A DNA stretch of 64,000 nt from Candidatus Zixiibacteriota bacterium (GTDB lineage Bacteria > Zixibacteria > MSB-5A5 > GN15 > FEB-12). This document shows positions 1 to 64,000 of this stretch, one piece after another; positions within the stretch are counted from its first letter, which is position 1; the number at the start of each line of letters is the position of its first letter. The position numbers and the translations under genes are program-made. The DNA is taken from the NCBI GenBank assembly GCA_019038695.1, contig JAHOYZ010000006.1, positions 17,112 through 81,111 of the forward strand, in the 5' to 3' direction. The notes under the pieces are model-generated. The model was not told the origin of the DNA and did not search any database. It worked only from the letters and a program-made list of their open reading frames with translations.

Positions 1-1259
1 AATATGGAATCATACCCTATGACAATAGCCGGGCGAGGTTCCTCGTAGTAAAGACGACTGGGATCACCCCAAACAGCTCGCAAGTCCGCTAATGATGACC
101 CTACTCCTATGGGCGGGGTGGTATTGGTCTGCCCTTGATACGACGTGTTTACAATGACTCCATAGACACTCGAAGTATCATATAACTGCCGGTCTTGATC
201 GCGATCGTACAGCATCACTACCACACCCAGAGTACTCTCGTAGTTCACATACATAATACTGTGACCCTCATACGTATCGACCGATGCAGGCTGGCCATTG
301 AAGGCGACTACCTGTTCGTAGGTGTCGTCAAAAAGAATATACTGTGTCTGCCCGTACGCTCCGGGAACGAGAGCGTCTGTCCGAATATCTGCATAAACGG
401 ACGGAATTCCGGTGATATTTAGACGGATCAGCGCCCGGTTATAATTGCCGGTGAATCCATAAGTGAACTCGGTCACACCTGTACTATCCGTTAATATGCT
501 CCTTGGATCAAGGGATCCGTCCCCAGCCACCAGGGATAGCTGGATCTGCTGGTTTATCAAGTAGTGGCCGCTATCGTCTACAACCGCAAATTGCATTGGC
601 AAGTGAGTTGTGCTGTCCTCCATTATCCCCTTGAAATACAATCCGTTAAGGGGCTCAATTGCACTGCGAGAGGATAGCGTAAGCCAGATCATTGCCGTGT
701 CATTACCATAGACGCTGTAGGCGATCACCCGGTACCAGGCTCCCTGCACAGGAGAGATTATGACATTCCCCAAATCGGGATCGTCGACACGCCCTACTCC
801 CTGGTCTATCACAAGTGAATCCGCCCTGATTGTCTTCCATGAGAGCGTACTTGTCTGATCCGCAACAACCCGGAGAGGAAAGAAAGCCACATCAATAATT
901 TCAGCCGCGGCCGAAAACATGGTCACGGATACGGAAGCCGAATCTACCCCATAAGTATTATATGCCACCAATGAGTATGTCGTCGGGTACTCTAGATTGA
1001 CCGCAATCGAACCACTATCGTTTTCACCTGGCAAGAGTATCGTATCAAGTGGCAACAACCACAACGAATCGGTTCGGAGTGTTCTCCATGACAGGGTCGT
1101 TTGGCTGCCAGGGTCAATGTCCTGTGGTTGAGCAATAAATGACGATATTTCCGGAATCTTTTTGTCAGGACCGTTGGGAGGATTATCACCACATGCCAGC
1201 CCCAACACGACAAGACATACTGCTAATACCGTAGCTATCAAAGAGATAATACGTCTCAC
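1..1259 (-). CDS. Secreted (lipo)protein with tandem Ig-like repeats; its C-terminal part lies beyond the left window edge
   Basis: Absent from the ORF track because no stop lies inside the window. Hand translation of the minus strand from GTG (1259-1257) gives (M)RRIISLIATVLAVCLVVLGLACGDNPPNGPDKK... and I verified it stays open to base 1 (419 codons). It has a signal peptide ending in Cys. Two ~85-aa repeats share T[TS]LSW[RK]T[LI]R[TA]DSL. Confidence 0.6.
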   Translation of the reverse strand, partial: MRRIISLIATVLAVCLVVLGLACGDNPPNGPDKKIPEISSFIAQPQDIDPGSQTTLSWRTLRTDSLWLLPLDTILLPGENDSGSIAVNLEYPTTYSLVAYNTYGVDSASVSVTMFSAAAEIIDVAFFPLRVVADQTSTLSWKTIRADSLVIDQGVGRVDDPDLGNVIISPVQGAWYRVIAYSVYGNDTAMIWLTLSSRSAIEPLNGLYFKGIMEDSTTHLPMQFAVVDDSGHYLINQQIQLSLVAGDGSLDPRSILTDSTGVTEFTYGFTGNYNRALIRLNITGIPSVYADIRTDALVPGAYGQTQYILFDDTYEQVVAFNGQPASVDTYEGHSIMYVNYESTLGVVVMLYDRDQDRQLYDTSSVYGVIVNTSYQGQTNTTPPIGVGSSLADLRAVWGDPSRLYYEEPRPAIVIGYDSI

Positions 1260-1320
1260 TTAAACTTGCCTATTACTTGAATTCGCGTTGTTTCCGGTGC
1301 TGACACTCTATTCGTCCAAC

Positions 1321-1989
1321 CTACCGGAAATAATACCGCAGGGCTGCACCCAAATTCAGGTACTGCGGTCGATCCTTGGAGCCCCACAGATTGTAGTTGT
1401 TCATCGAGGAGATCGTCACAAACGAACGCGATTGGGGAGCCTGGTATATCTTCAGGTCCGCACCGAAATTGAGGCTGACCGCTACCTTGAGCTGCGAATC
1501 ATCATCATACCCCTCTTCAGCATACGACGTAAACCCGGCCTGAACTCCGGCCCCCACATACGGAGATGCGATCTTCCGGCTGAGATCAAACAACATGTAG
1601 TTAGCATTGAATTCAATATCATACTGCCGGTAGGTGAATCTGGCAACTTGCTCTCGGATCCAATCTTGCGCGTTATGCTCGGTAAATCGAAATCCAATCA
1701 TAATCAGCATGTGCCGGTTGTACAACGTACCGTAATCAAACCCGACATACCAGGTGGGATCAAACACAGATTCGGCATCAACATTATCCAAAATCTCTCC
1801 CTGGCTGTTTTGAATCCCTACGTCAATAAGTCCAACCCAGTCATACTCGCCGTGGGGTTCGGCATATCCGCCATAGAAATTTAGCATATTGTACTTACGA
1901 GGTGACTTGGCAATTCCGCCTTCAGTCTGAGGCGCAACAGTAAGCAATAGTATTAACACCAACATTCCGGCCAGAATAAATCGGGACAT
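1321..1989 (-). CDS. Outer-membrane beta-barrel protein (family not assigned)
   Basis: 222-aa ORF with signal peptide MSRFILAGMLVLILLLTVAPQTEG. It shows alternating aromatic/hydrophobic strand-like segments and a C-terminal LGAALRYYFR aromatic end typical of OMP barrels. Confidence 0.5.
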   Translation of the reverse strand: MSRFILAGMLVLILLLTVAPQTEGGIAKSPRKYNMLNFYGGYAEPHGEYDWVGLIDVGIQNSQGEILDNVDAESVFDPTWYVGFDYGTLYNRHMLIMIGFRFTEHNAQDWIREQVARFTYRQYDIEFNANYMLFDLSRKIASPYVGAGVQAGFTSYAEEGYDDDSQLKVAVSLNFGADLKIYQAPQSRSFVTISSMNNYNLWGSKDRPQYLNLGAALRYYFR

Positions 1990-2106
1990 ATCAACTCCTC
2001 TATTATTATTTCTGAACTACTACCAGCAGGTCCATTCTTTGTACCCTCAGAGTCATTATCGGCACCAGATTTCTCAATATCTGTCGATTCTATATATAAA
2101 TAGCTA

Positions 2107-2134
2107 TTGCCGATCACAAAAGTACAATTATATT
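2107..2134 (+). promoter_or_regulatory. Possible sigma70-type promoter for the hbd-like/ackA pair
   Basis: TTGCCG (2107-2112), a 16-nt spacer, then TATATT (2129-2134), about 90 nt upstream of the ATG at 2225. Pattern match only. Confidence 0.25.
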
Positions 2135-2224
2135 TGCCGGTGATTTGTCCACCGAGCAATACGATAAGGCGGACAAGACTGGTACGAATTGTACAGACAC
2201 GGCTTGCAGAAAGGAACACTGGCT

Positions 2225-3133
2225 ATGCCGTCGACAAAAATAATGATTATCGGTGCCGGACGAATGGGTCAAGGCTTGGCCGAAGCAATTGCGACTGAGG
2301 GTACCGATGTCACTCTCATGGACCTGACCACTCGCCTCGCCGAACGAGGTATCAAGGGTATCTCAGAAAGCATGAACCGCGAGATCGAAAAATGGGGTCT
2401 GACCGAATCGGATAAGAAAGCCATCCTGGCGCGCATCTTTCCGTCGTCGGATTTGTCGCTGGCCGATGAAGCAGAGATCGTTATTGAGGCTATACCCGAG
2501 AAGCTCAATTTGAAACGCGATCTGTTTCAGAAACTCGACACCATCTGCCCGGACGACTGCCTGATAATCACTAACACAGGCACTATCTCAGTTTCGGAGA
2601 TCGCTGAGGCCACTCAACGCCCGGAAAAAATAATCGGGATGCACTTTCTCAACCCGGTTACAAAAGTTCCACTGGTAGAGATCGTCCGAGGACTCAAGAC
2701 CGATGAAGAGACTTTTCAGAAGGCAGTCGAGTTCGCATCAATTCTTGGCAAGGGGTATATCTCAGTAAACGAGTATCCCGGTTATGTCACCACCCGGATC
2801 ATTGTACCAATGTTAAACGAGGCGATGCATGTCCTTATGGAAGGAGTTGCCACGGCTGAAGACATTGATCGTGCCATGAAACTGGGCTTTGGTTTCAATG
2901 TCGGACCTCTTACGATGGCCGACCAGACCGGTCTGGATGTGGTCATGTCGTGGATGCAGAACCTGATTGATGAACTCTCTGACCACAAGTACAACCCCTG
3001 TCCGCTACTGCGCAAAATGGTCAGGGCAGGACATCTCGGTGTTAAGACCGGCAGTGGCTTCTTCAAATATGACAAAGACGGCAATAAGATTCGCCATAAC
3101 CACGAGGTAATTTCGGCGCAGGTCAAGGCATAG
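2225..3133 (+). CDS. 3-hydroxyacyl-CoA (3-hydroxybutyryl-CoA) dehydrogenase family protein
   Basis: Rossmann motif KIMIIGAGRMGQGLA, plus HFLNPVTKVPLVEIVRG and the C-terminal dimerisation region GPLTMADQTGLDV. The ORF opens at TTG 2189, but ATG 2225 is preceded by AAGGAA and gives the canonical N-terminus. Confidence 0.85.
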   Translation: MPSTKIMIIGAGRMGQGLAEAIATEGTDVTLMDLTTRLAERGIKGISESMNREIEKWGLTESDKKAILARIFPSSDLSLADEAEIVIEAIPEKLNLKRDLFQKLDTICPDDCLIITNTGTISVSEIAEATQRPEKIIGMHFLNPVTKVPLVEIVRGLKTDEETFQKAVEFASILGKGYISVNEYPGYVTTRIIVPMLNEAMHVLMEGVATAEDIDRAMKLGFGFNVGPLTMADQTGLDVVMSWMQNLIDELSDHKYNPCPLLRKMVRAGHLGVKTGSGFFKYDKDGNKIRHNHEVISAQVKA

Positions 3134-3136
3134 ATC

Positions 3137-4342
3137 ATGAATATTCTAGTAATCAATTGCGGCTCGTCATCGGTGAAATATCAATTCATCGACACTGAGA
3201 CAGAAGTTGCCCTGGCCAAGGGTACCGTAGCACGGATAGGCATGTCTGCCTCACTGTTGACCCACAAACCTCACGACCGCGAACAGACCGTGATCTCGGC
3301 CCAGATTCTTGACCATATCCAGGCGGTCGAACACGTGATCAACATCCTGCTATCGGAAAAGCACGGAGTGATCAAGGACCGCTCGGAGATCCACGCCATC
3401 GGTCATCGGGTGGTTCATGGCGGTGAAAAGTTCAGTGATTCAGTGCTGATCACTCCCGAATTGATGAGAGAATTGCGCGACCTGATCGAACTCGCTCCCC
3501 TGCACAACCCGCACAATATTCGTGGTATCAATGCCTGCCGGAAGACTCTGGAGGGTGTCCCGCAAGTAGCCGTGTTCGACACTTCTATGCACAGCAAGAT
3601 GCCCGACTACGCCTATATATACGGCCTCCCATACGTCATGTACAAGCGTTACGGTATTCGCCGTTATGGCTTCCACGGTATGTCGCATCGCTATGTTTCC
3701 CTCCAGGCAGTCGACATGATAGGCCGCCCCATAGAAGAAATAAAGATGATCACCTGCCATCTGGGCAATGGAGCCTCAATCGCGGCTCTCGATGGTGGCG
3801 TTTCGATCGACACTTCAATGGGGTTCACTCCACTGGAAGGACTCTTGATGGGCACCCGTACCGGGGATATGGATCCGGCGATTATCCTGCACATCATGGC
3901 GCGGGAAGAACTGACTCTGCACGAAGCCAACACCTTGCTCAATAAGCATTCAGGATTGCTCGGGATTTCCGGCGTCTCAGCAGACATGCAGGAAATAACC
4001 TCAGCCGCCATAAGCGGGCACAGCAACGCTCAACTGGCTTTTGAGGCCTACTGCTATCGTATCCGAAAGTACATCGGTGCCTACACCGCGGCTCTGGGAG
4101 GTCTGGACGCGGTGGTCTTCACAGGGGGGATCGGCGAAAACTCCATGCGTGTGCGTCGTGCTGTCTGCACCGGATTCGACTACCTTGGCATGACAATTGA
4201 CGCCAACAAGAACAATGCCGTCGATGGTAATGAGCATGATATTTCTTCCGATGATTCCCGGGTCAAGACACTGGTAATACCCACCAATGAAGAATTGGTT
4301 ATCGCTCGCGACACGAAACGGATTATTGAGCAGTCAGCATAG
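3137..4342 (+). CDS. ackA: Acetate kinase
   Basis: N-terminus MNILVINCGSSSVKYQ, plus HRVVHGG, FDTSMH, GFHGMSH and VFTGGIGENS motifs. Full length is 401 aa. Confidence 0.93.
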   Translation: MNILVINCGSSSVKYQFIDTETEVALAKGTVARIGMSASLLTHKPHDREQTVISAQILDHIQAVEHVINILLSEKHGVIKDRSEIHAIGHRVVHGGEKFSDSVLITPELMRELRDLIELAPLHNPHNIRGINACRKTLEGVPQVAVFDTSMHSKMPDYAYIYGLPYVMYKRYGIRRYGFHGMSHRYVSLQAVDMIGRPIEEIKMITCHLGNGASIAALDGGVSIDTSMGFTPLEGLLMGTRTGDMDPAIILHIMAREELTLHEANTLLNKHSGLLGISGVSADMQEITSAAISGHSNAQLAFEAYCYRIRKYIGAYTAALGGLDAVVFTGGIGENSMRVRRAVCTGFDYLGMTIDANKNNAVDGNEHDISSDDSRVKTLVIPTNEELVIARDTKRIIEQSA

Positions 4343-4371
4343 GAACGACTGTTTTCTTGAGAGGTTAAACC

Positions 4372-5142
4372 TTGAACGACGACCTGTACTCGAAGCCACG
4401 ATACTACCATCTTGCCTTTCAAGAGGCTTACAAATACGAGAAAAGGACAATCAAAGACTGCTTTTCCCGTCACGTATCATTTCCAGTCAAGCGAGTGATG
4501 GAGGTTGCCTGCGGTACGGGACGGATGTTGGTGGCTCTACCGCCATTAGGCTATCACGTCACTGGCTACGACCTGAGCACTGAAATGGTTGAGTACTCTA
4601 TCGAGAGAACAAGGAAAGCAGAACTCGAAGAGTCTGTGATTGTCGTCCAGGGTGACATGGCCAGTATTACATTCGATGACAAATTCGATGCCGCTATCAA
4701 CCTGATAAACAGCATTGGCTATCTGCATTCCGACGAGGACATACTGAGTCACCTGAGGAACACTGCCGATGCTCTCAATAGCGGAGGTGTGTATCTGGTT
4801 TGTCTTGGTTGTGGCGACGATGAACCAGGTTCCGGCAGCTGGCCTATTAAAGGCAATAATGTGAAAGGTACTGCAACCTGGGGCGTTACCAAATCGGATA
4901 CGGAGAAGAAGCTGAGCTATCAGTACTTCCAGATGGAGGTTGTTGACAATAGCACTGAGGTGTCCTTCCGTGACGAACATATTCTGCGTTTGTGGTCCTA
5001 CGACGATTTCAAACGGCTGGTTAAAGAATCCGGCAGATTTGTTCTTGAGGCGATCTATGACGAAGGCGGAAAACCCGTCCCACCGGAAACTAATATCACC
5101 AGTGAAACGGGCAATCTCTTCTACGTTCTAAAAGTACGGTAG
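4372..5142 (+). CDS. Class I SAM-dependent methyltransferase
   Basis: Motif I VMEVACGTGRM, an acidic loop GYDLS, and motif post-I QGDMASI. TTG start. Confidence 0.75.
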   Translation: MNDDLYSKPRYYHLAFQEAYKYEKRTIKDCFSRHVSFPVKRVMEVACGTGRMLVALPPLGYHVTGYDLSTEMVEYSIERTRKAELEESVIVVQGDMASITFDDKFDAAINLINSIGYLHSDEDILSHLRNTADALNSGGVYLVCLGCGDDEPGSGSWPIKGNNVKGTATWGVTKSDTEKKLSYQYFQMEVVDNSTEVSFRDEHILRLWSYDDFKRLVKESGRFVLEAIYDEGGKPVPPETNITSETGNLFYVLKVR

Positions 5143-5174
5143 CACCCCCCTACGCCCTACCGCGTCCGAATATC

Positions 5175-6407
5175 TCAGTTATCAAACTCGACGTGTGAGA
5201 AATCTTCCCAATCGATCTCAACTTCGTCGTCGTCAGTATCGATAAAAACACCTCGATTGTCACCATCCACATCGTTTGAGCCACGAAGGCGGAACGTCCG
5301 GCCATCCTTCATCGTTACTATCGACGAACGGTAGGATCGCTTCTCTATCTTGGCAATCAGGCCGAACTCGACGTCAAACTCAACGTCGCGATATTCGCCA
5401 TCAAGAATCTCCCAGGTATACTCCTCGTCGTCATCCCAGCGAATATCGCCGGTGAAACTTTCACCGTCCTCGGTATGCACAGTACCACGAATCCTGTGAC
5501 CGCCATCAAATTCATCGTAGCCAACCTGACGTGGAGCCTCGGAGAAATCAATGCGGTCGAATTCATCCCACTCCACCACGACCTGTCCGAAACCCGGGTC
5601 AGAGATTGTAATTCCGCGGTTGTCATCGTCCACATCGTTGGACCCCCGCAAAACCATTTCATCTCCGTTGGTCAAGGTAATCGTCGCCCCACTGGAAGAA
5701 TAACGCTCAATCGAACTGATCTTGCCAAACTTTATTTTGCGGTCGCGTCGACGATCTTCACCGTCCAGAATATCTGTCGTGAAAAGCTCATCCACATCCC
5801 AGCAAACATAGCCGGTGTACTCATCGCCGCGACGGGTGGTCAGCTTACCATACAAGCGTTTGCCAAAATTCGATTCAAGGTTCGATCCTGCCGTACTAAA
5901 GTCAATCTTCTCAATATCGTCCCAGACCAGTTCGATCTCTCCCTCATGGTCGTCCTCGATTATGATCTCTCTGATGCTGGAGCCGATGTCGGTTGAGCCG
6001 TTATTGAGTTCAACTTCGTCCCCTGATTTCAGTATCAGCAATACGGCGTCATCGTCCACAACTTCCATAGTCCTGATGTGACCAAAGCGGATCCCCGACT
6101 GGGCGCTCGATGACCAATTCCACGAGTTGGACCCCTCGCCTATCTTGATTCCGAAAATCTCAATCGATGTCTCTCGATCACGACGGCTGCGTTTGGACCT
6201 TCTTGACTTGGATTTGGGCTGGTCCTTGTTGCCGTTGAGCACATCCACCCAGTTGGCCTCGTTCTTATCCCAGCGAATCAAACCCTCAAAAACATCCCCA
6301 TCCGTAGTTGTAATCTTGCCGTAGATGCGACCGTTGCTTTCCGCGGCAATCACGCTGCCGACCAGCAACAGGGCAACAATCGTCAGAAGAAGAGTCATCC
6401 TAGACAT
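5175..6407 (-). CDS. Secreted, highly acidic protein built from three ~108-aa repeats (unknown family)
   Basis: The ORF opens at 6452, but ATG 6407 follows GGAGGA by 8 nt and yields signal peptide MSRMTLLLTIVALLLVGSVIAAE. Three repeats each contain [YR]GK[IL]TT..GD.[FY][TE]G.[IV].WD and L.[RN]GS[NT]D[VI].....[RG].[IF]I.....[EQ][IV].[IVL].W[DE][DE]F..[IV][DE]F. Repeat 1 carries a basic insert KSKSRRSKRSRRDRE. Confidence 0.6.
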   Translation of the reverse strand: MSRMTLLLTIVALLLVGSVIAAESNGRIYGKITTTDGDVFEGLIRWDKNEANWVDVLNGNKDQPKSKSRRSKRSRRDRETSIEIFGIKIGEGSNSWNWSSSAQSGIRFGHIRTMEVVDDDAVLLILKSGDEVELNNGSTDIGSSIREIIIEDDHEGEIELVWDDIEKIDFSTAGSNLESNFGKRLYGKLTTRRGDEYTGYVCWDVDELFTTDILDGEDRRRDRKIKFGKISSIERYSSSGATITLTNGDEMVLRGSNDVDDDNRGITISDPGFGQVVVEWDEFDRIDFSEAPRQVGYDEFDGGHRIRGTVHTEDGESFTGDIRWDDDEEYTWEILDGEYRDVEFDVEFGLIAKIEKRSYRSSIVTMKDGRTFRLRGSNDVDGDNRGVFIDTDDDEVEIDWEDFSHVEFDN

Positions 6408-6545
6408 GGTTATTTTCCTCCATAAGCCGTTATCGTTCTTCTCATCTATCATGGTGTACGATAACCTGGCCGGAAGGGTTCACCGGGGAGGCATTTTTTG
6501 TCGACTATTCATCGCAGTAAAATGCGATTTGAACCGGGTATCTCT

Positions 6546-9500
6546 CTATCGTACCAAGGCCATCTTGCCTACGGCTGTGAAATTCTCGCCTACAAGGCGG
6601 TAGAAATAGATGCCTGAAGGAGCCTCATGACCACCATCAATCTGAGCATCCCATGAAACTGAATGGCAGCCGGCCGAGTGGACATCATTGACCAGAACAT
6701 CAACCAGGCGACCCAGGATGTTGTAGACCTCAAGCCGTACCAGTCCCCTTCGTGGCAGTTCGTAGTCGATGACAGTACCAGCATTAAACGGATTGGGGTA
6801 GTTCTGACCAAGGCTGACTTCCTGCGGGAGTTGATCAGGCACTGTCCCGTAGACAGGCGTTGAGCTACTGATCTCAATCTCGCCGTTGATCGTTATCGGC
6901 GTTAGCTCGGAGCCTAAGAAAGTCATTATGTAGGGGTATACACTACCGTTATCATACTTATCCAAACCAGTTGTAATGCCGTCGCCGACAGCTGTGAAGT
7001 GTACTTCGCCGAGAATATAATTACCCGATGCTAAATACTCCTCGGAATCGGTGCTACTGAAGCTAAGAGAGAATAGCTGCTCTCCCTCGTTGATACTGTA
7101 TGTCTGGTCCATGAAGGCAGGCAAGCTGGAGCCAAACACGAAGGAATCAACAACCATCTCTGTCTGGGTATAGTGATATGGCAGAAACAGCTCAGATATC
7201 TGTGATATAACCGACAGTGTCATCAGAGCTACACCTTGCTCATCGGGCACCACATTGGTCGGCTCGATTCGTACGGTATCCACGAAATCCGGTTCAATCA
7301 ACTTCTCAATCTGGATCGTGCCATTGATAGTTGTCGGTGTCAGTTCGGTACCGTAGACCGATATCGTGTATGGATACAAAAGGCTGTTGTTGACCGTGTT
7401 CAAACTGGTAGTCAGACCATTATCTACGGCCGTGAAGTACACCTCTCCAACCACATACTGGCCAGGTCCCACAAAGAATCCGGGGATCATGCTGGCGATT
7501 TCAATTGAGAGCATCGCCGTTTCAGTATCAATTTGATGTGAGTTGTCCATGAACACCGGTAGGCTCGAACTAAAAACAAAGGAATCCACAACAATGGCAT
7601 TCGGGTTATAGCTATAGGGAACAAATAACTCGTACAAGTCAGATGTCACCGACAGGGACATCTGGGCTGAACCGTGTTCAAATGGCAACAGGTTTGCAGG
7701 TGCAATACGAACCGTATCCGCATAATCAGGTTCTATCAGCTCTTCGATCTGGATATCACCGCTGATTGTCACGGGTGTTCGCATTGTACCCGACACGGTT
7801 TCTATCCTTGGATACAGGCTATCATTGTTGAGAGTGTCCAGAGAGGTTGTTACACCATCCGTCACGGCCGTAAAATAGACATTGCCGAGTAAGTAGTCAC
7901 CCAATCCCAAGGACATATCGGGGATCATACTGGTAAGGCGTATCGAGAATGCTGCCTGGGCAACATCATCCTGGTATATTTTATCCATATGCAACGGTAG
8001 GCCAGAGCCGAAAACAAAAGAATCAACTACGATCGCCGTCGGGTCGTAATGATAGGGTACGAACAATTCAGCAACATTCGATGTCGCCACTATAGTAATC
8101 GCGGTCGTTCCCTCAGCATAAGGAGCTACGTTGGTCGGCGATGTACCGACCGTATCTACGAAGTCTTCAATATACTCAAGCTCAAGGTCAAGACGAGTCG
8201 ACCCATTAAACGCAGAACCATCAACGAAGTCGACATATGTATCCCATGTCCCCGGCACCAGTCCGGAGGGATCAATTGACAGCACGACAACATCGTCATT
8301 CGCGCCCTGATAGTGGTCCAGTACCAACCAATCATGTTGTGGGAATGCTTCCCAGTCAGCAACACCACCACCGTGGTTCTCAAGAACCACAAAAGTATCA
8401 AGCACACCAGGCTCGTGGCTGGACAGACTCATTGTCTGTGGCTCAACATGGATAAGCGGAATATCATTGCGAACGCTCAATAATACGTAGAGAGTGGCCG
8501 GCGAATTGTCCGCTCCATAGGACTCAATTGTAACAGCAGCCGCGTAGTTCCCGGCCGACATACCAATTGAATTGACCTGGACCTCCAGCGTAGATGGTGC
8601 TGTTCCCGATGATTCTGTCAATTCCACCCATGAAACACTCTCAGACGCATTCCAGTCAAGAATCCCCACACCAACATTAGTGATTTCAACCGAGCAGGTT
8701 ACGGTCGTATCCATACCCTCCAGCGTGGTCACAGATACGCTCGCCGCCGACAGTTCAAGAACCGCCGATTCAACTTCCAGACGCACGGCAACCAGGGCGC
8801 TCGAGTCGTGGTTGATCGTATCAATAAACATTATGGTTCCGATATAGGTTCCGGATATCAGTGTGTCGGAAGCCATCGTCACTCCCACAGAGTCCGGAGT
8901 TTCACCCGCCGGCGGTGTGATGCTAATCCAGTTGTTATAAGAAAATGCCTTGAAGCCCAGCCGATTATAGCCGGCATGTTCAACCGATACGTACTGAACC
9001 GGTGGCACACCGCCGCCATGCTCCATCTCAAAATCAAGTGAAGTTGGCGACACTACCAGTTCGGGATCGTTGTATCGCGCAATGGATGCGAAAATGTCAT
9101 AATTGCCGTTGCGACGATCAACCCAGGTGACATATCGATGCGTTCCGTCAAGAGCAATATCCGGTTTCATCTTGGTACTATCACCCGAAGTATCCGCGAC
9201 AAAGTCGACCTCCCGTACGAGTCCATCGACGTCAATCATCTGCCCCATTATTCGCCATGTCGGCGATGTCGAATCGGACCAGACAATCCCCACATTACCC
9301 ATTCGGTCGGCACCGATGGCGGGATATTTCTGAGCCCGAGTCGTGGTATCCGTATTAAGCCGCATGTTTCCGGTTGCAGATGTCATGTTGGTGTCAAACT
9401 TGGCCCCGTAGATGTCCGGATTGCTGGGATACGCACCGTTGCGATAGTCCAGCCAGACAACGGTGAAGTTTCCCTCGCCGTCGGTAGCTACATCGGGAAA

Positions 9501-10301
9501 TGTCTGTCGCTTGGTGCCGCTATCGGAGTTGACTCTTACATTCACACCCAGCGCGTTGCCACCAGCGTCGAAGCGCTGCACAAAGATATCATCATTGCCC
9601 AATCGATCATCATACCACGTTACTACAAACCATCCTGCCGCCGCAGTCGAGACGCGCGGCGAATGCTGCTGTGCTGTGCCGCCATCATCATTGACCACAA
9701 AACTACTGCCAAGCAACGATCCATCCGATCCAATAAGCTGACCAAAGATATCCCAGTTACCACTTTGCCGATCGGCCCAGACCACTACTCCGGCACCCCA
9801 GGCCGAGAGCGAAATGTCGGGATTCTCCCGACTCCATGCCTGATAACCCGGCGTGACATTGGTATTACCACCTACCGGTGTGACACTGGTATCAAGCGGC
9901 ACATAGAAAATGTCCGGATTACTGGGGTATCCATCCGTCCGGAAATCCTGCCACACTGCCCCATACTGGCTCGACAAATCGACTGCCAGGGACGGCTGCG
10001 CCTGCCACTCAGGAGGAAGATCATCATTGATCTTGATATTGTCATTGATCGGAAAGCCCGCCGTGTCGAACCGTTGAAGGTACACATCGTTGGCACCCTC
10101 TCGTTTGTCGGTCCAAACAATAGCAAAGCTGCCATCGGGTGCAACCGCAATGCGAGGATCATTTTGTTCCACAGCACCGCCATCGGTATTGACTATGAAG
10201 TCGGTTCGGTCGGCTTGAGATGTTTCACACAGAAACAATGAAAACGCCGCCAGTGAGATCGCGGCTACCGTTCTTACTCTTAACTTGACGCTATCAGTCA
10301 C
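6546..10301 (-). CDS. Scaffoldin-like surface protein: 7-repeat propeller-like region, three Ig/BACON-like modules, three cohesin-like modules and a T9SS C-terminal sorting domain
   Basis: GTG start 6 nt after GGAGA, followed by a signal peptide. aa 46-412 hold seven ~52-aa repeats (P.[IV]A....G.F.[IV]VW.D.R.G..DI[FY].Q.F). aa 412-710 hold three Ig-like modules (VSPTSLDFE..., W.A.....W......SG...). aa 711-1146 hold three tandem 145-aa modules. aa ~1160-1251 read LGQNYPNPFNAGTVIDYEL...SGIYFYRL...KMALVR. Confidence 0.7.
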   Translation of the reverse strand: MTDSVKLRVRTVAAISLAAFSLFLCETSQADRTDFIVNTDGGAVEQNDPRIAVAPDGSFAIVWTDKREGANDVYLQRFDTAGFPINDNIKINDDLPPEWQAQPSLAVDLSSQYGAVWQDFRTDGYPSNPDIFYVPLDTSVTPVGGNTNVTPGYQAWSRENPDISLSAWGAGVVVWADRQSGNWDIFGQLIGSDGSLLGSSFVVNDDGGTAQQHSPRVSTAAAGWFVVTWYDDRLGNDDIFVQRFDAGGNALGVNVRVNSDSGTKRQTFPDVATDGEGNFTVVWLDYRNGAYPSNPDIYGAKFDTNMTSATGNMRLNTDTTTRAQKYPAIGADRMGNVGIVWSDSTSPTWRIMGQMIDVDGLVREVDFVADTSGDSTKMKPDIALDGTHRYVTWVDRRNGNYDIFASIARYNDPELVVSPTSLDFEMEHGGGVPPVQYVSVEHAGYNRLGFKAFSYNNWISITPPAGETPDSVGVTMASDTLISGTYIGTIMFIDTINHDSSALVAVRLEVESAVLELSAASVSVTTLEGMDTTVTCSVEITNVGVGILDWNASESVSWVELTESSGTAPSTLEVQVNSIGMSAGNYAAAVTIESYGADNSPATLYVLLSVRNDIPLIHVEPQTMSLSSHEPGVLDTFVVLENHGGGVADWEAFPQHDWLVLDHYQGANDDVVVLSIDPSGLVPGTWDTYVDFVDGSAFNGSTRLDLELEYIEDFVDTVGTSPTNVAPYAEGTTAITIVATSNVAELFVPYHYDPTAIVVDSFVFGSGLPLHMDKIYQDDVAQAAFSIRLTSMIPDMSLGLGDYLLGNVYFTAVTDGVTTSLDTLNNDSLYPRIETVSGTMRTPVTISGDIQIEELIEPDYADTVRIAPANLLPFEHGSAQMSLSVTSDLYELFVPYSYNPNAIVVDSFVFSSSLPVFMDNSHQIDTETAMLSIEIASMIPGFFVGPGQYVVGEVYFTAVDNGLTTSLNTVNNSLLYPYTISVYGTELTPTTINGTIQIEKLIEPDFVDTVRIEPTNVVPDEQGVALMTLSVISQISELFLPYHYTQTEMVVDSFVFGSSLPAFMDQTYSINEGEQLFSLSFSSTDSEEYLASGNYILGEVHFTAVGDGITTGLDKYDNGSVYPYIMTFLGSELTPITINGEIEISSSTPVYGTVPDQLPQEVSLGQNYPNPFNAGTVIDYELPRRGLVRLEVYNILGRLVDVLVNDVHSAGCHSVSWDAQIDGGHEAPSGIYFYRLVGENFTAVGKMALVR
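6549..6824 (-). other. T9SS type-A C-terminal sorting domain (Por_Secre_tail-like) of the 1251-aa protein
   Basis: QNYPNPFN......I.Y.L......V.L.VYN.LGR.V..L.......G.H...WD......SGIYFYRL matches the hallmark of TIGR04183-type CTDs. Confidence 0.75.
6864..8171 (-). repeat. Three in-frame tandem 435-bp (145-aa) coding repeats (cohesin-like modules)
   Basis: The repeats cover aa 711-855, 856-1000 and 1001-1146. Each begins IE[DP]D[FY].DTV and contains ELF[VL]PY.Y.....[IM]VVDSFVF[GS]S[GS]LP and G.Y.[LV]G[NE]V[YH]FTAV..G.TT.L. Each ends P.TI.G.I[QE]I[ES]. The copies are diverged, with many substitutions. Confidence 0.85.
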
Positions 10302-10438
10302 CTGATTTCTCCTATTTGTGCGTCGCTCGACACATCCTGTTGCTCACTGATTATGTCGGCAGGAGTGTGCAAAAACTAAACAGGGGGACGGAGCCCCTTT
10401 CATGAGCGCTGAAAGTGGTTCAGGATGAGACGGTTGTT

Positions 10439-10509
10439 GTAGGGCAGTACCCCCTTGGTGGTTCTGCCAACCCTAGTTACCGGAACCACTAAGAAGGGTT
10501 CCAGCCCAC
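10439..10509. repeat. REP/REPIN-like inverted pair of GT[AG]G-headed hairpin elements
   Basis: The + copy (10439-10470) is GTAGGGCAGTACCCCCTTGGTGGTTCTGCCAA. The - copy (10480-10509, read on the minus strand) is GTGGGCTGGAACCCTTCTTAGTGGTTCCGG. Both match copies at 40454-40561. Confidence 0.6.
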
Positions 10510-10514
10510 GCGAC

Positions 10515-10558
10515 CCAAACAAAGAAAACGGCCACCCCTCTTGAAAGGGATGGCCGTT
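10515..10558 (-). terminator. Rho-independent terminator downstream of the 157-aa dockerin gene
   Basis: The minus strand reads AACGGCCATCCCTT-TCAA-GAGGGGTGGCCGTT, a 14-bp stem including two G-U pairs. It is followed by TTCTTTGTTTGGG. Confidence 0.8.
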
Positions 10559-10588
10559 GCCAATTTATCAAAGCGTTTGTAGGTGTTC

Positions 10589-11062
10589 CTAAGGACATGC
10601 CGCCGGTTCTGGACCACCTGTGAACAGGTACGAAACGAGATAGGTCAGGTCAGCTATATTGATCTCGCCATCGCCGTTTATGTCAGCTTCTTCCATGCAC
10701 AGAGGATCCGGCCCTCCAGTGAACAGATAGGACACAAGGTAAGTCAGATCAGCGATGTTGATTTCATCGGGCATTACGTAGTCGACATTGCCGCGCGTTG
10801 GCGGAACGCAACAGGTCGTACTCCCACTGCCGAAATCCTGCCAGAAGCCGTGACTGACGCCATAACTGGTAGAAATGCCTCCCCCTACCGCAGTCTGTCC
10901 TACCGTGCCGTTGAGCACATAGCTTGTCGAAGTGCCTTTGGCACCGCCAGACGAGATTACCTGCCAGTTTATTTCTTCACCAGTCATCGTGTCGGACAGC
11001 GCCACGCCGAATAGTAAGAGAAGCCCGAGGAGGATAGTGTGTTTATTGGCTATACGTTTCAT
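10589..11062 (-). CDS. Small secreted dockerin-tagged protein
   Basis: Signal peptide MKRIANKHTILLGLLLLFGVALS. The N-terminal domain has a duplicated S.SY...G motif (INWQVISSGG...GTVGQTAVGG...HGFWQDF). The C-terminus reads CCVPPTRGNVDYVMPDEINIADLTYLVSYLFTGGPDPLCMEEADINGDGEINIADLTYLVSYLFTGGPEPAACP. Confidence 0.7.
   Translation of the reverse strand: MKRIANKHTILLGLLLLFGVALSDTMTGEEINWQVISSGGAKGTSTSYVLNGTVGQTAVGGGISTSYGVSHGFWQDFGSGSTTCCVPPTRGNVDYVMPDEINIADLTYLVSYLFTGGPDPLCMEEADINGDGEINIADLTYLVSYLFTGGPEPAACP
10592..10813 (-). other. Dockerin-like module (two EF-hand loop + helix segments, Cys-bracketed)
   Basis: The second segment, DINGDGEINIAD, fits the D.N.DG.I...D calcium loop and is followed by the helix LTYLVSYLF. 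The first segment is degenerate (NVDYVMPDEINIAD). Confidence 0.65.
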
Positions 11063-13440
11063 TATCTATCCTCTCTATCTTCGTAACTTTCAAGGATTTC
11101 TTTGTTCTGCTCATAATGGATTTGCATGCTCTCATCCAAATCGAACGCAGTTGGGTGCAGATACAATCCTATTTCTTTATCCGGCTTGCTGATTTCGTTC
11201 AGCATCCGGTTGGATTTGGCAAAGGCATCTTTACGAATACCGGTAACCTGCCAGGAGACCTCGATAAACGACTTATCGGTCTTAATAACAAATTTGTTGC
11301 CGTTGATTTTCTCGGCGACAATTGCCTGTGCAAAGGTACCGATAACAGTTAATTGGTAACGATAGTTATCGTTCAAGGCCTCAAAATAATCGGGAAGAGT
11401 TACCGTTGCTTCACCACTCCCATCAGTTGTAACGTTACCATTATAGATATTCATCATCTCCGGTGATACAACATCACTGTGAATCAGATACTGGTTTTTC
11501 GGATCAAGCGGGTGATCGATTTTAAAACCACTGCTGGCGGCCGATGAAAATCCGGTCACTTCCACATCGCCGTCAAAATACCCGGCGTAACTTCCCGGAC
11601 TCTTTACATGCCCCGGAGTAAAATAACCTCCATAATTATTAGCGGAAGCATAGGATGCGGACCCGAAAATACCATAGGCAGTAACTCCTCCGTATGCATT
11701 TGTTTTTATGCCATATGAATTGCCTGCCGTATTGCTGACGCCACCGGCAAAGAATCTCCCCGCATATCTATCGCCGGAACTTGCGTTGGCGTTGTCTACA
11801 CTGGAAAATATACCATATATTGTCCCGGAGGTCGCAACGTTTTTCGAATATAAATCGAAGACATATCTGGTGCTGATTGTGTTGTATTCCCTTTCCAAGG
11901 ATAACAAGTATGACGCTGACGGGAAGCCGTTATCACCCATTCTAATACCGTAGCTGGTGACTCTCATTGAGCTGTCGCCGAAAACGGCTGTACCGTCGAA
12001 TGTTTTAGTACCGGTGATCGTTTGCGTGGAAGAAAGATTGACCGCCGTGCCGCTTATTTTGGCGATTCCAATATTGGCGGAGCTATTGATATCTTCATCT
12101 AGTATGGAGTTGTTAGCAATTTCAGCGGAGTAAACGGCGCTTATTGCTATTTCACTGGAACCGACAGCATCGGCGTCAATATCAGCTTGAGTGATACTGT
12201 TGTTAGCAATTTCGCTCGTACCAACGGCACCGGCGGCAATTTCTGCGCCACCAACACCATCGGTCGCAATGTCATTGGCAGTGATTGAATTGTCAATAAT
12301 CTCCCCGCTACCGACGGCGTTGATGGCAATTTCACTTGGGCCAACCGCATTGGCAGCAATGTCTTTAGCAGCGATTGAATTATCTATAATCTCCACGCTA
12401 CCAACGGCGTTGGTGGCGATTTCGGCAACGCCGACACCATCAGTTGCAATATCAGCTTGAGTGATACTGTTGTCATCAATTTCACTTGAGCCAACCGCAT
12501 CGGCAGCAATATGAGTCGCGGTAATATCGTCAGTGCCAACATACAAGGATACATCACCGGATGTTCCGCCGCCCGACAGGCCCGAACCGGCAGTAACGGC
12601 GGTAATATCGCCACCAGAGTTGTCATCAACACCATCGGCAAACCCGGGCGGAACGTTGGTCAGATTGTTCCAATCAGTATCAACATCATCGGTGCCGTCG
12701 GCAAACCCGGGCGGTACGTTGGTCAGATTGTTCCAATCGGTATCAACATCATCAGTGCCATCGGCAAACCCGGGCGGTACGTTGGTCAAATTGTTCCAAT
12801 CAGTATCAACATCATCGGTGCCGTCGGCAAACCCAGCTGGAACGTTGGTCAAATCGTTCCAATCGGAGTTAACATCATCGGTTCCGTCGGCAAACCCGGG
12901 CGGTACGTTGGTCAAATTGTTCCAATCGGTGTCAACATCGTCACCGTCAGCAATATCAGCCGGAATCCCGGTTAGATTACTCCATTCCAAATAATATGAT
13001 GCTGCCTGGCTGTTGAGATTTCCAGAATTATCCGCATAATCGGCCGAGTCGGATCGTAAAGCCTTATAGGCATAAGGAACGGTTATCAAATGAACGCGCG
13101 GACTGATTTCCGGGTCAGCGCCAACAGTGATGCCAAGGTAGCGGATGGTATCAGTTTTGAAAAGATCATCCGGCAGGTGTGCCGCTGAACCAAGCTGATG
13201 AGTAAACAGTCCTCCTGCTACCGGAACAGCTTGAATACCGCTCCACCAAAGCGAATCATCGCTTGAATCACTCCCATAGATTTTGAATTTAATAAAATAA
13301 GTGTCGTCCGCTACTGGTGTTCCGGTGTCATTAGTCAGGTAACCCTGATAGTTGATCATCTGCGGCACATCGGCCACGGTGAGTGATGCTTTGACCAGAA
13401 AGCCGAGCATCAGGATGATTGTTATTAGGAATCTGTTCAT
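11062..13440 (-). CDS. Tail-fibre-like repeat-rich secreted protein
   Basis: ATG follows GGAGGAAC, and a signal peptide is present. N-terminus reads INYQGYLTNDTGTPV...LWW. There are six 21-aa repeats W[NS][ND]LT[NG][VI]P.[GD][FI]ADG.DDV.[TS]D and fourteen exact-register decapeptides (IA..AVG..E / I.[DN]NSI...D). The C-terminal domain reads DHPLDPKNQYLIHSDVVSPEMMNIYNG...YRYQLTVIG...VSWQVTGIRKD. Its stop overlaps the next gene's start (TAATG). Confidence 0.6.
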   Translation of the reverse strand: MNRFLITIILMLGFLVKASLTVADVPQMINYQGYLTNDTGTPVADDTYFIKFKIYGSDSSDDSLWWSGIQAVPVAGGLFTHQLGSAAHLPDDLFKTDTIRYLGITVGADPEISPRVHLITVPYAYKALRSDSADYADNSGNLNSQAASYYLEWSNLTGIPADIADGDDVDTDWNNLTNVPPGFADGTDDVNSDWNDLTNVPAGFADGTDDVDTDWNNLTNVPPGFADGTDDVDTDWNNLTNVPPGFADGTDDVDTDWNNLTNVPPGFADGVDDNSGGDITAVTAGSGLSGGGTSGDVSLYVGTDDITATHIAADAVGSSEIDDNSITQADIATDGVGVAEIATNAVGSVEIIDNSIAAKDIAANAVGPSEIAINAVGSGEIIDNSITANDIATDGVGGAEIAAGAVGTSEIANNSITQADIDADAVGSSEIAISAVYSAEIANNSILDEDINSSANIGIAKISGTAVNLSSTQTITGTKTFDGTAVFGDSSMRVTSYGIRMGDNGFPSASYLLSLEREYNTISTRYVFDLYSKNVATSGTIYGIFSSVDNANASSGDRYAGRFFAGGVSNTAGNSYGIKTNAYGGVTAYGIFGSASYASANNYGGYFTPGHVKSPGSYAGYFDGDVEVTGFSSAASSGFKIDHPLDPKNQYLIHSDVVSPEMMNIYNGNVTTDGSGEATVTLPDYFEALNDNYRYQLTVIGTFAQAIVAEKINGNKFVIKTDKSFIEVSWQVTGIRKDAFAKSNRMLNEISKPDKEIGLYLHPTAFDLDESMQIHYEQNKEILESYEDREDR
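12091..12510 (-). repeat. 14 x 30-bp coding periodicity (decapeptide repeats)
   Basis: aa 311-450 of the 792-aa protein fall into exact 10-residue register, alternating IA..AVG..E and I.DNSI...D units. Confidence 0.8.
12610..12984 (-). repeat. Six tandem 63-bp (21-aa) coding repeats
   Basis: The core runs five near-identical head-to-tail 63-bp units from 12637 to 12951 (ggcaaacccgggcggtacgttggtca[ga]attgttccaatc.gtatcaacatcatc.gtgcc.tc). A degenerate copy sits at each end. Confidence 0.9.
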
Positions 13441-13910
13441 GTTGTTCCTCCGTTAATTTTATCCTGGATATCGTATTATTGTTATCATAACCGCTCTGCT
13501 TGCCAGTCTTTGATCCTGCGACCAACAAAAACCATACCAAATATGAATGTTCTAATCTGAGGAATGCGGTAGGCTCGGATTATCGCCTATGCATGCATAC
13601 TCGACTTTCGCTTCTACGCCATTTCGAAAGTCACCTCGTCGCGTTCCAATGCTATATAATAAGCAGAAATTGGCATTTTGGCAAGGCACGAGTTGTCATT
13701 TGGGGGATATCCGAGAGCAATGCCTCTGTCCACGTAGAAGGTGGACTATGGTGCTTACAAATGCGTTGCCGGCAGACAAGAGAGGTGGACTTGCCCGATT
13801 GATCGTAGATCGCCACCGCGCAATTTACTCAGTATATCCTTCATTTGTTTTCGCTCACATTGTTATTGTGATTCGCTTGTTGAGTCGTTCTTGTCCTTCC
13901 AGTTCCACCA

Positions 13911-14837
13911 TTACTTTGTGTCGAGAATCGCGACACGACCTCTCCACGGTAGCCTGATGACCAGAATGGCCATCAGCAAGTAAGTCACTACAGATACAAC
14001 TGAGGCTTCCATCCCAAAACTACCTCCAGTGACAAATTCGTTTCCTGTAAGCTCAACTTCGAACAAACCGGCTTCCGCCTCCTTACCACTCATAGTGATT
14101 CCCATTATCCCTTTCAAACAGAAGTTCCACGCCACATGAAACCCGACTGGTAACCACAGAGACTGGCTCCTGATATACAGAGCAACAAAAAGGAAACTGA
14201 CTGCGACACCCGCCACGATTATCCATAAGGCGTCCCCGATTGTGATGCTGCCCAGCTTACCGATAACGTGCGCCGCTCCAAAATAGACTCCACCGATGAT
14301 TGCCGCAACAATCCAGCCATATCGTATTGCGATTTCTCGAACCGCCATACCCCGGAAAACAACTTCTTCTGCGATTCCAGTAAACATCGCCATACACGCG
14401 TAGCCTATGAAGACCGCTATCGCTTCTTTGGATTGCAGCGGGTTGGGCGACCAGCCAAGCTCCGCACAACCCAATAGCTTAAGAACCAGGATAACGGCAA
14501 ACGGTAGAAGCAACCCCAGGCTCAAACCATAGAGGAGATACTTGAAGTCGAATCGCAGACGCATCCACTCAAAGCTTCTTCGCCACAAGAATTTAGTGAC
14601 TAGGAATACAAGTGGAATTCCTATGACGACAGCAGCCAGAGCAATGACCAGATCGGTCTGATAGCTCGTGAACTCCCCACTCATGATTGCCCCAAAACTT
14701 ACGCCACTCGTCCTGGCTACGACGATAGCCCCCACATACTGGTACATATTCATCAGTATATATAGCCCGAAACTCCACAAAACGACAAGGAGGGCATTCC
14801 TGGGTACGATATTACTTGTATTCACTATGTTCCTCAT
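13911..14837 (-). CDS. CPBP family intramembrane glutamic endopeptidase (CAAX protease/Abi family)
   Basis: Multi-pass membrane protein with motif 1 GIAEEVVFRG (EE...R), motif 2 FGAAHV (F...H) and motif 3 HVAWNF (H...N). The ORF opens at TTG 14879. ATG 14837 (MRNIVNT..., after AGGAAG) seems more plausible because a terminator ends about 10 nt upstream of 14879. Confidence 0.8.
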   Translation of the reverse strand: MRNIVNTSNIVPRNALLVVLWSFGLYILMNMYQYVGAIVVARTSGVSFGAIMSGEFTSYQTDLVIALAAVVIGIPLVFLVTKFLWRRSFEWMRLRFDFKYLLYGLSLGLLLPFAVILVLKLLGCAELGWSPNPLQSKEAIAVFIGYACMAMFTGIAEEVVFRGMAVREIAIRYGWIVAAIIGGVYFGAAHVIGKLGSITIGDALWIIVAGVAVSFLFVALYIRSQSLWLPVGFHVAWNFCLKGIMGITMSGKEAEAGLFEVELTGNEFVTGGSFGMEASVVSVVTYLLMAILVIRLPWRGRVAILDTK

Positions 14838-14888
14838 ACTTCCTATATCATTCTCAGCAACATAATCTTGGGGATTCAAACACGATTA

Positions 14889-14923
14889 GACAACAACAAA
14901 AGGCCCGCCACGTGTGGCGGGCC
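14889..14923 (-). terminator. Rho-independent terminator after the HU/bS22-like pair
   Basis: Perfect palindrome GGCCCGCCAC-GT-GTGGCGGGCC (14902-14923), followed on the minus strand by TTTTGTTGTTGT. Confidence 0.75.
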
Positions 14924-15071
14924 AATATGGAAAATCTATGCCGTTTGTCTATAAGTCAATTCATCCACGCCCACACAGTCGGCGTTGACGAGTACATTTA
15001 CAATACGGAGGCTATGTAGAAGGCCCCGGGCGGCATTCGCAAGAAGATACCCGCATCCCAGGTCCGTGTTA

Positions 15072-15167
15072 CTATACCTTTTTCTTCTTGTGGCGGTTGG
15101 CGCGTCTGCGCTTTTTCCGCTTGTGCGTCTTGATCTTCAAACGTTTGCGTTTCTTACCGCTGGGCAT
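15072..15167 (-). CDS. 31-aa lysine/arginine-rich peptide, probable ribosomal protein bS22 (AURKAIP1/COX24-like)
   Basis: Not in the ORF track. The minus strand reads ATG CCC AGC GGT AAG AAA CGC AAA CGT ... AAG GTA TAG, giving MPSGKKRKRLKIKTHKRKKRRRANRHKKKKV. GGAGG lies upstream (ggaggtttgATG). It sits 31 nt downstream of the HU gene. The MPSGKKRKR..K..THKRKKR.R.NRHKKK pattern is as I recall it from Bacteroidota bS22. Confidence 0.55.
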   Translation of the reverse strand: MPSGKKRKRLKIKTHKRKKRRRANRHKKKKV

Positions 15168-15198
15168 CAAACCTCCGTAGCATTGGGATGTTAGGGCC

Positions 15199-15483
15199 TC
15201 ATATGGCCAATTTCGTAATCATGTTCTTAAATTCATTGGACGGCTTGAAGACCGGAACCTTACGGTCGGGAACCGGCACAACTTCGCCAGTACGTGGGTT
15301 GCGAGCCTTACGTGCTTTCCGCAGCTTGACTTTGAATGTCCCGAATCCACGAATCTCGATGTTGTGGCCACTCTCCAGCGACTTCTTCACAGTGTCGAGA
15401 AACGAGTCGACAACCACGGCCACGTCGGTTCTGGTGAGTCCAGTTTTTTCGGCAACTCTTTCGACCAAATCAGCCTTTGTCAC
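15199..15483 (-). CDS. HU/IHF family DNA-binding protein
   Basis: MTKADLVERVAEKTGLTRTDV...IEIRGFGTFKV..RKAR.ARNPRTGE.V.VP...V..FKPS. GTG start after GGAGG. Confidence 0.9.
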   Translation of the reverse strand: MTKADLVERVAEKTGLTRTDVAVVVDSFLDTVKKSLESGHNIEIRGFGTFKVKLRKARKARNPRTGEVVPVPDRKVPVFKPSNEFKNMITKLAI

Positions 15484-15680
15484 GACATCCTCCCTCTCAG
15501 GTTATATCCGTTCTCTCTTTCATTCACAATCGTCATCAGCCTTCCATGCCATTAACCCGTCGAAACGAGAATTCCCATCCGGGCGAGTTAAGCCCTTGGG
15601 GGCTGTTAAGATACATCAAAATAAAGAAAAGGAAAGGAAAAAGTGAAAGTCAACTGTTTTTTGGCATCTTCCACAATCTC

Positions 15681-16583
15681 TTAGTGATACAAGTACATCA
15701 ACTGTGGGCCATAAGATTCGCTTCGTAGTGACGAACCCACGCGCCCCAGAATGCCGTTTAGCAAGTCAAACAGCCCGCTGGAGCTCTTTGGTCGGGGCCG
15801 GACAATCCTCGGTTCCCCTTCAAGATCAGCCAAATCCGCCGCCAGATCGACCGCTTCCTTCAACCCGCCAAGCGTGTCAACCAGCCCTAAGTTCAAGGCC
15901 TGCATGCCAGTAAAGATCGACCCGTCAGCCAGAGGATATATCTCATCAACTTCCTTGCCTCTTCCAGTGGCCACGATGGCTACGAACTGCTCGTAGGTAT
16001 CCATCACTACTGAGCGCAACATCAATCCTTCCTTCTTGGTCATATCTCGCGAGTAGCTGCCTACGCTCTTGAGTTCACCCGACTGGACAGTTTCGGTGCC
16101 GATTCCGATTTTCTCCAGAAGTCCTTCGGCTGTATGAAACTCGAAAACAACCCCAATTGAACCCGTCAGAGTTCCGGGATTGGCAATTATCCGGTCGGCA
16201 GCACACGAAATATAATATCCTCCCGAAGCCGCCACCGAGGCCATTGCGGCCACAACCGGTTTCTCTTCTCTTGCTCTTAGAACTGCATCATAAATTTCCT
16301 GGGAGATTGCCACTCCCCCGCCACCGGAATTAATATGAATCACAATCGCTTTGATTGACTTGTTCTCCGTCCATTTGTCAAGTTGGCGAATTACGGGGCG
16401 GCCGCTCTCCTCATCTATCATACCCCACATTTCTACAACACCAACACTCCCCCCAAAGCCACCGAATTCCATACCGCCGCCATCAGCCATTATGCCGACA
16501 AACATCATACCAAAAAAGGCCAGGGCCAGCATGAAGAACACCCCGATCACCACCGCAATAATTACATCTCGTTTTCGTGCCAC
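15681..16583 (-). CDS. sppA: Signal peptide peptidase SppA, 36K type
   Basis: N-terminal TM segment, IKAIVIHINSGGGGVA, and catalytic-Ser region MASVAASGGYYISCAADRIIANPGTLTGSIGV. Confidence 0.88.
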   Translation of the reverse strand: MARKRDVIIAVVIGVFFMLALAFFGMMFVGIMADGGGMEFGGFGGSVGVVEMWGMIDEESGRPVIRQLDKWTENKSIKAIVIHINSGGGGVAISQEIYDAVLRAREEKPVVAAMASVAASGGYYISCAADRIIANPGTLTGSIGVVFEFHTAEGLLEKIGIGTETVQSGELKSVGSYSRDMTKKEGLMLRSVVMDTYEQFVAIVATGRGKEVDEIYPLADGSIFTGMQALNLGLVDTLGGLKEAVDLAADLADLEGEPRIVRPRPKSSSGLFDLLNGILGRVGSSLRSESYGPQLMYLYH

Positions 16584-16593
16584 TGGTAGACCT

Positions 16594-18885
16594 TTAGTTT
16601 CGATATATTTTCAGCTTATCGCCAACCCGGAGCTTGTTCGGATTTCGAAGGTTGTTGGCCTGAACAATGCGCTTTATAGAAGTGCTATACTTGCGGGCGA
16701 TCCGATCCAGAGTCTCACCCCGCCGAACCTTATGAACGATATACTTTGATCCACTGCTACTTCCCCCCGATACAATCAGTTCCTGTCCGGGGTAAATACG
16801 GCTTGAGCGACCGAGACCGTTTAGGCGCCGAATCTGCGAAGTTGTGAGGCCATACTTGCGAGCAATATCCCACAGTGTGTCGCCGCGGCGGACTTTGTGA
16901 GTTCCAGCCGACGTTTTGCTGCTGGCAGATATCTTATTGGAGGATCCGCTAGAGGTACTTATCGCCCCAGATGAACTCGTTGATCTGGAGGCAAGATACT
17001 TCGCCTCCGAAGGAATTTTCAGCTTCTGTCCCACATAAATACGAGATCCGCGTTCGATGTAGTTAATTTGTCGCAGAGCATTGACAGTTGTGCCAAAAGC
17101 TCTAGCGATATCCCACATGGTATCGCCGGACCGTACGGCATAGATAGAACCTTTTGCCTCGTAGTTCCGATTTTTCTTCGATGAGCGAGCTTCCCGATCC
17201 AGTGGCACCGGCACGATAAGCTTCTTACCGGCATAGATCGTCGAACGCCGACTCAGGTTATTGGCCTCCATGATCGCATACTGCGAGACACCATAACGAG
17301 ACGCAATAGTGCTTATGCTTTCCCCGCGCCTGATCTCGTGTCGTACCCAGCTGGTTTCCTTGGGTGACGGCAAAGACTCGTAAGCCGCCAGCAACTTGCC
17401 TTTGGCCCCACGAGGGACTTTCAGTATGTACTTCTTCTGATCCGGAGGTGTGTACTTCCGAAGCAACTCGGGATTGAGGTCCTGGAGTTCCTTAGTCGAG
17501 CAGCCAACCGTTTTAGCCACCACCGACAGCTCCAGACACTTGTCAATCTCAACCTCGTCCCAGACAATTTCATCCTCAAACTCTATATTTTCAAAGCCAT
17601 ACTTGGCCGGTTCCTTGCCAATAATGGTAGCTGCCATAATAAGCGGCACATAGTCCATCGTCTGGCGGCGAAGCCGCATCTTCCAGAAATCGATTGTCTT
17701 CTGCTTTTTAATCGTCCCCCGCACTCTTCCGGGACCACCATTATAGGCCGCCATGGCCAGTTCCCAGCAACCGAACTGCTCGTATAAGTCCTTGAGGAAC
17801 TGGCAGGCCGCGTGGGTGGACTTCACCGGGTCACGGCGCTCATCCCACCACCAACTTCGATTCAACTTATACTCGCGGCCAGTCGATGAAATGAACTGCC
17901 ACAATCCAGAGGCTCGCGCCCACGAATAGGCCCGAGGGTTATAGCCAGACTCAACCATTGACAGATAAACCAAGTCATGCGGGAGGCCATACTCATCAAT
18001 GATCTCCAGCATCATCCTCTTGTACCGATGGGAACGTACCAGAAATTTGGTAAAGGCATCGCGGGCTACGGTCTGATAATAAATGATCGATTTCTTCACC
18101 CGGTCGTTCATGACAATCGGAAGATCGTAAGTAATTTTTTTCTCCTGCCGTCCCGACACATACATCGAGTCGGCGCCGATCCTCTCAGCCATGTCACCAA
18201 ATCGTTCCATTACTGCCGAGGAGGATACATCGCGATCAAGATGTCCGAGCGATCTCAGCGTCACCCGATAATCGGCAATTATGTCGTCCAGGGCGATGGT
18301 GTACTTGGCCGCTTCCGGTGTCTCAAGCGAATCAGACTCAATATCCAGCGCTGCCAGGATTCGTAGCGCTTCCTCGAAGTAGTACTGACCTTCCTCCCAG
18401 CTTCCCTCGCGATTGGCTATCACACCCATAGCATGATATTCCTCAGCCAGATCAAGTTGACGCCAGATTTCGTCATCAACCGCTGATGCCGAATCATCAA
18501 TGTCGACCTTCCCGCTATAATACGTCCAGGATGCTTGCGGCTTGGATGCGGATTTGCCCTCCGATTGATTATCGACTGTCGCCGCAGATAAATCTGCTCC
18601 CTCTGGTTTGGTCTCATCGGTCTTTACAGCCGCCGTCGCTTCCGAGGTAGCTGTTCCATGCGACCCGGTTTTGGCCGGGATAACCTCTGACTGTTCTTCG
18701 CTGGTTCCCTCGGTGGACGCAGTGTCTTCACCTTTAGACACTTCCTCAGTACGATTGCCATATGTCTGGGGCGAGGCGAGTCCACTCTTGCCCCCACAAC
18801 CTGAAACGATGCCAATTATGAGAAGGATGACCAGGGTGCTAAGGCCTACCCGGGAAGCGTACGTGCACATTGAACTTAAAACCAT
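16594..18885 (-). CDS. Lytic transglycosylase (MltD-like) lipoprotein with four C-terminal LysM domains
   Basis: Lipobox IVSGC. SLT catalytic region LVYLSMVESGYNPRAYSWARASGLWQF. Four LysM repeats (e.g. HKVRRGDTLWDIARKYGLTTSQIRRLNGL...IYPGQELIV). Confidence 0.88.
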   Translation of the reverse strand: MVLSSMCTYASRVGLSTLVILLIIGIVSGCGGKSGLASPQTYGNRTEEVSKGEDTASTEGTSEEQSEVIPAKTGSHGTATSEATAAVKTDETKPEGADLSAATVDNQSEGKSASKPQASWTYYSGKVDIDDSASAVDDEIWRQLDLAEEYHAMGVIANREGSWEEGQYYFEEALRILAALDIESDSLETPEAAKYTIALDDIIADYRVTLRSLGHLDRDVSSSAVMERFGDMAERIGADSMYVSGRQEKKITYDLPIVMNDRVKKSIIYYQTVARDAFTKFLVRSHRYKRMMLEIIDEYGLPHDLVYLSMVESGYNPRAYSWARASGLWQFISSTGREYKLNRSWWWDERRDPVKSTHAACQFLKDLYEQFGCWELAMAAYNGGPGRVRGTIKKQKTIDFWKMRLRRQTMDYVPLIMAATIIGKEPAKYGFENIEFEDEIVWDEVEIDKCLELSVVAKTVGCSTKELQDLNPELLRKYTPPDQKKYILKVPRGAKGKLLAAYESLPSPKETSWVRHEIRRGESISTIASRYGVSQYAIMEANNLSRRSTIYAGKKLIVPVPLDREARSSKKNRNYEAKGSIYAVRSGDTMWDIARAFGTTVNALRQINYIERGSRIYVGQKLKIPSEAKYLASRSTSSSGAISTSSGSSNKISASSKTSAGTHKVRRGDTLWDIARKYGLTTSQIRRLNGLGRSSRIYPGQELIVSGGSSSGSKYIVHKVRRGETLDRIARKYSTSIKRIVQANNLRNPNKLRVGDKLKIYRN

Positions 18886-19117
18886 ATTTATCCCAAGCTA
18901 CGAGTTTTCTTTATACTATCGACTCCAAACAACAGTAGCTTGATGCGTCTGAGGGCCGCATCCATGCTCTGAAAGAGTATACTGTCCGAAGCAGTAGAAA
19001 GTGTCAAGTTTTATTGGAAAAAGTGTACGCATCCTAACTGCACTCGACATGTTAGCCCGAACCGCTCCGGTCGATTCCGATTCCCCGGCCATTCAGCCCT
19101 GGCCCTCTGCATTGACA

Positions 19118-19690
19118 TTATAGCCTTAGCAGCAAACTCGCACGAGCACCCGGGGAGGTCCATCCTTCATACCCGAGCCAAAAACGCATAGACACATCGG
19201 CACTCAGAATCAAAGAGTTGGTTAAGCGATACATCATACCAAGTCCAGGGAAAAGGGCACCGTCCCCCCCACCTCCGCCATCGGAATTGCCACCGATAAA
19301 ACCGACCGTACCGAGTTTCAGAAGAACTATGGTGCTTGACCCCTTTCTCAAATGGAAATTCAGAGCAATATCAAGTGACAAACCTGTCCAAGAGTAGAAC
19401 CCTGATGGCACAAGATAGGTTCCCCCGAACTCTATGCCGATACCATTTGGGTTGGCTCGAACGAGGTGGAACGAAGGACCCTTAAGCCCATTCTCTGCTG
19501 ATTCCTCCCCTTCACCACTGACCAGACTGTACGCTGCTCCCAGCGCCCAACCGTCAAGTAGATGCTGAGAGGCTCCTGCATTGCCGGTATCTCCTATGCT
19601 AGCTTCTTCCCCGGCGCAGGGGTCAGCCAAGGGAACCAACAACATTCCACCAGCAAACAGCAGACAGGCAGCTTTGAACATAGTTTTCAT
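19118..19690 (-). CDS. Small secreted, probably OM beta-barrel protein (unknown family)
   Basis: Internal ATG at 19690 follows GGAGGT by 6 nt and yields signal peptide MKTMFKAACLLFAGGMLLVPLA. The protein is Gly-rich with strand-like segments and ends in SLLLRL. The ORF opens at 19750. Confidence 0.4.
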   Translation of the reverse strand: MKTMFKAACLLFAGGMLLVPLADPCAGEEASIGDTGNAGASQHLLDGWALGAAYSLVSGEGEESAENGLKGPSFHLVRANPNGIGIEFGGTYLVPSGFYSWTGLSLDIALNFHLRKGSSTIVLLKLGTVGFIGGNSDGGGGGDGALFPGLGMMYRLTNSLILSADVSMRFWLGYEGWTSPGARASLLLRL

Positions 19691-19874
19691 GCGAGCACCT
19701 CCATTTCCCCGTCCTCCCACAAGCAAATGCAACAGGCACGATTGATCCATTTCAGAAGCTTCTCTGAATTTGAGTAGAGCTTATCGCGTTGGCAATAACA
19801 ATCTCGTCACCCAGATCGTCATTCGCCTGCTCAAGTTCGAATCACATAGCCAGGGTGCCGGCTCGGTCTCTCCC

Positions 19875-22598
19875 CTACGGGCACGGGGGCGGCGGACAAC
19901 TCCCCAGAAACAGATAGCACACCAGATAGGTCACATCAGCAATATTGATGGGTCCTTTGCCGGACTGACCGTCGACATTACCTTCCTCGGTGCATGGTGG
20001 AGGTGGTCCACCGGTGAACATATAAGCCACAAGGTATGTCAGGTCAGCAATGTTGATAATTCCGGAGTGATCTACATCACCCCTGACTACACAACAACTG
20101 CAGTCTCCCGGTTCAAGGGCACCTATTAGTACGCCGCAACTATTATTGGCCGGAGCACAGACCGATCCTTCCGATGGCCGGTAGTCATGCGCAGTGGTGT
20201 CACAAAAAAGAGGATTGACCGAAATATTGTTAAAATCATCACCGGCAAACACAGTATCAATACCGTAGAAATCCTCACCGCCGTTACCAAATGAATTGTT
20301 ACAGTTGATCTGGTACTCACCGGGCGCATAAAACGTCATGCCGTGTTGCTCGTTAAAGGCACTAAGCACGTTGGTAATCCAGCAGGTATCCTGGTACATC
20401 CCGACTGCGTCCTCCCCTTCCTTGGGATATGACCAGTCAATGGCCAAACCGCGGTCATTAGCTGCGAAAGTGCAGTTGTGTACATCAATGCCGTAAATAC
20501 CCATGGCCTGCATGAGCAACGCTCCGAAACCGTCGTTGTGATGCACCAGTGTTCCCTCGAGGACAATGGGCTGTGTGTTGTGTACGTGTAAGCCCATTTG
20601 GTCGTTGTGGGCTATTTCGCAGTTTGTAATGGTCGCTTCCAGGCCGTAGATATGGACGGCAGTCCAGCCGGTATTGTGGGTCACGATGCAGTCAGATATG
20701 ATGACCTTGCCGTCTCCCCACCAGTAGGCATTGATGGCCATACAACTGTCCCTTGTGATGATGCAATCCCGCACAGATACCGATGCCCCCACAGCGTTGA
20801 CGGCGCCCTCGCCATAGGGGTCATCAGACCAGGCACCCGTAATAGTAAAACCCTGGATTATGGAGGTCGTGTCTTCCCCGGACTGGAGGATGAAGGCCAG
20901 CCTTGGGCTGCCTGCGCTCCCTTCGCAGTCAATGGTCGTAGACTCCGGCCCGTTCTCAGACATCACCGTCAGCGGTTTGCCGTGGAAATCAATATCATAG
21001 TTACCGGGGCCGGTAAACACTCCATCAGCTACCAGGACCGTATCATAGTTTTGCGCCCAGTCAATCGCAGCCTGAATCGTTGGCTGACCGCTCGGAACGT
21101 GAATCACCATCGGCGTACGAGTACTGAATGACTCCGTGGTCGACCAGGCGGAATACTCATAACCATTGAAAACGCGACACCGCCACCAGTACTCGGTATC
21201 CACTGCCAGGCCCACGAAACGGCGGGACGTCGTTTGGTTCTCCTGCTCTTCAGTGCCATACGTGGAGTCCGCAATAACGCTCAGCCCTGGGTCGGCGTAT
21301 ATCTCAAAATCATACGTCAGATTGTCCCAGGGGTGGTCGGCGTTGGTCGTCACCAGATGAACGTCGAGAATGCTCACCAGGTCCGGCGAAGTTGGCCAGA
21401 CAGGTGCAGGCGTAGTCGGCAGGGTGTTCATCCTGAACACCGACTCGTACCATCCTCCCCAGCTACTGCCGTTGTATACCCGCAGACGGTAGTAATATGT
21501 CATGCTATCCACAAGAGCGGAGCCGGTGTAAGCGGCGCTTGTATCCGATGAGTATACCTGACCCGTAGCCCATGTCTCCGCCAGCAACCAGTCATTGTCC
21601 ATGCCGACTTCGATTTCGTATCCGGTGGGCGAACCAACCGGATCATAGAAAAACCAATGGAACACCGGTGAGTGATTGATAACGTGAGCCACATCTTCTG
21701 AATCCAAATTGACAAACAGCGCCCGCGGCGGATTCTGATCGAAATGGGCAGCGCCCATATCATTACGAGTGCCGTCGGGGTCGTTGTACATTGCGGCAGG
21801 ATTGCCGGCATCTATGCACGGAGATGTAGGCTGTAGATAGAAACAACCGTTAGCCGGATCGATAAACAACGGATCGACTGAAATGTCGGTGGGATCAGGA
21901 GTAAAGTTGTAGTAGTTGGTACCATTGCCCCACGAGTTATTGTAATCTTCGATCAACGTGTAATAGCCCTGGAAACCGTGCCCACCACCATTGGTGATGA
22001 TGTTGTTCCTAATAATCGCCGGGGCAACCGAGCCTTCCACTCCATCGTGGCAATTGTATAGAGTGTTGTTAATAAACTGGATCGTATCCCCGGTGTAAAT
22101 ATGAACCGCGGGATTGGCACTCGGGCTGTCATAGAAAATATTATGACTGACCATAGTGCTGCAGGTCCCCCGGGCGTTCACGGCCGCGTTCCAGGGTGTG
22201 TTGCTGCTATGGAACCGAAAGTGGTTCTCTGTGACTGTTGGCGAGGCATCACGGATCCTGACGCCCGAAGCCCCACCTCCGGCGTACATAATACTGAAGC
22301 CTGACAATACCGCTGTTCGTGGCTCATCATTGTGAAACCAGACCACCGGCAGATGGGCAGAGTCCGGACGCAGCCATGTCACCAGCGGACCTGCCTCGGA
22401 GGTTACTACGATTGACTTGCCGCCGTAGTCAAGATTGACCCAATATGTTCCGGGAGATACGAGTACTGTATCACCAGTTACAGCACCGTTGATTCCAGCC
22501 TGAATTGTGGCTGAGTCGCCCGGCACATGGATTATGGCGGCTTGGACAGTGGAGAGACAAAGGGTACAGAACAATGCAGCGAATAGTGCTCTATTCAT
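19875..22598 (-). CDS. Secreted protein with two right-handed beta-helix modules, two FN3-like modules and a C-terminal dockerin-like module
   Basis: Signal peptide MNRALFAALFCTLCLSTVQA (the ORF opens 11 codons earlier, at 22631). IIHVPGDSATIQAGINGAVTGDTVLVSPGTYWVNLDYGGKSIVVTSEAGP recurs as VIHVPSGQPTIQAAIDWAQNYDTVLVADGVF...GKPLTVMSENGP. FN3-like regions end in Y[YW][YW]R.RV[YF]NG. The C-terminus reads GDVDHSGIINIADLTYLVAYMFTGGPPPPC...INIADVTYLVCYLF. Confidence 0.7.
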   Translation of the reverse strand: MNRALFAALFCTLCLSTVQAAIIHVPGDSATIQAGINGAVTGDTVLVSPGTYWVNLDYGGKSIVVTSEAGPLVTWLRPDSAHLPVVWFHNDEPRTAVLSGFSIMYAGGGASGVRIRDASPTVTENHFRFHSSNTPWNAAVNARGTCSTMVSHNIFYDSPSANPAVHIYTGDTIQFINNTLYNCHDGVEGSVAPAIIRNNIITNGGGHGFQGYYTLIEDYNNSWGNGTNYYNFTPDPTDISVDPLFIDPANGCFYLQPTSPCIDAGNPAAMYNDPDGTRNDMGAAHFDQNPPRALFVNLDSEDVAHVINHSPVFHWFFYDPVGSPTGYEIEVGMDNDWLLAETWATGQVYSSDTSAAYTGSALVDSMTYYYRLRVYNGSSWGGWYESVFRMNTLPTTPAPVWPTSPDLVSILDVHLVTTNADHPWDNLTYDFEIYADPGLSVIADSTYGTEEQENQTTSRRFVGLAVDTEYWWRCRVFNGYEYSAWSTTESFSTRTPMVIHVPSGQPTIQAAIDWAQNYDTVLVADGVFTGPGNYDIDFHGKPLTVMSENGPESTTIDCEGSAGSPRLAFILQSGEDTTSIIQGFTITGAWSDDPYGEGAVNAVGASVSVRDCIITRDSCMAINAYWWGDGKVIISDCIVTHNTGWTAVHIYGLEATITNCEIAHNDQMGLHVHNTQPIVLEGTLVHHNDGFGALLMQAMGIYGIDVHNCTFAANDRGLAIDWSYPKEGEDAVGMYQDTCWITNVLSAFNEQHGMTFYAPGEYQINCNNSFGNGGEDFYGIDTVFAGDDFNNISVNPLFCDTTAHDYRPSEGSVCAPANNSCGVLIGALEPGDCSCCVVRGDVDHSGIINIADLTYLVAYMFTGGPPPPCTEEGNVDGQSGKGPINIADVTYLVCYLFLGSCPPPPCP
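19878..20102 (-). other. Dockerin-like module of the beta-helix protein
   Basis: CSCCVVRGDVDHSGIINIADLTYLVAYMFTGGPPPPCTEEGNVDGQSGKGPINIADVTYLVCYLFLGSCPPPPCP. It is the same two-segment layout as 10592-10813. The second calcium loop carries an insertion. Confidence 0.6.
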
Positions 22599-22680
22599 GA
22601 CTATTTCCTTTTCTCTGATTGGTACACTCACGGTCGTACAGAGGCAATATATGACTGAATGTCTTCTTTGTCAACGCAGA

Positions 22681-23616
22681 TCAGAGCATGGTTCTTGGGA
22701 ACAACGAAAGAACTTCCACCAGAATCTTCACGAGTTTGTCCCTGCTCTCGAAAAACTCACACTCTCCCTGATGACGGAACCAGGTCATTTGGCGCTTGGC
22801 GTAGCGGCGTGTGTTTTGTTTGATTAACGCAATTGCTTCTTCAAGTGAATACTTGCCGTAGATGTGATCAAGCAGTTCACGGTAGCCAATGACGTTCGAC
22901 TTCCTGATTGCCTCTCCCCGACCATTGTCTATAAGCGAAGTCAACTCATCCAGCCAACCTTCGGCCATCATCTCATCTACACGCCCATTGATGCGTTCGT
23001 ACAGCTTCTCTCGTAGCGGTGCCAGGCAATAGTGTTGAAACTTGTAGTCGCTCTTGTGGTATGCACCGGTGACAGCCAACTCAGAACGTGTTTTGCCTGT
23101 TCGTTCGAAAATCTCAAGGGCACGGATCACACGCACTTTGTTGTTAGGATGCAACCGGGCTGCTTCAAGCGGGTCGATCTGTTCCAATCGCTCATACATG
23201 GCCTGCGCTCCGATTCGATCAATCTCCTGTTCAAGACGTTTGCGAATTGACAGGTTATCGCCCTCAATTTCTACCACACCTTCGGATAAAGCTCTCAAGT
23301 AAAGACCGGTTCCTCCAACAACAACCGGAATATTCCCACGGCTGAGAATTGCGCCAATAGATCTGTTGGCGTCATCAATGAAACGATAGGCAGAATATCG
23401 CTCTCCGGGATCAACGATATCGACCAAGTGAATTTCTACGGCCTTGCATTCTTCGGGAGTAGGTTTGGCAGTACCAATATCAAGATGCTTGATAATCTGG
23501 CGTGAATCGGCCGAGACGACTTCGATTGGCAACGTACCAGCCAACGTCACGGCTACGCCGGTTTTGCCGGAAGCGGTGGGACCGCAGATAATCGGTATCG
23601 GCGGAAGATTACCCAC
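22681..23616 (-). CDS. miaA: tRNA dimethylallyltransferase
   Basis: P-loop ICGPTASGKT, plus VVGGTGLYLRAL and RRYAKRQMTWFR. Its start overlaps the mutL stop by 8 nt. Confidence 0.92.
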   Translation of the reverse strand: MGNLPPIPIICGPTASGKTGVAVTLAGTLPIEVVSADSRQIIKHLDIGTAKPTPEECKAVEIHLVDIVDPGERYSAYRFIDDANRSIGAILSRGNIPVVVGGTGLYLRALSEGVVEIEGDNLSIRKRLEQEIDRIGAQAMYERLEQIDPLEAARLHPNNKVRVIRALEIFERTGKTRSELAVTGAYHKSDYKFQHYCLAPLREKLYERINGRVDEMMAEGWLDELTSLIDNGRGEAIRKSNVIGYRELLDHIYGKYSLEEAIALIKQNTRRYAKRQMTWFRHQGECEFFESRDKLVKILVEVLSLFPRTML

Positions 23617-25519
23617 GACCGAACTGCCGATTGATATCTTCCTTGCTTATCCTCACCAGCGTGGGCCGTCCGTGCGGGCAGGAGTATGGCTCCCGGCATT
23701 GCATCAGAGCCCTCAGCAAATGCTCGGCCTCTTTGTCATTGAGTCGATCACCCGACATCACTGCCGACCGACAGGCAATAGATTGTGCCATCGCCTTCAA
23801 CAGATCCTGTCCTGCTTTGCGGAGCGAAGCCAGGTCATCAATAATCGCCAGCAGTACCTTCTCAGGAGACTTAGACGACAGCACTGTCGGCACGGCCTCA
23901 ATGTTCACCATTCTCCCTCCGAACGGTGAGACCACAAAACCCGACCGGTCGAGCATTTCCTGGGATTCTTCAAACACGGCCAGTTGTTCGGCGGTCAAAT
24001 CAACCTGAACCGGGAATAAGAGGTTCTGCCCATCGACCGCACGCTTCTCAATTTTCTCAAGCATCTCTTCATAGAGCACGCGCTCGTGGGCGGTGTGCTG
24101 ATCAACAATAAAGAGGTCGTCACCGGTCTGGATCAACAGATACAGGTCAGCAAACCGTCCCACATAACGGAAAGACGATTGCGGTCCAATAGGTGGATTC
24201 TCGATTCTCTTATCCTGAGAAGTGCCTGCCTGAGGCTCAGCCTTCTCAAACACCTCGCCCGTCTCGCGATTGACCCCCATCGGGGGGCTTCCCATCGGGG
24301 GGCTTCCCATCGGGGAATCATCTGACGAATTCGATGCGGCCTCAAGCGGACGATACAACTCAGAAAGTGTACCGGGATCAACTGGTTGGCACTCATACAC
24401 ACCCGGAATCACAGCCTGGTTTGAGTCCGATGCAGTGGTCGTTCCACCATTGCGAACAGCCCTCGGTGAGGGTCGCGGCTGCGATTGACTGAAAGCCGGA
24501 ATAATTCCATCCCGGCGCAAACCCTCGGCCACGAGCAGGCGAACAATATGATGTATTTCTCTCTCGTGCGCCAGACGCACCTCGGTTTTTCCAGGGTGGA
24601 CATTGACATCAACTTCGGTCGGGTCGACAGTAATCAACAGCGCCCCAACCGGGAACAATCCTTTTGACAGCAATTCCCCGTAACCCGCAACAAACGCATG
24701 GGACAGTGTCGGTGATTGAACATACCGGCCATTGACAAAGATAAACTGGCCATTGCGATTATGCTGCGCCGCGTCGGGTAAACCAACACACCCCAGAACA
24801 GATGCAGACTCATCCTTTCCCTCGACAGGGACGAAATCTCGTTTCTTACCCAGCACATCCGTAACGCGCTCGACGAGCGATTGCTTGGGCGGTACTGCAA
24901 AGAGCTTACGGCCATTGCTGGAATATGAAAACCCAATGTCCGCCCGTCCGATGGCCAGGGCGGTGGCCGCCCGGGAGAGATATCGCGCTTCAGTAGCTTC
25001 GGATTTGAGAAACTTGCGCCGGGCGGGAGTGTTGAAAAACAGATTCTCGACCTCAACCGTTGTGCCCGGAGCAGCCGGGATCGGCTGCACCGACTGCAAC
25101 ACCCCTCCCTCAAAAATAATCTCCACACCTGAAGCGGCATCATGCGGTCGGGACACCATCCGCATCCGCGACACTGACGCAATCGAAGGCAGAGCCTCAC
25201 CGCGAAAGCCATAAGTATCAAGATTATTGAGATCGTTAAAAACAGCTATCTTGGAAGTCGCATGGCGCGAGAAGGCAATCTCAATCTGCTCCTCGGCAAT
25301 CCCGCAACCATTGTCAACGATCCGGATGAGCTTTATTCCTGCACCTTCGACGAGAATGTCGATTCGATCCGAACCGGCGTCGATAGCGTTCTCTACCAGT
25401 TCCTTCAACACAGCGGCGGGTCTCTCGACGACTTCTCCAGCCGCGATTTTGTTGACTACCCGATCGGGCAGTGGCCTTATCCATGCCTTGTGTCGATTGT
25501 TATCTTGTGGAAGCTTCAC
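23609..25519 (-). CDS. mutL: DNA mismatch repair endonuclease MutL
   Basis: GHKL ATPase N-terminus IAAGEVVERPAAVLKELVENAIDAG, plus DNGCGI and YGFRGEALPSIASVS. The C-terminal endonuclease region has DQHTAHERVLYE and ACRSAVMSGD. Confidence 0.93.
   Translation of the reverse strand: MKLPQDNNRHKAWIRPLPDRVVNKIAAGEVVERPAAVLKELVENAIDAGSDRIDILVEGAGIKLIRIVDNGCGIAEEQIEIAFSRHATSKIAVFNDLNNLDTYGFRGEALPSIASVSRMRMVSRPHDAASGVEIIFEGGVLQSVQPIPAAPGTTVEVENLFFNTPARRKFLKSEATEARYLSRAATALAIGRADIGFSYSSNGRKLFAVPPKQSLVERVTDVLGKKRDFVPVEGKDESASVLGCVGLPDAAQHNRNGQFIFVNGRYVQSPTLSHAFVAGYGELLSKGLFPVGALLITVDPTEVDVNVHPGKTEVRLAHEREIHHIVRLLVAEGLRRDGIIPAFSQSQPRPSPRAVRNGGTTTASDSNQAVIPGVYECQPVDPGTLSELYRPLEAASNSSDDSPMGSPPMGSPPMGVNRETGEVFEKAEPQAGTSQDKRIENPPIGPQSSFRYVGRFADLYLLIQTGDDLFIVDQHTAHERVLYEEMLEKIEKRAVDGQNLLFPVQVDLTAEQLAVFEESQEMLDRSGFVVSPFGGRMVNIEAVPTVLSSKSPEKVLLAIIDDLASLRKAGQDLLKAMAQSIACRSAVMSGDRLNDKEAEHLLRALMQCREPYSCPHGRPTLVRISKEDINRQFGRG
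24276..24315 (-). repeat. 15-bp tandem repeat (2.7 copies) in the MutL linker
   Basis: The forward strand reads cccatcggggggctt twice, then cccatcgggg. This encodes MGSPPMGSPPMG in the disordered linker, so copy-number change stays in frame. Confidence 0.85.
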
Positions 25520-28131
25520 TCCATGTCCTCACGAAGCTGGCGTAGAAAATCAAACGCCTCGACCGGTGTCATATGGTCAATATCTGCAGTTCTTATTTTC
25601 TCTTCAGTTTTCGACGGCTGTGGCTCGAACAACGATGGCTGCACCTTTTCCTTGTAAATGCCCTGACCGAGTTCGGAGCGAGTGAACTTGCCAGATTCAA
25701 GCAACCGCAGGATTTGACGCGCTCTGACAATCGGCTGGCGCGGCAGTCCGGCCAACTTGGCAACTTCAATACCATACGAGTCATCGCAACCACCGGGAAC
25801 GATTTTGTGCAGGAACACAACCCGGTCTTCCCATTTCTTAACGGCTACCTGGAAATTGACGATCTGCGGATAAATCTCCGCCATGCCGGTCAATTCATGA
25901 TAGTGCGTGGCGAACACTGTGCGTGATTTGGAGTGTTCGTTGATGTACTCCACTACCGCCCACGCTACTGACAGGCCGTCGAAAGTTGATGTTCCCCGTC
26001 CAACTTCATCGAGCAGAACGACCGAACGGTCAGTAGCATTATGTAAGATATTCGCCGTTTCTACCATCTCCACCAAAAACGTCGATTGCCCCCGAGCGAG
26101 ATTGTCCACCGCACCCACCCTGGTAAACACGCGATCGGCCAATCCGATCTCAGCCCGTGCAGCAGGTACGAAAGAACCAATTTGGGCCAGAATGACAATA
26201 AGTCCTGTCTGACGCAGATAGGTTGATTTGCCCGACATATTGGGACCGGTCAGTATCTGAATGCGATCCTTCTCTGACGAAAGGGTAATATCGTTGGCTA
26301 CAAATGATCCGGTCGGAAGCACTGTTTCGATAACCGCATGACGACCCTCTTCGATATCCAACCGCGAATCCTCGAAAATCTCTGGGCGGCAATAGTGATT
26401 CTCCACTGCCACTTCCGCCAGACCAGAGACCAGATCGATTTCGGCCACCAAATCACCACTGGCAATAATGTCGGCGATACGAACCGCCAGAGATTCGACC
26501 AATTGACAATACAGCTCTTCCTCAAGCTTGAATATCTTCTCCTCGGCGGTCAGGATAAGCGCTTCCTTTTCCTTGAGTTCCGGGGTGATATAGCGCTCGG
26601 CATTCACAAGCGTCTGTTTGCGGATATAGTCTTCCGGCACACCGTCACTATTGATCTTCGTGACTTCGATATAGTACCCAAACACCTTATTGAAACCGAC
26701 TTTGAGCGTGTTGATTCCCGTTCGCTCGCGCTCGGTTTTGGCCAACGAAGCGATATACTGGCGGGCATCACGGATAGAGTCGTTTAGTTTATCCAGTTCA
26801 GTTGAGAATCCACGTTGGATTATGTCCCCTTTGGTGGTTACCAAAGGCGGCTCGTCAGTCAGTGCCTCGCTGACTCTGGCGATAATATCATCGCAGTCAG
26901 GCAAACTGCCACCGATACCGGATAAGTGAGGACCATTGGCCTCTGCCAGTATCTGCCTGAGTTGTCTACATACGGAGAGGCCGTCCCTGATCCCCAACGC
27001 CTGGCGCGGGTTCAATTTGCCGATTCCAAGCCGTCCGGCGAGTTTTTCCAGGTCGGGCGAACCCGTTGTTTGCTGTCGGATGGCATATGCCAGTTCTCTG
27101 TTTCTTACTAGTTCGGCAACACCTGAAAGTCGGCGTTCAATTCTAGCTCTGCTGCGAAATGGTCTCAGCAACGCATTGCGGAGACGACGCCCCCCCGCCC
27201 CAGTTTGGCAACGATTGACAGCCGAGAACAATGTATGCTGTTCGGTGTTGAGAGCAATGTTGGCCACCAACTCCAGATTGCGCACCGTGCCGTAGTCGAG
27301 AGCCATGTACTCATCCTGATCAAACCTTGTCAGCCGGTTGATATGGCGCAGATTCTCAAGATGGTTTTCCTTGAGATACCGCAGCACAGCTCCGGCGGCG
27401 GTGATAGCGGCATGGCTGTCGCCCACTCCGAATCCATCCAGCGTACTCGTGCCGAATTGATCGTTGAGTTCCCGCTTGGCTGTGCGATAATCGAAATTCC
27501 AATCTTCGAAGCCGGTTAATTGTGTTTCACCATTGGTCAAGCCCAGGCGAGTTACGAGGTCCGGGTTGTCCGAACAAGATGACGGATACAGAATTTCTTT
27601 GGGACCCAAAACCTTGAGCCGCTCGAGCATTTCATCGGACGAACCCTCATCGACAATGAAGGAACCAGTGGATAAATCAAGCGCCGCCAGCCCCAGCGTC
27701 TTAGGTTTCAAACGTTCATATAACGCCACCAACCATACCGACTGCTGATCGCTTTCGCCAGTATCAATAGCAGCCGTACCGGGAGTGAGAATCTCGACAA
27801 TCCCGCGCTTGACCAGTCCTTTGGCAGTCTTGGGATCCTCGGTTTGCTCAACGATCACGACCTTCTCCCCGGCTGACACCAATCGAGCAAGATACTTGTC
27901 CGCACTGTGGTGGGGTACTCCGGCCAGAGGGATACGTTCCTGTGCTCCGTGGGCACGAGAGGTGAGAGTTATGCCGAGGATCGGTGCTGCCCTCACCGCA
28001 TCGTCACCAAACATCTCATAGAAGTCACCCATGCGAAAAAATAGTATCTTGTCGGGATGCTGAGCTTTGATATCATGGAACTGCCTCATCAGCGGCGTTA
28101 TCCGGGAGTCTTTGCCGGCAGAACCAGTCAT
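25516..28131 (-). CDS. mutS: DNA mismatch repair protein MutS
   Basis: TPLMRQFHDIKAQHPDKILFFRMGDFYEMF, Walker A TGPNMSGKSTYLRQ, and DEVGRGTSTFDG. There is a 4-nt overlap with mutL and another with the upstream SPOR gene. Confidence 0.95.
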   Translation of the reverse strand: MTGSAGKDSRITPLMRQFHDIKAQHPDKILFFRMGDFYEMFGDDAVRAAPILGITLTSRAHGAQERIPLAGVPHHSADKYLARLVSAGEKVVIVEQTEDPKTAKGLVKRGIVEILTPGTAAIDTGESDQQSVWLVALYERLKPKTLGLAALDLSTGSFIVDEGSSDEMLERLKVLGPKEILYPSSCSDNPDLVTRLGLTNGETQLTGFEDWNFDYRTAKRELNDQFGTSTLDGFGVGDSHAAITAAGAVLRYLKENHLENLRHINRLTRFDQDEYMALDYGTVRNLELVANIALNTEQHTLFSAVNRCQTGAGGRRLRNALLRPFRSRARIERRLSGVAELVRNRELAYAIRQQTTGSPDLEKLAGRLGIGKLNPRQALGIRDGLSVCRQLRQILAEANGPHLSGIGGSLPDCDDIIARVSEALTDEPPLVTTKGDIIQRGFSTELDKLNDSIRDARQYIASLAKTERERTGINTLKVGFNKVFGYYIEVTKINSDGVPEDYIRKQTLVNAERYITPELKEKEALILTAEEKIFKLEEELYCQLVESLAVRIADIIASGDLVAEIDLVSGLAEVAVENHYCRPEIFEDSRLDIEEGRHAVIETVLPTGSFVANDITLSSEKDRIQILTGPNMSGKSTYLRQTGLIVILAQIGSFVPAARAEIGLADRVFTRVGAVDNLARGQSTFLVEMVETANILHNATDRSVVLLDEVGRGTSTFDGLSVAWAVVEYINEHSKSRTVFATHYHELTGMAEIYPQIVNFQVAVKKWEDRVVFLHKIVPGGCDDSYGIEVAKLAGLPRQPIVRARQILRLLESGKFTRSELGQGIYKEKVQPSLFEPQPSKTEEKIRTADIDHMTPVEAFDFLRQLREDME

Positions 28132-29126
28132 CGAGCGACGACCTGAAAAACCTCGTGATGGGTTGCTTCCAACCTCTTCTTGAATGCTGCGGCCTCATCG
28201 TAACCGGAGAACCGGCCAACATAAACGACGCGGTACTTCACGTCGGAGATCGTCATGGATTTGATCTCCACTTTCTGATCATACTGCTTGAAGAGATTGG
28301 CCTGTTTCGTGGCATTGGAACGCTCAGAAAAAACACCAACCTTAACCGAATAAAACGTACCGGTGAGTCGGTCCGCTTCCCGGTTGCGCTCCTCCCCCGA
28401 TGATAGCTTGGCCAGACCGTCCACCAGAGCATCCAACCCAACCGCCGAAGGATACGCTTCTCGAAGCAGATTGTATGTGAATACGGCGTCATCAATCCGC
28501 CTCTGATTGATAGCGTTTATAGTCAGCTGATAGAGGGCTTGAGAAACGCCGGGACCAGAACGCAGTCGAGATAATCCACGCAACAACTTGTCAGCCCCGA
28601 TACGTTTGCCGAAGGCCGACATAACTCGCGCCTTGTCAATCTTTCCCCACTGCTGCAGATCGCGTTTAGTGTAGCGTAGCAAGTATCGGTCCACCTGTCG
28701 CAAAGCCGACTCAAGATGACCTTGATCTTGATCCACATACACAGAGTAACGATCCATCCGCTCTCCGAAGCGACCGGTTTCCCACGAAGATGAGTATTCG
28801 ACAATCAATCGCTCCAGTCTCTTGTTATTGCCTGCGACCAGATAGTACTGGGCCAGCCTGTAATGTATCTCTTCCCAATACCTGGCATCGACCGCCGATT
28901 TCAAAGCAGCCTCCATCAGATCGGCCGACTTCGCGGCATCTGTCTCCAGTAGGGATTGAAAAAAAAGCGTGTTGCCGTCACGCAGAGTCGCAGTTGAGAT
29001 GGCCGATAAAGCTTCGTTAGCCTCCTTGAGCCGTCCCTTTTTGATCAACGAATAGGTATCATCGGCAGCCGCTGTCGCACAACCGATCAGCAGACTGACA
29101 GCCGCAAGTAACAGACGAATAGTCAT
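28128..29126 (-). CDS. SPOR domain-containing lipoprotein
   Basis: Lipobox LLIGC. Helical, TPR-like middle section. C-terminal SPOR-like region YSVKVGVFSERSNATKQANLFKQ...YRVVYVGRFSGYDEAAAFKKRLE. Confidence 0.7.
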   Translation of the reverse strand: MTIRLLLAAVSLLIGCATAAADDTYSLIKKGRLKEANEALSAISTATLRDGNTLFFQSLLETDAAKSADLMEAALKSAVDARYWEEIHYRLAQYYLVAGNNKRLERLIVEYSSSWETGRFGERMDRYSVYVDQDQGHLESALRQVDRYLLRYTKRDLQQWGKIDKARVMSAFGKRIGADKLLRGLSRLRSGPGVSQALYQLTINAINQRRIDDAVFTYNLLREAYPSAVGLDALVDGLAKLSSGEERNREADRLTGTFYSVKVGVFSERSNATKQANLFKQYDQKVEIKSMTISDVKYRVVYVGRFSGYDEAAAFKKRLEATHHEVFQVVAR

Positions 29127-29143
29127 GGTCTTTTCAGTAGTTG

Positions 29144-30250
29144 CTATTGTTCTGCAGGTTGTCGAATTGAAGCTGAAGAAGCAGCTTCTCCACTATCTGG
29201 AATAACCGTATCTTCTCCGCGCCGGGCAATCGTCCGGAATAACTCATCCAATCGACGGTTATCATTGCGACCGAGGTAAACACGGATAAGCTCGACAACC
29301 GATTTCAAATGGCCCGGGTGGTCCTCAACAATCTGTTCCAGCATGCTGCGAGCAGTATCCACATCTCCCTTCTTCTCGGAGAACTCAGCCAGCGTCAAGC
29401 GAGCCTCAAGATTTCGGGGATCATGACTGAGAATACTGTCACACACATCGGACAACTCACCGTAGCGCCCAAGATCGAACAAGGTTTTCTTCAGCCGTTC
29501 AATCACTTTGTGACCCTGATCAGGGACCACACCAATGAGCTTTTTCCAGAAATTCACCGCATCTTCAAAACGCTCCTCGTCGCGGTAGGAATCCCCGACC
29601 GCCAGGAATGCCTGTACATAGGTCGGATCCAGCCCGATAGCTTCCTTAAACAGAATCCGCGCCTTATGGTGTTCGAGTTTCTGATAGAGGTCATAGCCCA
29701 TTCGATATTTGTACACCGCCAGCCTTTTCCGGCTCTTCTCCCCCTCAATCTTGAGCAGAGCAGCTGCGGTATCATACGCCTCGTCCCACTTATTTGCCGC
29801 TTCCTGGATTTTCAATAGTTCCTCATGTACCCAGCGATCATCGGGCGCCAGAGCGAGCAGTTCTTTGAGCGCTGCCTCAGCCGTATCAAGATCCCGCAAT
29901 GCAAAGTAGTCTTCCGCCAGTTGCCGTAAAATCGCTTTCTTGTCGTCGGAAGGCAGGTGCGTTCGCAGGGTCAGGTCCTTGTGTACTTGCAGTGCTCGAT
30001 CTGGTTTACCATTCTCGCGAAGAATCTGACCCAGTCGCAGATAAGCATCAATATTGGATGTTTCCTCGGCCACAACCTGTCGCAGCTTGGTGAAAGCCTG
30101 AACCTGTTCATCATTGAGAAGATCCTTGAGCGCTTCGACATAAAGCACAGAAACCGATTTGGTCGGCTTACTCAGGAAGCGTTTGTATACCAGGTAGAAG
30201 GCCAGCGAGGTGCCCAACAGAACGAAAAATACAACACCGTATTCAACCAT
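29144..30250 (-). CDS. LapB(YciM)-like membrane-anchored TPR protein (no C-terminal rubredoxin Cys motif)
   Basis: N-terminal TM VVFFVLLGTSLAFYLVY followed by about 8 TPR-like repeats. It sits immediately downstream of a LapA-like gene, as in the lapA-lapB pair. No CxxC pairs occur at the C-terminus. Confidence 0.6.
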   Translation of the reverse strand: MVEYGVVFFVLLGTSLAFYLVYKRFLSKPTKSVSVLYVEALKDLLNDEQVQAFTKLRQVVAEETSNIDAYLRLGQILRENGKPDRALQVHKDLTLRTHLPSDDKKAILRQLAEDYFALRDLDTAEAALKELLALAPDDRWVHEELLKIQEAANKWDEAYDTAAALLKIEGEKSRKRLAVYKYRMGYDLYQKLEHHKARILFKEAIGLDPTYVQAFLAVGDSYRDEERFEDAVNFWKKLIGVVPDQGHKVIERLKKTLFDLGRYGELSDVCDSILSHDPRNLEARLTLAEFSEKKGDVDTARSMLEQIVEDHPGHLKSVVELIRVYLGRNDNRRLDELFRTIARRGEDTVIPDSGEAASSASIRQPAEQ

Positions 30251-30255
30251 GCCCG

Positions 30256-30618
30256 CTACCGATCCTTCCGGAGAGTGTTCGACTTTCGCGGCGAAGATTG
30301 ATCCTGCAATAGCATCTCGGCGGACTCCTCAATCGGTCTATTACGCAGCACCGTAACCTCGGTCTCAAGCGCCCGAATCTGTCTTCTGCAACCGCGCTGA
30401 GTAACTGCCATCCTGATATAGGCCGAGATGAAGACCAGCAACGACAACACTACACCGCAGGCAAATGACCAGAAAACAACTTCGATCACAGCCACTTCAG
30501 AAAATGTCTTCCAGACGAGATTAATATCGACTCGCTGGTCCAACTGTACATTGTAGATGGCGAACGTGACAATGGCCAAAACAATGATTGTCACGAAAAT
30601 CGCCCGCAAGGCCCACAT
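30256..30618 (-). CDS. LapA(YciS)-domain membrane protein (DUF1049-like)
   Basis: 120 aa with two TM helices (AIFVTIIVLAIVTFAIY and VVFWSFACGVVLSLLVFISAY), then a short coiled segment QIRALETEVTVLRN. Confidence 0.6.
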   Translation of the reverse strand: MWALRAIFVTIIVLAIVTFAIYNVQLDQRVDINLVWKTFSEVAVIEVVFWSFACGVVLSLLVFISAYIRMAVTQRGCRRQIRALETEVTVLRNRPIEESAEMLLQDQSSPRKSNTLRKDR

Positions 30619-30733
30619 GCGAACCTCCCAACAGGTTGCCTGTTTCTTCTATAACAACTAATGATACCGGAAGAGTCTCAATCAGTCAACTCCAAAGGCT
30701 ACTCCCCGAATGTCAGGATCCGTTCCGTGTAAT

Positions 30734-31456
30734 CTATTCCACCAGTTTATACGAGTCGATCACAGCCTTAACTTCCGCCCAGACCAATGGGAAAGACTGA
30801 CCCTCACAGATCACATGAAACAACACCAGATGCTCTTTCCCGACAGGCAAAATCACCACTCCGCCCTGATGGGCGCCGTAGACACGCTTGCCACTTCCGG
30901 TGGAAGCCGATTGGGTTACCATCTTGATGTACTTTGCCTTGCCTTGCCAGAGCACTCCCTTGTTCTCACCCACCCGAAGTGACTTTCGTTTACGCGTGAC
31001 AACATCCTCGCGCTCCCCGTCACCGATGGACTGGTTGTTGAGAATCTCAAACTCTTTGAAAATGTCTTTCTTCACCTTCGAAGAGTATGTATCGCTCAAA
31101 AGCGAATCAAGAAATTCGAAGGGGGTAACGTGGGTCTCAGCGACATACACAGTCAGGCGAGGCACCAAGGTATAGTCAGGCGCATCAACATACTCCGACG
31201 GAATTTGATAGTTTTTCTGTATAAGGACCAGACGATAAGGATCATCCAGCTTACGCAACCGCGAAGTCCAGGCCTTCGGCAGGGTTATTTGAAAACCATA
31301 TTTCGCATCGGTGTAAACAGAGTCTTCAATCTTGCCCGACTTGGGCTTCTTTTTACGTGCATCTGCGTTCGGAGCACAGACGGCCAGAGCAATCAATAGA
31401 ATCATCAATCGTCTCAATATCAACATGTTACCTCGCACCTCCTCTTCGGTATTCAT
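30734..31456 (-). CDS. Secreted hypothetical protein
   Basis: 240-aa ORF with signal-like LILRRLMILLIALAVCAPNADA. I recognise no family motif. Confidence 0.45.
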   Translation of the reverse strand: MNTEEEVRGNMLILRRLMILLIALAVCAPNADARKKKPKSGKIEDSVYTDAKYGFQITLPKAWTSRLRKLDDPYRLVLIQKNYQIPSEYVDAPDYTLVPRLTVYVAETHVTPFEFLDSLLSDTYSSKVKKDIFKEFEILNNQSIGDGEREDVVTRKRKSLRVGENKGVLWQGKAKYIKMVTQSASTGSGKRVYGAHQGGVVILPVGKEHLVLFHVICEGQSFPLVWAEVKAVIDSYKLVE

Positions 31457-31584
31457 CCACCGTTAAAGTTTACTCTTATACATCGGCAGTCAAGGATTAA
31501 ATGAAAAAACAAGCGTATATACGTTGACAAAAGACCGTCACCGACTCGGATACGTAAGAGATCACATCATCTCTCGGCCAAATA

Positions 31585-32457
31585 TTAATCGACATGAAAA
31601 CCTATCCGGCGTCTCTTCAGTCGCTTAAGATACTCCCCCATCGAGACAAACGGGAAATCACTCAGAAGACGATCAAGTTTGCGAATGAAAACCGATGTTG
31701 ATCCGTACATACGGAAGCGTTGTATAGCTGATAAATCGTCAATTCTGGGCGGATCGGGATCGATTTCCCAGGGATGCATGTAGACCATTACGGGCCGGTT
31801 GTCGGCATTAAGACGTCGGATCATCCAGCGTGTATACCAATATGGCGAGTGACGCAGAAAACCGCCACCGCCGATAGGGATATTCTGTCCCAGCAACTGG
31901 TAAGTTGAAGCCGGAATTTCGTACAAACTACGACCACTTTTCAGGTTCATCTTGAACGTATGCCGAGGGCCATCAGGGATACCATAGATGTCATGCTTAA
32001 TAGGAAAAACGGAGCTATCGTACTCGAAGCCTAACTCGGCCAGAATTTCAAACGCCCAAGACGTGCTGGGATCAACCGACCAACTGGGTGCCCGATAACC
32101 ACTCGGCGAGCGACCGAGGGCACTAACGATAGCCCCTATCGCCATTTTGGTATCCTTGCGAAACGTATCCGGTTCCAGGGTGTTGACCCGGACGTGTGCA
32201 TAGCTGTGGCAGGCAATCTCGTGTCCTTCTCGTTGGATTTCACGGAGCAAATCAGGATAGCGATCAGCCACCCAACCAAGTGCAAACCAGGTGGCAGTGA
32301 CTTCTCGAAACCGGAACAGCTCCAACAGTCGACGTGAATTCCTGACTACCGTTGACTGCAGTTGGCCCCAATTATCGCGCGAATAACGATTAGATAAAAC
32401 TTCTACGGCGAACCACTCTTCAAGGTCTACTGTAAGAATGTTATTTGTGAACTCCAT
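31585..32457 (-). CDS. Polysaccharide deacetylase, PEP-CTERM/XrtA-locus type (with DUF3473-like C-terminus)
   Basis: ILTVDLEEWF, TWFALGWVADRYPDLLREIQREGHEIACHSYAH, and a C-terminal MHPWEIDP....I region. These resemble the TIGR03006-type deacetylases found in EPS loci. Confidence 0.75.
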   Translation of the reverse strand: MEFTNNILTVDLEEWFAVEVLSNRYSRDNWGQLQSTVVRNSRRLLELFRFREVTATWFALGWVADRYPDLLREIQREGHEIACHSYAHVRVNTLEPDTFRKDTKMAIGAIVSALGRSPSGYRAPSWSVDPSTSWAFEILAELGFEYDSSVFPIKHDIYGIPDGPRHTFKMNLKSGRSLYEIPASTYQLLGQNIPIGGGGFLRHSPYWYTRWMIRRLNADNRPVMVYMHPWEIDPDPPRIDDLSAIQRFRMYGSTSVFIRKLDRLLSDFPFVSMGEYLKRLKRRRIGFHVD

Positions 32458-32475
32458 TCGAGCTCATCTCAAAGA

Positions 32476-33297
32476 TCAGGGAAAACGTTTAGGAGTATCG
32501 TTGTTTTTCGAGGTCAACCGTGAGGCGGTTTGCCTGGAACTCCGGGATCGCGATTGTCTCTTTCTACGTCGATCTCCTCGTCGATGTTTCGCACTGTCGA
32601 CCGGACTATCGTAGTCATAGTACTTATAGTCGTAGTAATAAGGCAGACTGTTGTTCATGTTGTTGAGTACGACCCCTGTGATACGATTGCCATCGGCTCC
32701 AAGAATGTCCACAGCTCGCTCCACAACTTCTTTTTGCGTCGCTCCAGCCTTGACAACCAGTAATATAGCATCCATCTTCGGAGCCAGGAGCATCGGGTCC
32801 GATACGGGCAGAATCGGAGCGCAGTCTACGAAAATCAGATCATAGTAGAACTTTAAGTCATCAATGATGCGACTGATTACCTCAACATTGAACAACTCCG
32901 ATGGACGCTCACTACGCAAACCAGCATTAATGATGTGCAATTGCTCCAGATCGGTCTGTCTTACCACCTTAGCTGCGCTAAGGTCACCAGACAACACTTC
33001 GGCCAATCCCCTTTCACGATCCATACCGAATAACTTGTGGATCGAAGGACGTCGAAGATCGGTATCAATAATCAACGTCTTGAGCCCCTTCTGTCTGGCT
33101 GCGGTCAGGGCCAGGAACGAACATATAGTTGATTTCCCCTCAGCCAGCATGGCGGAAGTAATCATTATAGCCTTATTCTCAGACTCCGTTGAAAAACTCT
33201 GGATGCGCTGCAACAAACGGCGAAACTCCGTTGCTACGGGTAACTCAGGAGAGTAGAAGTCAAGAATTGAAACCGGCCGTCGTGCCATCAAAGTCAA
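32476..33297 (-). CDS. Polysaccharide biosynthesis tyrosine autokinase (BY-kinase, CpsD/CapB family)
   Basis: Walker A ITSAMLAEGKST, Walker A' LIIDTDLRRP, Walker B IFVDCAP, and a C-terminal Tyr cluster LPYYYDYKYYDYD. Confidence 0.85.
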   Translation of the reverse strand: MTLMARRPVSILDFYSPELPVATEFRRLLQRIQSFSTESENKAIMITSAMLAEGKSTICSFLALTAARQKGLKTLIIDTDLRRPSIHKLFGMDRERGLAEVLSGDLSAAKVVRQTDLEQLHIINAGLRSERPSELFNVEVISRIIDDLKFYYDLIFVDCAPILPVSDPMLLAPKMDAILLVVKAGATQKEVVERAVDILGADGNRITGVVLNNMNNSLPYYYDYKYYDYDSPVDSAKHRRGDRRRKRQSRSRSSRQTASRLTSKNNDTPKRFP

Positions 33298-34415
33298 CCT
33301 TTCTTGACTATGCGGTCGAGCGCCGCGTTCATCGCAGACAGTTCCTTCTTGGCTTCTTCATAACAAGTAGCTGCTATTCCAAGCGAGGGGTTCAGCTCTG
33401 TTGTCTTGCGGTAACTCATCACACCCTTTTCCCAAAGCACACGGGAGTACTCCAGGTAACAACGAGAGAGGTCGGAATATAGATCCACGTACATAGGATT
33501 ACCCTCGATCTTCCCCTCCAGGTATCGAATCTGATCGCGGAGCCTTTCCTCAGAAATCATCTGCGGATCCAGGGTTTGCTTCATATGGAAACCAGCAAAT
33601 TCTCGTCTGTGTTTTTCCTGTTTTTGTCGTCTGATACGGGAGAACAGCTCGAACGCTTTATCCAAGTCTGAGTTGGCAATGGCTCTCGTTGCTTCCTCGA
33701 ACAGGGAAGAATCATAGTCCGGGTAAATCAGTACAGCTTTCTTGAAACATTCCATCGCTTTGCTCACCGTCGCTGCGCGCGAAGAAGCGTCCGATTGCTG
33801 TGGTGCCTGCGCGAGTAGAACCATACCGAGATTAAAGTACGCATCGGCGTAGTACAAATTTAGTCCCAGAGCTTGTTCAAATTCACCTACTGCCTGATCG
33901 CTGGCTCCGTGCGCATGGAGAGCAAGACCAAGGTTGTTGCGGTAATCGGCAAAGCCTGGTTGTTGCTTTGCCGCTTCGTACAGCATCTTGGCGGCTTCCT
34001 CCGGTTGACCAAGGGCCAGTTCGGTCAAACCAAGGTAATTAAAAGCAAGGTGGCTCTGAGCATTCCGGACAGTCGCATTCTGGAACAACTCCCGAGCCTC
34101 AAGAAAATACTGTTTGTAATAAAAGGCGATGCCTAGCTGGGTCAGTGAGTCGGAACTGCCATCCTCCAGCGCGTGTCGAAAAGCCTCCATCAGATATTCG
34201 ATCTCGTTCTTCTTCTTTTCGTGAACGCTCTTCAGTAGCGAGACAACGTCATCCGCATCATAATCCTCAAGCTGCGGATGTGTATCCGTCTCGACCAGTA
34301 CGCCATTGATCCATACTTCAGACGAAATCGCAGCAGCGCTGATGTCATTGCGGGTCTTGATCAGGAACTCCCGATCACTCTCTACGAGCTTGCTCTTGAG
34401 CTGATAGGTTTCCAT
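33294..34415 (-). CDS. TPR repeat protein of the EPS locus
   Basis: Several TPR units (e.g. AFNYLGLTELALGQPEEAAKMLYEAAKQQP and ADAYFNLGMVLLAQ). There is a 4-nt overlap with the kinase gene. Confidence 0.65.
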   Translation of the reverse strand: METYQLKSKLVESDREFLIKTRNDISAAAISSEVWINGVLVETDTHPQLEDYDADDVVSLLKSVHEKKKNEIEYLMEAFRHALEDGSSDSLTQLGIAFYYKQYFLEARELFQNATVRNAQSHLAFNYLGLTELALGQPEEAAKMLYEAAKQQPGFADYRNNLGLALHAHGASDQAVGEFEQALGLNLYYADAYFNLGMVLLAQAPQQSDASSRAATVSKAMECFKKAVLIYPDYDSSLFEEATRAIANSDLDKAFELFSRIRRQKQEKHRREFAGFHMKQTLDPQMISEERLRDQIRYLEGKIEGNPMYVDLYSDLSRCYLEYSRVLWEKGVMSYRKTTELNPSLGIAATCYEEAKKELSAMNAALDRIVKKG

Positions 34416-34418
34416 AGT

Positions 34419-35921
34419 TTACTGTCGGATCCTCTTTAGTTTGTCGATTCGAGGGACGGTAGCCAACACTGGGAGATTCAAAATTTCTTCAATGTCGCTG
34501 ATCTTCTTGAACGAATTATCAAATATCTCTGCCAGAAACGCCGCAGCACCACCCAGCATTAGCCCTAACATCAGCCCCATCCCCAGAATTTTATTCTGAT
34601 CAGGCCAGAAATGAGTCAACGGAATCTTGGCTGGTTCAATAATCCGGTACTTGACTCGGTCCTTGGCACGCTCAGACAAAATCGTGACGGTCGCTTCCTC
34701 GGAGCGAAAGGCATCTCGATACTTGCGGGCATCAGCTACCCTGCGTTCGAGTTCGGATATTTCGGACTGAAGACGCGGTAATTGATTTATCCGCGCGTCC
34801 ACGCGAGCCACAGACCGTTCCATCTGACGTTTCCGTGATCGGAGCACATCGAGATGTTCTTCTACAATGAAATATTCCCTTAGCAACTCGCGTTGGTTTT
34901 CAGGATATGAGACAAATTGTGCATCTACGGCCTCACCAATAGCAAACACAAGTAAACGAAGATTATCATTGAGACGAATATTGACATTGATCACGTTCTG
35001 TTCGTTCCAGGCGTATTTTTCCATAAGACTGGCATAACGTATGACCTGAGCATCGATTTCGGAACGCAATTCCACGATCGTATCGGTGTACTTCACTCTT
35101 ACTTGTTCCAACCCCAGAGCTCGCAACTCGTCTAGCAGCCGCTGCCGGTCACTTTCATAGTCCTCTAACTCCAGTTGTGCTTTATCAATGTCGGAGAGGA
35201 CATCGCGACGATTCGAATCCGACGAAATGTTTTCCGGCAATTGCAATTGAGTCATACGCATCTGGGCAGCAGTGAGGGAATCAATCATCTGTTGATAGTA
35301 GAACTCGGTCTTTTCCAACTGCAGATCAGCGAATGACTGGTTGTCGAGAATCCTCTCCATCTCGTATCGTGTTTTCTCCCGTTCAAGAATCGCCGCTAAA
35401 GTGGTGACCATGTCGCGCGCTTCCACAGGATCGGGACAGACAGCCGTAAGGCGAATCTGGTCAGCCCCGGCAAAAGAAACCGACACCTGCTTCCGCAACT
35501 GGTCAACAAGAAGATTGAATTTCATTTGCTCCAAGGAAAAGGACGGATTTTCCTCTCGCAAACGAGCGGCCCGACGAATAATCTCCGGGTCCTGATCCAT
35601 CCCTTGTTCACGAATGAGCTGATGAAGATAAGTCTGTGAGGTTATTTCGATCTGAAGCGCACGCAGTCGTCGCCGACTTTCTTCACCACTTTCACGACCC
35701 GCTCGCTCACGACCAAGTATACTGACTAACTCTCGAGAAACATTATGCGGACGATCAATCCAAATGATAGTAGAAGATTGATACTTGGGAGCCAGGAAAT
35801 AGGTAACCCCATACGCTATGGCCGTCACGATGATCAAAGGAACAATCACCAGCCATTTGCGCTTGACTATAACCGAGATAATATCCCGTACGTTGACAGA
35901 TTTTTCGCGCTTGGTGTGCAT
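34419..35921 (-). CDS. Polysaccharide chain-length determinant protein (Wzz/GumC family)
   Basis: N-terminal Wzz region IISVIVKRKWLVIVPLIIVTAIAYGVTYFLAPKYQSST, a long coiled-coil periplasmic region, and a C-terminal TM GMGLMLGLMLGGAAAFLAE. Confidence 0.8.
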   Translation of the reverse strand: MHTKREKSVNVRDIISVIVKRKWLVIVPLIIVTAIAYGVTYFLAPKYQSSTIIWIDRPHNVSRELVSILGRERAGRESGEESRRRLRALQIEITSQTYLHQLIREQGMDQDPEIIRRAARLREENPSFSLEQMKFNLLVDQLRKQVSVSFAGADQIRLTAVCPDPVEARDMVTTLAAILEREKTRYEMERILDNQSFADLQLEKTEFYYQQMIDSLTAAQMRMTQLQLPENISSDSNRRDVLSDIDKAQLELEDYESDRQRLLDELRALGLEQVRVKYTDTIVELRSEIDAQVIRYASLMEKYAWNEQNVINVNIRLNDNLRLLVFAIGEAVDAQFVSYPENQRELLREYFIVEEHLDVLRSRKRQMERSVARVDARINQLPRLQSEISELERRVADARKYRDAFRSEEATVTILSERAKDRVKYRIIEPAKIPLTHFWPDQNKILGMGLMLGLMLGGAAAFLAEIFDNSFKKISDIEEILNLPVLATVPRIDKLKRIRQ

Positions 35922-35930
35922 AAGTCGGAT

Positions 35931-36896
35931 CTATTCCCTCGTACTATCTCCGTTGCTGTCCAAAAGATTCCAAATGAGCACCGTCGAAGTCACAACACCG
36001 ATCAGACCGGTGATGTTGGCAATACTCAAAATGCTGGAACGACGAGCCGCGACCACCACCACATCCTCTTTCTGCATCGTGTAACGAGTTAGTGTTCCAA
36101 GCCGGGTATATTTATCGAGATCAAGTTGAATGGTCTGACCGAAGTAGCCATCTTTGGTTATCACTTTCGTCTTGCGCAGATCAGCCATAGCGGTTGGACC
36201 ACCTGCCAGAGCTATAGCCTCAAGCACATCAACATTCTCCTCAAAGGTAATCGGACCCGGCAGCCCCACCGCACCCACAACGTAGATGAGGTTCTTCTTC
36301 TCTCGGGCTGTACCAAGTTCAGGCGACGGAAACCCGATGGGCATGCGTGGGATTTCAATCGTATCCTCACGACGAATCTTCGGCAATTCGTTCATTGTAC
36401 CGTTGGCTATAGCCGCACTCACATTCACGATTTCAACCTGACCCGCGTTGTCTCCACCTCGGATGATTGTTACGCGACTGAGGTCACCAATTTCGGTCAC
36501 TCCACCAGCTTCATTGATGATACTCCAGAGGTCCGGTATTTCTTCAAACGTCCACTTGCCCCCATCGTTCACCTGCCCCGTAACAAAAACGTATTGGTGG
36601 TTGAATGCCGTAACCCTGACCACCGCCTGTGAGATATTCTTGTTTAACCTGGACATTCGGCGAACAATGTCAACTTCGAGCTGCGCTGTAGTCCTGCCAG
36701 CAGCGTCGATTTCGCCCACCACGTCCAGAGATATCTTCCCATCTTGATTAACGCGTACATCGGAATTGAGAGCGGGGTCCTGCCAGAAACTGATACTCAA
36801 GATATCCCCCGTTCCCACCTTGTATTCACTGGCCTGAGCGCAGACTGCCATCATGACAACCAAACTCACAACGATCAACAAACAACATTTATTCAT
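35931..36896 (-). CDS. Polysaccharide export protein (Wza-like, Poly_export + SLBB domains)
   Basis: Signal peptide, then YKVGTGDILSISFWQDPALN...V.QDGKISL..VGEI.AAG.T. Two SLBB-like segments follow (VFVTGQVN..G and IYVVGAVGLPG). Confidence 0.82.
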   Translation of the reverse strand: MNKCCLLIVVSLVVMMAVCAQASEYKVGTGDILSISFWQDPALNSDVRVNQDGKISLDVVGEIDAAGRTTAQLEVDIVRRMSRLNKNISQAVVRVTAFNHQYVFVTGQVNDGGKWTFEEIPDLWSIINEAGGVTEIGDLSRVTIIRGGDNAGQVEIVNVSAAIANGTMNELPKIRREDTIEIPRMPIGFPSPELGTAREKKNLIYVVGAVGLPGPITFEENVDVLEAIALAGGPTAMADLRKTKVITKDGYFGQTIQLDLDKYTRLGTLTRYTMQKEDVVVVAARRSSILSIANITGLIGVVTSTVLIWNLLDSNGDSTRE

Positions 36897-37050
36897 TTCG
36901 CAACACTTCCCTGTTAGCGTAAGTGTAGTCCCTAAAATGGCTTATCCTATAATCGGCATAACCACTTATGTTATTTAGCTTCAAATATAGATTTCGGTGT
37001 TGCGCGTGTAAAGCCTAAAACTCAATCATCCACAAACTTAGTCAGAATTT

Positions 37051-38691
37051 CTAAACGGCTTCATCGAAAAGAACAGACTTATTGCGGCCACTGGACTTGG
37101 CTTCCAGAAGGGCCATGTCGGCAAAGTGAATGAGCTGCTTAGGAACGTCGGCGTGATCCGGGTAGACCGCTCCGCCCAGCGAAACTGTACACCCCAAACG
37201 CTCATCGGTACCAGGGATGACAAAACTCGTTCCCGCTACGTCACCCTTTAGCCGCTCCATGAATTTCAGACAGGTTGTAGCATCAGTTTCGGGCATGATA
37301 ATACAAAACTCATCCCCACCATAACGTGCGATAATGTCAATAGCACGAATTGATCTCCGGAGGATACCCCCCATCTGCTTGAGGACAGCATCTCCAGCCA
37401 GATGACCATAAGTATCGTTGGTGGCCTTCAGACCATCGAGATCGAAGATTATAAAAGCCAGTTTCCGGTCATAGCGCTTTGCTCGCTGGATCTCCTCGTC
37501 CAGACGACGCCTGAAATACCTCTGGTTGGCCAGACCTGTCAGTCCGTCGGTGTATGACATTTCCTCAATACGTTCAAACGATTCGGCATTGTCCATTAAA
37601 TCAGCGGCGCTCGTCCGAGCTACCTGCAGTTTGTCTTTCAAAGATACTTGTGGTGATCCTCCACTCCAGGCCAGCACACCAGGACAATCCGGAGTGAGTG
37701 AAAATGAAGCTATGCTTTCTAATCCTGCCTCTCGCAAAGACGAAGCCCAAACTCCCATCGGTGTTTGTTCGTCCGCCAATTGCCCAACCGGCATCGTCGC
37801 CTTGTCAACGACTTTCAGAAGATTATCCAGGCAATCCTGGTCGGGAGCCAGAAGGGCCCGAGAAAGACCTCCCTGGACCAATAGCGGGTGAGAATTTTTC
37901 TTACCATTCCTTCGATATAGAAAAGCAATCCGATTGATATTCAAGTCTTCGCGAATTGAGTGGATTAGCTTCGGGATTATCGTCTCCGCATTGCGATGTA
38001 GCACAAGTTTAAGTAAACTGCTTGGAGCAGCTACCGGCGGATTGACGGCAGAGATGGCATCGGGTGGGTTTACTTCGTCAAGCCGCTTCTGCATCCGTTC
38101 GATGCGCGATTCATGCCATTTAACATGATACGCAGCCGACAACGACTGCGCCATACTGGCCACCAGTACATTAAATGACCGTGAATCGGTATGAATGGTG
38201 CTGCGCACAAAGTAGACACCGTACAGATTATCACGCCAGAACACAGGGAAGAAAAGATCAACTTTGCTCTTGCTGATCGTCCGAAAATACCGGTCGGGCA
38301 ACACCCCCTGGAGGGCAGCTATTGGCCGCGGCAAGAAATCAGCTTCCAGCACTTTGGACAATTTGGTACCGGCAACAACCCTATACGCTCGCCGGTCGGG
38401 ATGTCCTAAGCCATGTTGATAGTTGAGCTCAAGCCAGCCCCGACGCTTACGTAAAAACAGAACCCGATCACATCCGCACGATTCCTCCAGTAGAGTGGAC
38501 ACCTTGCGGGCCACCTCGCCGATAGTTCCGCCAGCACTATTGGACAGCAGAAATCGGGAGAAATCGGACAGATTCATCCCCTTCATCACAGCCATCTGTC
38601 GCCTCTCGTTTCGAATCCTCGAAACGAGCATCAGCGACAGGATTCCGGTCAAAATGACCAGCGCAACTATAAGAACTGCTTGGTAATCCAT
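37051..38691 (-). CDS. Membrane-anchored diguanylate cyclase (GAF-like regions + GGDEF with intact I-site)
   Basis: N-terminal TM. The C-terminus reads YTDGLTGLANQRYFRRRLDEE...FIIFDLDGLKATNDTYGHLAGD...RAIDIIARYGGDEFCIIMPE. The RAID motif lies 5 residues before GGDEF, which matches the RxxD I-site. Confidence 0.85.
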   Translation of the reverse strand: MDYQAVLIVALVILTGILSLMLVSRIRNERRQMAVMKGMNLSDFSRFLLSNSAGGTIGEVARKVSTLLEESCGCDRVLFLRKRRGWLELNYQHGLGHPDRRAYRVVAGTKLSKVLEADFLPRPIAALQGVLPDRYFRTISKSKVDLFFPVFWRDNLYGVYFVRSTIHTDSRSFNVLVASMAQSLSAAYHVKWHESRIERMQKRLDEVNPPDAISAVNPPVAAPSSLLKLVLHRNAETIIPKLIHSIREDLNINRIAFLYRRNGKKNSHPLLVQGGLSRALLAPDQDCLDNLLKVVDKATMPVGQLADEQTPMGVWASSLREAGLESIASFSLTPDCPGVLAWSGGSPQVSLKDKLQVARTSAADLMDNAESFERIEEMSYTDGLTGLANQRYFRRRLDEEIQRAKRYDRKLAFIIFDLDGLKATNDTYGHLAGDAVLKQMGGILRRSIRAIDIIARYGGDEFCIIMPETDATTCLKFMERLKGDVAGTSFVIPGTDERLGCTVSLGGAVYPDHADVPKQLIHFADMALLEAKSSGRNKSVLFDEAV

Positions 38692-38750
38692 GTGAACACT
38701 CTATTAGAAATATAGCCCCGGATACGCAACTGTCAACCAGAAACAACGCT

Positions 38751-39425
38751 TCAGCGACGCCCCCGGGCAAACCGGAATCGAGAACGTCGGCGGACCAAAC
38801 CTCGTCGCCTTAAAACTCCGAAAACATCCCACCAACCAACCCGGTCGAACCCGCCCATACCTCGCAAATCCCGACCAATCTCCCCTATAGTGGCAAACGG
38901 GTCGTCTTTAACCAGACGCAGGATCGCCGTTTCAAGATTGCCGCCACCTAACATTCCACCGAGATCATTGTTTATTGTAAATTGATTGCTAGTAGATTTG
39001 GAGGTCAAATCATCACTGATCGAAACCGCTGTCAACCGTCCGCTTTTTTTTTTGGATGAAACCACTTCGGAGCCGTTGCCAAAATCGACACGGGCTTCGT
39101 CTATTGAAGTATAGGACCGTAGAACCTTATCAAACTCCAGCAGTTCATATATCTCGTATACATTCGGAATCATACTGGCCAGCTTGATATCGCCATCGTT
39201 GTCGCGAATGTCCTTGATATGGGAGATAAATATCCCCCATCCGGCAGAAGAGATATAATCTACGCCAGCCAGATCAATCAGAATCGCATATCGTTGGCGC
39301 TTCAGAAGCGAATCAATAACGGCTTCCAATTCACCAGCTGTCGCGGTATCAATAACACCATCCACCCGCACTTCGGAGACTCCCTGGCGGTCACCTTCGG
39401 AAAGCGATATTGAGATGTTATTCAT
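38751..39425 (-). CDS. STAS-domain anti-sigma-factor antagonist fused to a C-terminal winged-helix-like segment and poly-Arg tail
   Basis: aa 1-115 carry the STAS signature ILIDLAGVDYISSAGWGIF...LEFDKVL. aa 163-210 read LETAILRLVKDDPFATIGEIGRDLR...VFGVLRRRGLV. The tail reads RRRSRFRFARGRR. Confidence 0.75.
   Translation of the reverse strand: MNNISISLSEGDRQGVSEVRVDGVIDTATAGELEAVIDSLLKRQRYAILIDLAGVDYISSAGWGIFISHIKDIRDNDGDIKLASMIPNVYEIYELLEFDKVLRSYTSIDEARVDFGNGSEVVSSKKKSGRLTAVSISDDLTSKSTSNQFTINNDLGGMLGGGNLETAILRLVKDDPFATIGEIGRDLRGMGGFDRVGWWDVFGVLRRRGLVRRRSRFRFARGRR
39044..39053 (-). repeat. A10 homopolymer (T10 on + strand) in the linker of the STAS gene
   Basis: The minus strand reads TCC AAA AAA AAA AGC, encoding SKKKS at aa 124-128. 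I noticed no longer homopolymer in the window by eye. Confidence 0.95.
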
Positions 39426-39713
39426 ATGCTATATTCCGTGTCAAGACTTCTGATCTTCTGTTGCGTTCAATGAACCGTTTGGTAAGACCATAGGCAACAA
39501 AAAAGGTGAGGACAGTCAGGACACCTGAGTAACAGTCAGAGAAACGACGAGATTCTTGACCATTCGGGGTGATTGTTGTATTATCATAAACTGAAAGTGG
39601 TAAACCGTGTTTTTGAAACCTTTATATTGGAAATCTCGGATAATAAGAAAAGGAATAATATGCGATTCTGTTGAATTATTATAAAATCCTGAAAATATTG
39701 AAGGAGAACAGTT

Positions 39714-40448
39714 TTGAATTATCACAGTTTCATTATCCATTCAGTAAGAACGTTTATTACGTTTATTTTACTGACTAGCTGCTTGTTTGCACAGACTGAT
39801 GAAATAAACTGGGTAACAGTTGGTAAACCAATGCCTGATATTGCACTCCCCTCTTTCCAGGGCGAAGAAGTGAAGATTTCCCAATTCAAGGGAAAGAATG
39901 TAATGTTGATTTTCCCCAGGGGCTATGCGATGGAAGGAATGTGGTGCCCCAATTGCATATATCGACATGCTCAACTAGTAGAGTATGAGAAGAACAACAA
40001 GATTCGTGATCGCTACAACCTGGAAATTATATATGTACTTCCATATAGCAAAGAATTGATTCAGGATTTTCTAAATTCTTTCCCAGCGACTTTAGCACTA
40101 ATCAATGATTGGAAGAATCCTCCCGGTTATGAAGAAATGGACGAGGACGGAAAAGCATTTATCGATCATATCAGAGAAATTGCACCAGAAGATTTAACAA
40201 TGGACGAAGGAGAAGAGACGCCAACACCATTTCCAATCCTCATCGACGAGGACAGTGAATATTCCAAGGCTTTAGGAATATTCCGGACAGAGTGGTCAGG
40301 AAGTAAAGTGGATCAGAATATTCCCTCTGTTTATATAGTAGATAAGGATGGTATTCTTCAGTTTAAGAATATAGCTCAACATACTTTCGATAGACCTAGT
40401 CTTGATTATCTAGTTAAGATGTTATCGTATATATGCGGAGAGGAATAG
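39714..40448 (+). CDS. Secreted thioredoxin-fold protein (AhpC/TSA-redoxin family) with CxxC
   Basis: TTG start 8 nt after AAGGAG, followed by a signal peptide. LPSFQGEEVKISQFKGKNVMLIFPRGYAMEGMWCPNCIYRHAQL. About 33% G+C in a 120-nt hand count, against about 49% in a mutS sample. It is the only plus-strand gene between 5175 and 64000. Confidence 0.7.
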   Translation: MNYHSFIIHSVRTFITFILLTSCLFAQTDEINWVTVGKPMPDIALPSFQGEEVKISQFKGKNVMLIFPRGYAMEGMWCPNCIYRHAQLVEYEKNNKIRDRYNLEIIYVLPYSKELIQDFLNSFPATLALINDWKNPPGYEEMDEDGKAFIDHIREIAPEDLTMDEGEETPTPFPILIDEDSEYSKALGIFRTEWSGSKVDQNIPSVYIVDKDGILQFKNIAQHTFDRPSLDYLVKMLSYICGEE

Positions 40449-40453
40449 CATTT

Positions 40454-40522
40454 GTAGGTCAGAACCCCTTGCGGTCCTGACAATTGCGTTTATTGTCAGG
40501 TTGGTAGGCAACTGTGACCTAC
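40454..40522. repeat. REPIN-like inverted pair of GTAG-headed elements
   Basis: The + copy (40454-40483) is GTAGGTCAGAACCCCTTGCGGTCCTGACAA. The - copy (40493-40522) read on the minus strand is GTAGGTCACAGTTGCCTACCAACCTGACAA. The inner arms CCTGACAAT / ATTGTCAGG are a perfect 9-bp inverted repeat around a 7-nt loop. Confidence 0.7.
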
Positions 40523-40530
40523 AACAGGAT

Positions 40531-40561
40531 GGCGGAACCGCTAAGAAGGGTTTCGCCCTAC
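40531..40561 (-). repeat. REP-like element, same subtype as 10480-10509
   Basis: The minus strand reads GTAGGGCGAAACCCTTCTTAGCGGTTCCGCC, compared with GTGGGCTGGAACCCTTCTTAGTGGTTCCGG at 10480-10509. Confidence 0.65.
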
Positions 40562-40587
40562 AAGATTAATGGGGCAGACAAGGGCAC

Positions 40588-40615
40588 GTCAGGTTGGCAA
40601 GCAACCGTGACCTAC
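40588..40615 (-). repeat. REP-like element, same subtype as 40493-40522
   Basis: The minus strand reads GTAGGTCACGGTTGCTTGCCAACCTGAC. It differs at three positions from the copy at 40493-40522. Confidence 0.65.
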
Positions 40616-40619
40616 ATAA

Positions 40620-42629
40620 CTACTCGTCTTCTGTTACAGATTTCGTTTCGGTCATACCGTCGTCAGGACTGCATGACCTGGCAAGAACGAATGTTATGTC
40701 ATCGGATGGTTTGGTGAATCCGGCGAAATCGTCCAGAGCATCCAACAGACTCTTGCCCAGTATGGTCGTGGTAAGCGTTGCATCCCCACCGTTTAGTTGT
40801 TCCTCAAACAGCTTTGTGAGGCGATCCAGACCATACGTCTCCCCATCACGATTGGATGCCTCGGTGACACCATCGGTAAACATGAAGAAGAAATCCCCAT
40901 CCTCAAGTTCAAGGCTGACTTCTTCCAACCTATCCTCGAATGAGAACTCAAGCGTAACTGGCATCCCCACTGGCATTCCGGTGGGATTCAAAGTCTCAAT
41001 CGTACTGGAAGACCGTCGATAGAGAAGCATCGGATTATGCCCAGCCGATACGAAATCGAGCTTTCGCTGAGCGGTGTCATACATAGCCAGCATGACAGTA
41101 ATAAACATGCCCGGAGGAATGTTGTGGCGCAGGTAATCGTTGACCTTTATAAGCGTCACCTTGGCCGAAGCTTCGTGCGCCGCATGGATCTGTATGACCG
41201 TACGTAGCATCGACATCACCAGCGAAGCTGGTACCCCTTTGCCGGAAACATCGGCAACTACAAGACAGTACCGACCGGGATCAGTCTCAAAGACATCATA
41301 GAGATCTCCTCCGATAACTTCCGCCGCCCGATAGAATGTGTTTAGTTCCAGCCCCGGCAGATTCGGTAGTTTGTTCGGCAGCAGAGTCTTCTGGATGTGT
41401 GAGGCTACTTCAATTTCCTTGGCCATCTTCTCGCGCGCCACTATATTCTCACGATCCTGACTCACACGCGTCATCAGTACATTGAACGCCTTGGATATTT
41501 CGAAGAACTCCTCAGCTCCCTCCAGTGGCAATTCCGTCGTTAGATCACCGGAGGCAAGTCGCCTGACGCGCTGTGTGATTTTAACTATCGGATCTACAAA
41601 ATAGCTGGAGAGTAGATAGACTCCAAGAACGCCAAATAGCAACAGCACCAGAGTCAGCAACACGGCATCCTCCCGCGATTGAGCTAACTCACCCTCAATG
41701 TAGGCGGCACTGTATGTGATATGCACCATACCTGCCATACCGGTGTTAGTAACTATGGGAACCATCAAATAGAACAAGTCAGCTCCATCAACAATCAATC
41801 GCTGTGGAGTTGATTGGTCGTTCTTGTCAATACCGTCGGGGAAAGAGTATCCCTTGCGAATATTGTGGATGTCATCGGAATGCGCCACAATATTACCTGC
41901 CGGACTGGTGATCACTACCAGTCGGAGGAACTCAGAATTCGATTTGGCATAACTCACAACTAACTCATCAAACTCGGCATCAGAGCGACGGTTTATCGTA
42001 TAACCTGCGGCCTGCGCTGCAATAGTACTCCCCAGAGAGGCTACTGTTTCGTCCAAGTGCGATTGAACTTGACGTGATATTCGATCATCGACGTATATAG
42101 CAGAACCAGCCAGAATAATCAGCACAATCATAGTGGTCCAAACCGAGAACTTAACCCGCAACCCAGTCATCCGTCTTAACAGAGGAACACTACCAGCCGA
42201 TGAGGGACGAATGCGTTTAATCATCCGCAATTCATTGTAGCCAGCCGACGAAATGTATTCGACCGAATCCATAATCTTGCCGATCATATAGAACCCCAGG
42301 CCACCCTTACGGCCGGATTCGACCAGATGCTCCAGATCTATGGTACCTTTTTCGGAAGCCTGAAATGATCTGCCGGTATCAATTAGGGATAAGACAATAA
42401 GCTTGCGATAGATTACAATTCGGAGCCGGATAGTCCCCTTCTCATAAAGGTACGCATGCCGGATAATGTTGGTGGCCCCTTCTTCAGTGGCCAACAAAAC
42501 GGCGTTGACATCTCGGGATGACATGCCAGCAGCCACGCAGCTTTCCCGCGCTGTTCGCTGCAGACTGTCGAGATATTTCTCTTCCGCAATGAACTCGGCT
42601 GTTATCTCTTTTACAGGACGTCGCCACAT
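40620..42629 (-). CDS. Fused partner-switching enzyme: RsbW/SpoIIAB-like kinase domain, TM, extracytoplasmic sensor, TM, HAMP and PP2C (SpoIIE/RsbU-type) phosphatase
   Basis: aa 1-140 carry HATPase_c_2-like motifs (N-box EEGATNIIRHAY, IDTGRSF, GRKGGLGFYMIGKIMD). TM helices lie at about 161-180 and 321-345. HAMP reads DPIVKITQRVRRLASGDLTTELP...FNVLMTRV. PP2C reads EVIGGDLYDVF......LVVADVSGKGVPASL...FVSAGHNP...FMFTDGVTEA. Confidence 0.75.
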   Translation of the reverse strand: MWRRPVKEITAEFIAEEKYLDSLQRTARESCVAAGMSSRDVNAVLLATEEGATNIIRHAYLYEKGTIRLRIVIYRKLIVLSLIDTGRSFQASEKGTIDLEHLVESGRKGGLGFYMIGKIMDSVEYISSAGYNELRMIKRIRPSSAGSVPLLRRMTGLRVKFSVWTTMIVLIILAGSAIYVDDRISRQVQSHLDETVASLGSTIAAQAAGYTINRRSDAEFDELVVSYAKSNSEFLRLVVITSPAGNIVAHSDDIHNIRKGYSFPDGIDKNDQSTPQRLIVDGADLFYLMVPIVTNTGMAGMVHITYSAAYIEGELAQSREDAVLLTLVLLLFGVLGVYLLSSYFVDPIVKITQRVRRLASGDLTTELPLEGAEEFFEISKAFNVLMTRVSQDRENIVAREKMAKEIEVASHIQKTLLPNKLPNLPGLELNTFYRAAEVIGGDLYDVFETDPGRYCLVVADVSGKGVPASLVMSMLRTVIQIHAAHEASAKVTLIKVNDYLRHNIPPGMFITVMLAMYDTAQRKLDFVSAGHNPMLLYRRSSSTIETLNPTGMPVGMPVTLEFSFEDRLEEVSLELEDGDFFFMFTDGVTEASNRDGETYGLDRLTKLFEEQLNGGDATLTTTILGKSLLDALDDFAGFTKPSDDITFVLARSCSPDDGMTETKSVTEDE

Positions 42630-42688
42630 AATGTATGAAACCTATCGGGAAACCGCGCGTGAGTCTAACAAAAAACCGGAGAATAATC

Positions 42689-44515
42689 TCATTCGCCCGG
42701 TTGAGACTGCATTCGCAGTCGGGCCTGCTCGATATTGCGAAGCGTACTTTCGTTGTTGGGGTAAGCCTCGAGGACTTTCTGCCAGGCTTCGATAGCCAAT
42801 TCGTACTGTTTGTCACGCATATATCGAAGACCGTCAAGATAGAGAGGCCATATCACCCGGTCACGCTGCATCATCTCCAGGGTAGGAGGATGCTCCAGTG
42901 CGGTATCGATACGCTCGATATATGCCTTCGATACCGGCTCATCCGGGTTGGCAGAGAGAATTGAGGAAAATAAACTCCTGGCCTCATCGTAATGGCCAAT
43001 TCTGAACTGCGTTATCCCTTCATTGAGCATCCGGGCCAGGTCCATCTTGCTGGCTGCCTCCTCCTGCGACTGGCGGACGGTAGTGTTTTCCGGGTCCAGA
43101 TATAAAACGCGGGAATACAATTCGATGGTCTTCACTATTTCACCCCGCCGCTCGGCCTGATGTGCCTCCAGCAAACAGGAATCAATCTCTCTGGCTACCG
43201 CCTTCGAAACAGTATCTCTTAGATTAAGAGCCAGAGTGTTCTCGGGCTCGTAATCCAGAATCAATTCAAGCATATCCTCGGCTGCGGGATAATATTTCTT
43301 CTCAAAGAAACTCTGCGCCTGAGCAAAGAAAGCGTCAATAGTCATCGCCTGGTCCCGCTCAGCTTCACGGACTCGTTGCTCCTGCTTAAGCTGGGAGGTT
43401 CGTGCCCGTTCAATCGCTGCTACTGCCCTCAGAATCCGCTGGTTGTCTTCGTCAAAGGCCAAAGCACGCTGATAGTTGACAAGGGCTGAATCGAGAACAT
43501 AACTCTCGTAGAAATCGTCCGCCTTCTGGCGATAGAAATCAAACTGCCGACGACGCTCCACATCCAGCATATCGGTACTCCGGCGCTGATCCTCCTGCTG
43601 CCTGCGCCTAATCTGGTCGGAAACTGTTGTCCCCAACAACAGTGCCACCGAGAAGCGATGGCTATCCTCCACGTAATCGTGAACCTTATAGGCATAATCC
43701 AGTAGAAGACGTTGATATCGCAACCCTATGCCAAAGGACAGATTGTCACGGTCGTATCCGGTTCGAAGTGAGTAGTGGTCATCGAACAACAATTCTCCAC
43801 CGCAATGAACACGGACCGATCTGTCTTCTGTTTTTTCCATCTCCACCGAAAGTGACGACTCAAGCCGCTCCGACCACCTCAAATTGGTTGCTGCCAATCC
43901 AACCGCAAGTGTTACCGGAAGCGTCTCCTTGACAGTCTGCAGTTGCAACGTGACCGGAACAATATCCCGCGCCACAACTCCGGCTTGTACATATTGACTC
44001 AACCTGGCCGTCATTCCAAAATCCAGTCCAATGCCATAGTCGGAATAAGTATCCAGTTCCTGATTCACAATCTTCAGTGACACACCGGCTGCGAGACCAC
44101 CCTGGAGTCGGCGTCCATAGGACAAAAGGAACTGCGAGTAGGAATAGTCGAACATACCTGTCCGGCGATAGTCTTCCCGCCTGATAATGTCGTTGGTGCC
44201 GAGCCGCATGTAGGCCAGACCGAAGCCACCCTGACTCGGAGTGGGGTAAGCCCAGGCAACGAAGTCATAAATCGTGCCCTCAAAAAGAGACATGTGCATG
44301 AAGCTGACTTCATGATAATCAAGTTGTGGAAGTCCGGCTGGATTATAGAAAATGGTGGATGCGTCATCAGCTATAGCTGTGAAAGCACCACCCATCCCAA
44401 GAGCGCGAGCGCCTGCACCGACAGTGAATGGAGACTCACGCCCGGCATCTCCTGCATGCACAGTCGCACAACCCAACGTTAACACCATTAGGAGTATGAT
44501 ACATCGGGTCGTCAT
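42689..44515 (-). CDS. PorV/PorQ-like outer-membrane beta-barrel fused to a ~300-aa coiled-coil/TPR domain
   Basis: Signal peptide. aa ~25-295 start with VGAGARALGMGGAFTAIADDASTIFYNPAGL and end in RFSVALLLG, a barrel-like pattern. aa ~300-608 hold a coiled coil plus TPR units (ALVNYQRALAFDEDN, AIEAWQKVLEAYPNN). Its start overlaps the stop of the 1225-aa gene (ATGA). Confidence 0.6.
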   Translation of the reverse strand: MTTRCIILLMVLTLGCATVHAGDAGRESPFTVGAGARALGMGGAFTAIADDASTIFYNPAGLPQLDYHEVSFMHMSLFEGTIYDFVAWAYPTPSQGGFGLAYMRLGTNDIIRREDYRRTGMFDYSYSQFLLSYGRRLQGGLAAGVSLKIVNQELDTYSDYGIGLDFGMTARLSQYVQAGVVARDIVPVTLQLQTVKETLPVTLAVGLAATNLRWSERLESSLSVEMEKTEDRSVRVHCGGELLFDDHYSLRTGYDRDNLSFGIGLRYQRLLLDYAYKVHDYVEDSHRFSVALLLGTTVSDQIRRRQQEDQRRSTDMLDVERRRQFDFYRQKADDFYESYVLDSALVNYQRALAFDEDNQRILRAVAAIERARTSQLKQEQRVREAERDQAMTIDAFFAQAQSFFEKKYYPAAEDMLELILDYEPENTLALNLRDTVSKAVAREIDSCLLEAHQAERRGEIVKTIELYSRVLYLDPENTTVRQSQEEAASKMDLARMLNEGITQFRIGHYDEARSLFSSILSANPDEPVSKAYIERIDTALEHPPTLEMMQRDRVIWPLYLDGLRYMRDKQYELAIEAWQKVLEAYPNNESTLRNIEQARLRMQSQPGE

Positions 44516-47500
44516 TTCACCACCGCAAGCTTGAGTCGTGCCGTTTCACCCGTGTTCACGACCCGGATGGAGACAATATAAACACCGTTGCAAACTACCT
44601 GACCATCGTTGTTGAGACCATCCCACTCAATCACATGTTCTCCAGCTCCATTGTCCTGGCTGGATATGTCGCGAGCATACACTTCTTCGCCAGTCAACGT
44701 GAAGATACGGAACTCGATATCTGAGGCCGCCGTCAATTCGTACGAAAACTCGACTGGTGCTTTGGTCGGATCGACCGGGTTATTGCGAACCAAAAACGAC
44801 TCGGAAATAGATGATCCCTTGACGACGAACGTCATCGCCAACAGCGTCCCGTCACCACTTTCGGAAACAACATCAACAGTCTCCCCCTCCTGTATTCCAC
44901 GGTCATAAGTAGCCAGAATATGACGGCTCTCGAGAAGCAATTCGAACTGGTCGATATTACTTTCACGGATTGCCGCCACAAACACCAGACTGCATGTCAC
45001 CTGAGCCTCAATAATGAGATCCTCGAAGACTGCCGTCATACGGTCATTGCCGCTTAGGTCAGCCGCTATCGGCAAACCGTTCCGGTAGAAGACAGATGCG
45101 CCCATGTCGATGATTTCGGAAACATCGAGAGACTGGTCGCCCGGACCACGAAGCGTAAAAGACATCTCATCCAACGACACAGCAGTAGCATCAGCTGTCC
45201 CACCGTTAGTCAGAATCAGCAGGAACAATTCCTTGTCTTGCCCCGGAAGAAGCAGATTTGAGCCGGGCAGTTCAGCTCTGCCCAACAACTCAGCATCGAA
45301 ATGCTGTACTGTTATCTCTATGAAGAACGAGCTGTCACCCGCACTGGCCCGTACACCAGTGTTGATGTCAATTGGCATCGATGTTAATGTGAAAGTAAGA
45401 ATAATGTTCGTGTCAAATGATGGCGACTGGAAATCCAATTCCATGTGCTGATCCACGCTAATGATACCGGTCGGGCTGTATCCATCACCAAGGTCGATCC
45501 CTCCGGTCGTCAGGAGGTACTCTCCATCCGTAGTCGCGGCCTGCCCCTCATTGACGAGTTCAATTATCAGGGAGAACGCCTGGTCTTGATCGACCAGACT
45601 GTTTTCAACTCCGACCAGACTGTAGTTCAAAACCAGTTGTGCCGGAGTTTCTATGACAGCCGTCGCCATATCATCAATCGGATCATCCGCTCCCACATGA
45701 GGCGAAGCGACGGCAACTCTGAAGATTTCTGCTACCACCGGTTGATCGGCAGCAATAATATCAAATATAAGTTCCGCAGTATCATCGGGCTGGATGACAT
45801 CCACGGTAAAAAGGGAATCGAAAGCCGAGTTACCGTCACTGCGCAGAACCATATCCAACGGACCCAGGATTGTACCCGATGTATTTGCCACCCGCGCTCG
45901 CACTTGAAAAGCCTGACCCGTATTGACGTAAGGTGTGTTGAAGGTAAGCACTTCAGTACTTATAATCCTGACTATCGGAGCTGCTGTCACCGGAACCGCC
46001 GTCGTACTCAGATCAGCTACAAAACCAAACGAAGCCCACGCGCCAGGAATCAGAAATTCGAAACCGGCCTCAAAACGTAACATCTCTCCCTGCTGAGTTA
46101 TGGGAATGAAAACCGGATCGGTCGTCACCAAATTCAGCCCGGGATACAACGTCATATCAGCAATACGCAACAGAGCAGCAGACAAGAAATCTTTCCCATG
46201 TATTTCTATTATCGCCCCTGAAGGATCGACCGGCACGCTATACTCACCGTCAAGGTTCACAGTGAATCCAAATGAACTCTCGCGACCTGCACTTACCATA
46301 GCTGGGCCGAAACTCCCCTCGACATATGTAACTTCGATCTCGGTAAGGACAAAAACAGAATCGATAATCTTGTGGGTTATCAGATAGGGAACTCCAGCAG
46401 ATACATAAGCATAATCAAGCACGACATCATACCACCCGGAAGGCAACAAATCGACACCCGGCACCAAAACCGATACATGTTCATGGCTAATAACGACGCC
46501 AGTAACATGACTGAAACCCGATGTCTCCGTCAGAAAAACCTCTGTAGCCCCACCGTCGCTTGTTAAGGCAACACGCATGGTGGGACCTATCGTGAAATCC
46601 GGAGGATCAACGGCGTGAATGTCTAATGATATCTCTGACGTGATCCCCGGGTACAAGCTATCGGGCCAGAATAAACCGGGGACGACCTCCAGTTCAACCG
46701 GCTCGATCGGTTCAACCACGACTACTGTCAACTCAACCTGATTTGTTGTAGTAAACATCATCCCATCAACGTTGAAATCGGCCTCAAGTACAACCGTCAG
46801 GTTATCTTCGAACAATTCAGACCTTGGCCCTGCCAGTAGTATCTCTACCGTATCGACCAAACCATTTGCACCAGCTGCGAAACCAACTGAAGCCGTTAAC
46901 CCGCTGGTAAGTGCCAGAGAGACTGTCGAAGTCTGTGGCGTGTTATATCCATTATTCGTGACAACAACTTTAACCAACGTGCCAATCGTAGGAGCGATTG
47001 AGATCAACGGTGCATTGTCGGCATTGAGAACTTCCAGAATGTCATACCCGCTGAATGAGACCACCTGGCCGGAGGATACCAATCCGTCGTCTGTTTCGAC
47101 CGTCACGGTCGTGACAACAGTAGGACCCGTGTAAACTATTCCGATAGCATCAAGATCAACGACACCCTCAAAAAGTAAACCGGCATTATCAATTACGGCC
47201 GGAGCGAGGTTACCAACGTTGGTCGATAGATAGACCGGATTCGTAGTGAGATCATAATCAATTTTGAGATTGTCAAAAGCATCTAATAAAATCAGGCTTG
47301 CTTCAGGCAAAAGAGGATAACCCACAATCTGTTCGGGACTAATGTCCAACTCGAACCGAGCCAGCGCCCCCGGCAAAACAGAGATCATGCCTGACAATCC
47401 AGTCACGTTTCCGACCCTTGCCATAACCCTGCCCTCGCCGACGGTCGTAACGTGAAGCATCGCACCGGAGAAATACCCTATCGGATCGGAACCCTCTTCA

Positions 47501-48189
47501 AGCGTCCAATAGACATCCGGAGAAGGAATCAAACCACCTTGGCTGTCCCGCACAACAGCGTTGAAAACAATACTCTCCCCCGCTCTGAGGACCTGATTGT
47601 CCGATGGTTCCACATCAAGTGACACGGGTGCTCCAGACCGTATTTCCAACGGATCAGAAATAGCCGGTCCCGCTAACACCGAACCGCCATTCCTCATGGC
47701 AAGGCCTCCAAACATGTAGTCACCGACTACCTGTGGATTGCCTACGATCTCAAGATAAACACCTATGGAAACTGTCGGCGGCACTTCATCAGGAGGTTGC
47801 CAACCCGATTTCTTAAGAATCACAACGACCATGTCATCGGTCGTCTCGACTGCCTTTATTCTGTAGTCAGCGGCAATGGAGTTGTGCGTAAGAGTCGCAG
47901 TCACAACTGCCGATAGATCGTATCCTTCCGGAAATGAGAAAGCAAACGCGCCCCCATTCAGCTTCTTAAAGTCAGCCCGATCCATCAAGAAGGAGAAACT
48001 ATAGCCAGCCAAATGCCCGACGATCGAATCGGTGGCCTGAACCCTGAAATTGTCAAACGTACCCACCGGAGGGCACGAGGGTGATCTGAAGATCGCACTT
48101 GCCTCTGTCGTTGGATCGGCAGTAACTACCGAGCCGCAGAACATCAGTAAAAGGATCAGGAAGAAGGAATAACCGAAGTTAATTTTCAT
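44512..48189 (-). CDS. Giant secreted Ig-repeat adhesin-like protein with FlgD-Ig/T9SS-like C-terminal domain
   Basis: Signal peptide MKINFGYSFFLILLLMFCGSVVTA. A Big_2-like segment reads VSLDVEPSDNQVLRAGESIVFNAVVRDSQGG...VTTVGEGRVMARVG. The C-terminal ~95 aa read VEFSYELTAASDIEFRIFTLTGEEVYA......GEHVIEWDGLNNDGQVVCNGVYIVSIRV...ARLKLAVVK. Confidence 0.65.
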   Translation of the reverse strand: MKINFGYSFFLILLLMFCGSVVTADPTTEASAIFRSPSCPPVGTFDNFRVQATDSIVGHLAGYSFSFLMDRADFKKLNGGAFAFSFPEGYDLSAVVTATLTHNSIAADYRIKAVETTDDMVVVILKKSGWQPPDEVPPTVSIGVYLEIVGNPQVVGDYMFGGLAMRNGGSVLAGPAISDPLEIRSGAPVSLDVEPSDNQVLRAGESIVFNAVVRDSQGGLIPSPDVYWTLEEGSDPIGYFSGAMLHVTTVGEGRVMARVGNVTGLSGMISVLPGALARFELDISPEQIVGYPLLPEASLILLDAFDNLKIDYDLTTNPVYLSTNVGNLAPAVIDNAGLLFEGVVDLDAIGIVYTGPTVVTTVTVETDDGLVSSGQVVSFSGYDILEVLNADNAPLISIAPTIGTLVKVVVTNNGYNTPQTSTVSLALTSGLTASVGFAAGANGLVDTVEILLAGPRSELFEDNLTVVLEADFNVDGMMFTTTNQVELTVVVVEPIEPVELEVVPGLFWPDSLYPGITSEISLDIHAVDPPDFTIGPTMRVALTSDGGATEVFLTETSGFSHVTGVVISHEHVSVLVPGVDLLPSGWYDVVLDYAYVSAGVPYLITHKIIDSVFVLTEIEVTYVEGSFGPAMVSAGRESSFGFTVNLDGEYSVPVDPSGAIIEIHGKDFLSAALLRIADMTLYPGLNLVTTDPVFIPITQQGEMLRFEAGFEFLIPGAWASFGFVADLSTTAVPVTAAPIVRIISTEVLTFNTPYVNTGQAFQVRARVANTSGTILGPLDMVLRSDGNSAFDSLFTVDVIQPDDTAELIFDIIAADQPVVAEIFRVAVASPHVGADDPIDDMATAVIETPAQLVLNYSLVGVENSLVDQDQAFSLIIELVNEGQAATTDGEYLLTTGGIDLGDGYSPTGIISVDQHMELDFQSPSFDTNIILTFTLTSMPIDINTGVRASAGDSSFFIEITVQHFDAELLGRAELPGSNLLLPGQDKELFLLILTNGGTADATAVSLDEMSFTLRGPGDQSLDVSEIIDMGASVFYRNGLPIAADLSGNDRMTAVFEDLIIEAQVTCSLVFVAAIRESNIDQFELLLESRHILATYDRGIQEGETVDVVSESGDGTLLAMTFVVKGSSISESFLVRNNPVDPTKAPVEFSYELTAASDIEFRIFTLTGEEVYARDISSQDNGAGEHVIEWDGLNNDGQVVCNGVYIVSIRVVNTGETARLKLAVVK

Positions 48190-48554
48190 ATCGCCGAGTA
48201 AAAATGTTCAAATTCAGTCCGAGACTCCTATAATCAAAGCAACTTGTATGCCCCACATCTTCTTGCAGCGCAGATTATTACAGAATATTTTCTTCTCTCC
48301 CAGACACGATTTTCGGCCTTGTAACAGCCAACACAGAAATGACTTAGTAAAACCCCATTTTGAGAGCTTAGAAATTGGCCGAGATAAGCCTTCAAATCCG
48401 ATAATAAGGTCTGGAATAATCTCTGTAATTGTGTAACACATTGCAATAATTCGTAGTTTTGTTGCATGGTCGTCACAGTTAGCACTATCCCTGGTTTACG
48501 GCCTCGGGTCCTGTTTTGGTCGTCCCAACGGTCTTGGAAATCTGGCCGATGTTC

Positions 48555-49439
48555 CTATTTCTCCGAGAGCAACTCGGCTCCCGTTACCGTATTAGACATG
48601 AGCATGGCTATAGTCATTGGCCCCACTCCACCAGGGACCGGTGTAATAAACGAAGCTTTCTCAAAACAGGGAGCAAAATCCACATCCCCGGTCAGACGGT
48701 ATCCTCTCTTGGCAGAAGCATCCTCTACGCGATTGACCCCCACATCAATCACAACTGCCCCCTCTTTTATCATGTCGGCTGTGATAGTGTCCGGTCGCCC
48801 GATGGCCGCAATGAGAATATCTGCCCGGCGCGTAACTTCGCCCAGGTTTTTCGTCCGTGAGTGTGCAATAGTGACAGTGGCATTGGCCATATCGGCCTTC
48901 TGGACCAGAATTGCCGCTACCGGCTTACCGACGATATTGGATCGACCGACAACCACAACTTCTTTGCCCGAAGGATTGATTTCATAGTGAGCCAGAAGAT
49001 TGATAATCCCGTGCGGTGTACACGGAAGCAGTCCGGGACGACCCAAGAGCATCATTCCAACATTGTGCGGATGAAAACCATCCACATCTTTCTCAGGTCT
49101 GATAGTAAGCGTGACACTCAGTTCGTCCATATGACTCGGAAGCGGAGACTGCACCAGGATTCCGTGTATCTTCTCGTTGTCATTAAGTCCCCTGACAATC
49201 GCCACCAACTCATCCTGCTGCAAATTGGCTGGCTTCCGAATGACTTCCGAATACATACCCAGCTTCTCGCATGCTCTTTCTTTGGACCTGACATAAGTAG
49301 CTGACGCGGGGTCGTCTCCCACCAACACGGCAGCTAGTCCAGGGGTGATCCCGACCTCCTTGAGAGCCGCAATGCGGGCCTTTAGGGTTTTGCGAGTTAG
49401 TCTTGCAACCTCTTTACCGTCAATCAGTTGTGCGGACAT
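48555..49439 (-). CDS. folD: Bifunctional methylenetetrahydrofolate dehydrogenase/methenyltetrahydrofolate cyclohydrolase
   Basis: [46 protein letters not shown] and [15 protein letters not shown]. Confidence 0.95.
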
Positions 49440-49533
49440 AATAAACTATCCCTTTAGGACGTACTGTTAAAATAACTCTACAACTGTCATCGCTATACCG
49501 GTCTGCCACAGCGGACTCGTATTGACTGCAATC

Positions 49534-50445
49534 TCACTCTTCCGTTGATTCATCAGCGGAGGTTTCATCTGCGTCGGACTCATCAGCAACAGGCTGCTCT
49601 TCGGAAGGCTGCTCTTTTGGCTTGCCGGTGATGTCTTCGGGCTTAAAAGTATCCAGATCGAATTTCTCACAGAAGCGTTCGATGCTAATCGCCTTACCGG
49701 TGACAGGGTTTGCCCGGATGATAACACCCGCCATACGGATGTCGTCGGAAGCCGTCGTGAATCTGTACGGCATTCCAGTCAGGAAACGCTGCAACGATGG
49801 TTCTTTTTCCATACCTATCACAGAATCGTAGGGGCCGGTCATGCCTGTATCGGTGATGTAGGCTGTCCCCTTTTTGGATATCTGTTCATCGGCAGTCTGT
49901 ACATGAGTATGGGTACCTATTATGGCTGTCACCTCACCATCCAGCCAGTAGAGCATAGCCTGCTTTTCGGACGTTGCTTCGGCGTGCATGTCTATCAAGA
50001 TAATATCCGCTTCGCGTCGCATCTCGGAAACGATTCTACCTCCTTCGACAAACGGACAATCGATATCCTTCATGTAGGTACGGCCCTGAAGGTTGATGAC
50101 ACCGACCTTGACATCACCTATTTTCTCAATACAACCACCACGTCCTGGGACCCCACGAGGAAAATTGGCTGGTCTGAGAAGCTGTCCGTCAGTTTTGATA
50201 TAGGAACGTATCTCATGCCGATCCCAAATATGATTACCGGATGTCTGAATATCTATACCGTAGGAAATCGCCTTCCGAGCCATCTCGGGTGTGATACCGA
50301 ATCCCCCGGCAGCGTTTTCAACATTAGCAATGACATAGTCGATAGAGTGCTTTTCACGCATCGGTTTTATCATGTGAGCCGCCGCCTGACGTCCAGCCTT
50401 GCCACAAATATCCGACACAAACATTATTGAAAACTCTGACATCAA
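49534..50445 (-). CDS. ymdB: YmdB-family metallophosphoesterase (TIGR00282) with acidic C-terminal tail
   Basis: FVSDICGKAGR, VIANVENAAGGFGIT, SGNHIWD and GTHTHVQTADE. The tail reads EQPVADESDADETSADESTEE. It sits next to rny, as in many bacteria. Confidence 0.85.
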   Translation of the reverse strand: MMSEFSIMFVSDICGKAGRQAAAHMIKPMREKHSIDYVIANVENAAGGFGITPEMARKAISYGIDIQTSGNHIWDRHEIRSYIKTDGQLLRPANFPRGVPGRGGCIEKIGDVKVGVINLQGRTYMKDIDCPFVEGGRIVSEMRREADIILIDMHAEATSEKQAMLYWLDGEVTAIIGTHTHVQTADEQISKKGTAYITDTGMTGPYDSVIGMEKEPSLQRFLTGMPYRFTTASDDIRMAGVIIRANPVTGKAISIERFCEKFDLDTFKPEDITGKPKEQPSEEQPVADESDADETSADESTEE

Positions 50446-50496
50446 TATCCTCTTTCAATTGAACCTGGCATTCGTGGTCAGGTTCGCGCCAGTGCT

Positions 50497-52062
50497 CTAC
50501 TTAGCGAACTCAGTAGTTCTTGTTTCCCTAACTACCGTAACCTTTACCTGTCCCGGATACTGCATCTCAGTCTCGATCTTGGCAGCAAGATCGCTGGCCA
50601 AAATAGCGCTGGCGAGATCATCCAGCTTTTCGTTCTCAACAATCACGCGTACTTCCCGTCCGGCTTGAATGGCATACGCCTTGGAAACACCCTTGAACGA
50701 ATCAGCCAGTTCTTCCAGTTTCTGTAAGCGCTTAATATAGGCTTCGAGCGGCTCTCTCCTGGCACCAGGTCGAGCACCCGAAATGGCGTCAGCCGCCTGT
50801 ACGAGCACCGGATATGGTCCCAGCATAGGGACGTCACCGTGATGAGCTTCGACAGCGTTGACAACCGCTTCGGAGGTTTTATAGCGACGGACAAAATCGG
50901 CCCCAATTTGCGTATGGGTTCCTTCCGTCTCACGGTCAATAGCCTTGCCGATATCATGCAGAAGACCACAAACCATGGCCAGTGACGCATCCAACTCCAG
51001 TTCGGCCGCCATCAGGCCGCACAGCATTGCAACTTCCTTGGAATGGGCCAGGACGTTCTGGCCGTAGGAAGTTCTGAAATTCAGCTTCCCTAATGTACTG
51101 ACCAGATCCGGGTGCAAACCATGAACGCCGAGTTCGAAGCAAGTCTGCTCGCCGGCTTCGCGAACGATAACATCCATTTCCCGCTGGGATTTCTCTACGA
51201 CTTCTTCGATGCGGGTGGGATGAATGCGACCATCGGTAATAAGTTTCTCAAGCGCCATGCGAGCGATCTCACGACGCACCGGATCATAGCCGGACAGAAT
51301 AACCGCTTCGGGAGTGTCATCGACAATCACATCGATCCCGGTAGCGGTCTCAAACGAACGAATGTTGCGTCCTTCACGGCCAATGATGCGGCCCTTCATC
51401 TCGTCAGTTGGCAGATTCACGACGGAAACTGTTGTCTCCACCGTATGTTCGGCGGCACACCGATAGATGGCCGACAAAATTATTTCTTTGGCCTCGCGAT
51501 TGGCATCGATTTCGGCCTGGTCCTTGATTTCCTTGATATGCAGCGCGGCCTCGATCTTGGCGGCACTCATCATATTATCCATCAACTGCTGCTTGGCCTC
51601 GTCCGGGGTCATCTGAGCAATCTTCTGGAGTTGGTCGTTCTGTCTGTTTATAATCTCATCCAGTTCCGTCTCCCTGATCCCAATGCCTTTCTCTCGGGTT
51701 TGGATGGATTTTTCGCGACGACCGAATTCCTGTTCGCGTGTTTCGAGAAGATCGAGTTTCTTCTGGAGCGAGCTAGTCTCGTCCTCCATTCGCTTTTCTT
51801 GACTCTCAAGTTCTCGCCGTCTGGTTTCGGATTCCCTCTCAAACTCGCTCTTAAGCTTCATCAGCTCTTCACGAGCCTCAAGTCGGGACTCCTTCTTCCT
51901 AATCGCGGATTCTTTGGTCGCTTCGGCGACTAAGCGCTTGGCTTCTTTGGTGGCGTTGATAACGCTATCGCTGGAAGCGCGTCGCGCCAGGAACCAGCCG
52001 ATAAGGTAAGCCACCACACCTACTACGATCGCTTCCGCAATCAGCAGCACTGTGTCGTTCAT
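50497..52062 (-). CDS. rny: Ribonuclease Y
   Basis: N-terminal TM, a long coiled coil, KH region GRIIGREGRNIRSFE, and HD domain HSKEVAMLCGLMA...GLLHDIGKA. Confidence 0.95.
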   Translation of the reverse strand: MNDTVLLIAEAIVVGVVAYLIGWFLARRASSDSVINATKEAKRLVAEATKESAIRKKESRLEAREELMKLKSEFERESETRRRELESQEKRMEDETSSLQKKLDLLETREQEFGRREKSIQTREKGIGIRETELDEIINRQNDQLQKIAQMTPDEAKQQLMDNMMSAAKIEAALHIKEIKDQAEIDANREAKEIILSAIYRCAAEHTVETTVSVVNLPTDEMKGRIIGREGRNIRSFETATGIDVIVDDTPEAVILSGYDPVRREIARMALEKLITDGRIHPTRIEEVVEKSQREMDVIVREAGEQTCFELGVHGLHPDLVSTLGKLNFRTSYGQNVLAHSKEVAMLCGLMAAELELDASLAMVCGLLHDIGKAIDRETEGTHTQIGADFVRRYKTSEAVVNAVEAHHGDVPMLGPYPVLVQAADAISGARPGARREPLEAYIKRLQKLEELADSFKGVSKAYAIQAGREVRVIVENEKLDDLASAILASDLAAKIETEMQYPGQVKVTVVRETRTTEFAK

Positions 52063-52166
52063 TGCAGCCTCCCACCCAACATCAGAATGCGGGTGATCTA
52101 TCTAATTTATACTTTAACGGATAGGAGATTTCACGGCTTGACCCGGCCAACCGGGCGATCGCCGAA

Positions 52167-52466
52167 TCAGGTGAGCAGGGCTTGATCAAGACGAGCTAGA
52201 ATTGCATCCAGCTCAGTGTCATATCGGTTGCCATCCTTATTCAGTTGCTCAGACTGAGCCATCACTTCCGAAGCCAACGACATGGCTGTCAAAATAGCCA
52301 CTTTGTCACGAGCTTTCACACGACTTCCTTCGGCAGTAGCTCTCATCCGAGTATCAACCAGGTCCGCGACCTTGGATATATGCGACGAATCCTCAACCCC
52401 AGCAATGGGATACTCCTCGCCATATATGCTTATCACAACTTTGTTATCAGGCATATCGTCAATCAC
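52167..52466 (-). CDS. zapA: Cell division protein ZapA
   Basis: VVISIYGEEYPIAG......HISKVADLVDTRMR........DKVAILTAMSLASEV. GTG at 52466 or ATG at 52454. Confidence 0.8.
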   Translation of the reverse strand: MIDDMPDNKVVISIYGEEYPIAGVEDSSHISKVADLVDTRMRATAEGSRVKARDKVAILTAMSLASEVMAQSEQLNKDGNRYDTELDAILARLDQALLT

Positions 52467-52527
52467 CGATGTTCAATCCAGCACTCACACGACAATAAAT
52501 CTTCTTATCCTACTATCTCACAATAAC

Positions 52528-52556
52528 TTATTACTATATCACGCCAAGTAAGTCAA
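52528..52556 (-). promoter_or_regulatory. Possible promoter upstream of zapA
   Basis: The minus strand shows TTGACT (52556-52551), 17 nt, then TAATAA (52533-52528). Overlapping it is an extended -10-like TGaTATAGT. Pattern match only. Confidence 0.3.
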
Positions 52557-52564
52557 GTAAAAAC

Positions 52565-52810
52565 TTACTGACCGATCTGTTCGAGTTCAGTTAACCGACC
52601 CAGAACACCGGTCAATCGCGACTTAACAGCCTGGGACTGGTCTGCACTCTTGAGCTTCAGACTCTGAAGTTGATTCTTGAGCTCATTCAATGACAACCGC
52701 AACTCCTCGTTGTCGGATGTCAGAGTCTGGTTCTCACGCTGGAGAGTTTGCAATCGCTCAATCAACTGCTCAACTTTGTTGGCCAATTGGGTAAGTTTAT
52801 CCTCAATCAT
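52565..52810 (-). CDS. Small coiled-coil protein, ZapB-like
   Basis: 81 aa, entirely heptad-like (LANKVEQLIERLQTLQRENQTLTSDNEELRLSLNELKNQLQSLK). It lies directly upstream of zapA. Confidence 0.45.
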   Translation of the reverse strand: MIEDKLTQLANKVEQLIERLQTLQRENQTLTSDNEELRLSLNELKNQLQSLKLKSADQSQAVKSRLTGVLGRLTELEQIGQ

Positions 52811-55194
52811 TATTTATCCCTTATTTCTGCGTTGAACTTCTTGATTAATGCTGCCACTACATCTTGTTGCATGGCATCAACTTCCTGCCCAGATAAACTT
52901 CGCTCAGGGGAACGATAAATAATCGCCAGAGCGATAGATTTTTTCCCCTGTTCGATCTGCTTACCGGTGTAGAGATCAAAAATGCTGACTTCTTCTGCCA
53001 ACGGACCGGCTGCATCCTGGGCGGCTTTTACCAATTCTCCGGCCGGAACGTCCGCCGCAACGATCATAGCCAGATCACGAGGTGCTGCTGGAAATTGCGG
53101 CAAGGGTTTGAATGGCGGGAGCGAAAAACCATCCCCTAATAGACTGGCAGTCGAAAACTCAGCGACAAAAACCGGTTGCTTAATGTCAACCAAACGAGCG
53201 ATACGGGCAGTCACCTGACCGATGCTTCCTATGACCGCATTGTTGCTCTTGATTTCAAAAGCAAGGCCCGACTCCAGATAGTTGATCTCCGCCGCAGCAT
53301 ACTCAAATGCAGGTCTGCGGAAGTGGGCGACCAGATGGTCAAGCGCTCCGGTAACATCATGGAAATCCAGTGGTCGCGGAGTCTGTCGCCAGCCATTTTG
53401 TGTATTGCCGGTAACTGCCACCACAATGTGTTGATCTTCCCGCCAATCATGATGGTTGTCGGGAGGAAGATATGCCGTTCCTATCTCGAAAAGACACAGG
53501 TTTATGTTTCGGTGTGATATGTTATGTCCGACCACTACCAACGTTGAGAGCAGCAAATCGTGACGCATCGCATCCAGATCGGAGGAAGATGGATTGACGA
53601 TCTTCACCATCGGAAGGTCCGGGTTGATCTTCTGAGCGAGGCGACTATCAACCAATCCGTGGTTGATCATCTCATTAAATCCCGCCCCGGTTAGAACCGT
53701 GCGAGCCTCCTCAAGGAACCGATCCTGCTGGTGATAGGGCGTGAAGAGTGGACCGACATTCGTAATCGCATCAGGAATATTTGCCCATCCCTCCATTCGC
53801 GCTACTTCTTCAATAAGATCAATCTCCCGCTCGAGGTCAGGTCGGAACGTTGGGACAGTCACTTCCAGTCTATCGTCACCTGCTACTTCCAATTCAATGT
53901 TGGTCAGTAGCTCGCGCATCCGATCTGTTGAAAGAGCGGTACCCAAAATGGCATTGCATCGTTTCGGACGAAGTGAAATTGTTCTGGGTTTAATTTCCCT
54001 GGGGTAACAGTCAACTACTCCGGCCAGCACTTCCCCACCGCAAAGCTCATGCATCAAAGACACCGCACGATCAATAGCATAGACAGCGCGATTGGGGTCA
54101 GCCCCTTTCTCAAATCGCGTTGATGATTCCGTTACGAACCCGAGATGCCTGCGACTCTTGCGAATCATGGAGGGATCAAAGTAAGCCGCTTCGAGAAGAA
54201 CGTTGGTGGTAGAATCCTCCACTTCGGAATCCAGTCCACCCATCACACCCCCGGCTGCGACGCCATTCTTGCCATTGGAAATCAACAGAACGTCGGGAAT
54301 AAGGTCATGCTCCTGACCGTCGAGAGTTTTGAACTTCTCACCCTTGGCGGCACGCCGCACAACTACTTCTTTTGAACCGAAGCGGTCGTAATCAAAAGCA
54401 TGAAGAGGGTGTCCTGTTTCCAAAAGAACATAATTGGTGATATCAACTACATTATTAATGGGACGAATCCCCGAAACCAAAAGTCTCTTCTGTATCCACC
54501 AGGGGGACGGACCGATTTTCACGTTCTTGATAACGCGTGCCGCATAACGGGGGCAGGCATCGGGATCACTGATTTTCACCGTAATGTAGTCGGCAGTTTT
54601 CTCAGATGATTCCGTCAACTCAAACTCAGGCTGTCGAACCGAGACACCAGCCAAACCAGCGGCATCACGAGCGATCCCTATTGCCGACATCGAGTCGGGT
54701 CGGTTAGGCGTAAGTTCGAACGTCAACTGATAGTCATGGAAATCAAGATAGTCTGCAATCGGCTCTCCGATCGGCGCATCGGAATCGAGCACCATAATAC
54801 CAGCGTGATCATCAGATATTCCCAACTCTCGTTCGGAACAGATCATGCCGCATGAGAGAATACCACGTATCTTCACCTTCTTGATGACGAAGTCGCCAGC
54901 CAGCTTTGCTCCCAGCAATGCCACGGGGACTTTTTGTCCCACAGCCACATTGGGCGCACCGCAGACGAGGTCCATTGTTTCTGAGCCGGTATCAACCGTT
55001 GCCAGCCTAATTTTATCGGCGCCCTCAATGGGCTTGAGATCGTTGACAACGCCGACCACGACTTTTTCCATGTACCGGTCGGTGGCGTCGATTTCTTCCA
55101 GCGCCGTGCCGCAGTTAGTCAGGTGGCTGGCCATCTCCTGGGCTGGCCATTCTAACCCGGTTAGCTCCAGGAGCCATTGGTACGAAATTTTCAT
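52810..55194 (-). CDS. pheT: Phenylalanine--tRNA ligase beta subunit
   Basis: MKISYQWLLEL, a tRNA-binding domain, B3/4 and B5 regions, and a C-terminal FDLYTGKQI..GKKSIA motif. 794 aa. Confidence 0.95.
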   Translation of the reverse strand: MKISYQWLLELTGLEWPAQEMASHLTNCGTALEEIDATDRYMEKVVVGVVNDLKPIEGADKIRLATVDTGSETMDLVCGAPNVAVGQKVPVALLGAKLAGDFVIKKVKIRGILSCGMICSERELGISDDHAGIMVLDSDAPIGEPIADYLDFHDYQLTFELTPNRPDSMSAIGIARDAAGLAGVSVRQPEFELTESSEKTADYITVKISDPDACPRYAARVIKNVKIGPSPWWIQKRLLVSGIRPINNVVDITNYVLLETGHPLHAFDYDRFGSKEVVVRRAAKGEKFKTLDGQEHDLIPDVLLISNGKNGVAAGGVMGGLDSEVEDSTTNVLLEAAYFDPSMIRKSRRHLGFVTESSTRFEKGADPNRAVYAIDRAVSLMHELCGGEVLAGVVDCYPREIKPRTISLRPKRCNAILGTALSTDRMRELLTNIELEVAGDDRLEVTVPTFRPDLEREIDLIEEVARMEGWANIPDAITNVGPLFTPYHQQDRFLEEARTVLTGAGFNEMINHGLVDSRLAQKINPDLPMVKIVNPSSSDLDAMRHDLLLSTLVVVGHNISHRNINLCLFEIGTAYLPPDNHHDWREDQHIVVAVTGNTQNGWRQTPRPLDFHDVTGALDHLVAHFRRPAFEYAAAEINYLESGLAFEIKSNNAVIGSIGQVTARIARLVDIKQPVFVAEFSTASLLGDGFSLPPFKPLPQFPAAPRDLAMIVAADVPAGELVKAAQDAAGPLAEEVSIFDLYTGKQIEQGKKSIALAIIYRSPERSLSGQEVDAMQQDVVAALIKKFNAEIRDK

Positions 55195-55197
55195 AGT

Positions 55198-56211
55198 TTA
55201 TTTGAACTGTCTCAGGAACCGCACGTCATTGTTGAAGAACAGTCTGATGTCATTAATTTTGTATTTCAGCATGGCTATTCGTTCGACTCCTATGCCGAAA
55301 GCATAACCGGTGTATTTCTCGCTATCGATACCGCACCCATCGAGCACATTAGGATCAATCATTCCACAACCGAGTATCTCCAGCCAGCCGGAGTACTTAC
55401 ACAGTTGGCATCCCTTTCCACCGCACAGAATACACGACACATCCACTTCCGCCGACGGTTCGGTGAAAGGAAAAAACGAGGGCCGGAAGTTGAGTTTCAC
55501 ATCTTCACCAAAGAAAGCCTTACAAAATGCCACCACAGCACCCTTGAGATCGGATGCATTGACTCCAACATCGACGAGAAACCCATCAACCTGATGAAAG
55601 GCGACATGCGCTCGTGTGGAAATGGCCTCATTGCGAAAACAACGCCCTGGTGTAATGATCTTTATCGGTGGCTTGCGACGCTCCAGTTCCCTAGTTTGTA
55701 CAGGTGTCGTGTGAGTTCGCAGCACCCTCTCCCCTTCAACAAATAGGGTATCTTGCATATCACGAGCTGGGTGGTCGGGAGGAAAATTGAGCGACTCGAA
55801 ATTGTAGTAGTCGGTTTCAATGTCCGGACCGTGGGCAATCTCGAACCCCATACCATGAAAGGTTCGGCAAATGTCGCCCATTACCTGATTCAGGATATGA
55901 ACATGACCCAGAGGCTGAGCTGTACCGGGCAGAGTCGGGTCGATAGACGATTTGGGACCACCCACCTCCAGACGGTTCTGCCCTTCTTTGATATTTGTCT
56001 CAATAGCGGCGCGAGCCTTATTGGCTGCTGCTCCAACTTGCTTGCGTACGTCGATAGGCAGCTTTCCGAGGCCTTTAAGAATAGCTGTTATTTCACCCTT
56101 TTTGCCCAGAAAATGGACCCTGAGGTCATTAAGTGCAGCGAGCGAATCAGCTTGGCTGATTCGCTCGAGTGCTTTTTCCTTTAGAACACTGATGTCATCC
56201 AATACGGACAT
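55198..56211 (-). CDS. pheS: Phenylalanine--tRNA ligase alpha subunit
   Basis: HPARDMQDTLF, RTHTTPVQ, PGRCFRNE, FHQVDGF and FGIGVERIAML. Confidence 0.95.
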   Translation of the reverse strand: MSVLDDISVLKEKALERISQADSLAALNDLRVHFLGKKGEITAILKGLGKLPIDVRKQVGAAANKARAAIETNIKEGQNRLEVGGPKSSIDPTLPGTAQPLGHVHILNQVMGDICRTFHGMGFEIAHGPDIETDYYNFESLNFPPDHPARDMQDTLFVEGERVLRTHTTPVQTRELERRKPPIKIITPGRCFRNEAISTRAHVAFHQVDGFLVDVGVNASDLKGAVVAFCKAFFGEDVKLNFRPSFFPFTEPSAEVDVSCILCGGKGCQLCKYSGWLEILGCGMIDPNVLDGCGIDSEKYTGYAFGIGVERIAMLKYKINDIRLFFNNDVRFLRQFK

Positions 56212-56229
56212 AGGCGCACTCCATCCCAG

Positions 56230-56580
56230 CTATTTACCGGTAGCCATCTTGGCCAGCGACTCGAAAGTGGTCATATCGCGGGCAGCGATATCGGCGAGCA
56301 TCTTCCGGTCAAGATCAACTCCGGCCTTCTTCAGGCCAGCAATGAAGGTCGAATAATTGGTTCCGCACATCTTGGCTGCCGCCGAGATACGAGTAATCCA
56401 AAGGCGACGGAATTCACGCTTCTTGTTGCGCCGGTCGCGGTAGGCGTACTTAAGGCCCTTGTGGACTGTTTCAAGAGCGGTCCGGTAGAGCTTGCTACGG
56501 CCACCGAAGTTACCGCGGGCCCGTTTGAGGACTTTTTTGTGACGCTGATGCGCGGCAACGTTATTTTTTGCTCGTGGCAT
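56230..56580 (-). CDS. rplT: 50S ribosomal protein L20
   Basis: [26 protein letters not shown]...[21 protein letters not shown]. Confidence 0.97.
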
Positions 56581-56620
56581 TGATCGAATCTCCTATTATC
56601 TAACTCAGATCCGCAATCAA

Positions 56621-56818
56621 CTATAGATTGGGGACCATCTGCAACATTCGTCTCGTGTCAGCCTTGGATACGTGGCTTGCCTTCCGCAGCTGACGCCTCC
56701 GCTTGGGCGACATCTTAGTCAGGATGTGCGTCTTGTAGGCATGGTGACGTTTCAACTTGCCGGACGCTGTCTTTTTGAAGCGCTTCGCGGCGCCTCGCTG
56801 TGTTCTCATCTTCGGCAT
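56621..56818 (-). CDS. rpmI: 50S ribosomal protein L35
   Basis: [45 protein letters not shown]. Confidence 0.97.
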
Positions 56819-56850
56819 TACTTACCTTCTCAGCTATAACTAACTCTATG

Positions 56851-57483
56851 TTAGTTTGAATCGGTCGTTTCGACCGTTTTTGTATCTTCCTCTTTTGCTT
56901 TCGGCTCAGACTTCTTCTGGCCTTCATTCGTCCCCACAGCATCAGCAGCCTTTCGCAGATTTGCCATGATCTCCGGTCGAGGGGCGATAACCATGTTCAT
57001 ATGACGACCGTCGAGACGAGGTGGCATTTCAACCGTCGCCACATCATCCAACACTTCGGCCACGCGATCGAGCAACTTACGCCCAAACTCTGTACGGGCC
57101 ATCTCTCGACCGCGAAACATCACAAACACTTTCACCTTGCTGCCGGCCTCAACAAACGATCGAACATGCTTTGTCTTGAACTCAAAGTCATGTTTGTCGA
57201 TCTTCGGTCTGAAACGCATCTCCTTCAACTGATAGGAGTGCTGTTTCTTTCTGGCCAGCCGGTCTTTCTTGGAAAGCTCGTACTTGTACTTCCCATAGTC
57301 CAGAATCCGACATACAGGCGGCCGACTGTTGGGCGACACTTCAACCAGGTCCAACCCATGTTCCTTGGCCCGATCAAGAGCCTCAGTCGTCGGAACAATA
57401 CCGATCTGCTCCCCTTCAGGGCCGATCAACCGAACCGGCGAAACCCGGACTCGGTGGTTTGTGCGAAGATCCTTGCTACCTAT
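56851..57483 (-). CDS. infC: Translation initiation factor IF-3, apparently starting at AUA
   Basis: The track ORF starts at TTG 57429 (MIGPEGEQIGIV). However, the in-frame upstream codons encode IGSKDLRTNHRVRVSPVRL, which matches the conserved IF3 N-terminus (.N..IR...VRLI...GEQ.GI). The frame opens right after the thrS TAG. The only near-cognate start is ATA (57483-57481), 4 nt after GGAGGA. Confidence 0.8.
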   Translation of the reverse strand: MGSKDLRTNHRVRVSPVRLIGPEGEQIGIVPTTEALDRAKEHGLDLVEVSPNSRPPVCRILDYGKYKYELSKKDRLARKKQHSYQLKEMRFRPKIDKHDFEFKTKHVRSFVEAGSKVKVFVMFRGREMARTEFGRKLLDRVAEVLDDVATVEMPPRLDGRHMNMVIAPRPEIMANLRKAADAVGTNEGQKKSEPKAKEEDTKTVETTDSN

Positions 57484-57492
57484 GAAATCCTC

Positions 57493-59430
57493 CTACGATA
57501 TCTGTGACTTCTCAAGTCCTTTATTTTCAACTTCTTCCCGCAACAGGGCTGCGACTTCCGGCAGAGACATGGAACCCTTATCGCCAACGCCATGTTTTCT
57601 AAGCGACAACGTTTTCGACTCGGCTTCTCTGGCTCCCACGATGCACATATAGGGCACTTTCAGCATCTCTGCATCGCGAATCTTGGCGCCAACCTTCTCG
57701 GAACGATCATCCAGAACGGCTCTGATACCATGACCGGTAAGCTCCTCTACGACCTTCTGACCGTAATCATTGAAGCTATCAGTGATAGGTAAAACCTTCA
57801 CCTGAACCGGTGCCAGCCACAACGGGAAATTACCGGCGTAGTGCTCAATGAGCACACCGAAAAACCGCTCAATCGATCCGAGCAGGGCACGATGTATCAT
57901 ATATGGCCGCTTCTGACGGCCATCCCTATCAATATAGTGCAAATCGAACCGTTCCGGCAAGGAAAAATCAAACTGTATAGTCGAACACTGCCAACTACGG
58001 TTGAGTGCATCTTTAATCTTTATATCAATCTTGGGACCATAAAATGCCCCACCACCCTCGTCAACCTGGTAATCCAGACCAGCCTGATCAAGAGCCGACC
58101 GGAGACTGTCCTCGGCCCGCACCCAATCAGCTTCTTCCCCGATAGCCTTATCCGGCCGGGTGGACAAGTAGATGTCGTAATCGGAGAAGCCAAAAGAACT
58201 AAGGATATGAACGCAGAAATTGAGGGTCCAGAGGACCTCCGCTTCCATGTTTTCCTGTGTCACAAAGTGGTGAGCATCATCCTGAGTGAAGCCACGAACA
58301 CGCATGAGGCCATGCAGTACACCGCCCCCTTCAAACCGATAAACGGCTCCCAACTCCGCCCACCTCAGTGGCAAATCCCGATATGACCATAATCGAGACT
58401 TGTACATATAGATATGGAAGGGACAGTTCATTGGTTTCAATTGATATGAACGTCCTTCAACATCCATCGGGCTGAGCATCGAATCACTGTAGAAATCGGT
58501 ATGCCCGCTTCGATCCCACAAACTGCGCAGAGCGATATGAGGTGAGAAAACTAATTCATAGCCGTGCTTCAGATGTTCCTCACGCCAGAAATTTTCGATC
58601 TCGTTACGCACTCGCGCTCCGCTCGGATGCCACAACACCAGTCCTGCACCAACTTCATCGTTGATGGAATAGAGATCAAGCTGTTTACCGAGCACACGGT
58701 GATCTCGCTTCTTGGCTTCTTCCATACGATGGAGATAATCTTCGAGCATCGCTTTCTTGGGATATGAAACACCATAGATACGCTGTAGCATCGGACGTCG
58801 CTCATCGCCACGCCAGTATGCTCCGGAAGTCGCAGTCAACTTGAAAGCCTTGATGACACCAGTGCGCGGAACATGCGGGCCGAGACACAAGTCTCTGAAG
58901 CGTGAATGACTGTAAAATGTCACAGTGTCGACTTCCAAATCTTCCAGCAACTCGACTTTGTAATCTTCTTTCTCCAAACGACACTGTTCAATTGCCTTTT
59001 CGCGGGGCATTGATTCGCAGGAGAAACCTACATTCTCCTTGATGATCTCCCCCATCTTCTTTTCGATCTTCTGTAGATCTTTGGGCGAGAACGGTTTCTC
59101 AACGTCGAAATCGTAGTACCAACCTTCGTCGATTGGCGGACCAATAGCCAATTTCACTCCGGGGAAAAGCTCCTGAACAGCCTGCGCCATAATGTGTGAG
59201 CTGGAATGCCAGAACACCTGCCGCCCTTCGGGTTGATCGAAAGTCAATATTTCTATCGAAATATCGGAAGATATGACAGCGTTAAGATCACATACCTCAC
59301 CATCGACTTTCACCGCGATAGCCGCCTTGGCCAAACCAGGTGAAATGTCACGAGCTATGTCATAGCCGGTAACACCGGATTCAAACTCTCTGGCAGAGCC
59401 ATCCGGAAATGAGATATTTAGTAGCGCCAT
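57493..59430 (-). CDS. thrS: Threonine--tRNA ligase
   Basis: TGS domain LNISFPDGSAREFESGVTGYDIARDISPGLAK, plus class II motifs and an anticodon-binding domain. The ORF opens at 59475, but Met16 (59430, GGGAG 8 nt upstream) gives the canonical N-terminus. Confidence 0.93.
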   Translation of the reverse strand: MALLNISFPDGSAREFESGVTGYDIARDISPGLAKAAIAVKVDGEVCDLNAVISSDISIEILTFDQPEGRQVFWHSSSHIMAQAVQELFPGVKLAIGPPIDEGWYYDFDVEKPFSPKDLQKIEKKMGEIIKENVGFSCESMPREKAIEQCRLEKEDYKVELLEDLEVDTVTFYSHSRFRDLCLGPHVPRTGVIKAFKLTATSGAYWRGDERRPMLQRIYGVSYPKKAMLEDYLHRMEEAKKRDHRVLGKQLDLYSINDEVGAGLVLWHPSGARVRNEIENFWREEHLKHGYELVFSPHIALRSLWDRSGHTDFYSDSMLSPMDVEGRSYQLKPMNCPFHIYMYKSRLWSYRDLPLRWAELGAVYRFEGGGVLHGLMRVRGFTQDDAHHFVTQENMEAEVLWTLNFCVHILSSFGFSDYDIYLSTRPDKAIGEEADWVRAEDSLRSALDQAGLDYQVDEGGGAFYGPKIDIKIKDALNRSWQCSTIQFDFSLPERFDLHYIDRDGRQKRPYMIHRALLGSIERFFGVLIEHYAGNFPLWLAPVQVKVLPITDSFNDYGQKVVEELTGHGIRAVLDDRSEKVGAKIRDAEMLKVPYMCIVGAREAESKTLSLRKHGVGDKGSMSLPEVAALLREEVENKGLEKSQIS

Positions 59431-59504
59431 TGCCATTGCTCCCAAAGCAACAAGAGCGGACTGTCGAGAGGACAAGGCCAGACAAATCCGCTCACATCAT
59501 AAAA

Positions 59505-59581
59505 TGGTGGGCGATACTGGAATTGAACCAGTGACTCCTTGCATGTCAAGCAAGTACTCTAACCATCTGAGCTAATCGCCC
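59505..59581 (-). tRNA. tRNA-Val (anticodon GAC), CCA encoded
   Basis: The minus strand folds by hand into a cloverleaf: GGGCGAT TA GCTC AGATGGTTA GAGT A CTTGC TTGACAT GCAAG GAGTC ACTGG TTCAATT CCAGT ATCGCCC A CCA. This is a 7/4/5/5-bp fold with GTTCAAT-type T-loop and GAC at positions 34-36. Confidence 0.92.
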
Positions 59582-59627
59582 ACAATCAACATATCCCGGC
59601 TACAATACTGATAACCGGGGAACCGCC

Positions 59628-59656
59628 ATAATAGTCCAAAAACCAAATCTTGTCAA
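59628..59656 (-). promoter_or_regulatory. Near-consensus sigma70 promoter driving tRNA-Val (and possibly thrS-infC-rpmI-rplT)
   Basis: The minus strand shows TTGACA (59656-59651), exactly 17 nt (agatttggtttttggac), then TATTAT (59633-59628). It lies about 45 nt upstream of the tRNA 5' end. Confidence 0.65.
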
Positions 59657-59732
59657 GGCGAAAAAATCACTCTATCTGGACCAAAAACATATTGTCTGGG
59701 AAAGGCTTACGGTGTGTAGAATAAGATGGGAA

Positions 59733-59753
59733 GGAGGTCCGATGAGGAACTCC
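59733..59753 (-). terminator. Possible terminator hairpin after the flagellar/HDOD operon
   Basis: The minus strand reads GGAGTTCC-TCATC-GGACCTCC (8-bp stem with one mismatch), followed by TTCCCATCTTATTCT. It lies about 40 nt downstream of the HDOD stop. Confidence 0.4.
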
Positions 59754-59789
59754 TATTATGCCTGACTTCATGTCATCGCGTTGCGATTA

Positions 59790-60680
59790 TCAACCGCCCA
59801 GACCAGCCATTTGCAGGAACGTCTCAGCCTTGAGATACTCTTCGCGGAGAACCCCGCTAAACTGTTCCAGATCTTCTTCGGACACAGCCAGATATTCCAG
59901 TACGTCCGGATCGACGGCGCCCACCCTGGCGGTATCCCCATCGTCATAGAATGTTTTCTTGGCCAAATAATCAGCCAGCCAGACCAGAAACACAAGCGGC
60001 CCATCATCAGTATCTACAAGTTGCGGATGGTGGTGAAAGGCAATTGCTTCACTAAGTTTCTGGGGCAGTTTCCATTGCGATGTCAGAAAGCCGCCGATCT
60101 GAGCATGATTGAATCCAAGCGACTTCTCCTCCAATTCACAATCAGTGGTAGCATTGTCAGTTGCACGTGCCTGGGTTAGTATCTCGTGTTCTTCCTTAAG
60201 AAAGCTCGTAAGTATCATCTTGCCGACATCGTGCAGAAGACCAGCCGAAAAGGCAGCATCATGGTCGACCATTCCTCGCGATTTGATCCTCTGAGCCAGG
60301 ATCCGACAGCAATAGGCGGTCGCCAGGGAATGACGCCAGTACTGCTCCTGGAATTCCTGATCAACACTGTCCCCTTTGAACATATCCAATACACTGGCCG
60401 AGAGAACGAGGTTTTTAACCGCTTCCATGCCCACAATCACAACTGCCTGCCGTACAGAGTCAATTTCGCGAGCCAGACCATAGAAAGCCGAATTGGTGAG
60501 TTTGAGAACCTTCACCGACATAGCCGGATCTTCAGACAGAATTGAAGCTACCTGAGCAGCCGAGCAGTTGGGATCGTTGATCACCTTCTGTATCTGGTGA
60601 AATACTATGGGAGGCGTAGGCAGGTTGCGAATATTCGACACAACCTGTTTGACTTTGTTATCTATCGTTGCCGTAGTCAT
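59790..60680 (-). CDS. HDOD domain-containing signalling protein
   Basis: LPTPPIVFHQIQKVINDPNCSAAQVASILSEDPAMSVKVLKLTNSAFYG...AGLLHDVGKMIL. It starts 11 nt downstream of flgM. Confidence 0.8.
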   Translation of the reverse strand: MTTATIDNKVKQVVSNIRNLPTPPIVFHQIQKVINDPNCSAAQVASILSEDPAMSVKVLKLTNSAFYGLAREIDSVRQAVVIVGMEAVKNLVLSASVLDMFKGDSVDQEFQEQYWRHSLATAYCCRILAQRIKSRGMVDHDAAFSAGLLHDVGKMILTSFLKEEHEILTQARATDNATTDCELEEKSLGFNHAQIGGFLTSQWKLPQKLSEAIAFHHHPQLVDTDDGPLVFLVWLADYLAKKTFYDDGDTARVGAVDPDVLEYLAVSEEDLEQFSGVLREEYLKAETFLQMAGLGG

Positions 60681-60691
60681 TATCCACCGTA

Positions 60692-61045
60692 TCAGTCAGA
60701 ATCACCGGGTGTAAACTTGCTCATTTCGTTAGCCAGCTTACCGGCGATTTCCTGTCGGACGTGTGGCTGGTCATAAAAGCCCTGATCGATTCGCTGCCGG
60801 GCCTGGCGAATCTTGTCCATCCTGAGACCGCCATCGGAATCCGCATCATCCCGAGGAGGCATCTCCCCCAGTCCGTACTGGGAACGGGCCGTATCCGCTA
60901 ACTGGGTCAATTTCTGGCGGGCATCAAGCGACAGTTCGACCGAATCGCTACGTTGGGCCTTCTCCGATGCTCCCGTTGTTGATTCGGGCTTGGGTGCCAC
61001 TGCCGGGGGCTGCGGTTTGTTGTTATGCAGGGGTCCTATTTCCAT
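60692..61045 (-). CDS. flgM: Anti-sigma-28 factor FlgM
   Basis: 117 aa with a disordered N-terminal part. The C-terminus KIRQARQRIDQGFYDQPHVRQEIAGKL matches the FlgM sigma-28-binding region pattern. Flagellar gene context supports the call. Confidence 0.65.
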   Translation of the reverse strand: MEIGPLHNNKPQPPAVAPKPESTTGASEKAQRSDSVELSLDARQKLTQLADTARSQYGLGEMPPRDDADSDGGLRMDKIRQARQRIDQGFYDQPHVRQEIAGKLANEMSKFTPGDSD

Positions 61046-61121
61046 GTTTTCTTCTCTACTAACATAGTGTCTGCCACTCCACCGGAGCGAACCCCGGAAT
61101 CGGTGACAAAACTACTCTCAA

Positions 61122-61574
61122 CTATTTCTTTCCATCAACAAATTGCGGCGATTGATTACCATCAGTCACATATTGCAAAATCTTCTCACTGTTACGCAAT
61201 TGTCCCAGTTCTTCTTGTATCCGCTCACAGCGTCCCTGAAGATACCCTTCACATTCTGCTACAATGTCTTTGTTCTTCTTGATCAGAGTCATAACGCTGT
61301 TGATCACCTTTTTTACCCCTGGCAGAACGGAGACCATCTTGAACGCCTGTGGATCTTTTTTCCTCAGAGCCGCTATCTTTTCCTCAGACTGATTGATCCG
61401 TTTCCGACAGCGCTCGATTTCAGCAAACAAGTCCAGGAGGTGAGCATCTCGATCAAATTTAATGAGATCTCTCTGCTTGTCAAGGGTGATGTACAGCGTC
61501 TGGTAAAATGAATACTCCTCTTTGAGAGCTTTCGTCAGGTCCCGTTCCGTCTGCTTGAGGGCTTGATAATCCAT
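61122..61574 (-). CDS. FlgN-like flagellar export chaperone (tentative)
   Basis: 150-aa all-helical protein between fliS and flgM. The N-terminus LTKALKEEYSFYQTLYITLDKQRDLI resembles the FlgN pattern. The call rests on context and composition only. Confidence 0.4.
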   Translation of the reverse strand: MDYQALKQTERDLTKALKEEYSFYQTLYITLDKQRDLIKFDRDAHLLDLFAEIERCRKRINQSEEKIAALRKKDPQAFKMVSVLPGVKKVINSVMTLIKKNKDIVAECEGYLQGRCERIQEELGQLRNSEKILQYVTDGNQSPQFVDGKK

Positions 61575-61579
61575 ACTGC

Positions 61580-62011
61580 TTACGCCGTTCCTGTAAACTG
61601 TCCCGGACTGACGGCAGGTGTGACCGGATCGGATATCTCATCCGAACCCTGGTCTTTCAGGCCTTGCCAGCCCTCACGAAGTTCGTTCAATATATTGATG
61701 TTATCGTCAATCACGGTCAAATCTTTCGTCGCCTCGATGAGACTGATCTGGGCAATCAGAAAGGCATAGATTTTGCCAAGGTTGGTGGCAATCTCGCCAC
61801 CTTCGTCGTTGTTCAGAGTTGTATACAGATGGGTAATGAACCGTTTGGCTCTCTGGAGCTGTTCATACCCCTCTTCGTTCTCTTTTTTCTTGTAGTGGGT
61901 TGAGGCCTGACGGTACGCAGCAAGGGCACCGTCGTAGACCTGCAGGATGAGGTCAATCTGTGATTTTGAAGAAGTTTCGACTGCTCGATAGGTGTTTACA
62001 TTGCCATCCAT
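61580..62011 (-). CDS. fliS: Flagellar export chaperone FliS
   Basis: YRAVETSSKSQIDLILQVYDGALAAY...RAKRFITHLYTTLN.DEGGEIATNLGKIYAFLI. Confidence 0.88.
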   Translation of the reverse strand: MDGNVNTYRAVETSSKSQIDLILQVYDGALAAYRQASTHYKKKENEEGYEQLQRAKRFITHLYTTLNNDEGGEIATNLGKIYAFLIAQISLIEATKDLTVIDDNINILNELREGWQGLKDQGSDEISDPVTPAVSPGQFTGTA

Positions 62012-62047
62012 GGTTTCTCCCGGTGTTAAAAGGCTGTTCTGCCTGAT

Positions 62048-64000
62048 TTATTTCTTCTTATTGAAATTCCAGTTACTGTCAAGATTGGCCAATTGTGTCT
62101 CCAGAAAAGTGCCGGTAGCATTGAACTCACCTAACGCGCGTTCCATTTCGTAGAATTTTTGGTACAACATCTCGCGACGAATCACCAATCGCTCATCAAT
62201 TTCTGCGACACGCTCTGTAATATGCTCTATCTGAGTTTCGTAGGCTTTTATTCTGCGGTCGAGCGCCCCGTCACCGCTCATGGAGTAGCTGGCTACCTTG
62301 TCTCTCAGACGGGCCGCAACCCCTTTGGTCACCGTAATCGACCCCTCGACACCCTCGCCAACCTCGGTCGGATCAAGAGTAATTCTAAGAGTCAGACCTT
62401 CAGTGGTCTCGTTATCATCTTTTCCCTTCAACAGCTGACCGATACCTTCGGCCTCTTCGCCATTGATGGTGCCTGCTACATCCAATCCCTCGGTGGAAGT
62501 AGCGTCGATCAGCCCGAGACTACTGTTGGCCGAGTTAGACACCGAGGTTAGACGTTCTACTTTAGACGAGGAACCGTAGGCGCCACTGGTGAACTTGAGA
62601 TATCCCGTTGAGCCCTCATCCACCCACTCCACAATCACTCCACGACTACCAATGCGACTGTCGTTGTCGATCTTTCCCTGAATCTCCTCGACCAATTCGT
62701 CGGCTGACGAATACGTCCGGGCAGACAGCACGATGTCGTTCGAGTTGAGACCATTGACCTTTAGCTTGATGGTGTTGGTTGCAGAAGTAAGCGTCAGCGG
62801 ACTATCAAGAGGATCGTTGAACGTTGTTCCCTCCAGCATCCCTTTGGCAGCGGCAACCGAAATATCGACCTGGTAGTCCTTACCGGTTTTAGTCGCCGTA
62901 GACGACGACACAAACTCAATACCGGACTGCGAAGCAACTCCACCGTCGGTGAACAACTCCACAACCTCGTCGAGATTATTACGCAGAGCTTCTTCAAACC
63001 GTCCGTAGTCTGTGATCGCCAGGTGGCCATCAAGATTGGTCCTAATACCCAGTGAATAGAGATGATTAAACTCGGAATCCATCCCCTCAATACTCATGCC
63101 GATAGCTGAGTTCATCGCATAGCGCATAGTCCACAGCGTTGAATCACCGAATAGAACCCCAGATTCCTTGGTGTCTTCATGGTAGGTATTTTGTTCACTT
63201 ACAAAATCCATGACATCGTTGTAACGCGTGATGAAGTCGTTGACGCCGGCTTTGATTCCTGAGACGTCAATATCGGTAGTAACCGTGACGGACTCCCCAA
63301 CCTCGGTTTCTCTGGATATATCCAGGGTCACTCCGGCGATAACACTGTCAAACGTGTTGGATTCGGATGTTACAATAATCGGCGAACCGGTGCCTCCACC
63401 CGCGCCGAAGGAAATTCGTGCATCCGAGGCTTCCTGAATAAGCGGCGCAAAACCAGCTACCTGAAAAGAATCTCCGGCTGTTAGATCACCTGTAGAGAAG
63501 CTCAGCTTCAAGCCATCAGCACCATCTCCAACCAGTTCCACCGAAGCATCGGCCTGGGTAACGGTAATCTGCCCTGAGTTTGTGCCGTCAGTCCACTCAA
63601 TGCTAATTTCATCAGTGCCAATTGTCTGTGCGCCCGTCCCGAGCACCGTGAAGGTGTATATCTTATTTTCGTTGCCACTGTAGGAGGCCATAGAATCCAG
63701 TGTCACCGTAGAACTCGAGACCGAATCACTCGACAGAATTTCCGGGCTGTCAAACAAAGCGGTACTATAGTTGAGATTTGTGCCGCCGGTTAGATTGGAG
63801 GTTACTTCCATTGTGTTGCTTCGACCGGTCTTGTCTCCAGTCAGCATCAGACGATACGAATTGGAAGACGATCCGTCGTTGATAATAGTCGCCGTAATGC
63901 CCATGTGGGCATCGTTGATTGCCTGCTTGATTCCAATCAGTGAATTGTTGTTCTCATTGATGTCGATCGAGTACTGTGACCCATTTCCAACAGTGATTTC
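62048..64000 (-). CDS. fliD: Flagellar filament capping protein FliD (N-terminus beyond the right window edge)
   Basis: The C-terminus (RIKAYETQIEHITERVAEIDERL...YQKFYEMERALGEFN) is FliD-like. The frame remains open upstream of the track's first Met (63904) to base 64000 (EITVGNGSQYSIDINENNNSLIGIKQAINDAH-MGITATIINDG). Confidence 0.85.
   Translation of the reverse strand, partial: EITVGNGSQYSIDINENNNSLIGIKQAINDAHMGITATIINDGSSSNSYRLMLTGDKTGRSNTMEVTSNLTGGTNLNYSTALFDSPEILSSDSVSSSTVTLDSMASYSGNENKIYTFTVLGTGAQTIGTDEISIEWTDGTNSGQITVTQADASVELVGDGADGLKLSFSTGDLTAGDSFQVAGFAPLIQEASDARISFGAGGGTGSPIIVTSESNTFDSVIAGVTLDISRETEVGESVTVTTDIDVSGIKAGVNDFITRYNDVMDFVSEQNTYHEDTKESGVLFGDSTLWTMRYAMNSAIGMSIEGMDSEFNHLYSLGIRTNLDGHLAITDYGRFEEALRNNLDEVVELFTDGGVASQSGIEFVSSSTATKTGKDYQVDISVAAAKGMLEGTTFNDPLDSPLTLTSATNTIKLKVNGLNSNDIVLSARTYSSADELVEEIQGKIDNDSRIGSRGVIVEWVDEGSTGYLKFTSGAYGSSSKVERLTSVSNSANSSLGLIDATSTEGLDVAGTINGEEAEGIGQLLKGKDDNETTEGLTLRITLDPTEVGEGVEGSITVTKGVAARLRDKVASYSMSGDGALDRRIKAYETQIEHITERVAEIDERLVIRREMLYQKFYEMERALGEFNATGTFLETQLANLDSNWNFNKKK

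Follow-up and report, generated by a model that had tools for sequence, protein, structure and literature searches.

Cysteine-clamped dockerins, together with the cohesins that neighbour them, look like a cellulosome-style docking system that has been rebuilt for a double-membraned bacterium. In the window, which is the whole stretch of 64,000 nucleotides analysed here, two secreted proteins end in a Cys-bracketed dockerin, and the gene of the smaller one (157 aa) adjoins the gene of a 1251-aa protein with cohesin-like repeats. On balance we favour a reading in which dockerins of this kind, tied by disulfides, dock on the divergent cohesins of a T9SS-anchored scaffoldin. Since the cargo is mostly adhesin-like and not enzymatic, the word cellulosome is used as an analogy only.

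Cohesin-dockerin docking is the textbook route to surface enzyme machines in Gram-positive cellulolytic bacteria, and the pair is widely used as a connector in protein engineering. The locus suggests that a modified plug-and-socket docking exists in a large set of uncultured double-membraned bacteria, in which the plug is locked by cysteines, the socket is missed by standard domain searches, anchoring is by T9SS, and the cargo resembles adhesins and fibres more than it does cellulases. Should this be confirmed, annotation would improve, as about one third of the members of this dockerin subfamily score below the Pfam threshold and all three cohesins in the window escape Pfam. It would also offer redox-stabilised dockerin/cohesin pairs for synthetic biology, and a route to studying cell-surface organisation in Zixibacteria and their relatives.

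Two Cys-bracketed dockerins on unrelated secreted proteins

Both dockerin modules are encoded on the minus strand, and their coordinates were confirmed by translation; read on the plus strand, these coordinates give no meaningful protein.

10589 to 11062, minus strand: secreted protein of 157 aa (NCBI MBU8932712.1, "dockerin type I repeat-containing protein")
10592 to 10813, minus strand: Cys-bracketed dockerin module of the 157-aa protein, aa 84-157 (translation, PF00404, AF2, Foldseek)
19875 to 22631, minus strand: secreted cargo protein of 918 aa, right-handed beta-helix and Ig-like domains (PF13229, PF25788)
19878 to 20102, minus strand: Cys-bracketed dockerin module of the 918-aa protein (translation, 58% identity to the 157-aa module)

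The 157-aa protein is composed of a signal peptide, an N-domain of about 70 aa and the dockerin, and its N-domain family has about 60 homologues, each of 150-190 aa. Its C-terminal end reads ...TTCCVPPTRGNVDYVMPDEINIADLTYLVSYLFTGGPDPLCMEEADINGDGEINIADLTYLVSYLFTGGPEPAACP, with cysteines at positions 84, 85, 122 and 156. The module runs from CC84/85 through a loop 1 of 14 residues, helix 1 and GGPDPLC122 to a canonical loop 2 of 12 residues, helix 3 and GGPEPAAC156-P. The 918-aa protein, which was matched in Pfam by PF13229 (8.9e-15) and PF25788 (8.4e-10), ends in ...CSCCVVRGDVDHSGIINIADLTYLVAYMFTGGPPPPCTEEGNVDGQSGKGPINIADVTYLVCYLFLGSCPPPPCP. Its module is ordered as CSCC, a canonical loop 1, the linker Cys, a loop 2 of 15 residues, helix 3 and the tail, with an extra Cys within helix 3 and a tail of the form GSC-PPPPC-P. 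The canonical 12-residue loop D-x-[DN]-x-[DS]-G-x-I-N-x-x-D thus occurs once in each protein. A six-frame motif scan of the window found exactly these two copies of the module. It was proposed in a preliminary description of this DNA that two otherwise unrelated proteins share one module, and this proved to be real: the sequences read as quoted there, the modules are 58% identical (E 2.6e-25 in a pairwise alignment), and the N-terminal regions show no relationship (best E 0.64).

The identification of the module as a dockerin was likewise confirmed. The 157-aa protein was accepted by the PF00404 model with 28.3 bits, above the gathering threshold of 22.9; the 918-aa module, scanned alone, scored 15.2 bits and fell below it. 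All sequence matches of the module in the PDB were type-I dockerins, the best being those of C. thermocellum. An AF2 model of the 157-aa module (pLDDT 88.7) has helices at module residues 22-34 and 55-67, as well as a beta-bridge that joins module residue 8 to module residue 74, or T89 of the arm to A155 of the tail, which adjoins C156. When this module was searched with Foldseek, hits 1 to 36 were cohesin-dockerin entries and hits 1 to 31 were type-I or R. flavefaciens dockerin chains, with a TM to the target of 0.35-0.81 (0.62-0.81 for single-dockerin chains) and an rmsd of 1.6-4.3 A. Two tandem loop-plus-helix segments are present by sequence, predicted helices and loop profiles. Both modules are genuine type-I-like dockerins.

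Like other type I dockerins (PF00404; PDB 4FL4, 1OHZ, 2MTE), the modules have two tandem EF-hand-like loop and helix segments. They share with the clostridial type I dockerins the same fold (Foldseek TM 0.7-0.8, 26-30% identity), the C-terminal position on secreted cargo and an internal two-fold sequence symmetry kept up by selection. In contrast to them, the window modules add four conserved cysteines (CC / C / C), which the aligned parts of the PDB dockerins do not have, and each of their helices leads into a GGPxPP(x)C turn. Extended loop classes of 14 and 16 residues are frequent in the subfamily to which they belong, the hosts are T9SS-bearing MAGs and not Firmicutes, and the cargo is mostly adhesin-like or of unknown kind rather than glycoside hydrolases. 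Curated C-terminal dockerin-like anchors outside Firmicutes, to which the modules bear some likeness, are represented in NCBIfam by NF041540 (GC-type dockerin) and by the C-terminal region of NF045500 ("Omp28-related selenoprotein"). Against NF041540 the 157-aa module scored 12.5 bits (cut-off 29) and the 918-aa module gave no match, and against NF045500 the window modules, with 15.3 bits, missed the cut-off of 200; related Cys-rich subtypes reached weak scores of up to 21 and 43 bits, respectively. No NCBIfam model covers the present subtype.

A large subfamily at the C-terminus of exported proteins

The Cys-bracketed subtype, which we call the CC-C-C subfamily, is lineage-specific and occurs chiefly in Zixibacteria-type MAGs (FCB group), where many proteins exported by Sec have it as their C-terminal ~75 residues. 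It is large and previously undescribed. The subfamily profile was matched by 39,052 cluster representatives at E<=1e-3 and by 12,190 at E<=1e-10, and 544 loci were confirmed in GTDB species genomes, mostly in MAGs titled Zixiibacteriota, GN15 or 'Ignavibacteriales'. Among the best 80 of these 544 loci, a single MAG has up to 10, and the 80 loci hold 120 dockerin ORFs, which are often clustered. In a literature search, no paper was found that describes bacterial dockerins bracketed by Cys or that links Zixibacteria to dockerins, and a search on dockerins and disulfides returned fungal dockerin papers only. The fungal (Neocallimastigomycota) dockerins are also small disulfide-rich docking modules on secreted proteins, but their fold and family are unrelated (CBM10-like) and the resemblance is functional only.

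The position of the module could be taken to mean that it acts as a C-terminal signal for sorting or anchoring, used in place of the T9SS CTD, and is not a ligand of cohesins. A secretion or attachment machine would then recognise it, and the cysteines would serve solely for periplasmic folding. The module does lie at the extreme C-terminus, as the stop codon is no more than 5 residues from the module end in 106 of the 120 dockerin ORFs. Its ending is nearly fixed, with exactly one residue after the last Cys in 134 of 217 modules and '-CP' as the commonest form, dozens of paralogues per genome carry varied cargo, and a T9SS CTD is found on the same protein in only 5 of the 120 ORFs, which is close to mutual exclusion. 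Nonetheless, we consider a sorting role unlikely. Classical dockerins are C-terminal as well, and the CC-C-C module is also internal in some proteins, where another domain and a T9SS CTD follow it, while tandem dockerin arrays are found in related subtypes. Furthermore, cohesins occur in the same lineage, with 20 of the 120 ORFs having a beta-sandwich (cohesin-like) domain immediately before the dockerin and one cohesin gene adjoining in the window, and no dedicated sorting gene was found linked to the dockerin module.

Conserved cysteines and putative disulfides

In the preliminary description the cysteines and the GGP-x-P-x-C turns were regarded as conserved, and in the homologues they were found to be features of the subfamily and not accidents. 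The dominant Cys pattern, with two cysteines in the N-terminal flank, one in the linker and one in the tail, occurred in 108 of 217 modules of a first sample, which had been ranked by a profile that included the linker and tail Cys, and in 74 of the 118 modules of a second sample, counting a 9-residue flank only. This second sample was independently recruited with Cys-free helix patterns. The vicinal CC was present in 149 of 203 modules, though it lies outside the search profile. The cysteines also covary. All 86 modules of the second sample with a linker Cys have at least two N-flank cysteines, and among the modules with no linker Cys 22 have at most one and 10 have at least two (Fisher p = 1.5e-16, a value that overstates independence in samples rich in paralogues); the tail Cys is present in 116 of the 118.

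Natural variants with two cysteines keep them in matched pairs, and in one variant (P0069) the CC is relocated to the C-terminus. Because the Cys counts covary as two intradomain bonds would predict, this pattern supports, without proving, two disulfides, from the N-terminal arm to the linker and from the arm to the tail. Two of the four cysteines form the vicinal pair of the N-terminal arm; of the others, one follows the first GGPxPP turn and one follows the second, close to the C-terminus. Following export to the periplasm they would most likely form one bond between the arm and the linker that joins helix 1 to loop 2, and another between the arm and the C-terminal tail, and the two together would act as a covalent counterpart to the N/C 'clasp' seen in classical dockerins. 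What X-module-dockerins (type II/III) and the clasp have in common is a stabilising element that lies outside the two helices of the dockerin and joins its termini; the difference in CC-C-C modules would be that the clasp is made of disulfides. The beta-sandwich domain just ahead of the dockerin in some related ORFs is reminiscent of the X-module arrangement. It is not obviously easy for one arm to reach both the linker and the tail, given that the helix pair of a classical dockerin has the former at one end and the latter at the other. Depending on the module, 4 to 8 residues separate the CC from the loop, and about a third of the modules in the 118-module sample have an odd number of cysteines in the span that was scored.

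Four conserved cysteines within a small domain might instead form a metal site such as Zn(Cys)4, all the more as many of the carriers are anaerobes and cannot be counted on to the same degree to form disulfides. Natural variants, however, drop their cysteines in matched pairs and not all-or-none: modules with only the N-terminal and tail Cys were found in 17 and 9 cases, and modules with only the N-terminal and linker Cys, the tail Cys being lost, in 5. Adjacent cysteines rarely ligate one metal ion, and the carrier proteins have signal peptides and are extracytoplasmic, all of which makes a metal site extremely improbable.

Loop classes and symmetry of the helix segments

It was also suggested in the preliminary description that one of the two loops in each protein is degenerate, and that the module therefore binds in a single mode. 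As a disulfide-stapled dockerin that had lost one functional calcium loop, it would bind its cohesin in one orientation only. In agreement with this, each window protein has one loop longer than the canonical 12 residues, and position 5 of loop 1 in the 157-aa protein is Val, where 105 of 126 loops of 14 residues have Asp. The long loops nevertheless proved to be conserved classes and not decayed ones. The 14-residue class N-V-D-x-D-x-x-[DE]-x-[VI]-[ND]-[IV]-[AS]-D and the 16-residue class N-V-D-G-x-x-G-P-x-G-P-[IV]-D-x-A-D are both conserved with acidic and amide positions of their own, and across the family each occurs at either loop position. The 14-residue loop of the 157-aa protein retains N1, D3, D8, E9, N11 and D14. 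In the 12-residue loops the calcium ligand positions are conserved according to the loop profiles, and the dockerin modules are expected to bind calcium.

The helices also argue against a single mode, and it is they that make up the binding face of the complexes known so far. In the 157-aa protein the two helix segments are identical at 20 of 21 residues, although their codons differ at 16 of 21 positions, 15 of them synonymously and one with an amino-acid change. Recent gene conversion as the source of the identical segments was ruled out by these synonymous differences. Over the 118 modules the segment identity was 0.75 within proteins and 0.64 between proteins, and the within-protein value was reached by none of 2000 permutations. 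Purifying selection keeps the two segments near-identical, and the codon data of the 157-aa protein together with the family-wide identity show selection for symmetry, the hallmark of dual-mode dockerins. We thus regard loss of one loop and binding in a single orientation as distinctly unlikely. From the earlier overall reading we retain the dockerin, its conserved cysteines and the diderm carriers, and give up the degenerate loop and the single binding mode.

Candidate cohesins on the neighbouring T9SS protein

The gene next to that of the 157-aa protein codes for a large protein whose modules are as follows.

6546 to 10301, minus strand: candidate anchoring scaffoldin of 1251 aa (NCBI MBU8932711.1; TIGR04183, cohesin profile, hhalign)
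7734 to 8168, minus strand: cohesin-like module 1, aa 712-856 (cohesin profile 14.7 bits, in register)
7296 to 7730, minus strand: cohesin-like module 2, aa 858-1002 (cohesin profile 15.3 bits)
6861 to 7292, minus strand: cohesin-like module 3, aa 1004-1147 (cohesin profile 19.3 bits)
6564 to 6800, minus strand: T9SS C-terminal sorting domain (Por_Secre_tail), aa 1168-1246 (TIGR04183, PF18962)

An N-terminal repeat region and BACON-like domains precede the three tandem modules, and the protein ends in a type-A T9SS CTD (TIGR04183 34.2 bits, cut-off 23; Pfam PF18962 20.7 bits). Pfam gave no PF00963 match at E<=1 in this protein, and a word-indexed homologue search with the alignment of its repeats gave no matches. 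A profile of the repeats alone had chance matches in the PDB and no cohesin, and AF2 modelling of a repeat from the three-sequence alignment gave a pLDDT of 37.6. A jackhmmer search from a C. thermocellum cohesin had no matches at a strict inclusion threshold, and those at a lax threshold were untrustworthy; hence the cohesin profile was reseeded from P0172, a cohesin validated by Pfam (58 bits). The profile grown in this way scores C. thermocellum cohesins at 33-42 bits, and among the ORFs of the window it detected the 1251-aa protein with a full-sequence E of 3e-10, matching all three repeats in register although with modest scores per repeat, the next ORF having 0.27. When the cohesin family alignment was compared with the PDB, the top 28 matches were all cohesins (best E 1.4e-6). 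With hhalign the three window repeats matched the cohesin family at 96.6% probability (E 6.6e-10, 139 columns), and a control domain at 43.7% over 34 columns. The 1251-aa protein thus has three tandem, highly divergent modules with remote homology to cohesins, an assignment that rests on transitive profile homology, and is a candidate surface scaffoldin. A domain of about 120 aa that lies between the dockerin and the T9SS CTD at other loci is not demonstrably a cohesin (hhalign 43.7% over 34 columns, no PDB match).

The absence of Pfam cohesins from the window, and the thrombospondin type-3 calcium repeats and adhesin-like domains that often accompany CC-C-C dockerins, might point to a calcium-binding stabilising or adhesion module that has no partner, next to repeats that are unrelated Ig-like spacers. 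According to Peer et al. (2009), as cited in PMC8542988, many non-cellulosomal dockerins are without a known partner. The profile-profile evidence for cohesin homology of the repeats stands against this, as does the selection on the symmetry of the two helix faces, which a purely structural role would not need, and we hold a module with no partner to be very improbable.

A comparable arrangement was described in 'Ca. Stygibacter' (Cloacimonadota MAGs), where a scaffoldin with tandem cohesins and a T9SS CTD was inferred, along with dockerin-bearing enzymes (Williams et al. 2021, PMC8542988). Both hosts are candidate-phylum members of the FCB group, and in both the dockerins are on signal-peptide proteins. 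In contrast to that system, the window cohesins have diverged too far to be recognised by Pfam, no CBM was found, and the cargo consists of a beta-helix protein and of a small protein associated with a fibre. The dockerin, moreover, is of a Cys-bracketed subtype absent from that paper.

Proposed surface display, secretion and genomic surroundings

Three further features of the window bear on secretion and on the cargo.

10527 to 10558, minus strand: terminator-like hairpin (14-bp stem, followed by a T-run) located 31 nt past the stop of the 157-aa gene
11062 to 13440, minus strand: fibre-like protein of 792 aa (ORF coordinates)
42689 to 44515, minus strand: T9SS outer-membrane protein of the PorV/PorQ family with fused TPR repeats (NF033709)

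Since a PorV/PorQ-family protein is encoded in the window (NF033709 116.5 bits, cut-off 90), the organism has a T9SS. The proposal that the carriers are diderms is borne out by this protein, by the T9SS-CTD protein of the same window and by the T9SS-bearing lineages to which the carriers belong. In the docking system that we favour, the likely receptors of the dockerins would be the cohesin modules of the same lineage. The T9SS CTD would place and anchor the 1251-aa scaffoldin on the outer-membrane surface, and dockerin-tagged cargo would then be displayed on it, the cargo in the window being the small protein probably made together with the fibre-like protein, and the beta-helix protein. The 157-aa and 918-aa proteins have no CTD and no known signal for crossing the outer membrane; both the route by which they would cross it and the matching of individual cohesins to individual dockerins are putative here. 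One such route would be that dockerin-tagged proteins dock on the CTD-bearing cohesin scaffoldin already in the periplasm and are exported folded through the T9SS ('hitch-hiking'), with the disulfide staples letting the dockerin fold and stay bound there. We consider this quite improbable, but if true it would provide an export route and a means of pre-assembling surface complexes. In the many proteins in which a cohesin is directly followed by a dockerin, head-to-tail polymerisation into surface filaments could also take place.

As a strong terminator lies between the dockerin and cohesin genes, their adjacency does not amount to co-transcription. On the other side of the dockerin gene, the stop of the 792-aa gene overlaps the start of the 157-aa gene by 1 nt, and the two are therefore probably co-translated. 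The 792-aa protein, whose gene contains 4.8 copies of a 63-nt repeat, was matched weakly by the N-terminal model of the Bdellovibrio mosaic adhesive trimer. The pair formed by this gene and the 157-aa dockerin gene recurs in another locus (L077).

Dockerin identity of the two modules

The preliminary description had placed two related modules at 10592-10813 and 19878-20102; these coordinates hold, though both genes lie on the minus strand and a plus-strand reading of them is without meaning. Translation of the ORFs gave C-termini identical to those quoted in that description, and in a six-frame motif scan of the 64-kb window only these two copies were found.

Dockerin genes and the neighbourhood of the 157-aa gene
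19875..22631, minus strand, ORF of the 918-aa dockerin protein
11062-13440, minus strand, ORF of a 792-aa fibre-like protein, first in minus-strand order
11062-10589 (10589..11062), minus strand, ORF of the 157-aa dockerin protein, its start overlapping the stop of the 792-aa gene by 1 nt
10558-10527, minus strand, strong terminator-like hairpin between the 157-aa and 1251-aa genes
10301-6546, minus strand, gene of the 1251-aa protein, after the hairpin

The modules are 58% identical (E 2.6e-25) and the remainders of the two proteins are not related (best E 0.64), as had been proposed. The 157-aa protein, whose module cysteines are C84, C85, C122 and C156, scored 28.3 bits against Pfam Dockerin_1 (PF00404; gathering score 22.9), confirming the suspected dockerin identity, while the 918-aa module scanned alone reached only 15.2 bits and is therefore missed by Pfam. 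Dockerins of C. thermocellum, A. cellulolyticus and R. flavefaciens are the nearest PDB sequences. From an alignment of 21 sequences, AlphaFold2 gave a confident model (pLDDT 88.7, pTM 0.76) in which residues 22-34, 42-45 and 55-67 of the module are helical and a beta-bridge joins residues 8 and 74, so that the N-terminal arm and the C-terminal tail are neighbours in it. In a Foldseek search of the PDB the first 36 matches were all cohesin-dockerin complexes or free dockerins, with a TM to target of 0.62-0.81 for single-dockerin chains and an rmsd of 1.6-4.3 Å. In NCBI, MBU8932712.1 (the 157-aa protein) already bears the name "dockerin type I repeat-containing protein". As this name, the Pfam score, the PDB matches and the predicted fold agree, membership of the dockerin type-I family is well supported, one of the two proteins being annotated so.

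A cysteine-bearing dockerin subfamily

An exhaustive search of 1.84 billion cluster representatives with the module profile yielded 39,052 proteins at E<=1e-3, of which 12,190 reached E<=1e-10 and 166 reached E<=1e-30. Several Cys-bearing subtypes were recognized among the tails of the best 150 matches.

Cys-bearing dockerin subtypes
Subtype A (window type): extreme C-terminus, CC-x(4-8)-[DN]...DL.YLV.Y.F.GGP.PPC.EEA[DN]V[DN]...DL.YLV.Y.F.GGP.P.xC(P)-end
Subtype B: one Cys preceding loop 1 and a Cys within loop 2
Subtype C: internal tandem arrays ending ...PV.CTC, often followed by a type-A terminal module
Subtype D: RGD.N.DG...P.C.DAAD.NDDG...

A GTDB scan of one genome per species, using two helix peptide patterns without Cys, confirmed 544 loci. 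The MAGs with the best 80 of these have up to 10 loci each, and their records are entitled Zixiibacteriota, GN15, "uncultured Ignavibacteriales", "Ca. Deferrimicrobium" or "bacterium", titles that may differ from the true taxonomy. The 80 loci contain 120 module-bearing ORFs, often clustered as 2-4 consecutive genes, and in 106 the module ends at most 5 residues from the stop codon. The cargo of 51 type-A proteins comprised thrombospondin type-3 repeats, DUF7901, beta-helix, FG-GAP and PKD/Ig domains with a few peptidases (C10, S8, C1), and none of the 21 families matched was a glycoside hydrolase family. Pfam recognizes the dockerin in 35 of these 51 proteins at E<=1e-4, and NCBIfam has no model covering the type-A subtype. 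In full-text literature searches, no paper was found that describes bacterial dockerins with a Cys bracket or that links dockerins to Zixibacteria; the only disulfide-rich "dockerins" found, those of fungi, are unrelated. The variant is real and widespread. Within dockerin type I it constitutes an undescribed subfamily, defined by its Cys bracket, its GGPxPP(x)C turns and its extended loop classes. Outside the window, some relatives (among P0023-P0034) carry 4-12 tandem Cys-containing modules in a single protein (9 in P0023, 12 in P0025), such "poly-dockerin" proteins being the reverse of a scaffoldin.

The cysteines and their proposed pairing

C-terminal modules were aligned to a profile beginning after the CC motif, and cysteines were counted in a 14-residue N-flank, loop 1, helix 1, linker, loop 2, helix 3 and tail. 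In a first sample of 217 modules from two protein searches, ranked by a profile that itself contained the linker and tail Cys, the commonest pattern was 2,0,0,1,0,0,1 (108 modules), and 22 more had this pattern with one additional upstream Cys. Of the 203 modules whose flank is complete, 149 have a vicinal CC 4-8 residues ahead of the first loop ligand, and in 134 of 217 the last Cys was followed by exactly one residue, usually Pro. The second sample consisted of 118 modules recruited by Cys-free patterns. Here all 86 modules with a linker Cys had at least two N-flank cysteines, and those without it had at most one in 22 cases and at least two in 10 (Fisher p = 1.5e-16), p-values that overstate independence because the sequences are paralogue-rich. 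The tail Cys was present in 116 of 118, and with a 9-residue flank the main classes were 2+1+1 (74) and 1+0+1 (17). The proposed conservation of the cysteines across homologues is therefore borne out.

The simplest reading of these sequences would be two disulfides, one joining the N-terminal arm to the linker and the other joining it to the tail. A Zn(Cys)4 site in place of disulfides would also employ four cysteines but is unlikely, since variants drop cysteines in matched pairs and not all four at once: a 2-Cys class (x-C-G-[DN]...GGPxPPxxEAA...GGPxPxC) has the N-flank and tail Cys only, and five sequences that lost the tail Cys (e.g. P0213, P0253) kept one N-flank and the linker Cys. Another homologue, P0069, combines a terminal CC with the linker Cys and a single N-flank Cys, and in roughly one module in three the number of cysteines within the scored window is odd. 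Textbook dockerin geometry puts the linker at one end of the helix pair and the tail at the other, and for this reason the exact connectivity of the two putative disulfides is one that we infer.

The C-terminal part of NF045500 (Omp28-related selenoprotein, profile positions ~285-376) matches Cys-rich dockerin subtypes, with 43 bits against the P0170 tail and 15 bits against the 157-aa protein; if its selenocysteine aligns with a bracket cysteine, a redox or bridging role would be supported. No clear DsbA or DsbB was found within the window, where a thioredoxin-fold protein at 39714-40448 (plus strand) gave a weak ResA-type thiol-disulfide oxidoreductase/peroxiredoxin match (28 bits, cut-off 170).

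Loops and binding mode

It was suggested in the preliminary description that one loop in each protein is degenerate and that the module has a single binding mode; neither proposal is supported by the family-wide data. At either position the loop is frequently 12, 13, 14 or 16 residues long, and the length classes have their own profiles: D-x-[DN]-x-[DSN]-G-x-[IV]-[ND]-x-x-D for 12 residues, N-V-D-[GY]-D-x-x-[DE]-x-[VI]-[ND]-[IV]-[AS]-D for 14 and N-V-D-G-x-x-G-P-x-G-P-[IV]-D-[VI]-A-D for 16. As each length class is conserved, the long loops are selected rather than decayed variants. In the 157-aa protein the two segments of 21 residues, each a loop end with its helix, are identical at 20 of 21 amino acids and differ at 16 of 21 codons, 15 of them synonymously, so that purifying selection keeps both faces alike; recent gene conversion is excluded by the same synonymous differences. 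Across the family, segment identity is 0.75 within proteins versus 0.64 between them, a value reached in none of 2000 permutations. Such segment symmetry is, at the level of sequence, the signature linked with dual-mode dockerins, and gives the proposal of a single binding mode no support.

A candidate scaffoldin and its relatives

The neighbouring 1251-aa protein has a T9SS (type IX secretion) type-A sorting domain (TIGR04183, 34.2 bits, cut-off 23), just ahead of which lie three tandem 145-aa repeats (residues 712-856, 858-1002 and 1004-1147) that are mutually 48-52% identical and without cysteine. The repeats had no Pfam match, a profile from the three alone had no PDB match, and AlphaFold2 on the three-sequence alignment only gave a pLDDT of 37.6. 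Pfam-validated cohesins do occur in dockerin proteins of related subtypes (P0172, 58 bits; P0080, 34; P0169, 32). A profile seeded with the P0172 cohesin and iterated over the sequences gathered in this analysis gives C. thermocellum cohesins 33-42 bits, and matched the three window repeats in register (14.7, 15.3 and 19.3 bits), with a full-sequence E of 3e-10 among 254 window ORFs against 0.27 for the next ORF. The first 28 PDB matches of the resulting 32-domain cohesin-family alignment were all cohesins (best E 1.4e-6), and hhalign aligned the window repeats to it with 96.6% probability (E 6.6e-10, 139 columns), while a control domain of similar size, the ~120-aa domain between dockerin and sorting domain in other loci, reached 43.7% over 34 columns against cohesins. 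Given the sorting domain, the in-register matches, the PDB cohesin matches and the hhalign result, we read the 1251-aa protein as a candidate triple-cohesin, T9SS-sorted scaffoldin and the likely partner of the dockerins. This has a precedent in Cloacimonadota, an FCB candidate phylum, from whose MAGs a scaffoldin that joins tandem cohesins to a T9SS-type C-terminal sorting domain (CTD) was inferred earlier (PMC8542988).

Cohesin-like domains were found in 25 ORFs of the related GTDB loci. Twenty of these place the cohesin about 20-30 residues ahead of a type-A dockerin on one polypeptide; a T9SS CTD is present in 4 of the 25, and 2 combine cohesin, dockerin and CTD. The cohesin and C-terminal dockerin order thus occurs in 20 of the 120 dockerin ORFs (e.g. 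L007:3988-6222, L052:2040-4277, L026:42-1370, L063:4351-6237), the cohesin-like domain often carrying a conserved GCRT[DE]YF motif; such proteins could polymerise head to tail, or the domain could be an X-module equivalent. A recurrent order of dockerin, ~120-aa domain and T9SS CTD was seen in L018, L024, L058 and L072 (e.g. L072:7007-10540) and in P0083, P0101, P0108, P0131, P0149 and P0150. This ~120-aa domain (consensus ...VDLRGIQLEL.G...RVGLLDLDG..I..G...LVRL.G.YEI..A.VSD.NH...) has no Pfam or PDB match.

Secretion and gene context

Signal peptides are visible in the translated proteins. In the proposed route, Sec export would bring the proteins to the periplasm, where the dockerin would fold with calcium and then be locked by the two putative disulfides; the scaffoldin would be exported by the T9SS and anchored at the cell surface, its three predicted cohesins displaying dockerin-tagged cargo. 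More speculatively, cargo might bind the scaffoldin in the periplasm and the T9SS then co-export both. Both the structural hypothesis and the candidate partner are testable.

The 792-aa protein contains 4.8 copies of a 63-nt (21-aa) repeat, DWNNLTNVPPGFADGTDDVDT, with repeats at 12635-12939 and 12235-12454, and weakly matches the N-terminus of Bdellovibrio "mosaic adhesive trimer" fibres. A fibre gene and a small dockerin gene are paired in L077 too (4140-5651/5635-6210), and the small dockerin protein may tether the fibre to the scaffoldin.

Two adjoining genes at 42689-48189 (minus strand) are also related to the T9SS. The downstream one encodes a 608-aa PorV/PorQ-family T9SS protein (116.5 bits, cut-off 90) fused to TPR repeats, and the one directly upstream encodes a 1225-aa protein that resembles the end of the T9SS sortase PorU, or an FlgD-Ig/CTD-like domain, in its C-terminal ~100 residues only; the two may form a divergent PorU-PorV pair. 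Immediately downstream of the 918-aa gene, a 210-aa Gly-rich ORF (19118-19750, minus strand) with a signal-peptide-like N-terminus and the end ...SLLLRL, and with no Pfam or NCBIfam match, may encode a small outer-membrane beta-barrel. A polysaccharide export/chain-length cluster with adjoining regulatory genes (31585-36896 and 37051-42629, both minus strand) contains a polysaccharide deacetylase, a ParA-like ATPase, a TPR protein, Wzz and Wza/SLBB. Adjacent genes encode a GGDEF diguanylate cyclase and a set of partner-switching proteins (an anti-sigma antagonist and a HAMP-SpoIIE phosphatase with a kinase-like domain), and these genes form a surface-remodelling and regulatory context near the docking genes.

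Follow-up and report, generated by a model that had tools for sequence, protein, structure and literature searches.

The locus studied here raises the question of what a STAS-type antagonist may act upon where no sigma factor accompanies it, and what the roughly 110 residues that follow its STAS domain contribute. The gene lies in a 64-kb stretch of Zixibacteria DNA (the window, meaning the whole stretch that was analysed). The explanation that we favour, with a probability of about 0.62, is that it encodes a sigma-less partner-switch STAS protein which carries an HTH-like domain and is made in two isoforms by recoding at a tract of ten adenines (A10). The coordinates of all features are collected in Table 1.

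Table 1. Features of the STAS-HTH gene and its neighbours (window coordinates)
Feature	Position	Strand	Basis or remark
Full ORF, 224 aa	38751..39425	-	Long isoform STAS-linker-HTH-Arg-tail; in-frame product in the window genome
STAS domain, aa 1-117	39075..39425	-	Pfam and TIGR00377 matches, PDB alignments
A10 homopolymer (T10 on the + strand), candidate slippage site	39044..39053	-	Sequence and clade comparison
Hidden TGA stop, frame after loss of one A	39032..39034	-	Reads ...KKK-ADG and stops; STAS-only, ~130 aa
Hidden TGA stop, frame after gain of one A	39013..39015	-	Reads KKKK-RTVDSGFDQ and stops; ~138 aa
Start of the long-isoform-specific part with linear motif LTAVSISD	39006..39043	-	Alignment of fused and split loci
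Three-helix HTH-like domain, aa 161-211	38793..38945	-	AlphaFold2, Foldseek, per-member Pfam scan, hhalign with controls
Arg-rich tail VRRRSRFRFARGRR	38754..38792	-	Family alignment
Cognate sensor, 669 aa	40620..42629	-	HATPase_c_2 (RsbW-like kinase), TM/sCache, HAMP, SpoIIE-type PP2C
Membrane GGDEF diguanylate cyclase, 546 aa	37051..38691	-	Intact GGDEF motif, RAID I-site
Promoter-like element TTTnCnTTGCC	39493..39504	-	~75 nt upstream of the ATG

The 224-residue product is identical to the NCBI entry 'MAG: STAS domain-containing protein [candidate division Zixibacteria]'. Its STAS domain is followed by a linker predicted to be disordered, by three helices whose fold is modelled with confidence, and by a tail rich in Arg. 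The segments quoted in the original prediction (DLAGVDYISSAGWGIF, LEFDKVL, LETAILRLVKDDPF...RRRGLV and the terminal RRRSRFRFARGRR) were all found in this ORF; the strand, which is the minus strand, had not been mentioned there. The N-terminal antagonist domain recognized at that time was corroborated by matches above cutoff to PF01740 (residues 14-111, 2.7e-15, 56.5 bits against a cutoff of 22.6) and to TIGR00377 (58.4 bits, cutoff 53.45). This part of the AlphaFold2 model had pLDDT values above 90, and it could be aligned with the PDB entries 1sbo, 1th8 and 1auz, where the loop YISSAGWG falls on YMDSAGLG of TM1442 and FMDSSGLG of SpoIIAA. The whole loop, including both S59 and S60, is invariant in a 30-sequence alignment of the family, and S60 occupies the aligned phospho-serine position of TM1442, SpoIIAA and the RsbV-type antagonists; by analogy with RsbV and SpoIIAA we take S60 rather than S59 to be the acceptor. 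Both curated thresholds for anti-sigma-factor antagonists are thus passed, the D/S-S-x-G loop with its putative phospho-serine is kept at the start of helix 2, and a kinase and a phosphatase are encoded nearby.

The extension behind it is not a chance read-through of the ORF, because more than 100 full-length relatives (221-233 aa, 50-60% identity, mostly from Zixibacteria) carry the same extension. At least 519 species-representative genomes contain relatives, and all of the best 80 of these have the extension. In the 30-sequence alignment D175, P176, F177, W199, L205, L210, R216 and F217 are invariant. The original prediction had proposed homologue comparison and structure prediction as checks and would have been abandoned for an extension unconserved in every relative and fully disordered; conservation, largely within Zixibacteria, and three confidently predicted helices (161-174, 180-189 and 198-207, pLDDT 81-92) were found instead. 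Between the STAS domain and these helices stands a linker of about 45 residues, disordered in the AlphaFold2 model and variable throughout the family except for a KKK patch and a short motif after it. The Ser/Lys/Asn-rich linker described earlier does exist in the window copy, but this composition is peculiar to that copy and not family-wide.

The C-terminal domain bears the signatures DPF, GWW and L..L. It had been called winged-helix-like, of which the HTH-like three-helix fold has held up but the wing has not, as no strands that might form a beta-hairpin were predicted after the third helix in either the full-length or the domain-only AlphaFold2 models. Pfam scans with single C-domain sequences gave nothing usable, and a PDB profile search returned a single weak match, to an AsnC-family HTH (E = 0.46). 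When the family was scanned member by member, 17 of 29 members matched PF01498 (HTH_Tnp_Tc3_2) below threshold, with a best E of 4.6e-5; none of the 29 reached the gathering score, the window copy having 13.2 bits against 31.5. In hhalign the C-domain profile was aligned with the HTH_32-bearing segment of the kinase-phosphatase of a sister clade with a score of 31.7 (P = 3.4e-5, probability 72%), while the controls gave at most 16.5 over 60 column shuffles and 12.9 for the reversed profile. The link to transposase HTH domains was visible only by these two approaches, the per-member scan and the profile-profile comparison. The Foldseek list consisted mostly of HTH and winged-helix DNA-binding domains, including those of Sleeping Beauty (RED), Mos1, Pax and CENP-B, all with E above 1; like the AsnC-family match, these are hints that agree with an HTH and no more.

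Like the HTH domains of Tc3/Tc1-mariner/IS630 transposases (PF01498, and PF13565 HTH_32), the C-domain has three helices; the pattern h-L-x-x-h-x-x-x-P-(aromatic)-x-(T/S)-h-x-E-h is followed by a loop and by a third helix that ends in L-x-x-x-x-L, with basic residues after it. Unlike them, it is not joined to a DDE domain, it is a single HTH instead of a bipartite pair, it stays below the Pfam threshold, and its helix 3 opens with an unusual WW. These sub-threshold similarities suggest an HTH-like domain remotely related to the second HTH of the Tc3/IS630-type transposases. The tail that follows has the family consensus [RK][RK][SA]RF[RQK][YF] and a net charge of +6 to +8; it was disordered in the full-length model (pLDDT below 50), whereas the best model of the domain alone showed it as a fourth helix. 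Of the outputs envisaged in the original prediction, nucleic-acid binding is plausible in view of the HTH-like matches, albeit for a domain with no predicted wing and scoring below threshold, and we consider it plausible that the C-domain and the tail together bind nucleic acid, DNA being favoured.

The sensor gene stands upstream of the STAS gene in nearly all loci, and its product matches HATPase_c_2 at 9.9e-20 and SpoIIE at 5e-46. The absence of any sigma/anti-sigma pair that had been asserted for this locus is thus half correct: the upstream gene does encode an RsbW-type HATPase_c_2 kinase domain, but the large ORFs scanned at 28-49 kb of the window did not include a sigma factor, nor did the related loci. 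The GGDEF cyclase gene lies immediately 3' of the STAS gene in every clade locus with enough flanking sequence, and the cyclase is the probable partner or output of the switch. The gene order kinase-PP2C, extended STAS, GGDEF, Wza is near-universal in related loci, and the module heads an exopolysaccharide export locus of the XrtA/PEP-CTERM type. The promoter-like element upstream, which resembles a -35 box, was picked out by visual inspection in the majority of 36 loci; in a quick look upstream of the STAS gene no clear operator palindrome was recognized.

The KKK patch of the linker is encoded by the A10 homopolymer, which covers K125-K127 and the first base of S128. This tract and its recoding-site anatomy had been overlooked in the original prediction. 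It is the sole A/T run of at least 9 within the window; the number of A10 tracts expected there by chance is 0.15, and 9 of 100 shuffles contained at least one, thus the tract of the window alone is not significant and the case has to be built on comparative data.

In the 51 loci of the clade a run of A9-A11 is kept without exception, and in 45 of them it is A10. Within 990 kb of related loci there are 45 A/T runs of at least 10, every one of them at the STAS linker site. The Lys codons at the run are always AAA, whose share among Lys codons overall is about 0.47 (the loci are phylogenetically related, which inflates the P-values for this codon usage as well as for the hairpin enrichment described below). 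In all 51 loci both other frames stop 4-44 nt after the run, that is within 14 codons, while the long frame runs on for 282-324 nt. The frame of the C-domain relative to STAS is not uniform: it is in frame in 28 loci (fused, the window included), in the -1 frame in 22 and in the +1 frame in one (split). Fused and split loci have the same run length, therefore the frame must be set by the flanking sequence; at least 4-6 transitions between the two states are implied by trees, and the run was retained through them. The frame that the window gene would enter by loss of one A is the genomic STAS frame of two split loci, L018 (KKKAPE and stop) and L021 (KKKADE and stop). The semi-conserved motif [VIL]-T-x-[LV]-[TS]-V-[VI]-[DE], located in a stretch predicted to be disordered, adjoins the 3' end of the run in fused and split loci alike, and in the split ones it is read in the -1 frame. 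These comparisons argue that selection keeps the A10 tract at the nucleotide level.

In the split loci the C-domain is intact in 23 of 23, with a median dN/dS of 0.25 at saturated synonymous sites; by this measure the out-of-frame domain is under purifying selection. The first in-frame start codon mostly lies more than 100 nt 3' of the run or is absent. A search with the extension only had returned matches of 56-105 residues that were first taken for fragments at contig ends; frame analysis showed many of them to be better explained as ORF2 of split loci, one example beginning VGGKKKS. In a sister clade of 32 loci the STAS-HTH fusion is kept and the A-run is absent, which means that the module does not depend on having two isoforms. 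In this run-less clade the gene immediately ahead of STAS-HTH codes for a BcsQ/ParA-like ATPase, and the sensor has a paired HTH_23 and HTH_32.

The closest recoding cases are dnaX of T. thermophilus (tau/gamma), dnaX of E. coli (-1 programmed ribosomal frameshifting, PRF, at A AAA AAG) and mxiE/spa of Shigella. The T. thermophilus gene has a run of 9 and stops in both non-zero frames and makes its two products in a ratio of about 1:1; dnaX genes with the reversed arrangement are also known (PMC5009743). Common to these cases and the STAS gene are a homopolymer of at least 9 in a coding region, with stops close behind it in each of the non-zero frames, two products that share their N-terminus, one of them a truncated domain-only form, and the occurrence of species with the long form either in frame or trans-frame (PMC5009743). 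They differ in that the gene concerned here serves STAS signalling and not replication or secretion, that its tract is A10 instead of A9, and that the STAS-HTH gene has a sister clade without the tract. A literature search turned up no paper tying STAS proteins, anti-sigma antagonists or Zixibacteria to frameshifting or slippage. The anatomy of the site fits programmed transcriptional slippage of the Thermus dnaX type, from which we infer both slippage and the isoform ratio by comparison, and one gene probably yields a STAS-only and a STAS-HTH protein through A10.

Two products could also arise if the ribosome, and not RNA polymerase, shifted by -1 on an A AAA AAA or A AAA AAG heptamer in the manner of E. 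coli dnaX. An X XXY YYZ heptamer is indeed in phase in every split locus (A AAA AAG in three), the shift needed is -1 in 22 of 23, and G-rich stretches are often found just 5' of the run. Seven adenines would suffice for this, however, and 45 of the 51 loci have 10, close to the length of the RNA polymerase hybrid; furthermore, no conserved downstream stem-loop or pseudoknot was detected in the 60 nt after the run (mean z = -0.05, 46 loci), nor did Rfam return a frameshift element at the tract. A hairpin abutting the run on its upstream side is enriched (48% vs 13%), although the window copy shows it weakly (z = 0), and such a position is a better fit to transcriptional slippage stimulated by a stem-loop; ribosomal frameshifting is therefore regarded as unlikely. 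Tracts of phase variation are classically homopolymers of at least 9, and a contingency locus in which slipped-strand mispairing toggles between STAS-only and STAS-HTH genotypes would agree with the length of the tract, with the repeated changes of frame on the tree and with the occurrence of A9, A10 and A11 variants. Against it stand the almost invariant length, the flanking indels that set the frame in place of the tract, the stability of the split state across a deeply diverged subclade, the same state in one species sampled twice independently, and the lack of any tract-length variation among the near-identical genomes L007/L008/L009 and L071/L074/L077, which together make phase variation very improbable. 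Barely credible, finally, is the proposal that there is no recoding at all, KKK being a mere conserved lysine patch and the split loci reflecting gene fission, pseudogenization or faulty assembly, so that ORF2 would be translated separately or not at all. It can draw on the annotation pipelines, which call ORF1 alone (in L018 as a 130-aa hypothetical protein, ORF2 staying unnamed), and on GTG or TTG codons 15-50 nt past the run in some split loci. It does not account for AAA codons in every locus, for an ORF2 conserved under constraint in all split loci, or for amino acid conservation that begins at the run, 5' of any start, when some loci have no usable start; and most split loci form a coherent clade assembled from Illumina data of different projects, as judged by contig names of MEGAHIT/SPAdes style.

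The output of the long form may likewise be read in another way, namely that the C-domain and the Arg tail do not bind DNA but serve for protein docking (with the membrane kinase-phosphatase, the cyclase or the ParA/BcsQ-like ATPase as partners), for binding of acidic lipid or c-di-GMP, or for autoinhibition by folding back against the acidic STAS domain. The third helix (GWWxVFxIL) has an unusually hydrophobic character, and the residues that it exposes differ between species; for these reasons it is atypical of a sequence-specific recognition helix. The kinase-phosphatase and the cyclase are both membrane proteins, the tail combines many basic residues with aromatic ones (RFRF/RFRY) and has RxxxR spacings in a gene adjacent to that of the cyclase, the net charge of the STAS domain (-10) is opposite to that of the tail, and the ATPase gene of the run-less clade would place a docking partner next door. 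The RxxxR spacing and the Cle-like Arg-rich region of the tail might suit binding of c-di-GMP, and its polybasic-aromatic character might suit binding to membranes. On the other hand, every detectable relative in sequence or fold is a DNA-binding HTH, and the sensor of the run-less clade itself bears paired HTH domains of the same class, which points to nucleic acid as the shared ligand. A non-DNA output is accordingly doubtful in our opinion, yet it deserves serious weight beside the favoured binding of nucleic acid.

Among known switches the SypE/SypA pair of V. fischeri is comparable, where an RsbW-like kinase and a PP2C are joined in a single protein that acts on a STAS protein in a polysaccharide/biofilm locus, with no sigma factor partner and with the target of SypA unknown (PMC8256260). 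The window module shares the fused kinase-PP2C, the STAS substrate, the polysaccharide locus and the lack of a sigma partner. It cannot be assigned to the SypE/SypA modules: SypE has a central receiver domain, whereas the window sensor has TM/sCache/HAMP and no Response_reg match, and SypA is STAS-only, whereas the window protein has its extension of about 110 residues; moreover, the syp module has neither an adjacent cyclase nor a recoding tract. That STAS proteins control diguanylate cyclases is established: in HsbR-HsbA-HsbD of P. aeruginosa, BgrV-BgrR of S. meliloti and SiaABCD, the kinase and phosphatase of the switch determine whether a STAS or STAS-like protein is phosphorylated, and this protein in turn controls a GGDEF cyclase and the formation of biofilm (PMC8457831). 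These systems resemble the window locus by a HAMP-PP2C sensor beside a cyclase and by weak SiaA and SiaD matches. The kinase and phosphatase of the window are fused, however, and none of their STAS proteins has an HTH extension. Membership in SiaABCD was rejected, as NF038263 (SiaA) scored 75.1 against 700 and NF038266 (SiaD) 141.7 against 290, and the switch protein belongs to PF01740, not to DUF1987 as SiaC does.

In the model that we propose, the module, which is conserved in Zixibacteria, would consist of the membrane sensor with RsbW-type serine kinase and PP2C, then the STAS protein and then the membrane diguanylate cyclase, without a sigma factor. The sensor is predicted to phosphorylate and dephosphorylate STAS at S60. 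RNA polymerase slippage on A10, which is favoured, or -1 ribosomal frameshifting would make two products from the one gene: a STAS-only form of about 130 residues, ending at the hidden stops just past the tract, and the 224-residue STAS-HTH form. In the window the long form would be the standard in-frame product and the short one would need a slip, and in 22 related species the situation would be reversed. The STAS-only form may act as a classical antagonist and/or as a cyclase regulator, in the way of HsbA, BgrV and SiaC. The long form would add a DNA-binding or other polyanion-binding output, which may be available according to the phosphorylation of STAS and its sequestration by the membrane kinase. 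The obvious alternative output would be the adjacent, always co-located GGDEF cyclase, by analogy with HsbA-HsbD, BgrV-BgrR and SiaC-SiaD (PMC8457831). It is conceivable, and for the present a rather tentative thought, that A10 sets the ratio of a STAS-HTH transcription factor to a STAS-only decoy, both competing for the kinase/phosphatase and the cyclase, with the output covalently attached to the antagonist.

Pipelines split or truncate the STAS-HTH genes at the tract, as in L018, and because of this the family is mis-annotated in many Zixibacteria MAGs. To our knowledge, only a few bacterial genes that are cellular and non-mobile, among them dnaX, prfB, copA and mxiE/spa, are known to have conserved recoding, and to these the STAS gene would add a signalling gene. 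Both genomic configurations have been kept over dozens of species and would represent a natural experiment on the evolution of isoform ratios. A STAS protein that bears its HTH output in the same chain, beside a cyclase and an exopolysaccharide locus, would offer a testable answer to the question of what sigma-less switches like SypA act upon. If the isoform ratio is indeed set by the tract, fused species would be tuned towards the long form and split species towards the short form, and the slippage ratio would be an evolvable gain control on the commitment to exopolysaccharide and biofilm.

The original prediction described the gene as a STAS antagonist with a winged-helix-like extension; its observation was confirmed and its interpretation was supported in part, the most interesting feature being a run of ten adenines (A10) inside what had been taken for a linker. 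The open reading frame is real, and all the sequence strings quoted for it are present in the 224-residue translation. Residues 14-111 match the Pfam STAS family (2.7e-15, 56.5 bits against a cutoff of 22.6), TIGR00377 "anti-sigma factor antagonist" is matched at 58.4 against a cutoff of 53.45, and the solved antagonists TM1442, SpoIIAA and RsfB align with the STAS domain from end to end. S60 stands at the acceptor position, since the invariant loop YISSAGWG overlies the phospho-serine loops of the solved antagonists (YMDSAGLG, FMDSSGLG); this position we take, from RsbV and SpoIIAA, to be the phospho-acceptor.

Coordinates of the features discussed (window positions unless a related locus is named)
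Feature	Position	Strand	Remark
STAS-HTH gene	38751-39425	-	224-aa ORF
A10 tract	39053-39044	-	at KKK patch, read TCC AAA AAA AAA AGC
Conserved motif after KKK patch	39006-39043	-	aa 128-140
Upstream hairpin scan region	~39054-39083	-	30 nt upstream of the A-run
Promoter-like element TTTnCnTTGCC	39493-39504	-	
Sensor	40620-42629	-	upstream; HATPase_c_2 (RsbW-like kinase), sCache/TM, HAMP, SpoIIE-type PP2C
Membrane GGDEF cyclase	37051-38691	-	downstream; intact GGDEF motif and RAID I-site
XrtA/PEP-CTERM-type exopolysaccharide gene set	31585-36896	-	directly downstream of cyclase
PorV/PorQ-family domain fused to TPR repeats	42689-44515	-	upstream of sensor
1225-aa protein, type IX secretion-style C-terminal domain	44512-48189	-	upstream of sensor
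AhpC/TSA-redoxin gene	39714-40448	+	between kinase-PP2C and STAS genes, opposite strand
Split relative L018, ORF1 / ORF2	L018 3561-3953 / 3911-4237		NCBI RKX28456.1
L054 junction	L054 1605-1640		
Sensor with C-terminal extension	L027 3342-6254		HTH_23/HTH_28/HTH_32 domains
BcsQ/ParA-like ATPase gene	L027 6251-6994		directly upstream of STAS-HTH gene

A search of 5.8 billion proteins gave more than 100 full-length relatives (221-233 aa, 50-60% identity), nearly all named ones labelled Zixibacteria, and the window protein is itself an NCBI Zixibacteria MAG entry. Across 30 aligned sequences the linker (about aa 118-160) varies except for a KKK patch and a short motif after it, and in the last ~60 residues D175-P176-F177, W199, L205, L210, R216 and F217 are invariant, with L169, I180, E182, W198 and F202 nearly so. 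The full-length AlphaFold2 model built on this alignment had pLDDT above 90 in STAS, below 35 in the linker and below 50 in the tail, with helices 161-174, 180-189 and 198-207 at 81-86; the domain-only model (aa 155-224) reached a mean of 83.5, the tail forming a fourth helix in the best model. Since the extension is conserved in the relatives and contains confidently modelled helices, the contrary outcome named in the original prediction, an unconserved and fully disordered extension, falls away.

Extension-only phmmer against 1.84 billion representatives gave no matches outside the STAS-extension family, single-sequence Pfam scans of the C-domain were empty or marginal, and a PDB profile search returned one weak match (AsnC-family HTH, E = 0.46). 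Foldseek against the PDB gave no match with E below 1, and its list consisted almost entirely of HTH or winged-helix DNA-binding domains (ArgR-N, Lrp/AsnC, Fur/PerR, BlaI/MecI and FapR, and also Sleeping Beauty RED, Mos1, Pax8 and CENP-B). PF01498 (HTH_Tnp_Tc3_2) was matched by 17 of the 29 family members scanned one by one, all below the gathering score (best E-value 4.6e-5, window copy 0.11). When the profile of 78 STAS C-domains was compared with the HTH_32 segment of the sister-clade kinase-phosphatase protein, 61 columns were aligned (score 31.7, P = 3.4e-5, probability 72%), against at most 16.5 in 60 column shuffles and 12.9 with the reversed profile. By these comparisons the C-domain is a predicted remote relative of the Tc3/IS630-type transposase HTH. 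The winged-helix-like claim thus held as far as PF01498, the profile match and the Foldseek list make the domain HTH-like, but no beta-hairpin wing was predicted.

In the 24 closest relatives among the 83 loci compared, tblastn gave the STAS and C-terminal halves in different frames, as two segments that overlap, and the junction of the two frames is the KKK patch, that is, the A10 at the DNA level. Within the clade of the window the tract is A9-A11 in 51 of 51 loci (A10 in 45, A9 in 5, A11 in 1); the C-domain is in frame with STAS (fused) in 28 of them, the window included, in the -1 frame in 22 and in the +1 frame in one. Fused and split loci have equal tract length, therefore the flanking sequence and not the tract sets the frame. 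The long frame continues for 282-324 nt past the tract in each of the 51 loci, and the other two frames stop 4-44 nt after it in every case (medians 13 and 32 nt). Removing one A from the window copy gives ...KKKADG*, a product of ~130 aa whose end nearly equals the genomic ORF1 end of the split relatives L021 (KKKADE*) and L018 (KKKAPE*); adding one A gives KKKKRTVDSGFDQ*. In L018, ORF1 is annotated as a 130-aa 'hypothetical protein' and the C-domain ORF is unnamed, and an ORF2-type fragment among the protein-search matches (P0128) is labelled 'predicted TIM-barrel enzyme'. Fused and split loci have the long-isoform motif [VIL]-T-x-[LV]-[TS]-V-[VI]-[DE] after the KKK patch, and since its codons (GTA-ACN, TTG-ACN) also make the hidden stops of the alternative frames, protein-level and nucleotide-level constraint are inseparable in it. 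The +1 locus, L054, lacks a post-tract G present in its close relatives L071, L074 and L077, and could be a real variant needing a different slip or an assembly error.

One A10 in the window alone is unremarkable (expected 0.15), even though no other A/T run of at least 9 occurs within the 64 kb. The comparative evidence is much stronger: 45 of 45 runs of at least 10 in 990 kb of related loci sit at this tract, and three AAA codons are found at it in all 50 loci, which, because the AAA share of Lys codons is ~0.47 in the related loci, would be very improbable by chance even with shared ancestry allowed for. By NJ trees of the neighbouring cyclase and sensor proteins the ancestral state is fused with tract; one large split subclade is deeply diverged, the window and L017 have reverted to fused, and L066/L081 and L050 split independently, which makes at least 4-6 transitions with the tract kept in all. 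Together with the AAA codons and the trees, the split loci themselves make sequencing error, pseudogenisation and independent translation of ORF2 poor explanations of the split state. All 23 of 23 have an uninterrupted C-domain ORF with every signature in place, with saturated synonymous sites, pN 0.17-0.4 and a median dN/dS of 0.25; the -1 frame codes for x-x-[VIL]-T-x-[LV]-[TS]-V-[VI]-D straight after the tract, and the first start codon in that frame usually lies over 100 nt further on or does not exist. The split configuration was seen again in an independent sample, and split loci are mostly Illumina assemblies from different projects, as judged by MEGAHIT/SPAdes-style contig names.

RNA polymerase slippage at the A10 is the favoured mechanism, since the tract is kept at about RNAP hybrid length and not at seven, neither a conserved downstream structure (mean z = -0.05) nor an Rfam match was found at the tract, and a hairpin abutting it upstream is enriched. 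Such hairpins (ΔG <= -7, ending 0-4 nt before the tract) occur in 22 of 46 loci (48%) against 13% background, an enrichment inflated by relatedness, and resemble stem-loop-stimulated transcriptional slippage; the window's own copy has only a weak one. The anatomy of the tract matches Thermus thermophilus dnaX, where an A/T run of 9 with close stops in both non-zero frames makes the mRNAs heterogeneous and yields long and short products at ~1:1, and reversed arrangements, in which the long product needs the shift, occur in dnaX of other bacteria (Atkins et al. review, PMC5009743). A less likely alternative is a -1 ribosomal frameshift on the A AAA AAA/G heptamer inside the tract. Phase variation at the DNA level is unlikely, since the tract hardly varies in length and its length does not set the frame.

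The order PorV/TPR, kinase-PP2C, STAS-extension, GGDEF, Wza is kept in almost all of the 83 related loci, and in related genomes the PorV/PorQ-TPR and 1225-aa protein genes likewise keep synteny with the switch module. The exopolysaccharide set comprises a Wza-like exporter, chain-length determinant, TPR protein, BY-kinase and polysaccharide deacetylase, the last matching the XrtA-system family TIGR03006 above cutoff. The AhpC/redoxin gene, present at this place in 0/83 related loci, looks like a lineage-specific insertion parting the STAS gene from the sensor gene. In most of the 36 loci inspected by eye a conserved promoter-like element precedes the STAS start codon by ~75-85 nt, and a -10-like hexamer often follows it at a distance of 17-19 nt, which suggests a separate transcription unit beginning with the STAS gene. 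As for the stated absence of a sigma/anti-sigma pair, the scan of large ORFs at 28-49 kb of the window turned up no sigma factor, but the locus has an anti-sigma-type kinase, because the upstream sensor bears the RsbW-like HATPase_c_2.

We propose that the sensor would set the phosphorylation state of S60 in two isoforms with a common STAS domain. Like HsbA, BgrV, SiaC or SypA, the STAS-only form would bind the kinase domain, regulate the adjacent cyclase, or both. The long form would carry in addition a disordered linker that includes a short conserved motif, an HTH from a DNA-binding class and a polybasic tail; most likely these would serve as an output that binds DNA (or at least polyanions), and its availability would hinge on the state of STAS and on whether the membrane sensor sequesters the protein. 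Net charge is -10 (pI 4.5) in STAS, about neutral in the HTH core and +6 to +8 in the tail. Caveats to the DNA-binding reading are that helix 3 is hydrophobic to an unusual degree, with exposed positions that vary, and that no operator was found upstream of the STAS gene; the C-domain and tail may instead dock to proteins, lipids or c-di-GMP, or autoinhibit against the acidic STAS domain. The described systems that would work most like this module are SypE/SypA, a fused kinase/phosphatase plus STAS within an EPS locus with unknown target (PMC8256260), the STAS-controlled cyclases HsbA-HsbD and BgrV-BgrR, and the STAS-like SiaC-SiaD (PMC8457831). Equivalog-level SiaABCD membership was rejected on scores.

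STAS partner switches, STAS-regulated cyclases, transposase-type HTHs and homopolymer slippage are already known. Relative to the literature found, the STAS-HTH architecture and a putative conserved recoding tract in a partner-switch gene are new, and our search found no paper linking STAS/anti-sigma antagonists or Zixibacteria with slippage or frameshifting. It should also be noted that the STAS-HTH family is systematically mis-annotated in MAGs.

In 17 of the 32 loci of the sister clade (including L024, L026 and L028-L036) the sensor has a long C-terminal extension, and the arrangement in L027, with HTH domains in this extension and a BcsQ/ParA-like ATPase gene directly upstream of the STAS-HTH gene, may tie the module to DNA or give it a role in spatial positioning. 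Because all 32 sister loci keep the STAS-HTH fusion and have no A-tract, the long isoform appears to be made throughout the family, and the short isoform would appear to be an innovation of the clade of the window.

Follow-up and report, generated by a model that had tools for sequence, protein, structure and literature searches.

Beyond two-component systems, partner switching forms a major currency of bacterial signalling, though one that has received too little study. In the canonical RsbU/RsbV/RsbW and SpoIIE/SpoIIAA/SpoIIAB switches, kinase activity resides in a soluble protein of its own, which sequesters a sigma factor as well; RsbW-type HATPase_c_2 proteins typically double as kinase and anti-sigma factor, and the regulated step is the phosphatase. 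The SiaABCD system of Pseudomonas aeruginosa comprises the membrane HAMP-PP2C protein SiaA, the kinase SiaB, the substrate SiaC and SiaD, a diguanylate cyclase with control over aggregation or biofilm (PMC7647112, PMC8457831). In the soluble response regulators HsbR (P. aeruginosa) and CrsR (Shewanella oneidensis), a receiver input is followed by PP2C and then a kinase/anti-sigma domain; their STAS partners are HsbA and CrsA, and the cyclase HsbD is under the control of HsbA (PMC6482189, PMC5085249). Rv1364c of Mycobacterium tuberculosis, also soluble, runs PAS, PP2C, RsbW-type kinase, STAS, with sensing assigned to PAS. In Chlamydia RsbU the sensor is periplasmic. This protein is a membrane sensor phosphatase with its sensor coupled to PP2C (PMC4552016), and in a published model HAMP and coiled-coil linkers activate PP2C dimers (PMC12143880). 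A 2025 survey of PP2Cs notes only that some bacterial members have kinase domains (PMC12088040), and our literature searches returned no description of the exact architecture reported below or of partner switches in Zixibacteria.

The window (the whole 64,000-nucleotide stretch of Zixibacteria DNA analysed here) contains a gene whose product was 100% identical to the NCBI entry 'SpoIIE family protein phosphatase [candidate division Zixibacteria]'. From N- to C-terminus the protein consists of an RsbW-type kinase domain (HATPase_c_2), TM1, a periplasmic single-Cache domain, TM2, HAMP and a PP2C/SpoIIE domain, laid out as follows.

40620..42629, minus strand: whole gene, fused kinase / Cache sensor / HAMP / PP2C (ORF, 669 aa; Pfam)
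42216..42587, minus strand: N-terminal RsbW/SpoIIAB-type GHKL Ser kinase domain, aa15-138 (PF13581, RsbW alignment, Foldseek)
42150..42215, minus strand: kinase-TM1 tether, aa139-160, basic and flexible (conservation, length variation, pLDDT)
42087..42149, minus strand: TM1, ~aa161-181 (Kyte-Doolittle peak; AF2 helix 157-213)
41667..42086, minus strand: periplasmic single-Cache (sCache_3_2-like) sensor, aa182-321 (PF17203 sub-threshold; AF2)
41598..41666, minus strand: TM2, ~aa322-344 (Kyte-Doolittle peak up to 2.78)
41445..41597, minus strand: HAMP, ~aa345-395, Pfam aa340-390 (PF00672, E 2.5e-8)
41283..41444, minus strand: HAMP-to-PP2C helical linker, aa396-449 (mean conservation 0.63; AF2 helix 372-416)
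40677..41282, minus strand: PP2C/SpoIIE phosphatase domain, aa450-651 (PF07228, E 5e-46)

This order is the one that an earlier note had read from the letters alone (Pfam matches to HATPase_c_2, HAMP and SpoIIE; AF2 model). The motifs it had quoted were all located, both those of the kinase (EEGATNIIRHAY at aa49-60, IDTGRSF at aa83-89 and GGLGFYMIGKIMD at aa109-121) and those of the phosphatase (GGDLYDV at aa440-446, ADVSGKG at aa459-465, SAGHNP at aa528-533 and FTDGVTEA at aa584-591). These motif and domain matches are far beyond chance. Kyte-Doolittle hydropathy gave exactly two TM segments around the extracytoplasmic domain, with HAMP immediately past TM2, the arrangement of a HAMP-linked transmembrane sensor. 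Five K/R ahead of TM1 and four past TM2 argue for an N-in/C-in topology. Together with the AF2 model, this places both catalytic domains on the same, cytoplasmic side of the predicted structure, where the earlier reading needed them. The AF2 model of the whole protein reached a pTM of only 0.44, so its inter-domain arrangement was set aside.

The active sites of both halves were invariant in 87 diverged relatives. The kinase domain matched HATPase_c_2 (PF13581) at E 1e-19 (71.3 bits against a cutoff of 27.4) over profile positions 3-127 of 127, and Foldseek matched its fold to 6m37_A (TM 0.88). Taking the Bergerat motifs as N-box E..N, G1 DxG and G2 GxG, we found the N, G1 and G2 boxes in register with RsbW 6m36. 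Residues E50, N54, H58, D84, G86, G110 and G112 matched that structure and were 94-100% conserved among the 87 relatives, five of them (E50, N54, D84, G86, G112) at 99-100%. The ATP-binding residues of the N-terminal region, whose loss the earlier note had considered, are therefore intact on alignment. The phosphatase scored 157.5 bits against PF07228 (cutoff 25), and its metal-binding aspartates (D442, D445, D460, D586, D643, D644) were 99-100% conserved in the same relatives. Its best PDB matches were Rv1364c 3ke6 (sequence E 5.5e-12) and SiaA 6k4e (TM 0.85), and Foldseek returned SiaA, RssB, Rv1364c and SpoIIE as fold matches.

Between the two halves, the periplasmic region was modelled as a confident alpha/beta fold (pLDDT ~90). 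Its match to sCache_3_2 (PF17203, aa186-318) was sub-threshold (23.4 bits vs 28.4, E 7e-5), and the same annotation is precomputed on many orthologues. HAMP residues P347 and E374 were conserved among relatives. The two connections to the catalytic domains differed greatly: the HAMP-to-PP2C linker was the most conserved segment of the protein (mean 0.63), whereas the kinase-TM1 tether was the least conserved (0.24). The tether ranged from 5 to 39 aa across the family, was rich in R/K/S/P/G and predicted to be disordered, with pLDDT <50 at aa144-155. Just ahead of TM1, a juxtamembrane PLLRRMxxLRVKF motif was conserved within Zixibacteria.

The fused architecture was widespread. Searching for it in related genomes, as the earlier note had proposed, we found it in >120 Zixibacteria clusters (58-100% identity; NCBI, JGI, ENA, Logan) and in 95 of the 150 best 50%-identity representatives, candidate division KSB1 among them; 55 genome loci of relatives encoded the full-length protein. 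Unfused homologues were also present. In locus L060, a 138-aa HATPase_c_2 gene overlaps an sCache-HAMP-PP2C gene by GTGA, the kinase aligning to aa49-141 and the phosphatase from aa151 of the fused protein, so that the gene junction coincides with the tether. Locus L066 has four genes, one each for GAF-GGDEF, HAMP-PP2C, STAS and kinase. Such homologues with a separate, adjacent kinase gene indicate, from sequence comparison, that the protein arose when two genes of a Sia/Rsb-like partner-switching module were fused. Overlapping unfused genes also mean that a single-base error could mimic a fusion, and the join might then be a frameshift or assembly artefact, or the kinase half a degenerate, inactive remnant. 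We consider this reading wholly improbable. Two independent assemblies matched the window exactly, which argues against an assembly or frameshift artefact, as does the recurrence of the full-length protein in all three samples of relatives, while ATP-binding motifs conserved at 99-100% speak against a degenerate kinase. An artefactual fusion is effectively refuted.

The genes around the fusion are conserved as well and include its presumed substrate.

42689..44515, minus strand: UPF0164/TPR protein, 608 aa, upstream conserved partner gene (Pfam)
39714..40448, plus strand: AhpC/redoxin gene between the fusion and STAS genes (Pfam)
38751..39425, minus strand: STAS protein, 224 aa, presumed substrate (PF01740, TIGR00377, AF2, synteny)
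39249..39251, minus strand: Ser59 codon, predicted phospho-acceptor, first S of DYISSAG (invariant in 43 orthologues)
39044..39053, minus strand: A10 homopolymer (T10 on the plus strand) at the STAS domain/tail junction, candidate slippage or recoding site
38751..38942, minus strand: STAS C-terminal helical module, aa162-224, HTH-like (pLDDT 83-94; hhalign)
37051..38691, minus strand: GGDEF diguanylate cyclase, 546 aa, candidate output (PF00990, E 2e-43)
31585..36896, minus strand: exopolysaccharide export genes, namely Poly_export/SLBB, Wzz, TPR, AAA_31 ATPase and Polysacc_deac_1+DUF3473 (Pfam)

The earlier note had pointed to this STAS reading frame and its DYISSAG motif, and both were recovered (ORF list, Pfam). 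The protein scored 58.4 bits against TIGR00377 (ant_ant_sig; cutoff 53.45), and its AF2 model, comprising a STAS domain (aa1-117), a disordered linker and a helical tail (aa162-220), matched SpoIIAA and RsbV by Foldseek (TM 0.87-0.92). DYISSAG lies at aa56-62. The conserved phospho-acceptor Ser of the DxxxxSSxG motif was present, S59 and S60 being invariant in 43 orthologues. Ser59 is presumably the acceptor, following the published SpoIIAA S58 / RsbV S56 motif. The nomination of this protein as substrate gains support from several sides: it is the only STAS protein in the window, its gene lies 3' of the fusion in ~43/46 Zixibacteria loci and likewise follows it in KSB1 and other relatives (31-43% identity), and one relative (P0149) carries three STAS domains on the fusion chain itself. 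In three loci (L005, L012, L048) the STAS and GGDEF genes lay apart from the fusion.

Next after the STAS gene, Zixibacteria carry the GGDEF cyclase and the exopolysaccharide export locus, a downstream context that the earlier note had missed. The GGDEF gene came after STAS in ~40 related loci, with fusion, STAS and GGDEF co-oriented; the Poly_export gene was syntenic in relatives, and in Zixibacteria, KSB1 and further relatives the UPF0164/TPR gene stood upstream of the fusion. The cyclase has a TM segment, ~350 aa without an assigned family (Pfam gave no match in the N-terminal 383 aa) and a GGDEF domain (aa380-538), and GGDEF and RxxD motifs were read in its translation. No GGDEF gene was found next to the system in KSB1 (L058) or in L063, making a c-di-GMP output lineage-specific at best. 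Within ~10 kb on either side of the fusion no sigma-factor gene was called. Scans of 38600-42800 found promoter-like sites no more common than in shuffled sequence, and no terminator, and are thus no guide to how the operon is built.

The STAS gene itself is split by a homopolymer. An A9-A11 tract was conserved in 46/46 loci, with the tail lying in the -1 frame in 32, in frame in 10 and in the +1 frame in 4; in the window, it was the sole homopolymer of at least 9. Sequencing error as the cause of these frame differences was rejected, given a tract kept in 46 independent assemblies, an offset consistently -1 in 32/46 and a conserved tail protein. The tract suggests recoding into two isoforms, and may represent a new example of programmed slippage affecting a signalling gene. 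Extended relatives have a homologous copy of the tail module behind their PP2C (hhalign 95.3%, E 2e-8), a further tie between STAS and the fusion. Pfam gave only sub-threshold HTH hints on STAS tails (HTH_21, E 0.016; HTH_Tnp_Tc3_2, E 0.11), and Foldseek with the STAS model left the 60-aa tail unresolved, STAS matches dominating.

Domain identities, topology, intact active sites, the origin by fusion and the conserved neighbourhood are read from the data; from them we infer what the two enzymes do, what they act on, which of them is regulated and where the signal leads. The protein would be a homodimeric inner-membrane sensor joining the kinase and phosphatase genes of a Sia/Rsb-type module, and probably controls the neighbouring STAS switch protein, which would govern exopolysaccharide (slime) production. 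Hung from TM1 by its flexible basic tether, the RsbW-type kinase would phosphorylate STAS Ser59 more or less constitutively. The single-Cache domain would sense an envelope or extracellular cue and pass it through TM2, HAMP and the conserved helical linker to the PP2C dimer, acting as the regulated eraser. By setting kinase and phosphatase at 1:1 and holding both at the membrane, the fusion would make the phosphorylation state of STAS depend on signal rather than on expression levels, and that state would set exopolysaccharide or biofilm output. In Zixibacteria the output route is most likely the adjacent GGDEF cyclase (c-di-GMP), possibly with the HTH-like tail of STAS as well; STAS-type control of a diguanylate cyclase has precedents in SiaC-SiaD and HsbA-HsbD (PMC7647112, PMC8457831, PMC5085249). 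We put the probability of this whole proposal, a tethered constitutive kinase and a Cache/HAMP-regulated phosphatase acting on STAS to set exopolysaccharide output, at roughly 60%. Against it stands the opposite-strand redoxin gene parting fusion from STAS in this genome, an interruption absent from all 55 related loci. The loci in which STAS and GGDEF lie elsewhere (L005, L012, L048) and those lacking a neighbouring GGDEF (L058, L063) also count against it.

Which half is regulated is the point on which the earlier note differed. It had proposed that one ligand-dependent conformational change reciprocally sets kinase against phosphatase, acting through TM1 on the former and through TM2/HAMP on the latter. 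Both domains do flank one sensor on the same side of the membrane, the fusion appears selectively maintained given its retention in 95 of the 150 best representatives, and single-input toggling of fused PP2C and kinase is precedented in HsbR and CrsR (PMC6482189). The tether nonetheless lends such a switch no support, since a segment rich in P/G/S/R/K, variable in length and with no family-wide conserved sequence is a poor mechanical transmitter; homologous unfused systems run with a free soluble kinase, encoded at differing gene positions, and in canonical partner switches it is the phosphatase that is regulated. Based on the contrast in conservation (0.63 vs 0.24), the range of tether lengths (5-39 aa) and pLDDT <50, a tethered, constitutive kinase with a signal-regulated phosphatase is the likeliest arrangement from sequence and model, and we regard bidirectional control as unlikely. 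Some kinase-TM1 coupling is still conceivable given the conserved juxtamembrane motif, which counts in favour of the reciprocal switch within Zixibacteria. A broader version, in which one periplasmic ligand sets both activities through both TM helices and A9-A11 slippage yields STAS-only and STAS-HTH isoforms, is more doubtful again; were it true, the fusion would be a self-contained membrane writer/eraser whose single sensor drives both a c-di-GMP/exopolysaccharide output and the binding of DNA or a partner.

The N-terminal domain might instead act chiefly as an anti-sigma or binding module anchored at the membrane, in the manner of RsbW, SpoIIAB or CrsR-D3. It would keep a sigma factor or other target sequestered there until dephosphorylated STAS binds, with transcription as output and the GGDEF adjacency secondary. 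The dual role typical of RsbW-type HATPase_c_2 proteins lends this some weight, RsbW being the best sequence and fold match of the kinase domain. The D3 domain in CrsR and that in HsbR bind RpoS (PMC6482189), the system occurs without GGDEF in KSB1 and L063, and an HTH-like module is found on the STAS protein and on some fusion proteins. Yet no sigma-factor gene was called within ~10 kb on either side, the conserved neighbours are envelope/exopolysaccharide genes, plus GGDEF in Zixibacteria, and strictly conserved ATP-binding and catalytic residues argue for selection on phosphotransfer. We judge an anti-sigma role about as improbable as the reciprocal switch, and continue to favour the tethered kinase with a regulated phosphatase.

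The stoichiometry and location fixed by the fusion would in theory render output robust to expression noise, and the protein offers a compact single-gene system for asking whether a membrane signal acts on the writer or the eraser of a partner switch. Uncultured FCB-group phyla (Zixibacteria, KSB1) carry the fused architecture widely, and its conserved place at the head of exopolysaccharide loci makes biofilm control accessible to testing where no cultured model exists.

Among known systems, one of the closest is SiaABCD. Shared features include a two-TM, HAMP and PP2C protein (NCBIfam SiaA was the best partial match of the fusion, aa321-648), a kinase that opposes it, a small switch protein open to phosphorylation and a GGDEF cyclase alongside, and genes for all four functions lie together, with the redoxin gene inserted in the window. 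However, the kinase here forms the N-terminal part of the phosphatase chain with no separate SiaB, the presumed substrate belongs to the canonical STAS proteins and bears an additional tail (TIGR00377, SpoIIAA/RsbV folds) unlike SiaC, and the periplasmic domain is Cache-like, unlike that of SiaA. Membership of SiaABCD was ruled out by substrate type and by NCBIfam cutoffs (SiaA, NF038263, 75.1 bits vs 700; SiaD, NF038266, 141.7 vs 290). The Rsb and SpoII switches draw on these three protein families too and are phosphorylated on a serine of STAS, whereas the fusion has GGDEF and exopolysaccharide neighbours and no sigma-factor gene called within ~10 kb. HsbR and CrsR likewise unite phosphatase and RsbW-type kinase in a single polypeptide paired with STAS; the earlier statement that such fusions are known in actinomycetes was incomplete, as these proteobacterial, single-input-toggled fusions exist (PMC6482189). 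The fusion gave no Pfam match to Response_reg and differs from both in its TM Cache/HAMP input, its N-terminal kinase and the membrane-spanning sensor between kinase and PP2C. Rv1364c places phosphatase, kinase and substrate-type domains on one chain, as P0149 does, in the order PP2C, kinase, STAS and without TM, Cache or HAMP. Soluble PP2C-kinase fusions (HsbR, CrsR, Rv1364c) are thus already known, and the Zixibacteria protein adds a third, independent mode of writer/eraser fusion, with the kinase first and a TM Cache/HAMP sensor in between: a new arrangement of well-known parts and no new kind of system.

All motifs that the earlier note had quoted for a kinase and a phosphatase joined in one polypeptide were found in a single ORF, hereafter the fusion, and Pfam matched the three families it had proposed (HATPase_c_2, HAMP and SpoIIE).

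40620-42629, minus strand (exact coordinates): fusion ORF, 669 aa
Fusion aa 15-138: HATPase_c_2 kinase (Pfam, E 1e-19)
Fusion aa 186-318: sCache_3_2 (Pfam, sub-threshold match)
Fusion aa 340-390: HAMP (Pfam, E 2.5e-8)
Fusion aa 450-651: SpoIIE/PP2C (Pfam, E 5e-46)

A precomputed sCache_3_2 annotation is present on many fusion orthologues, and NCBIfam gave partial matches only, to RsbW (N-terminus) and SiaA (aa 321-648, C-terminal part). Hydropathy identified exactly two transmembrane segments (~aa 161-181, TM1; ~aa 322-344, TM2). Because five K/R residues precede TM1 and four follow TM2, the topology was assigned as N-in/C-in, which puts both enzymes on the same side of the membrane and excludes an opposite-side arrangement.

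The N-terminal domain aligned with Bacillus subtilis RsbW (6m36, E 2e-8), with the N-box (E50..N54..H58), G1 (D84-x-G86) and G2 (G110-L-G112) in register. The best matches of the C-terminal half were Rv1364c (3ke6, E 5.5e-12) and SiaA-PP2C (6k4e). Across 87 diverged family members, representing clusters at ≤50% identity, kinase residues E50, N54, D84, G86 and G112 and PP2C metal ligands D442, D445, D460, D586, D643 and D644 were 99-100% conserved. The ATP-binding residues have thus been kept, and the doubt raised earlier that they might be missing can be set aside. The AlphaFold2 model (mean pLDDT 81) was confident for the kinase, Cache and PP2C domains. Foldseek paired the kinase with RsbW of the RsbV/RsbW complex (TM 0.88, rmsd 2.2 Å) and the PP2C half with SiaA-PP2C (TM 0.85), Rv1364c, RssB and SpoIIE.

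The same architecture recurred in related genomes. One NCBI entry, from candidate division Zixibacteria, was 100% identical to the fusion, and the kinase-Cache-HAMP-PP2C order was common to all of the best 120 protein clusters (58-100% identity, full length); the JGI pipeline names fusion clusters 'serine phosphatase RsbU / anti-sigma regulatory factor (Ser/Thr protein kinase)'. Scanning a single genome for each species gave 55 fusion loci, essentially all Zixibacteria. Among the best 150 hits of an exhaustive HMMER search over 1.84 billion representatives, 95 had an N-terminal kinase and a C-terminal PP2C, candidate division KSB1 included, and ~80 of these had two transmembrane segments in between. 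Roughly 45 of the 150 were unfused Cache-HAMP-PP2C proteins of about 500 aa. One such relative is P0220 (loci L060, L061), whose sCache-HAMP-PP2C gene is immediately preceded by a HATPase_c_2 gene of 138 aa, the two sharing a GTGA overlap; the separate kinase matches residues 49-141 of the fusion, and the alignment of the phosphatase begins at residue 151. Since these overlapping genes align to the fusion halves, loss of one stop codon would create the fused architecture, and by this alignment the kinase-TM1 segment (aa 139-160) would correspond to the former gene junction. A further unfused homologue lies in a four-gene cluster (L066: GAF-GGDEF, HAMP-PP2C, STAS and HATPase_c_2 kinase) of Sia-like layout, and another (L067) adjoins Wzy_C/TPR envelope-polysaccharide genes.

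The helical linker between HAMP and PP2C was the most conserved segment of the fusion (0.63, 87-member alignment). This fits a published model for RsbU-type PP2Cs, whose dimerisation and activation are attributed to coiled-coil linkers coming from HAMP or other sensor domains (PMC12143880), and the phosphatase signal would follow a canonical wire from TM2 through HAMP and the helical linker to PP2C. In contrast, the kinase-TM1 segment was the least conserved (0.24, same alignment), varied from 5 to 39 residues across the family (median 21), was rich in R/K/S/P/G and was predicted to be disordered (pLDDT <50 for aa 144-155). This contrast, the variable disordered tether and the free soluble kinase of homologous systems (P0220 loci, L066) together point to the kinase being a tethered, essentially constitutive writer and the phosphatase a signal-regulated eraser, as read from sequence and model. 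The earlier note had favoured one conformational change setting kinase and phosphatase reciprocally. A juxtamembrane motif conserved within Zixibacteria would suit such coupling, but reciprocal control found no specific support; the tether and the homologues with a free kinase argue against it. With a constitutive tethered kinase beside a regulated phosphatase, joining the two would presumably pay by fixing their stoichiometry at 1:1 and keeping them co-localised.

In nearly all sufficiently flanked Zixibacteria loci the same-strand order was giant FlgD_ig surface protein, UPF0164/TPR, fusion, STAS, GGDEF and Poly_export, with the STAS gene 60-130 bp downstream of the fusion gene; in L005, L012 and L048 the part downstream of the fusion was rearranged away. 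The features of the window, and of one extended relative, are as follows.

31585-36896, minus strand: exopolysaccharide export cluster directly downstream of the GGDEF gene, so assigned because Poly_export/SLBB is followed by Wzz, TPR, an AAA_31 (BY-kinase-like) ATPase and a Polysacc_deac_1+DUF3473 deacetylase
37555-38691, minus strand: N-terminal region of the GGDEF protein (aa 1-379), one transmembrane segment, then ~350 aa
38751-38942: C-terminal module of the STAS protein (STAS aa 162-224), four-helix, DPFxSIxEI...GWWxVF...RSRFR
39044-39053, minus strand: A10 tract inside the STAS gene (38751-39425)
39714-40448, plus strand, opposite to the fusion: AhpC/redoxin gene, an insertion peculiar to this genome that separates fusion from STAS
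42689-48189, minus strand: FlgD_ig-ended surface protein (1,225 aa) and UPF0164/TPR protein, 4-nt overlap
L064, 7001-11536 (P0149) and 13772-14582: in P0149, a 1,511-aa chain of kinase, Cache, HAMP, PP2C, HTH and three STAS domains, then downstream genes (see below)

Relatives at 31-43% identity keep the core (giant surface protein, ~600-aa TPR protein, fusion, long STAS of 221-236 aa), which indicates that the fusion-STAS pairing is ancient. The genes after the core differ among them: TPR and GGDEF in L062; Poly_export, Wzz, ParA and deacetylase, without GGDEF, in L063; ParA/AAA_31, TPR and additional STAS genes in L064 and L065; and no related genes after the core in the KSB1 locus. The envelope/exopolysaccharide theme is general across relatives and the GGDEF link is lineage-specific. 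Genes for a ParA-like ATPase and a TPR protein come after P0149, together with two further STAS genes that stand alone. The surface/TPR pair invariably stands immediately before the fusion gene, in Zixibacteria as in KSB1 and further lineages, where its first gene reaches more than 3,000 aa; the two proteins may be among the things that the Cache sensor detects. Kinase domain, PP2C, STAS and GGDEF each occur just once in the window, and no sigma-factor gene was among those called within ~10 kb either side of the fusion. Beside the redoxin gene, a pair of direct repeats of 29 nt lies in intergenic 40449-40619 (40495-40523 and 40588-40616, 90% identical), with no other copies anywhere in the window. 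Two same-sample Logan contigs end and overlap between them (40535-40554), suggesting an assembly-graph branch there.

The STAS protein, the presumed substrate, satisfied the anti-sigma-antagonist model TIGR00377. Its motif DLAGVDYISSAGWGIF, S59/S60 included, was invariant in 43 orthologues, and its model superposed on SpoIIAA and RsbV from their kinase complexes (TM 0.87-0.92). After a disordered linker (STAS aa 118-161, pLDDT about 30), the tail formed a confident four-helix module (STAS aa 162-220). Many fused HMMER relatives are extended at the C-terminus (total length up to 2,253 aa), either by HTH with TPR repeats or, as in P0149, by HTH with three STAS domains. The STAS-tail profile matched (hhalign probability 95.3%, E 2e-8) their small HTH_32-like module after PP2C (roughly aa 690-760 in P0126, P0138 and P0149), which also drew Pfam HTH_28/23/32 hits. 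By this match, the tail domain has moved between the two partners; its presence on either one in different lineages is further evidence that fusion and STAS work together. The module may serve in binding DNA or a partner.

Exactly between STAS domain and tail, an uninterrupted A9-A11 tract was found in 46/46 Zixibacteria loci (the window and loci from L002-L056). The tail protein was conserved in all 46 whatever its frame, which relative to the STAS domain was -1 in 32, in-frame in 10 (window included) and +1 in 4; -1-frame tails often had no start codon in that frame. In these genomes just 53% of Lys codons are AAA. Of the 51 A-runs of at least 9 across 893 kb of related loci, ~46 are this tract; the A10 is the window's only homopolymer of that length. 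Distant relatives have the long STAS form in-frame without the tract. The pattern resembles Thermus dnaX, a case of transcriptional slippage. It likewise resembles slippage in mxiE (PMC1088944), and suggests that slippage during transcription, or -1 frameshifting, is programmed here, with phase variation at the tract as the alternative. For the window, an mRNA with one A more or one A fewer would encode the STAS domain alone, as a product of 137 or 130 aa; if the tract slips, two isoforms would result, STAS-only (~130 aa) and STAS-HTH (~225 aa).

Output through a diguanylate cyclase has precedents, in that SiaC activates SiaD and HsbA acts on HsbD, and in the Bgr system (PMC7647112, PMC8457831, PMC5085249). 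The GGDEF protein here has intact GGDEF and RxxD motifs in translation. Its N-terminal region (~370 aa, of which ~350 aa follow the transmembrane segment) had no Pfam match with the E limit relaxed to 10, and is likely the docking or regulatory region. The Zixibacteria system probably works like SiaABCD. Membership of SiaABCD itself was ruled out by equivalog cutoffs.

Fusion of PP2C and kinase is itself already known. Rv1364c combines them as PAS-PP2C-kinase-STAS. HsbR and CrsR do so as REC-PP2C-kinase (PMC6482189), and a 2025 survey reported kinase domains on some bacterial PP2Cs (PMC12088040). No description of the present architecture was found in the literature searched. Unlike HsbR, CrsR and Rv1364c, the fusion puts the kinase first, has its two enzymes separated by a transmembrane Cache/HAMP sensor, and sits in a conserved envelope and exopolysaccharide gene context.
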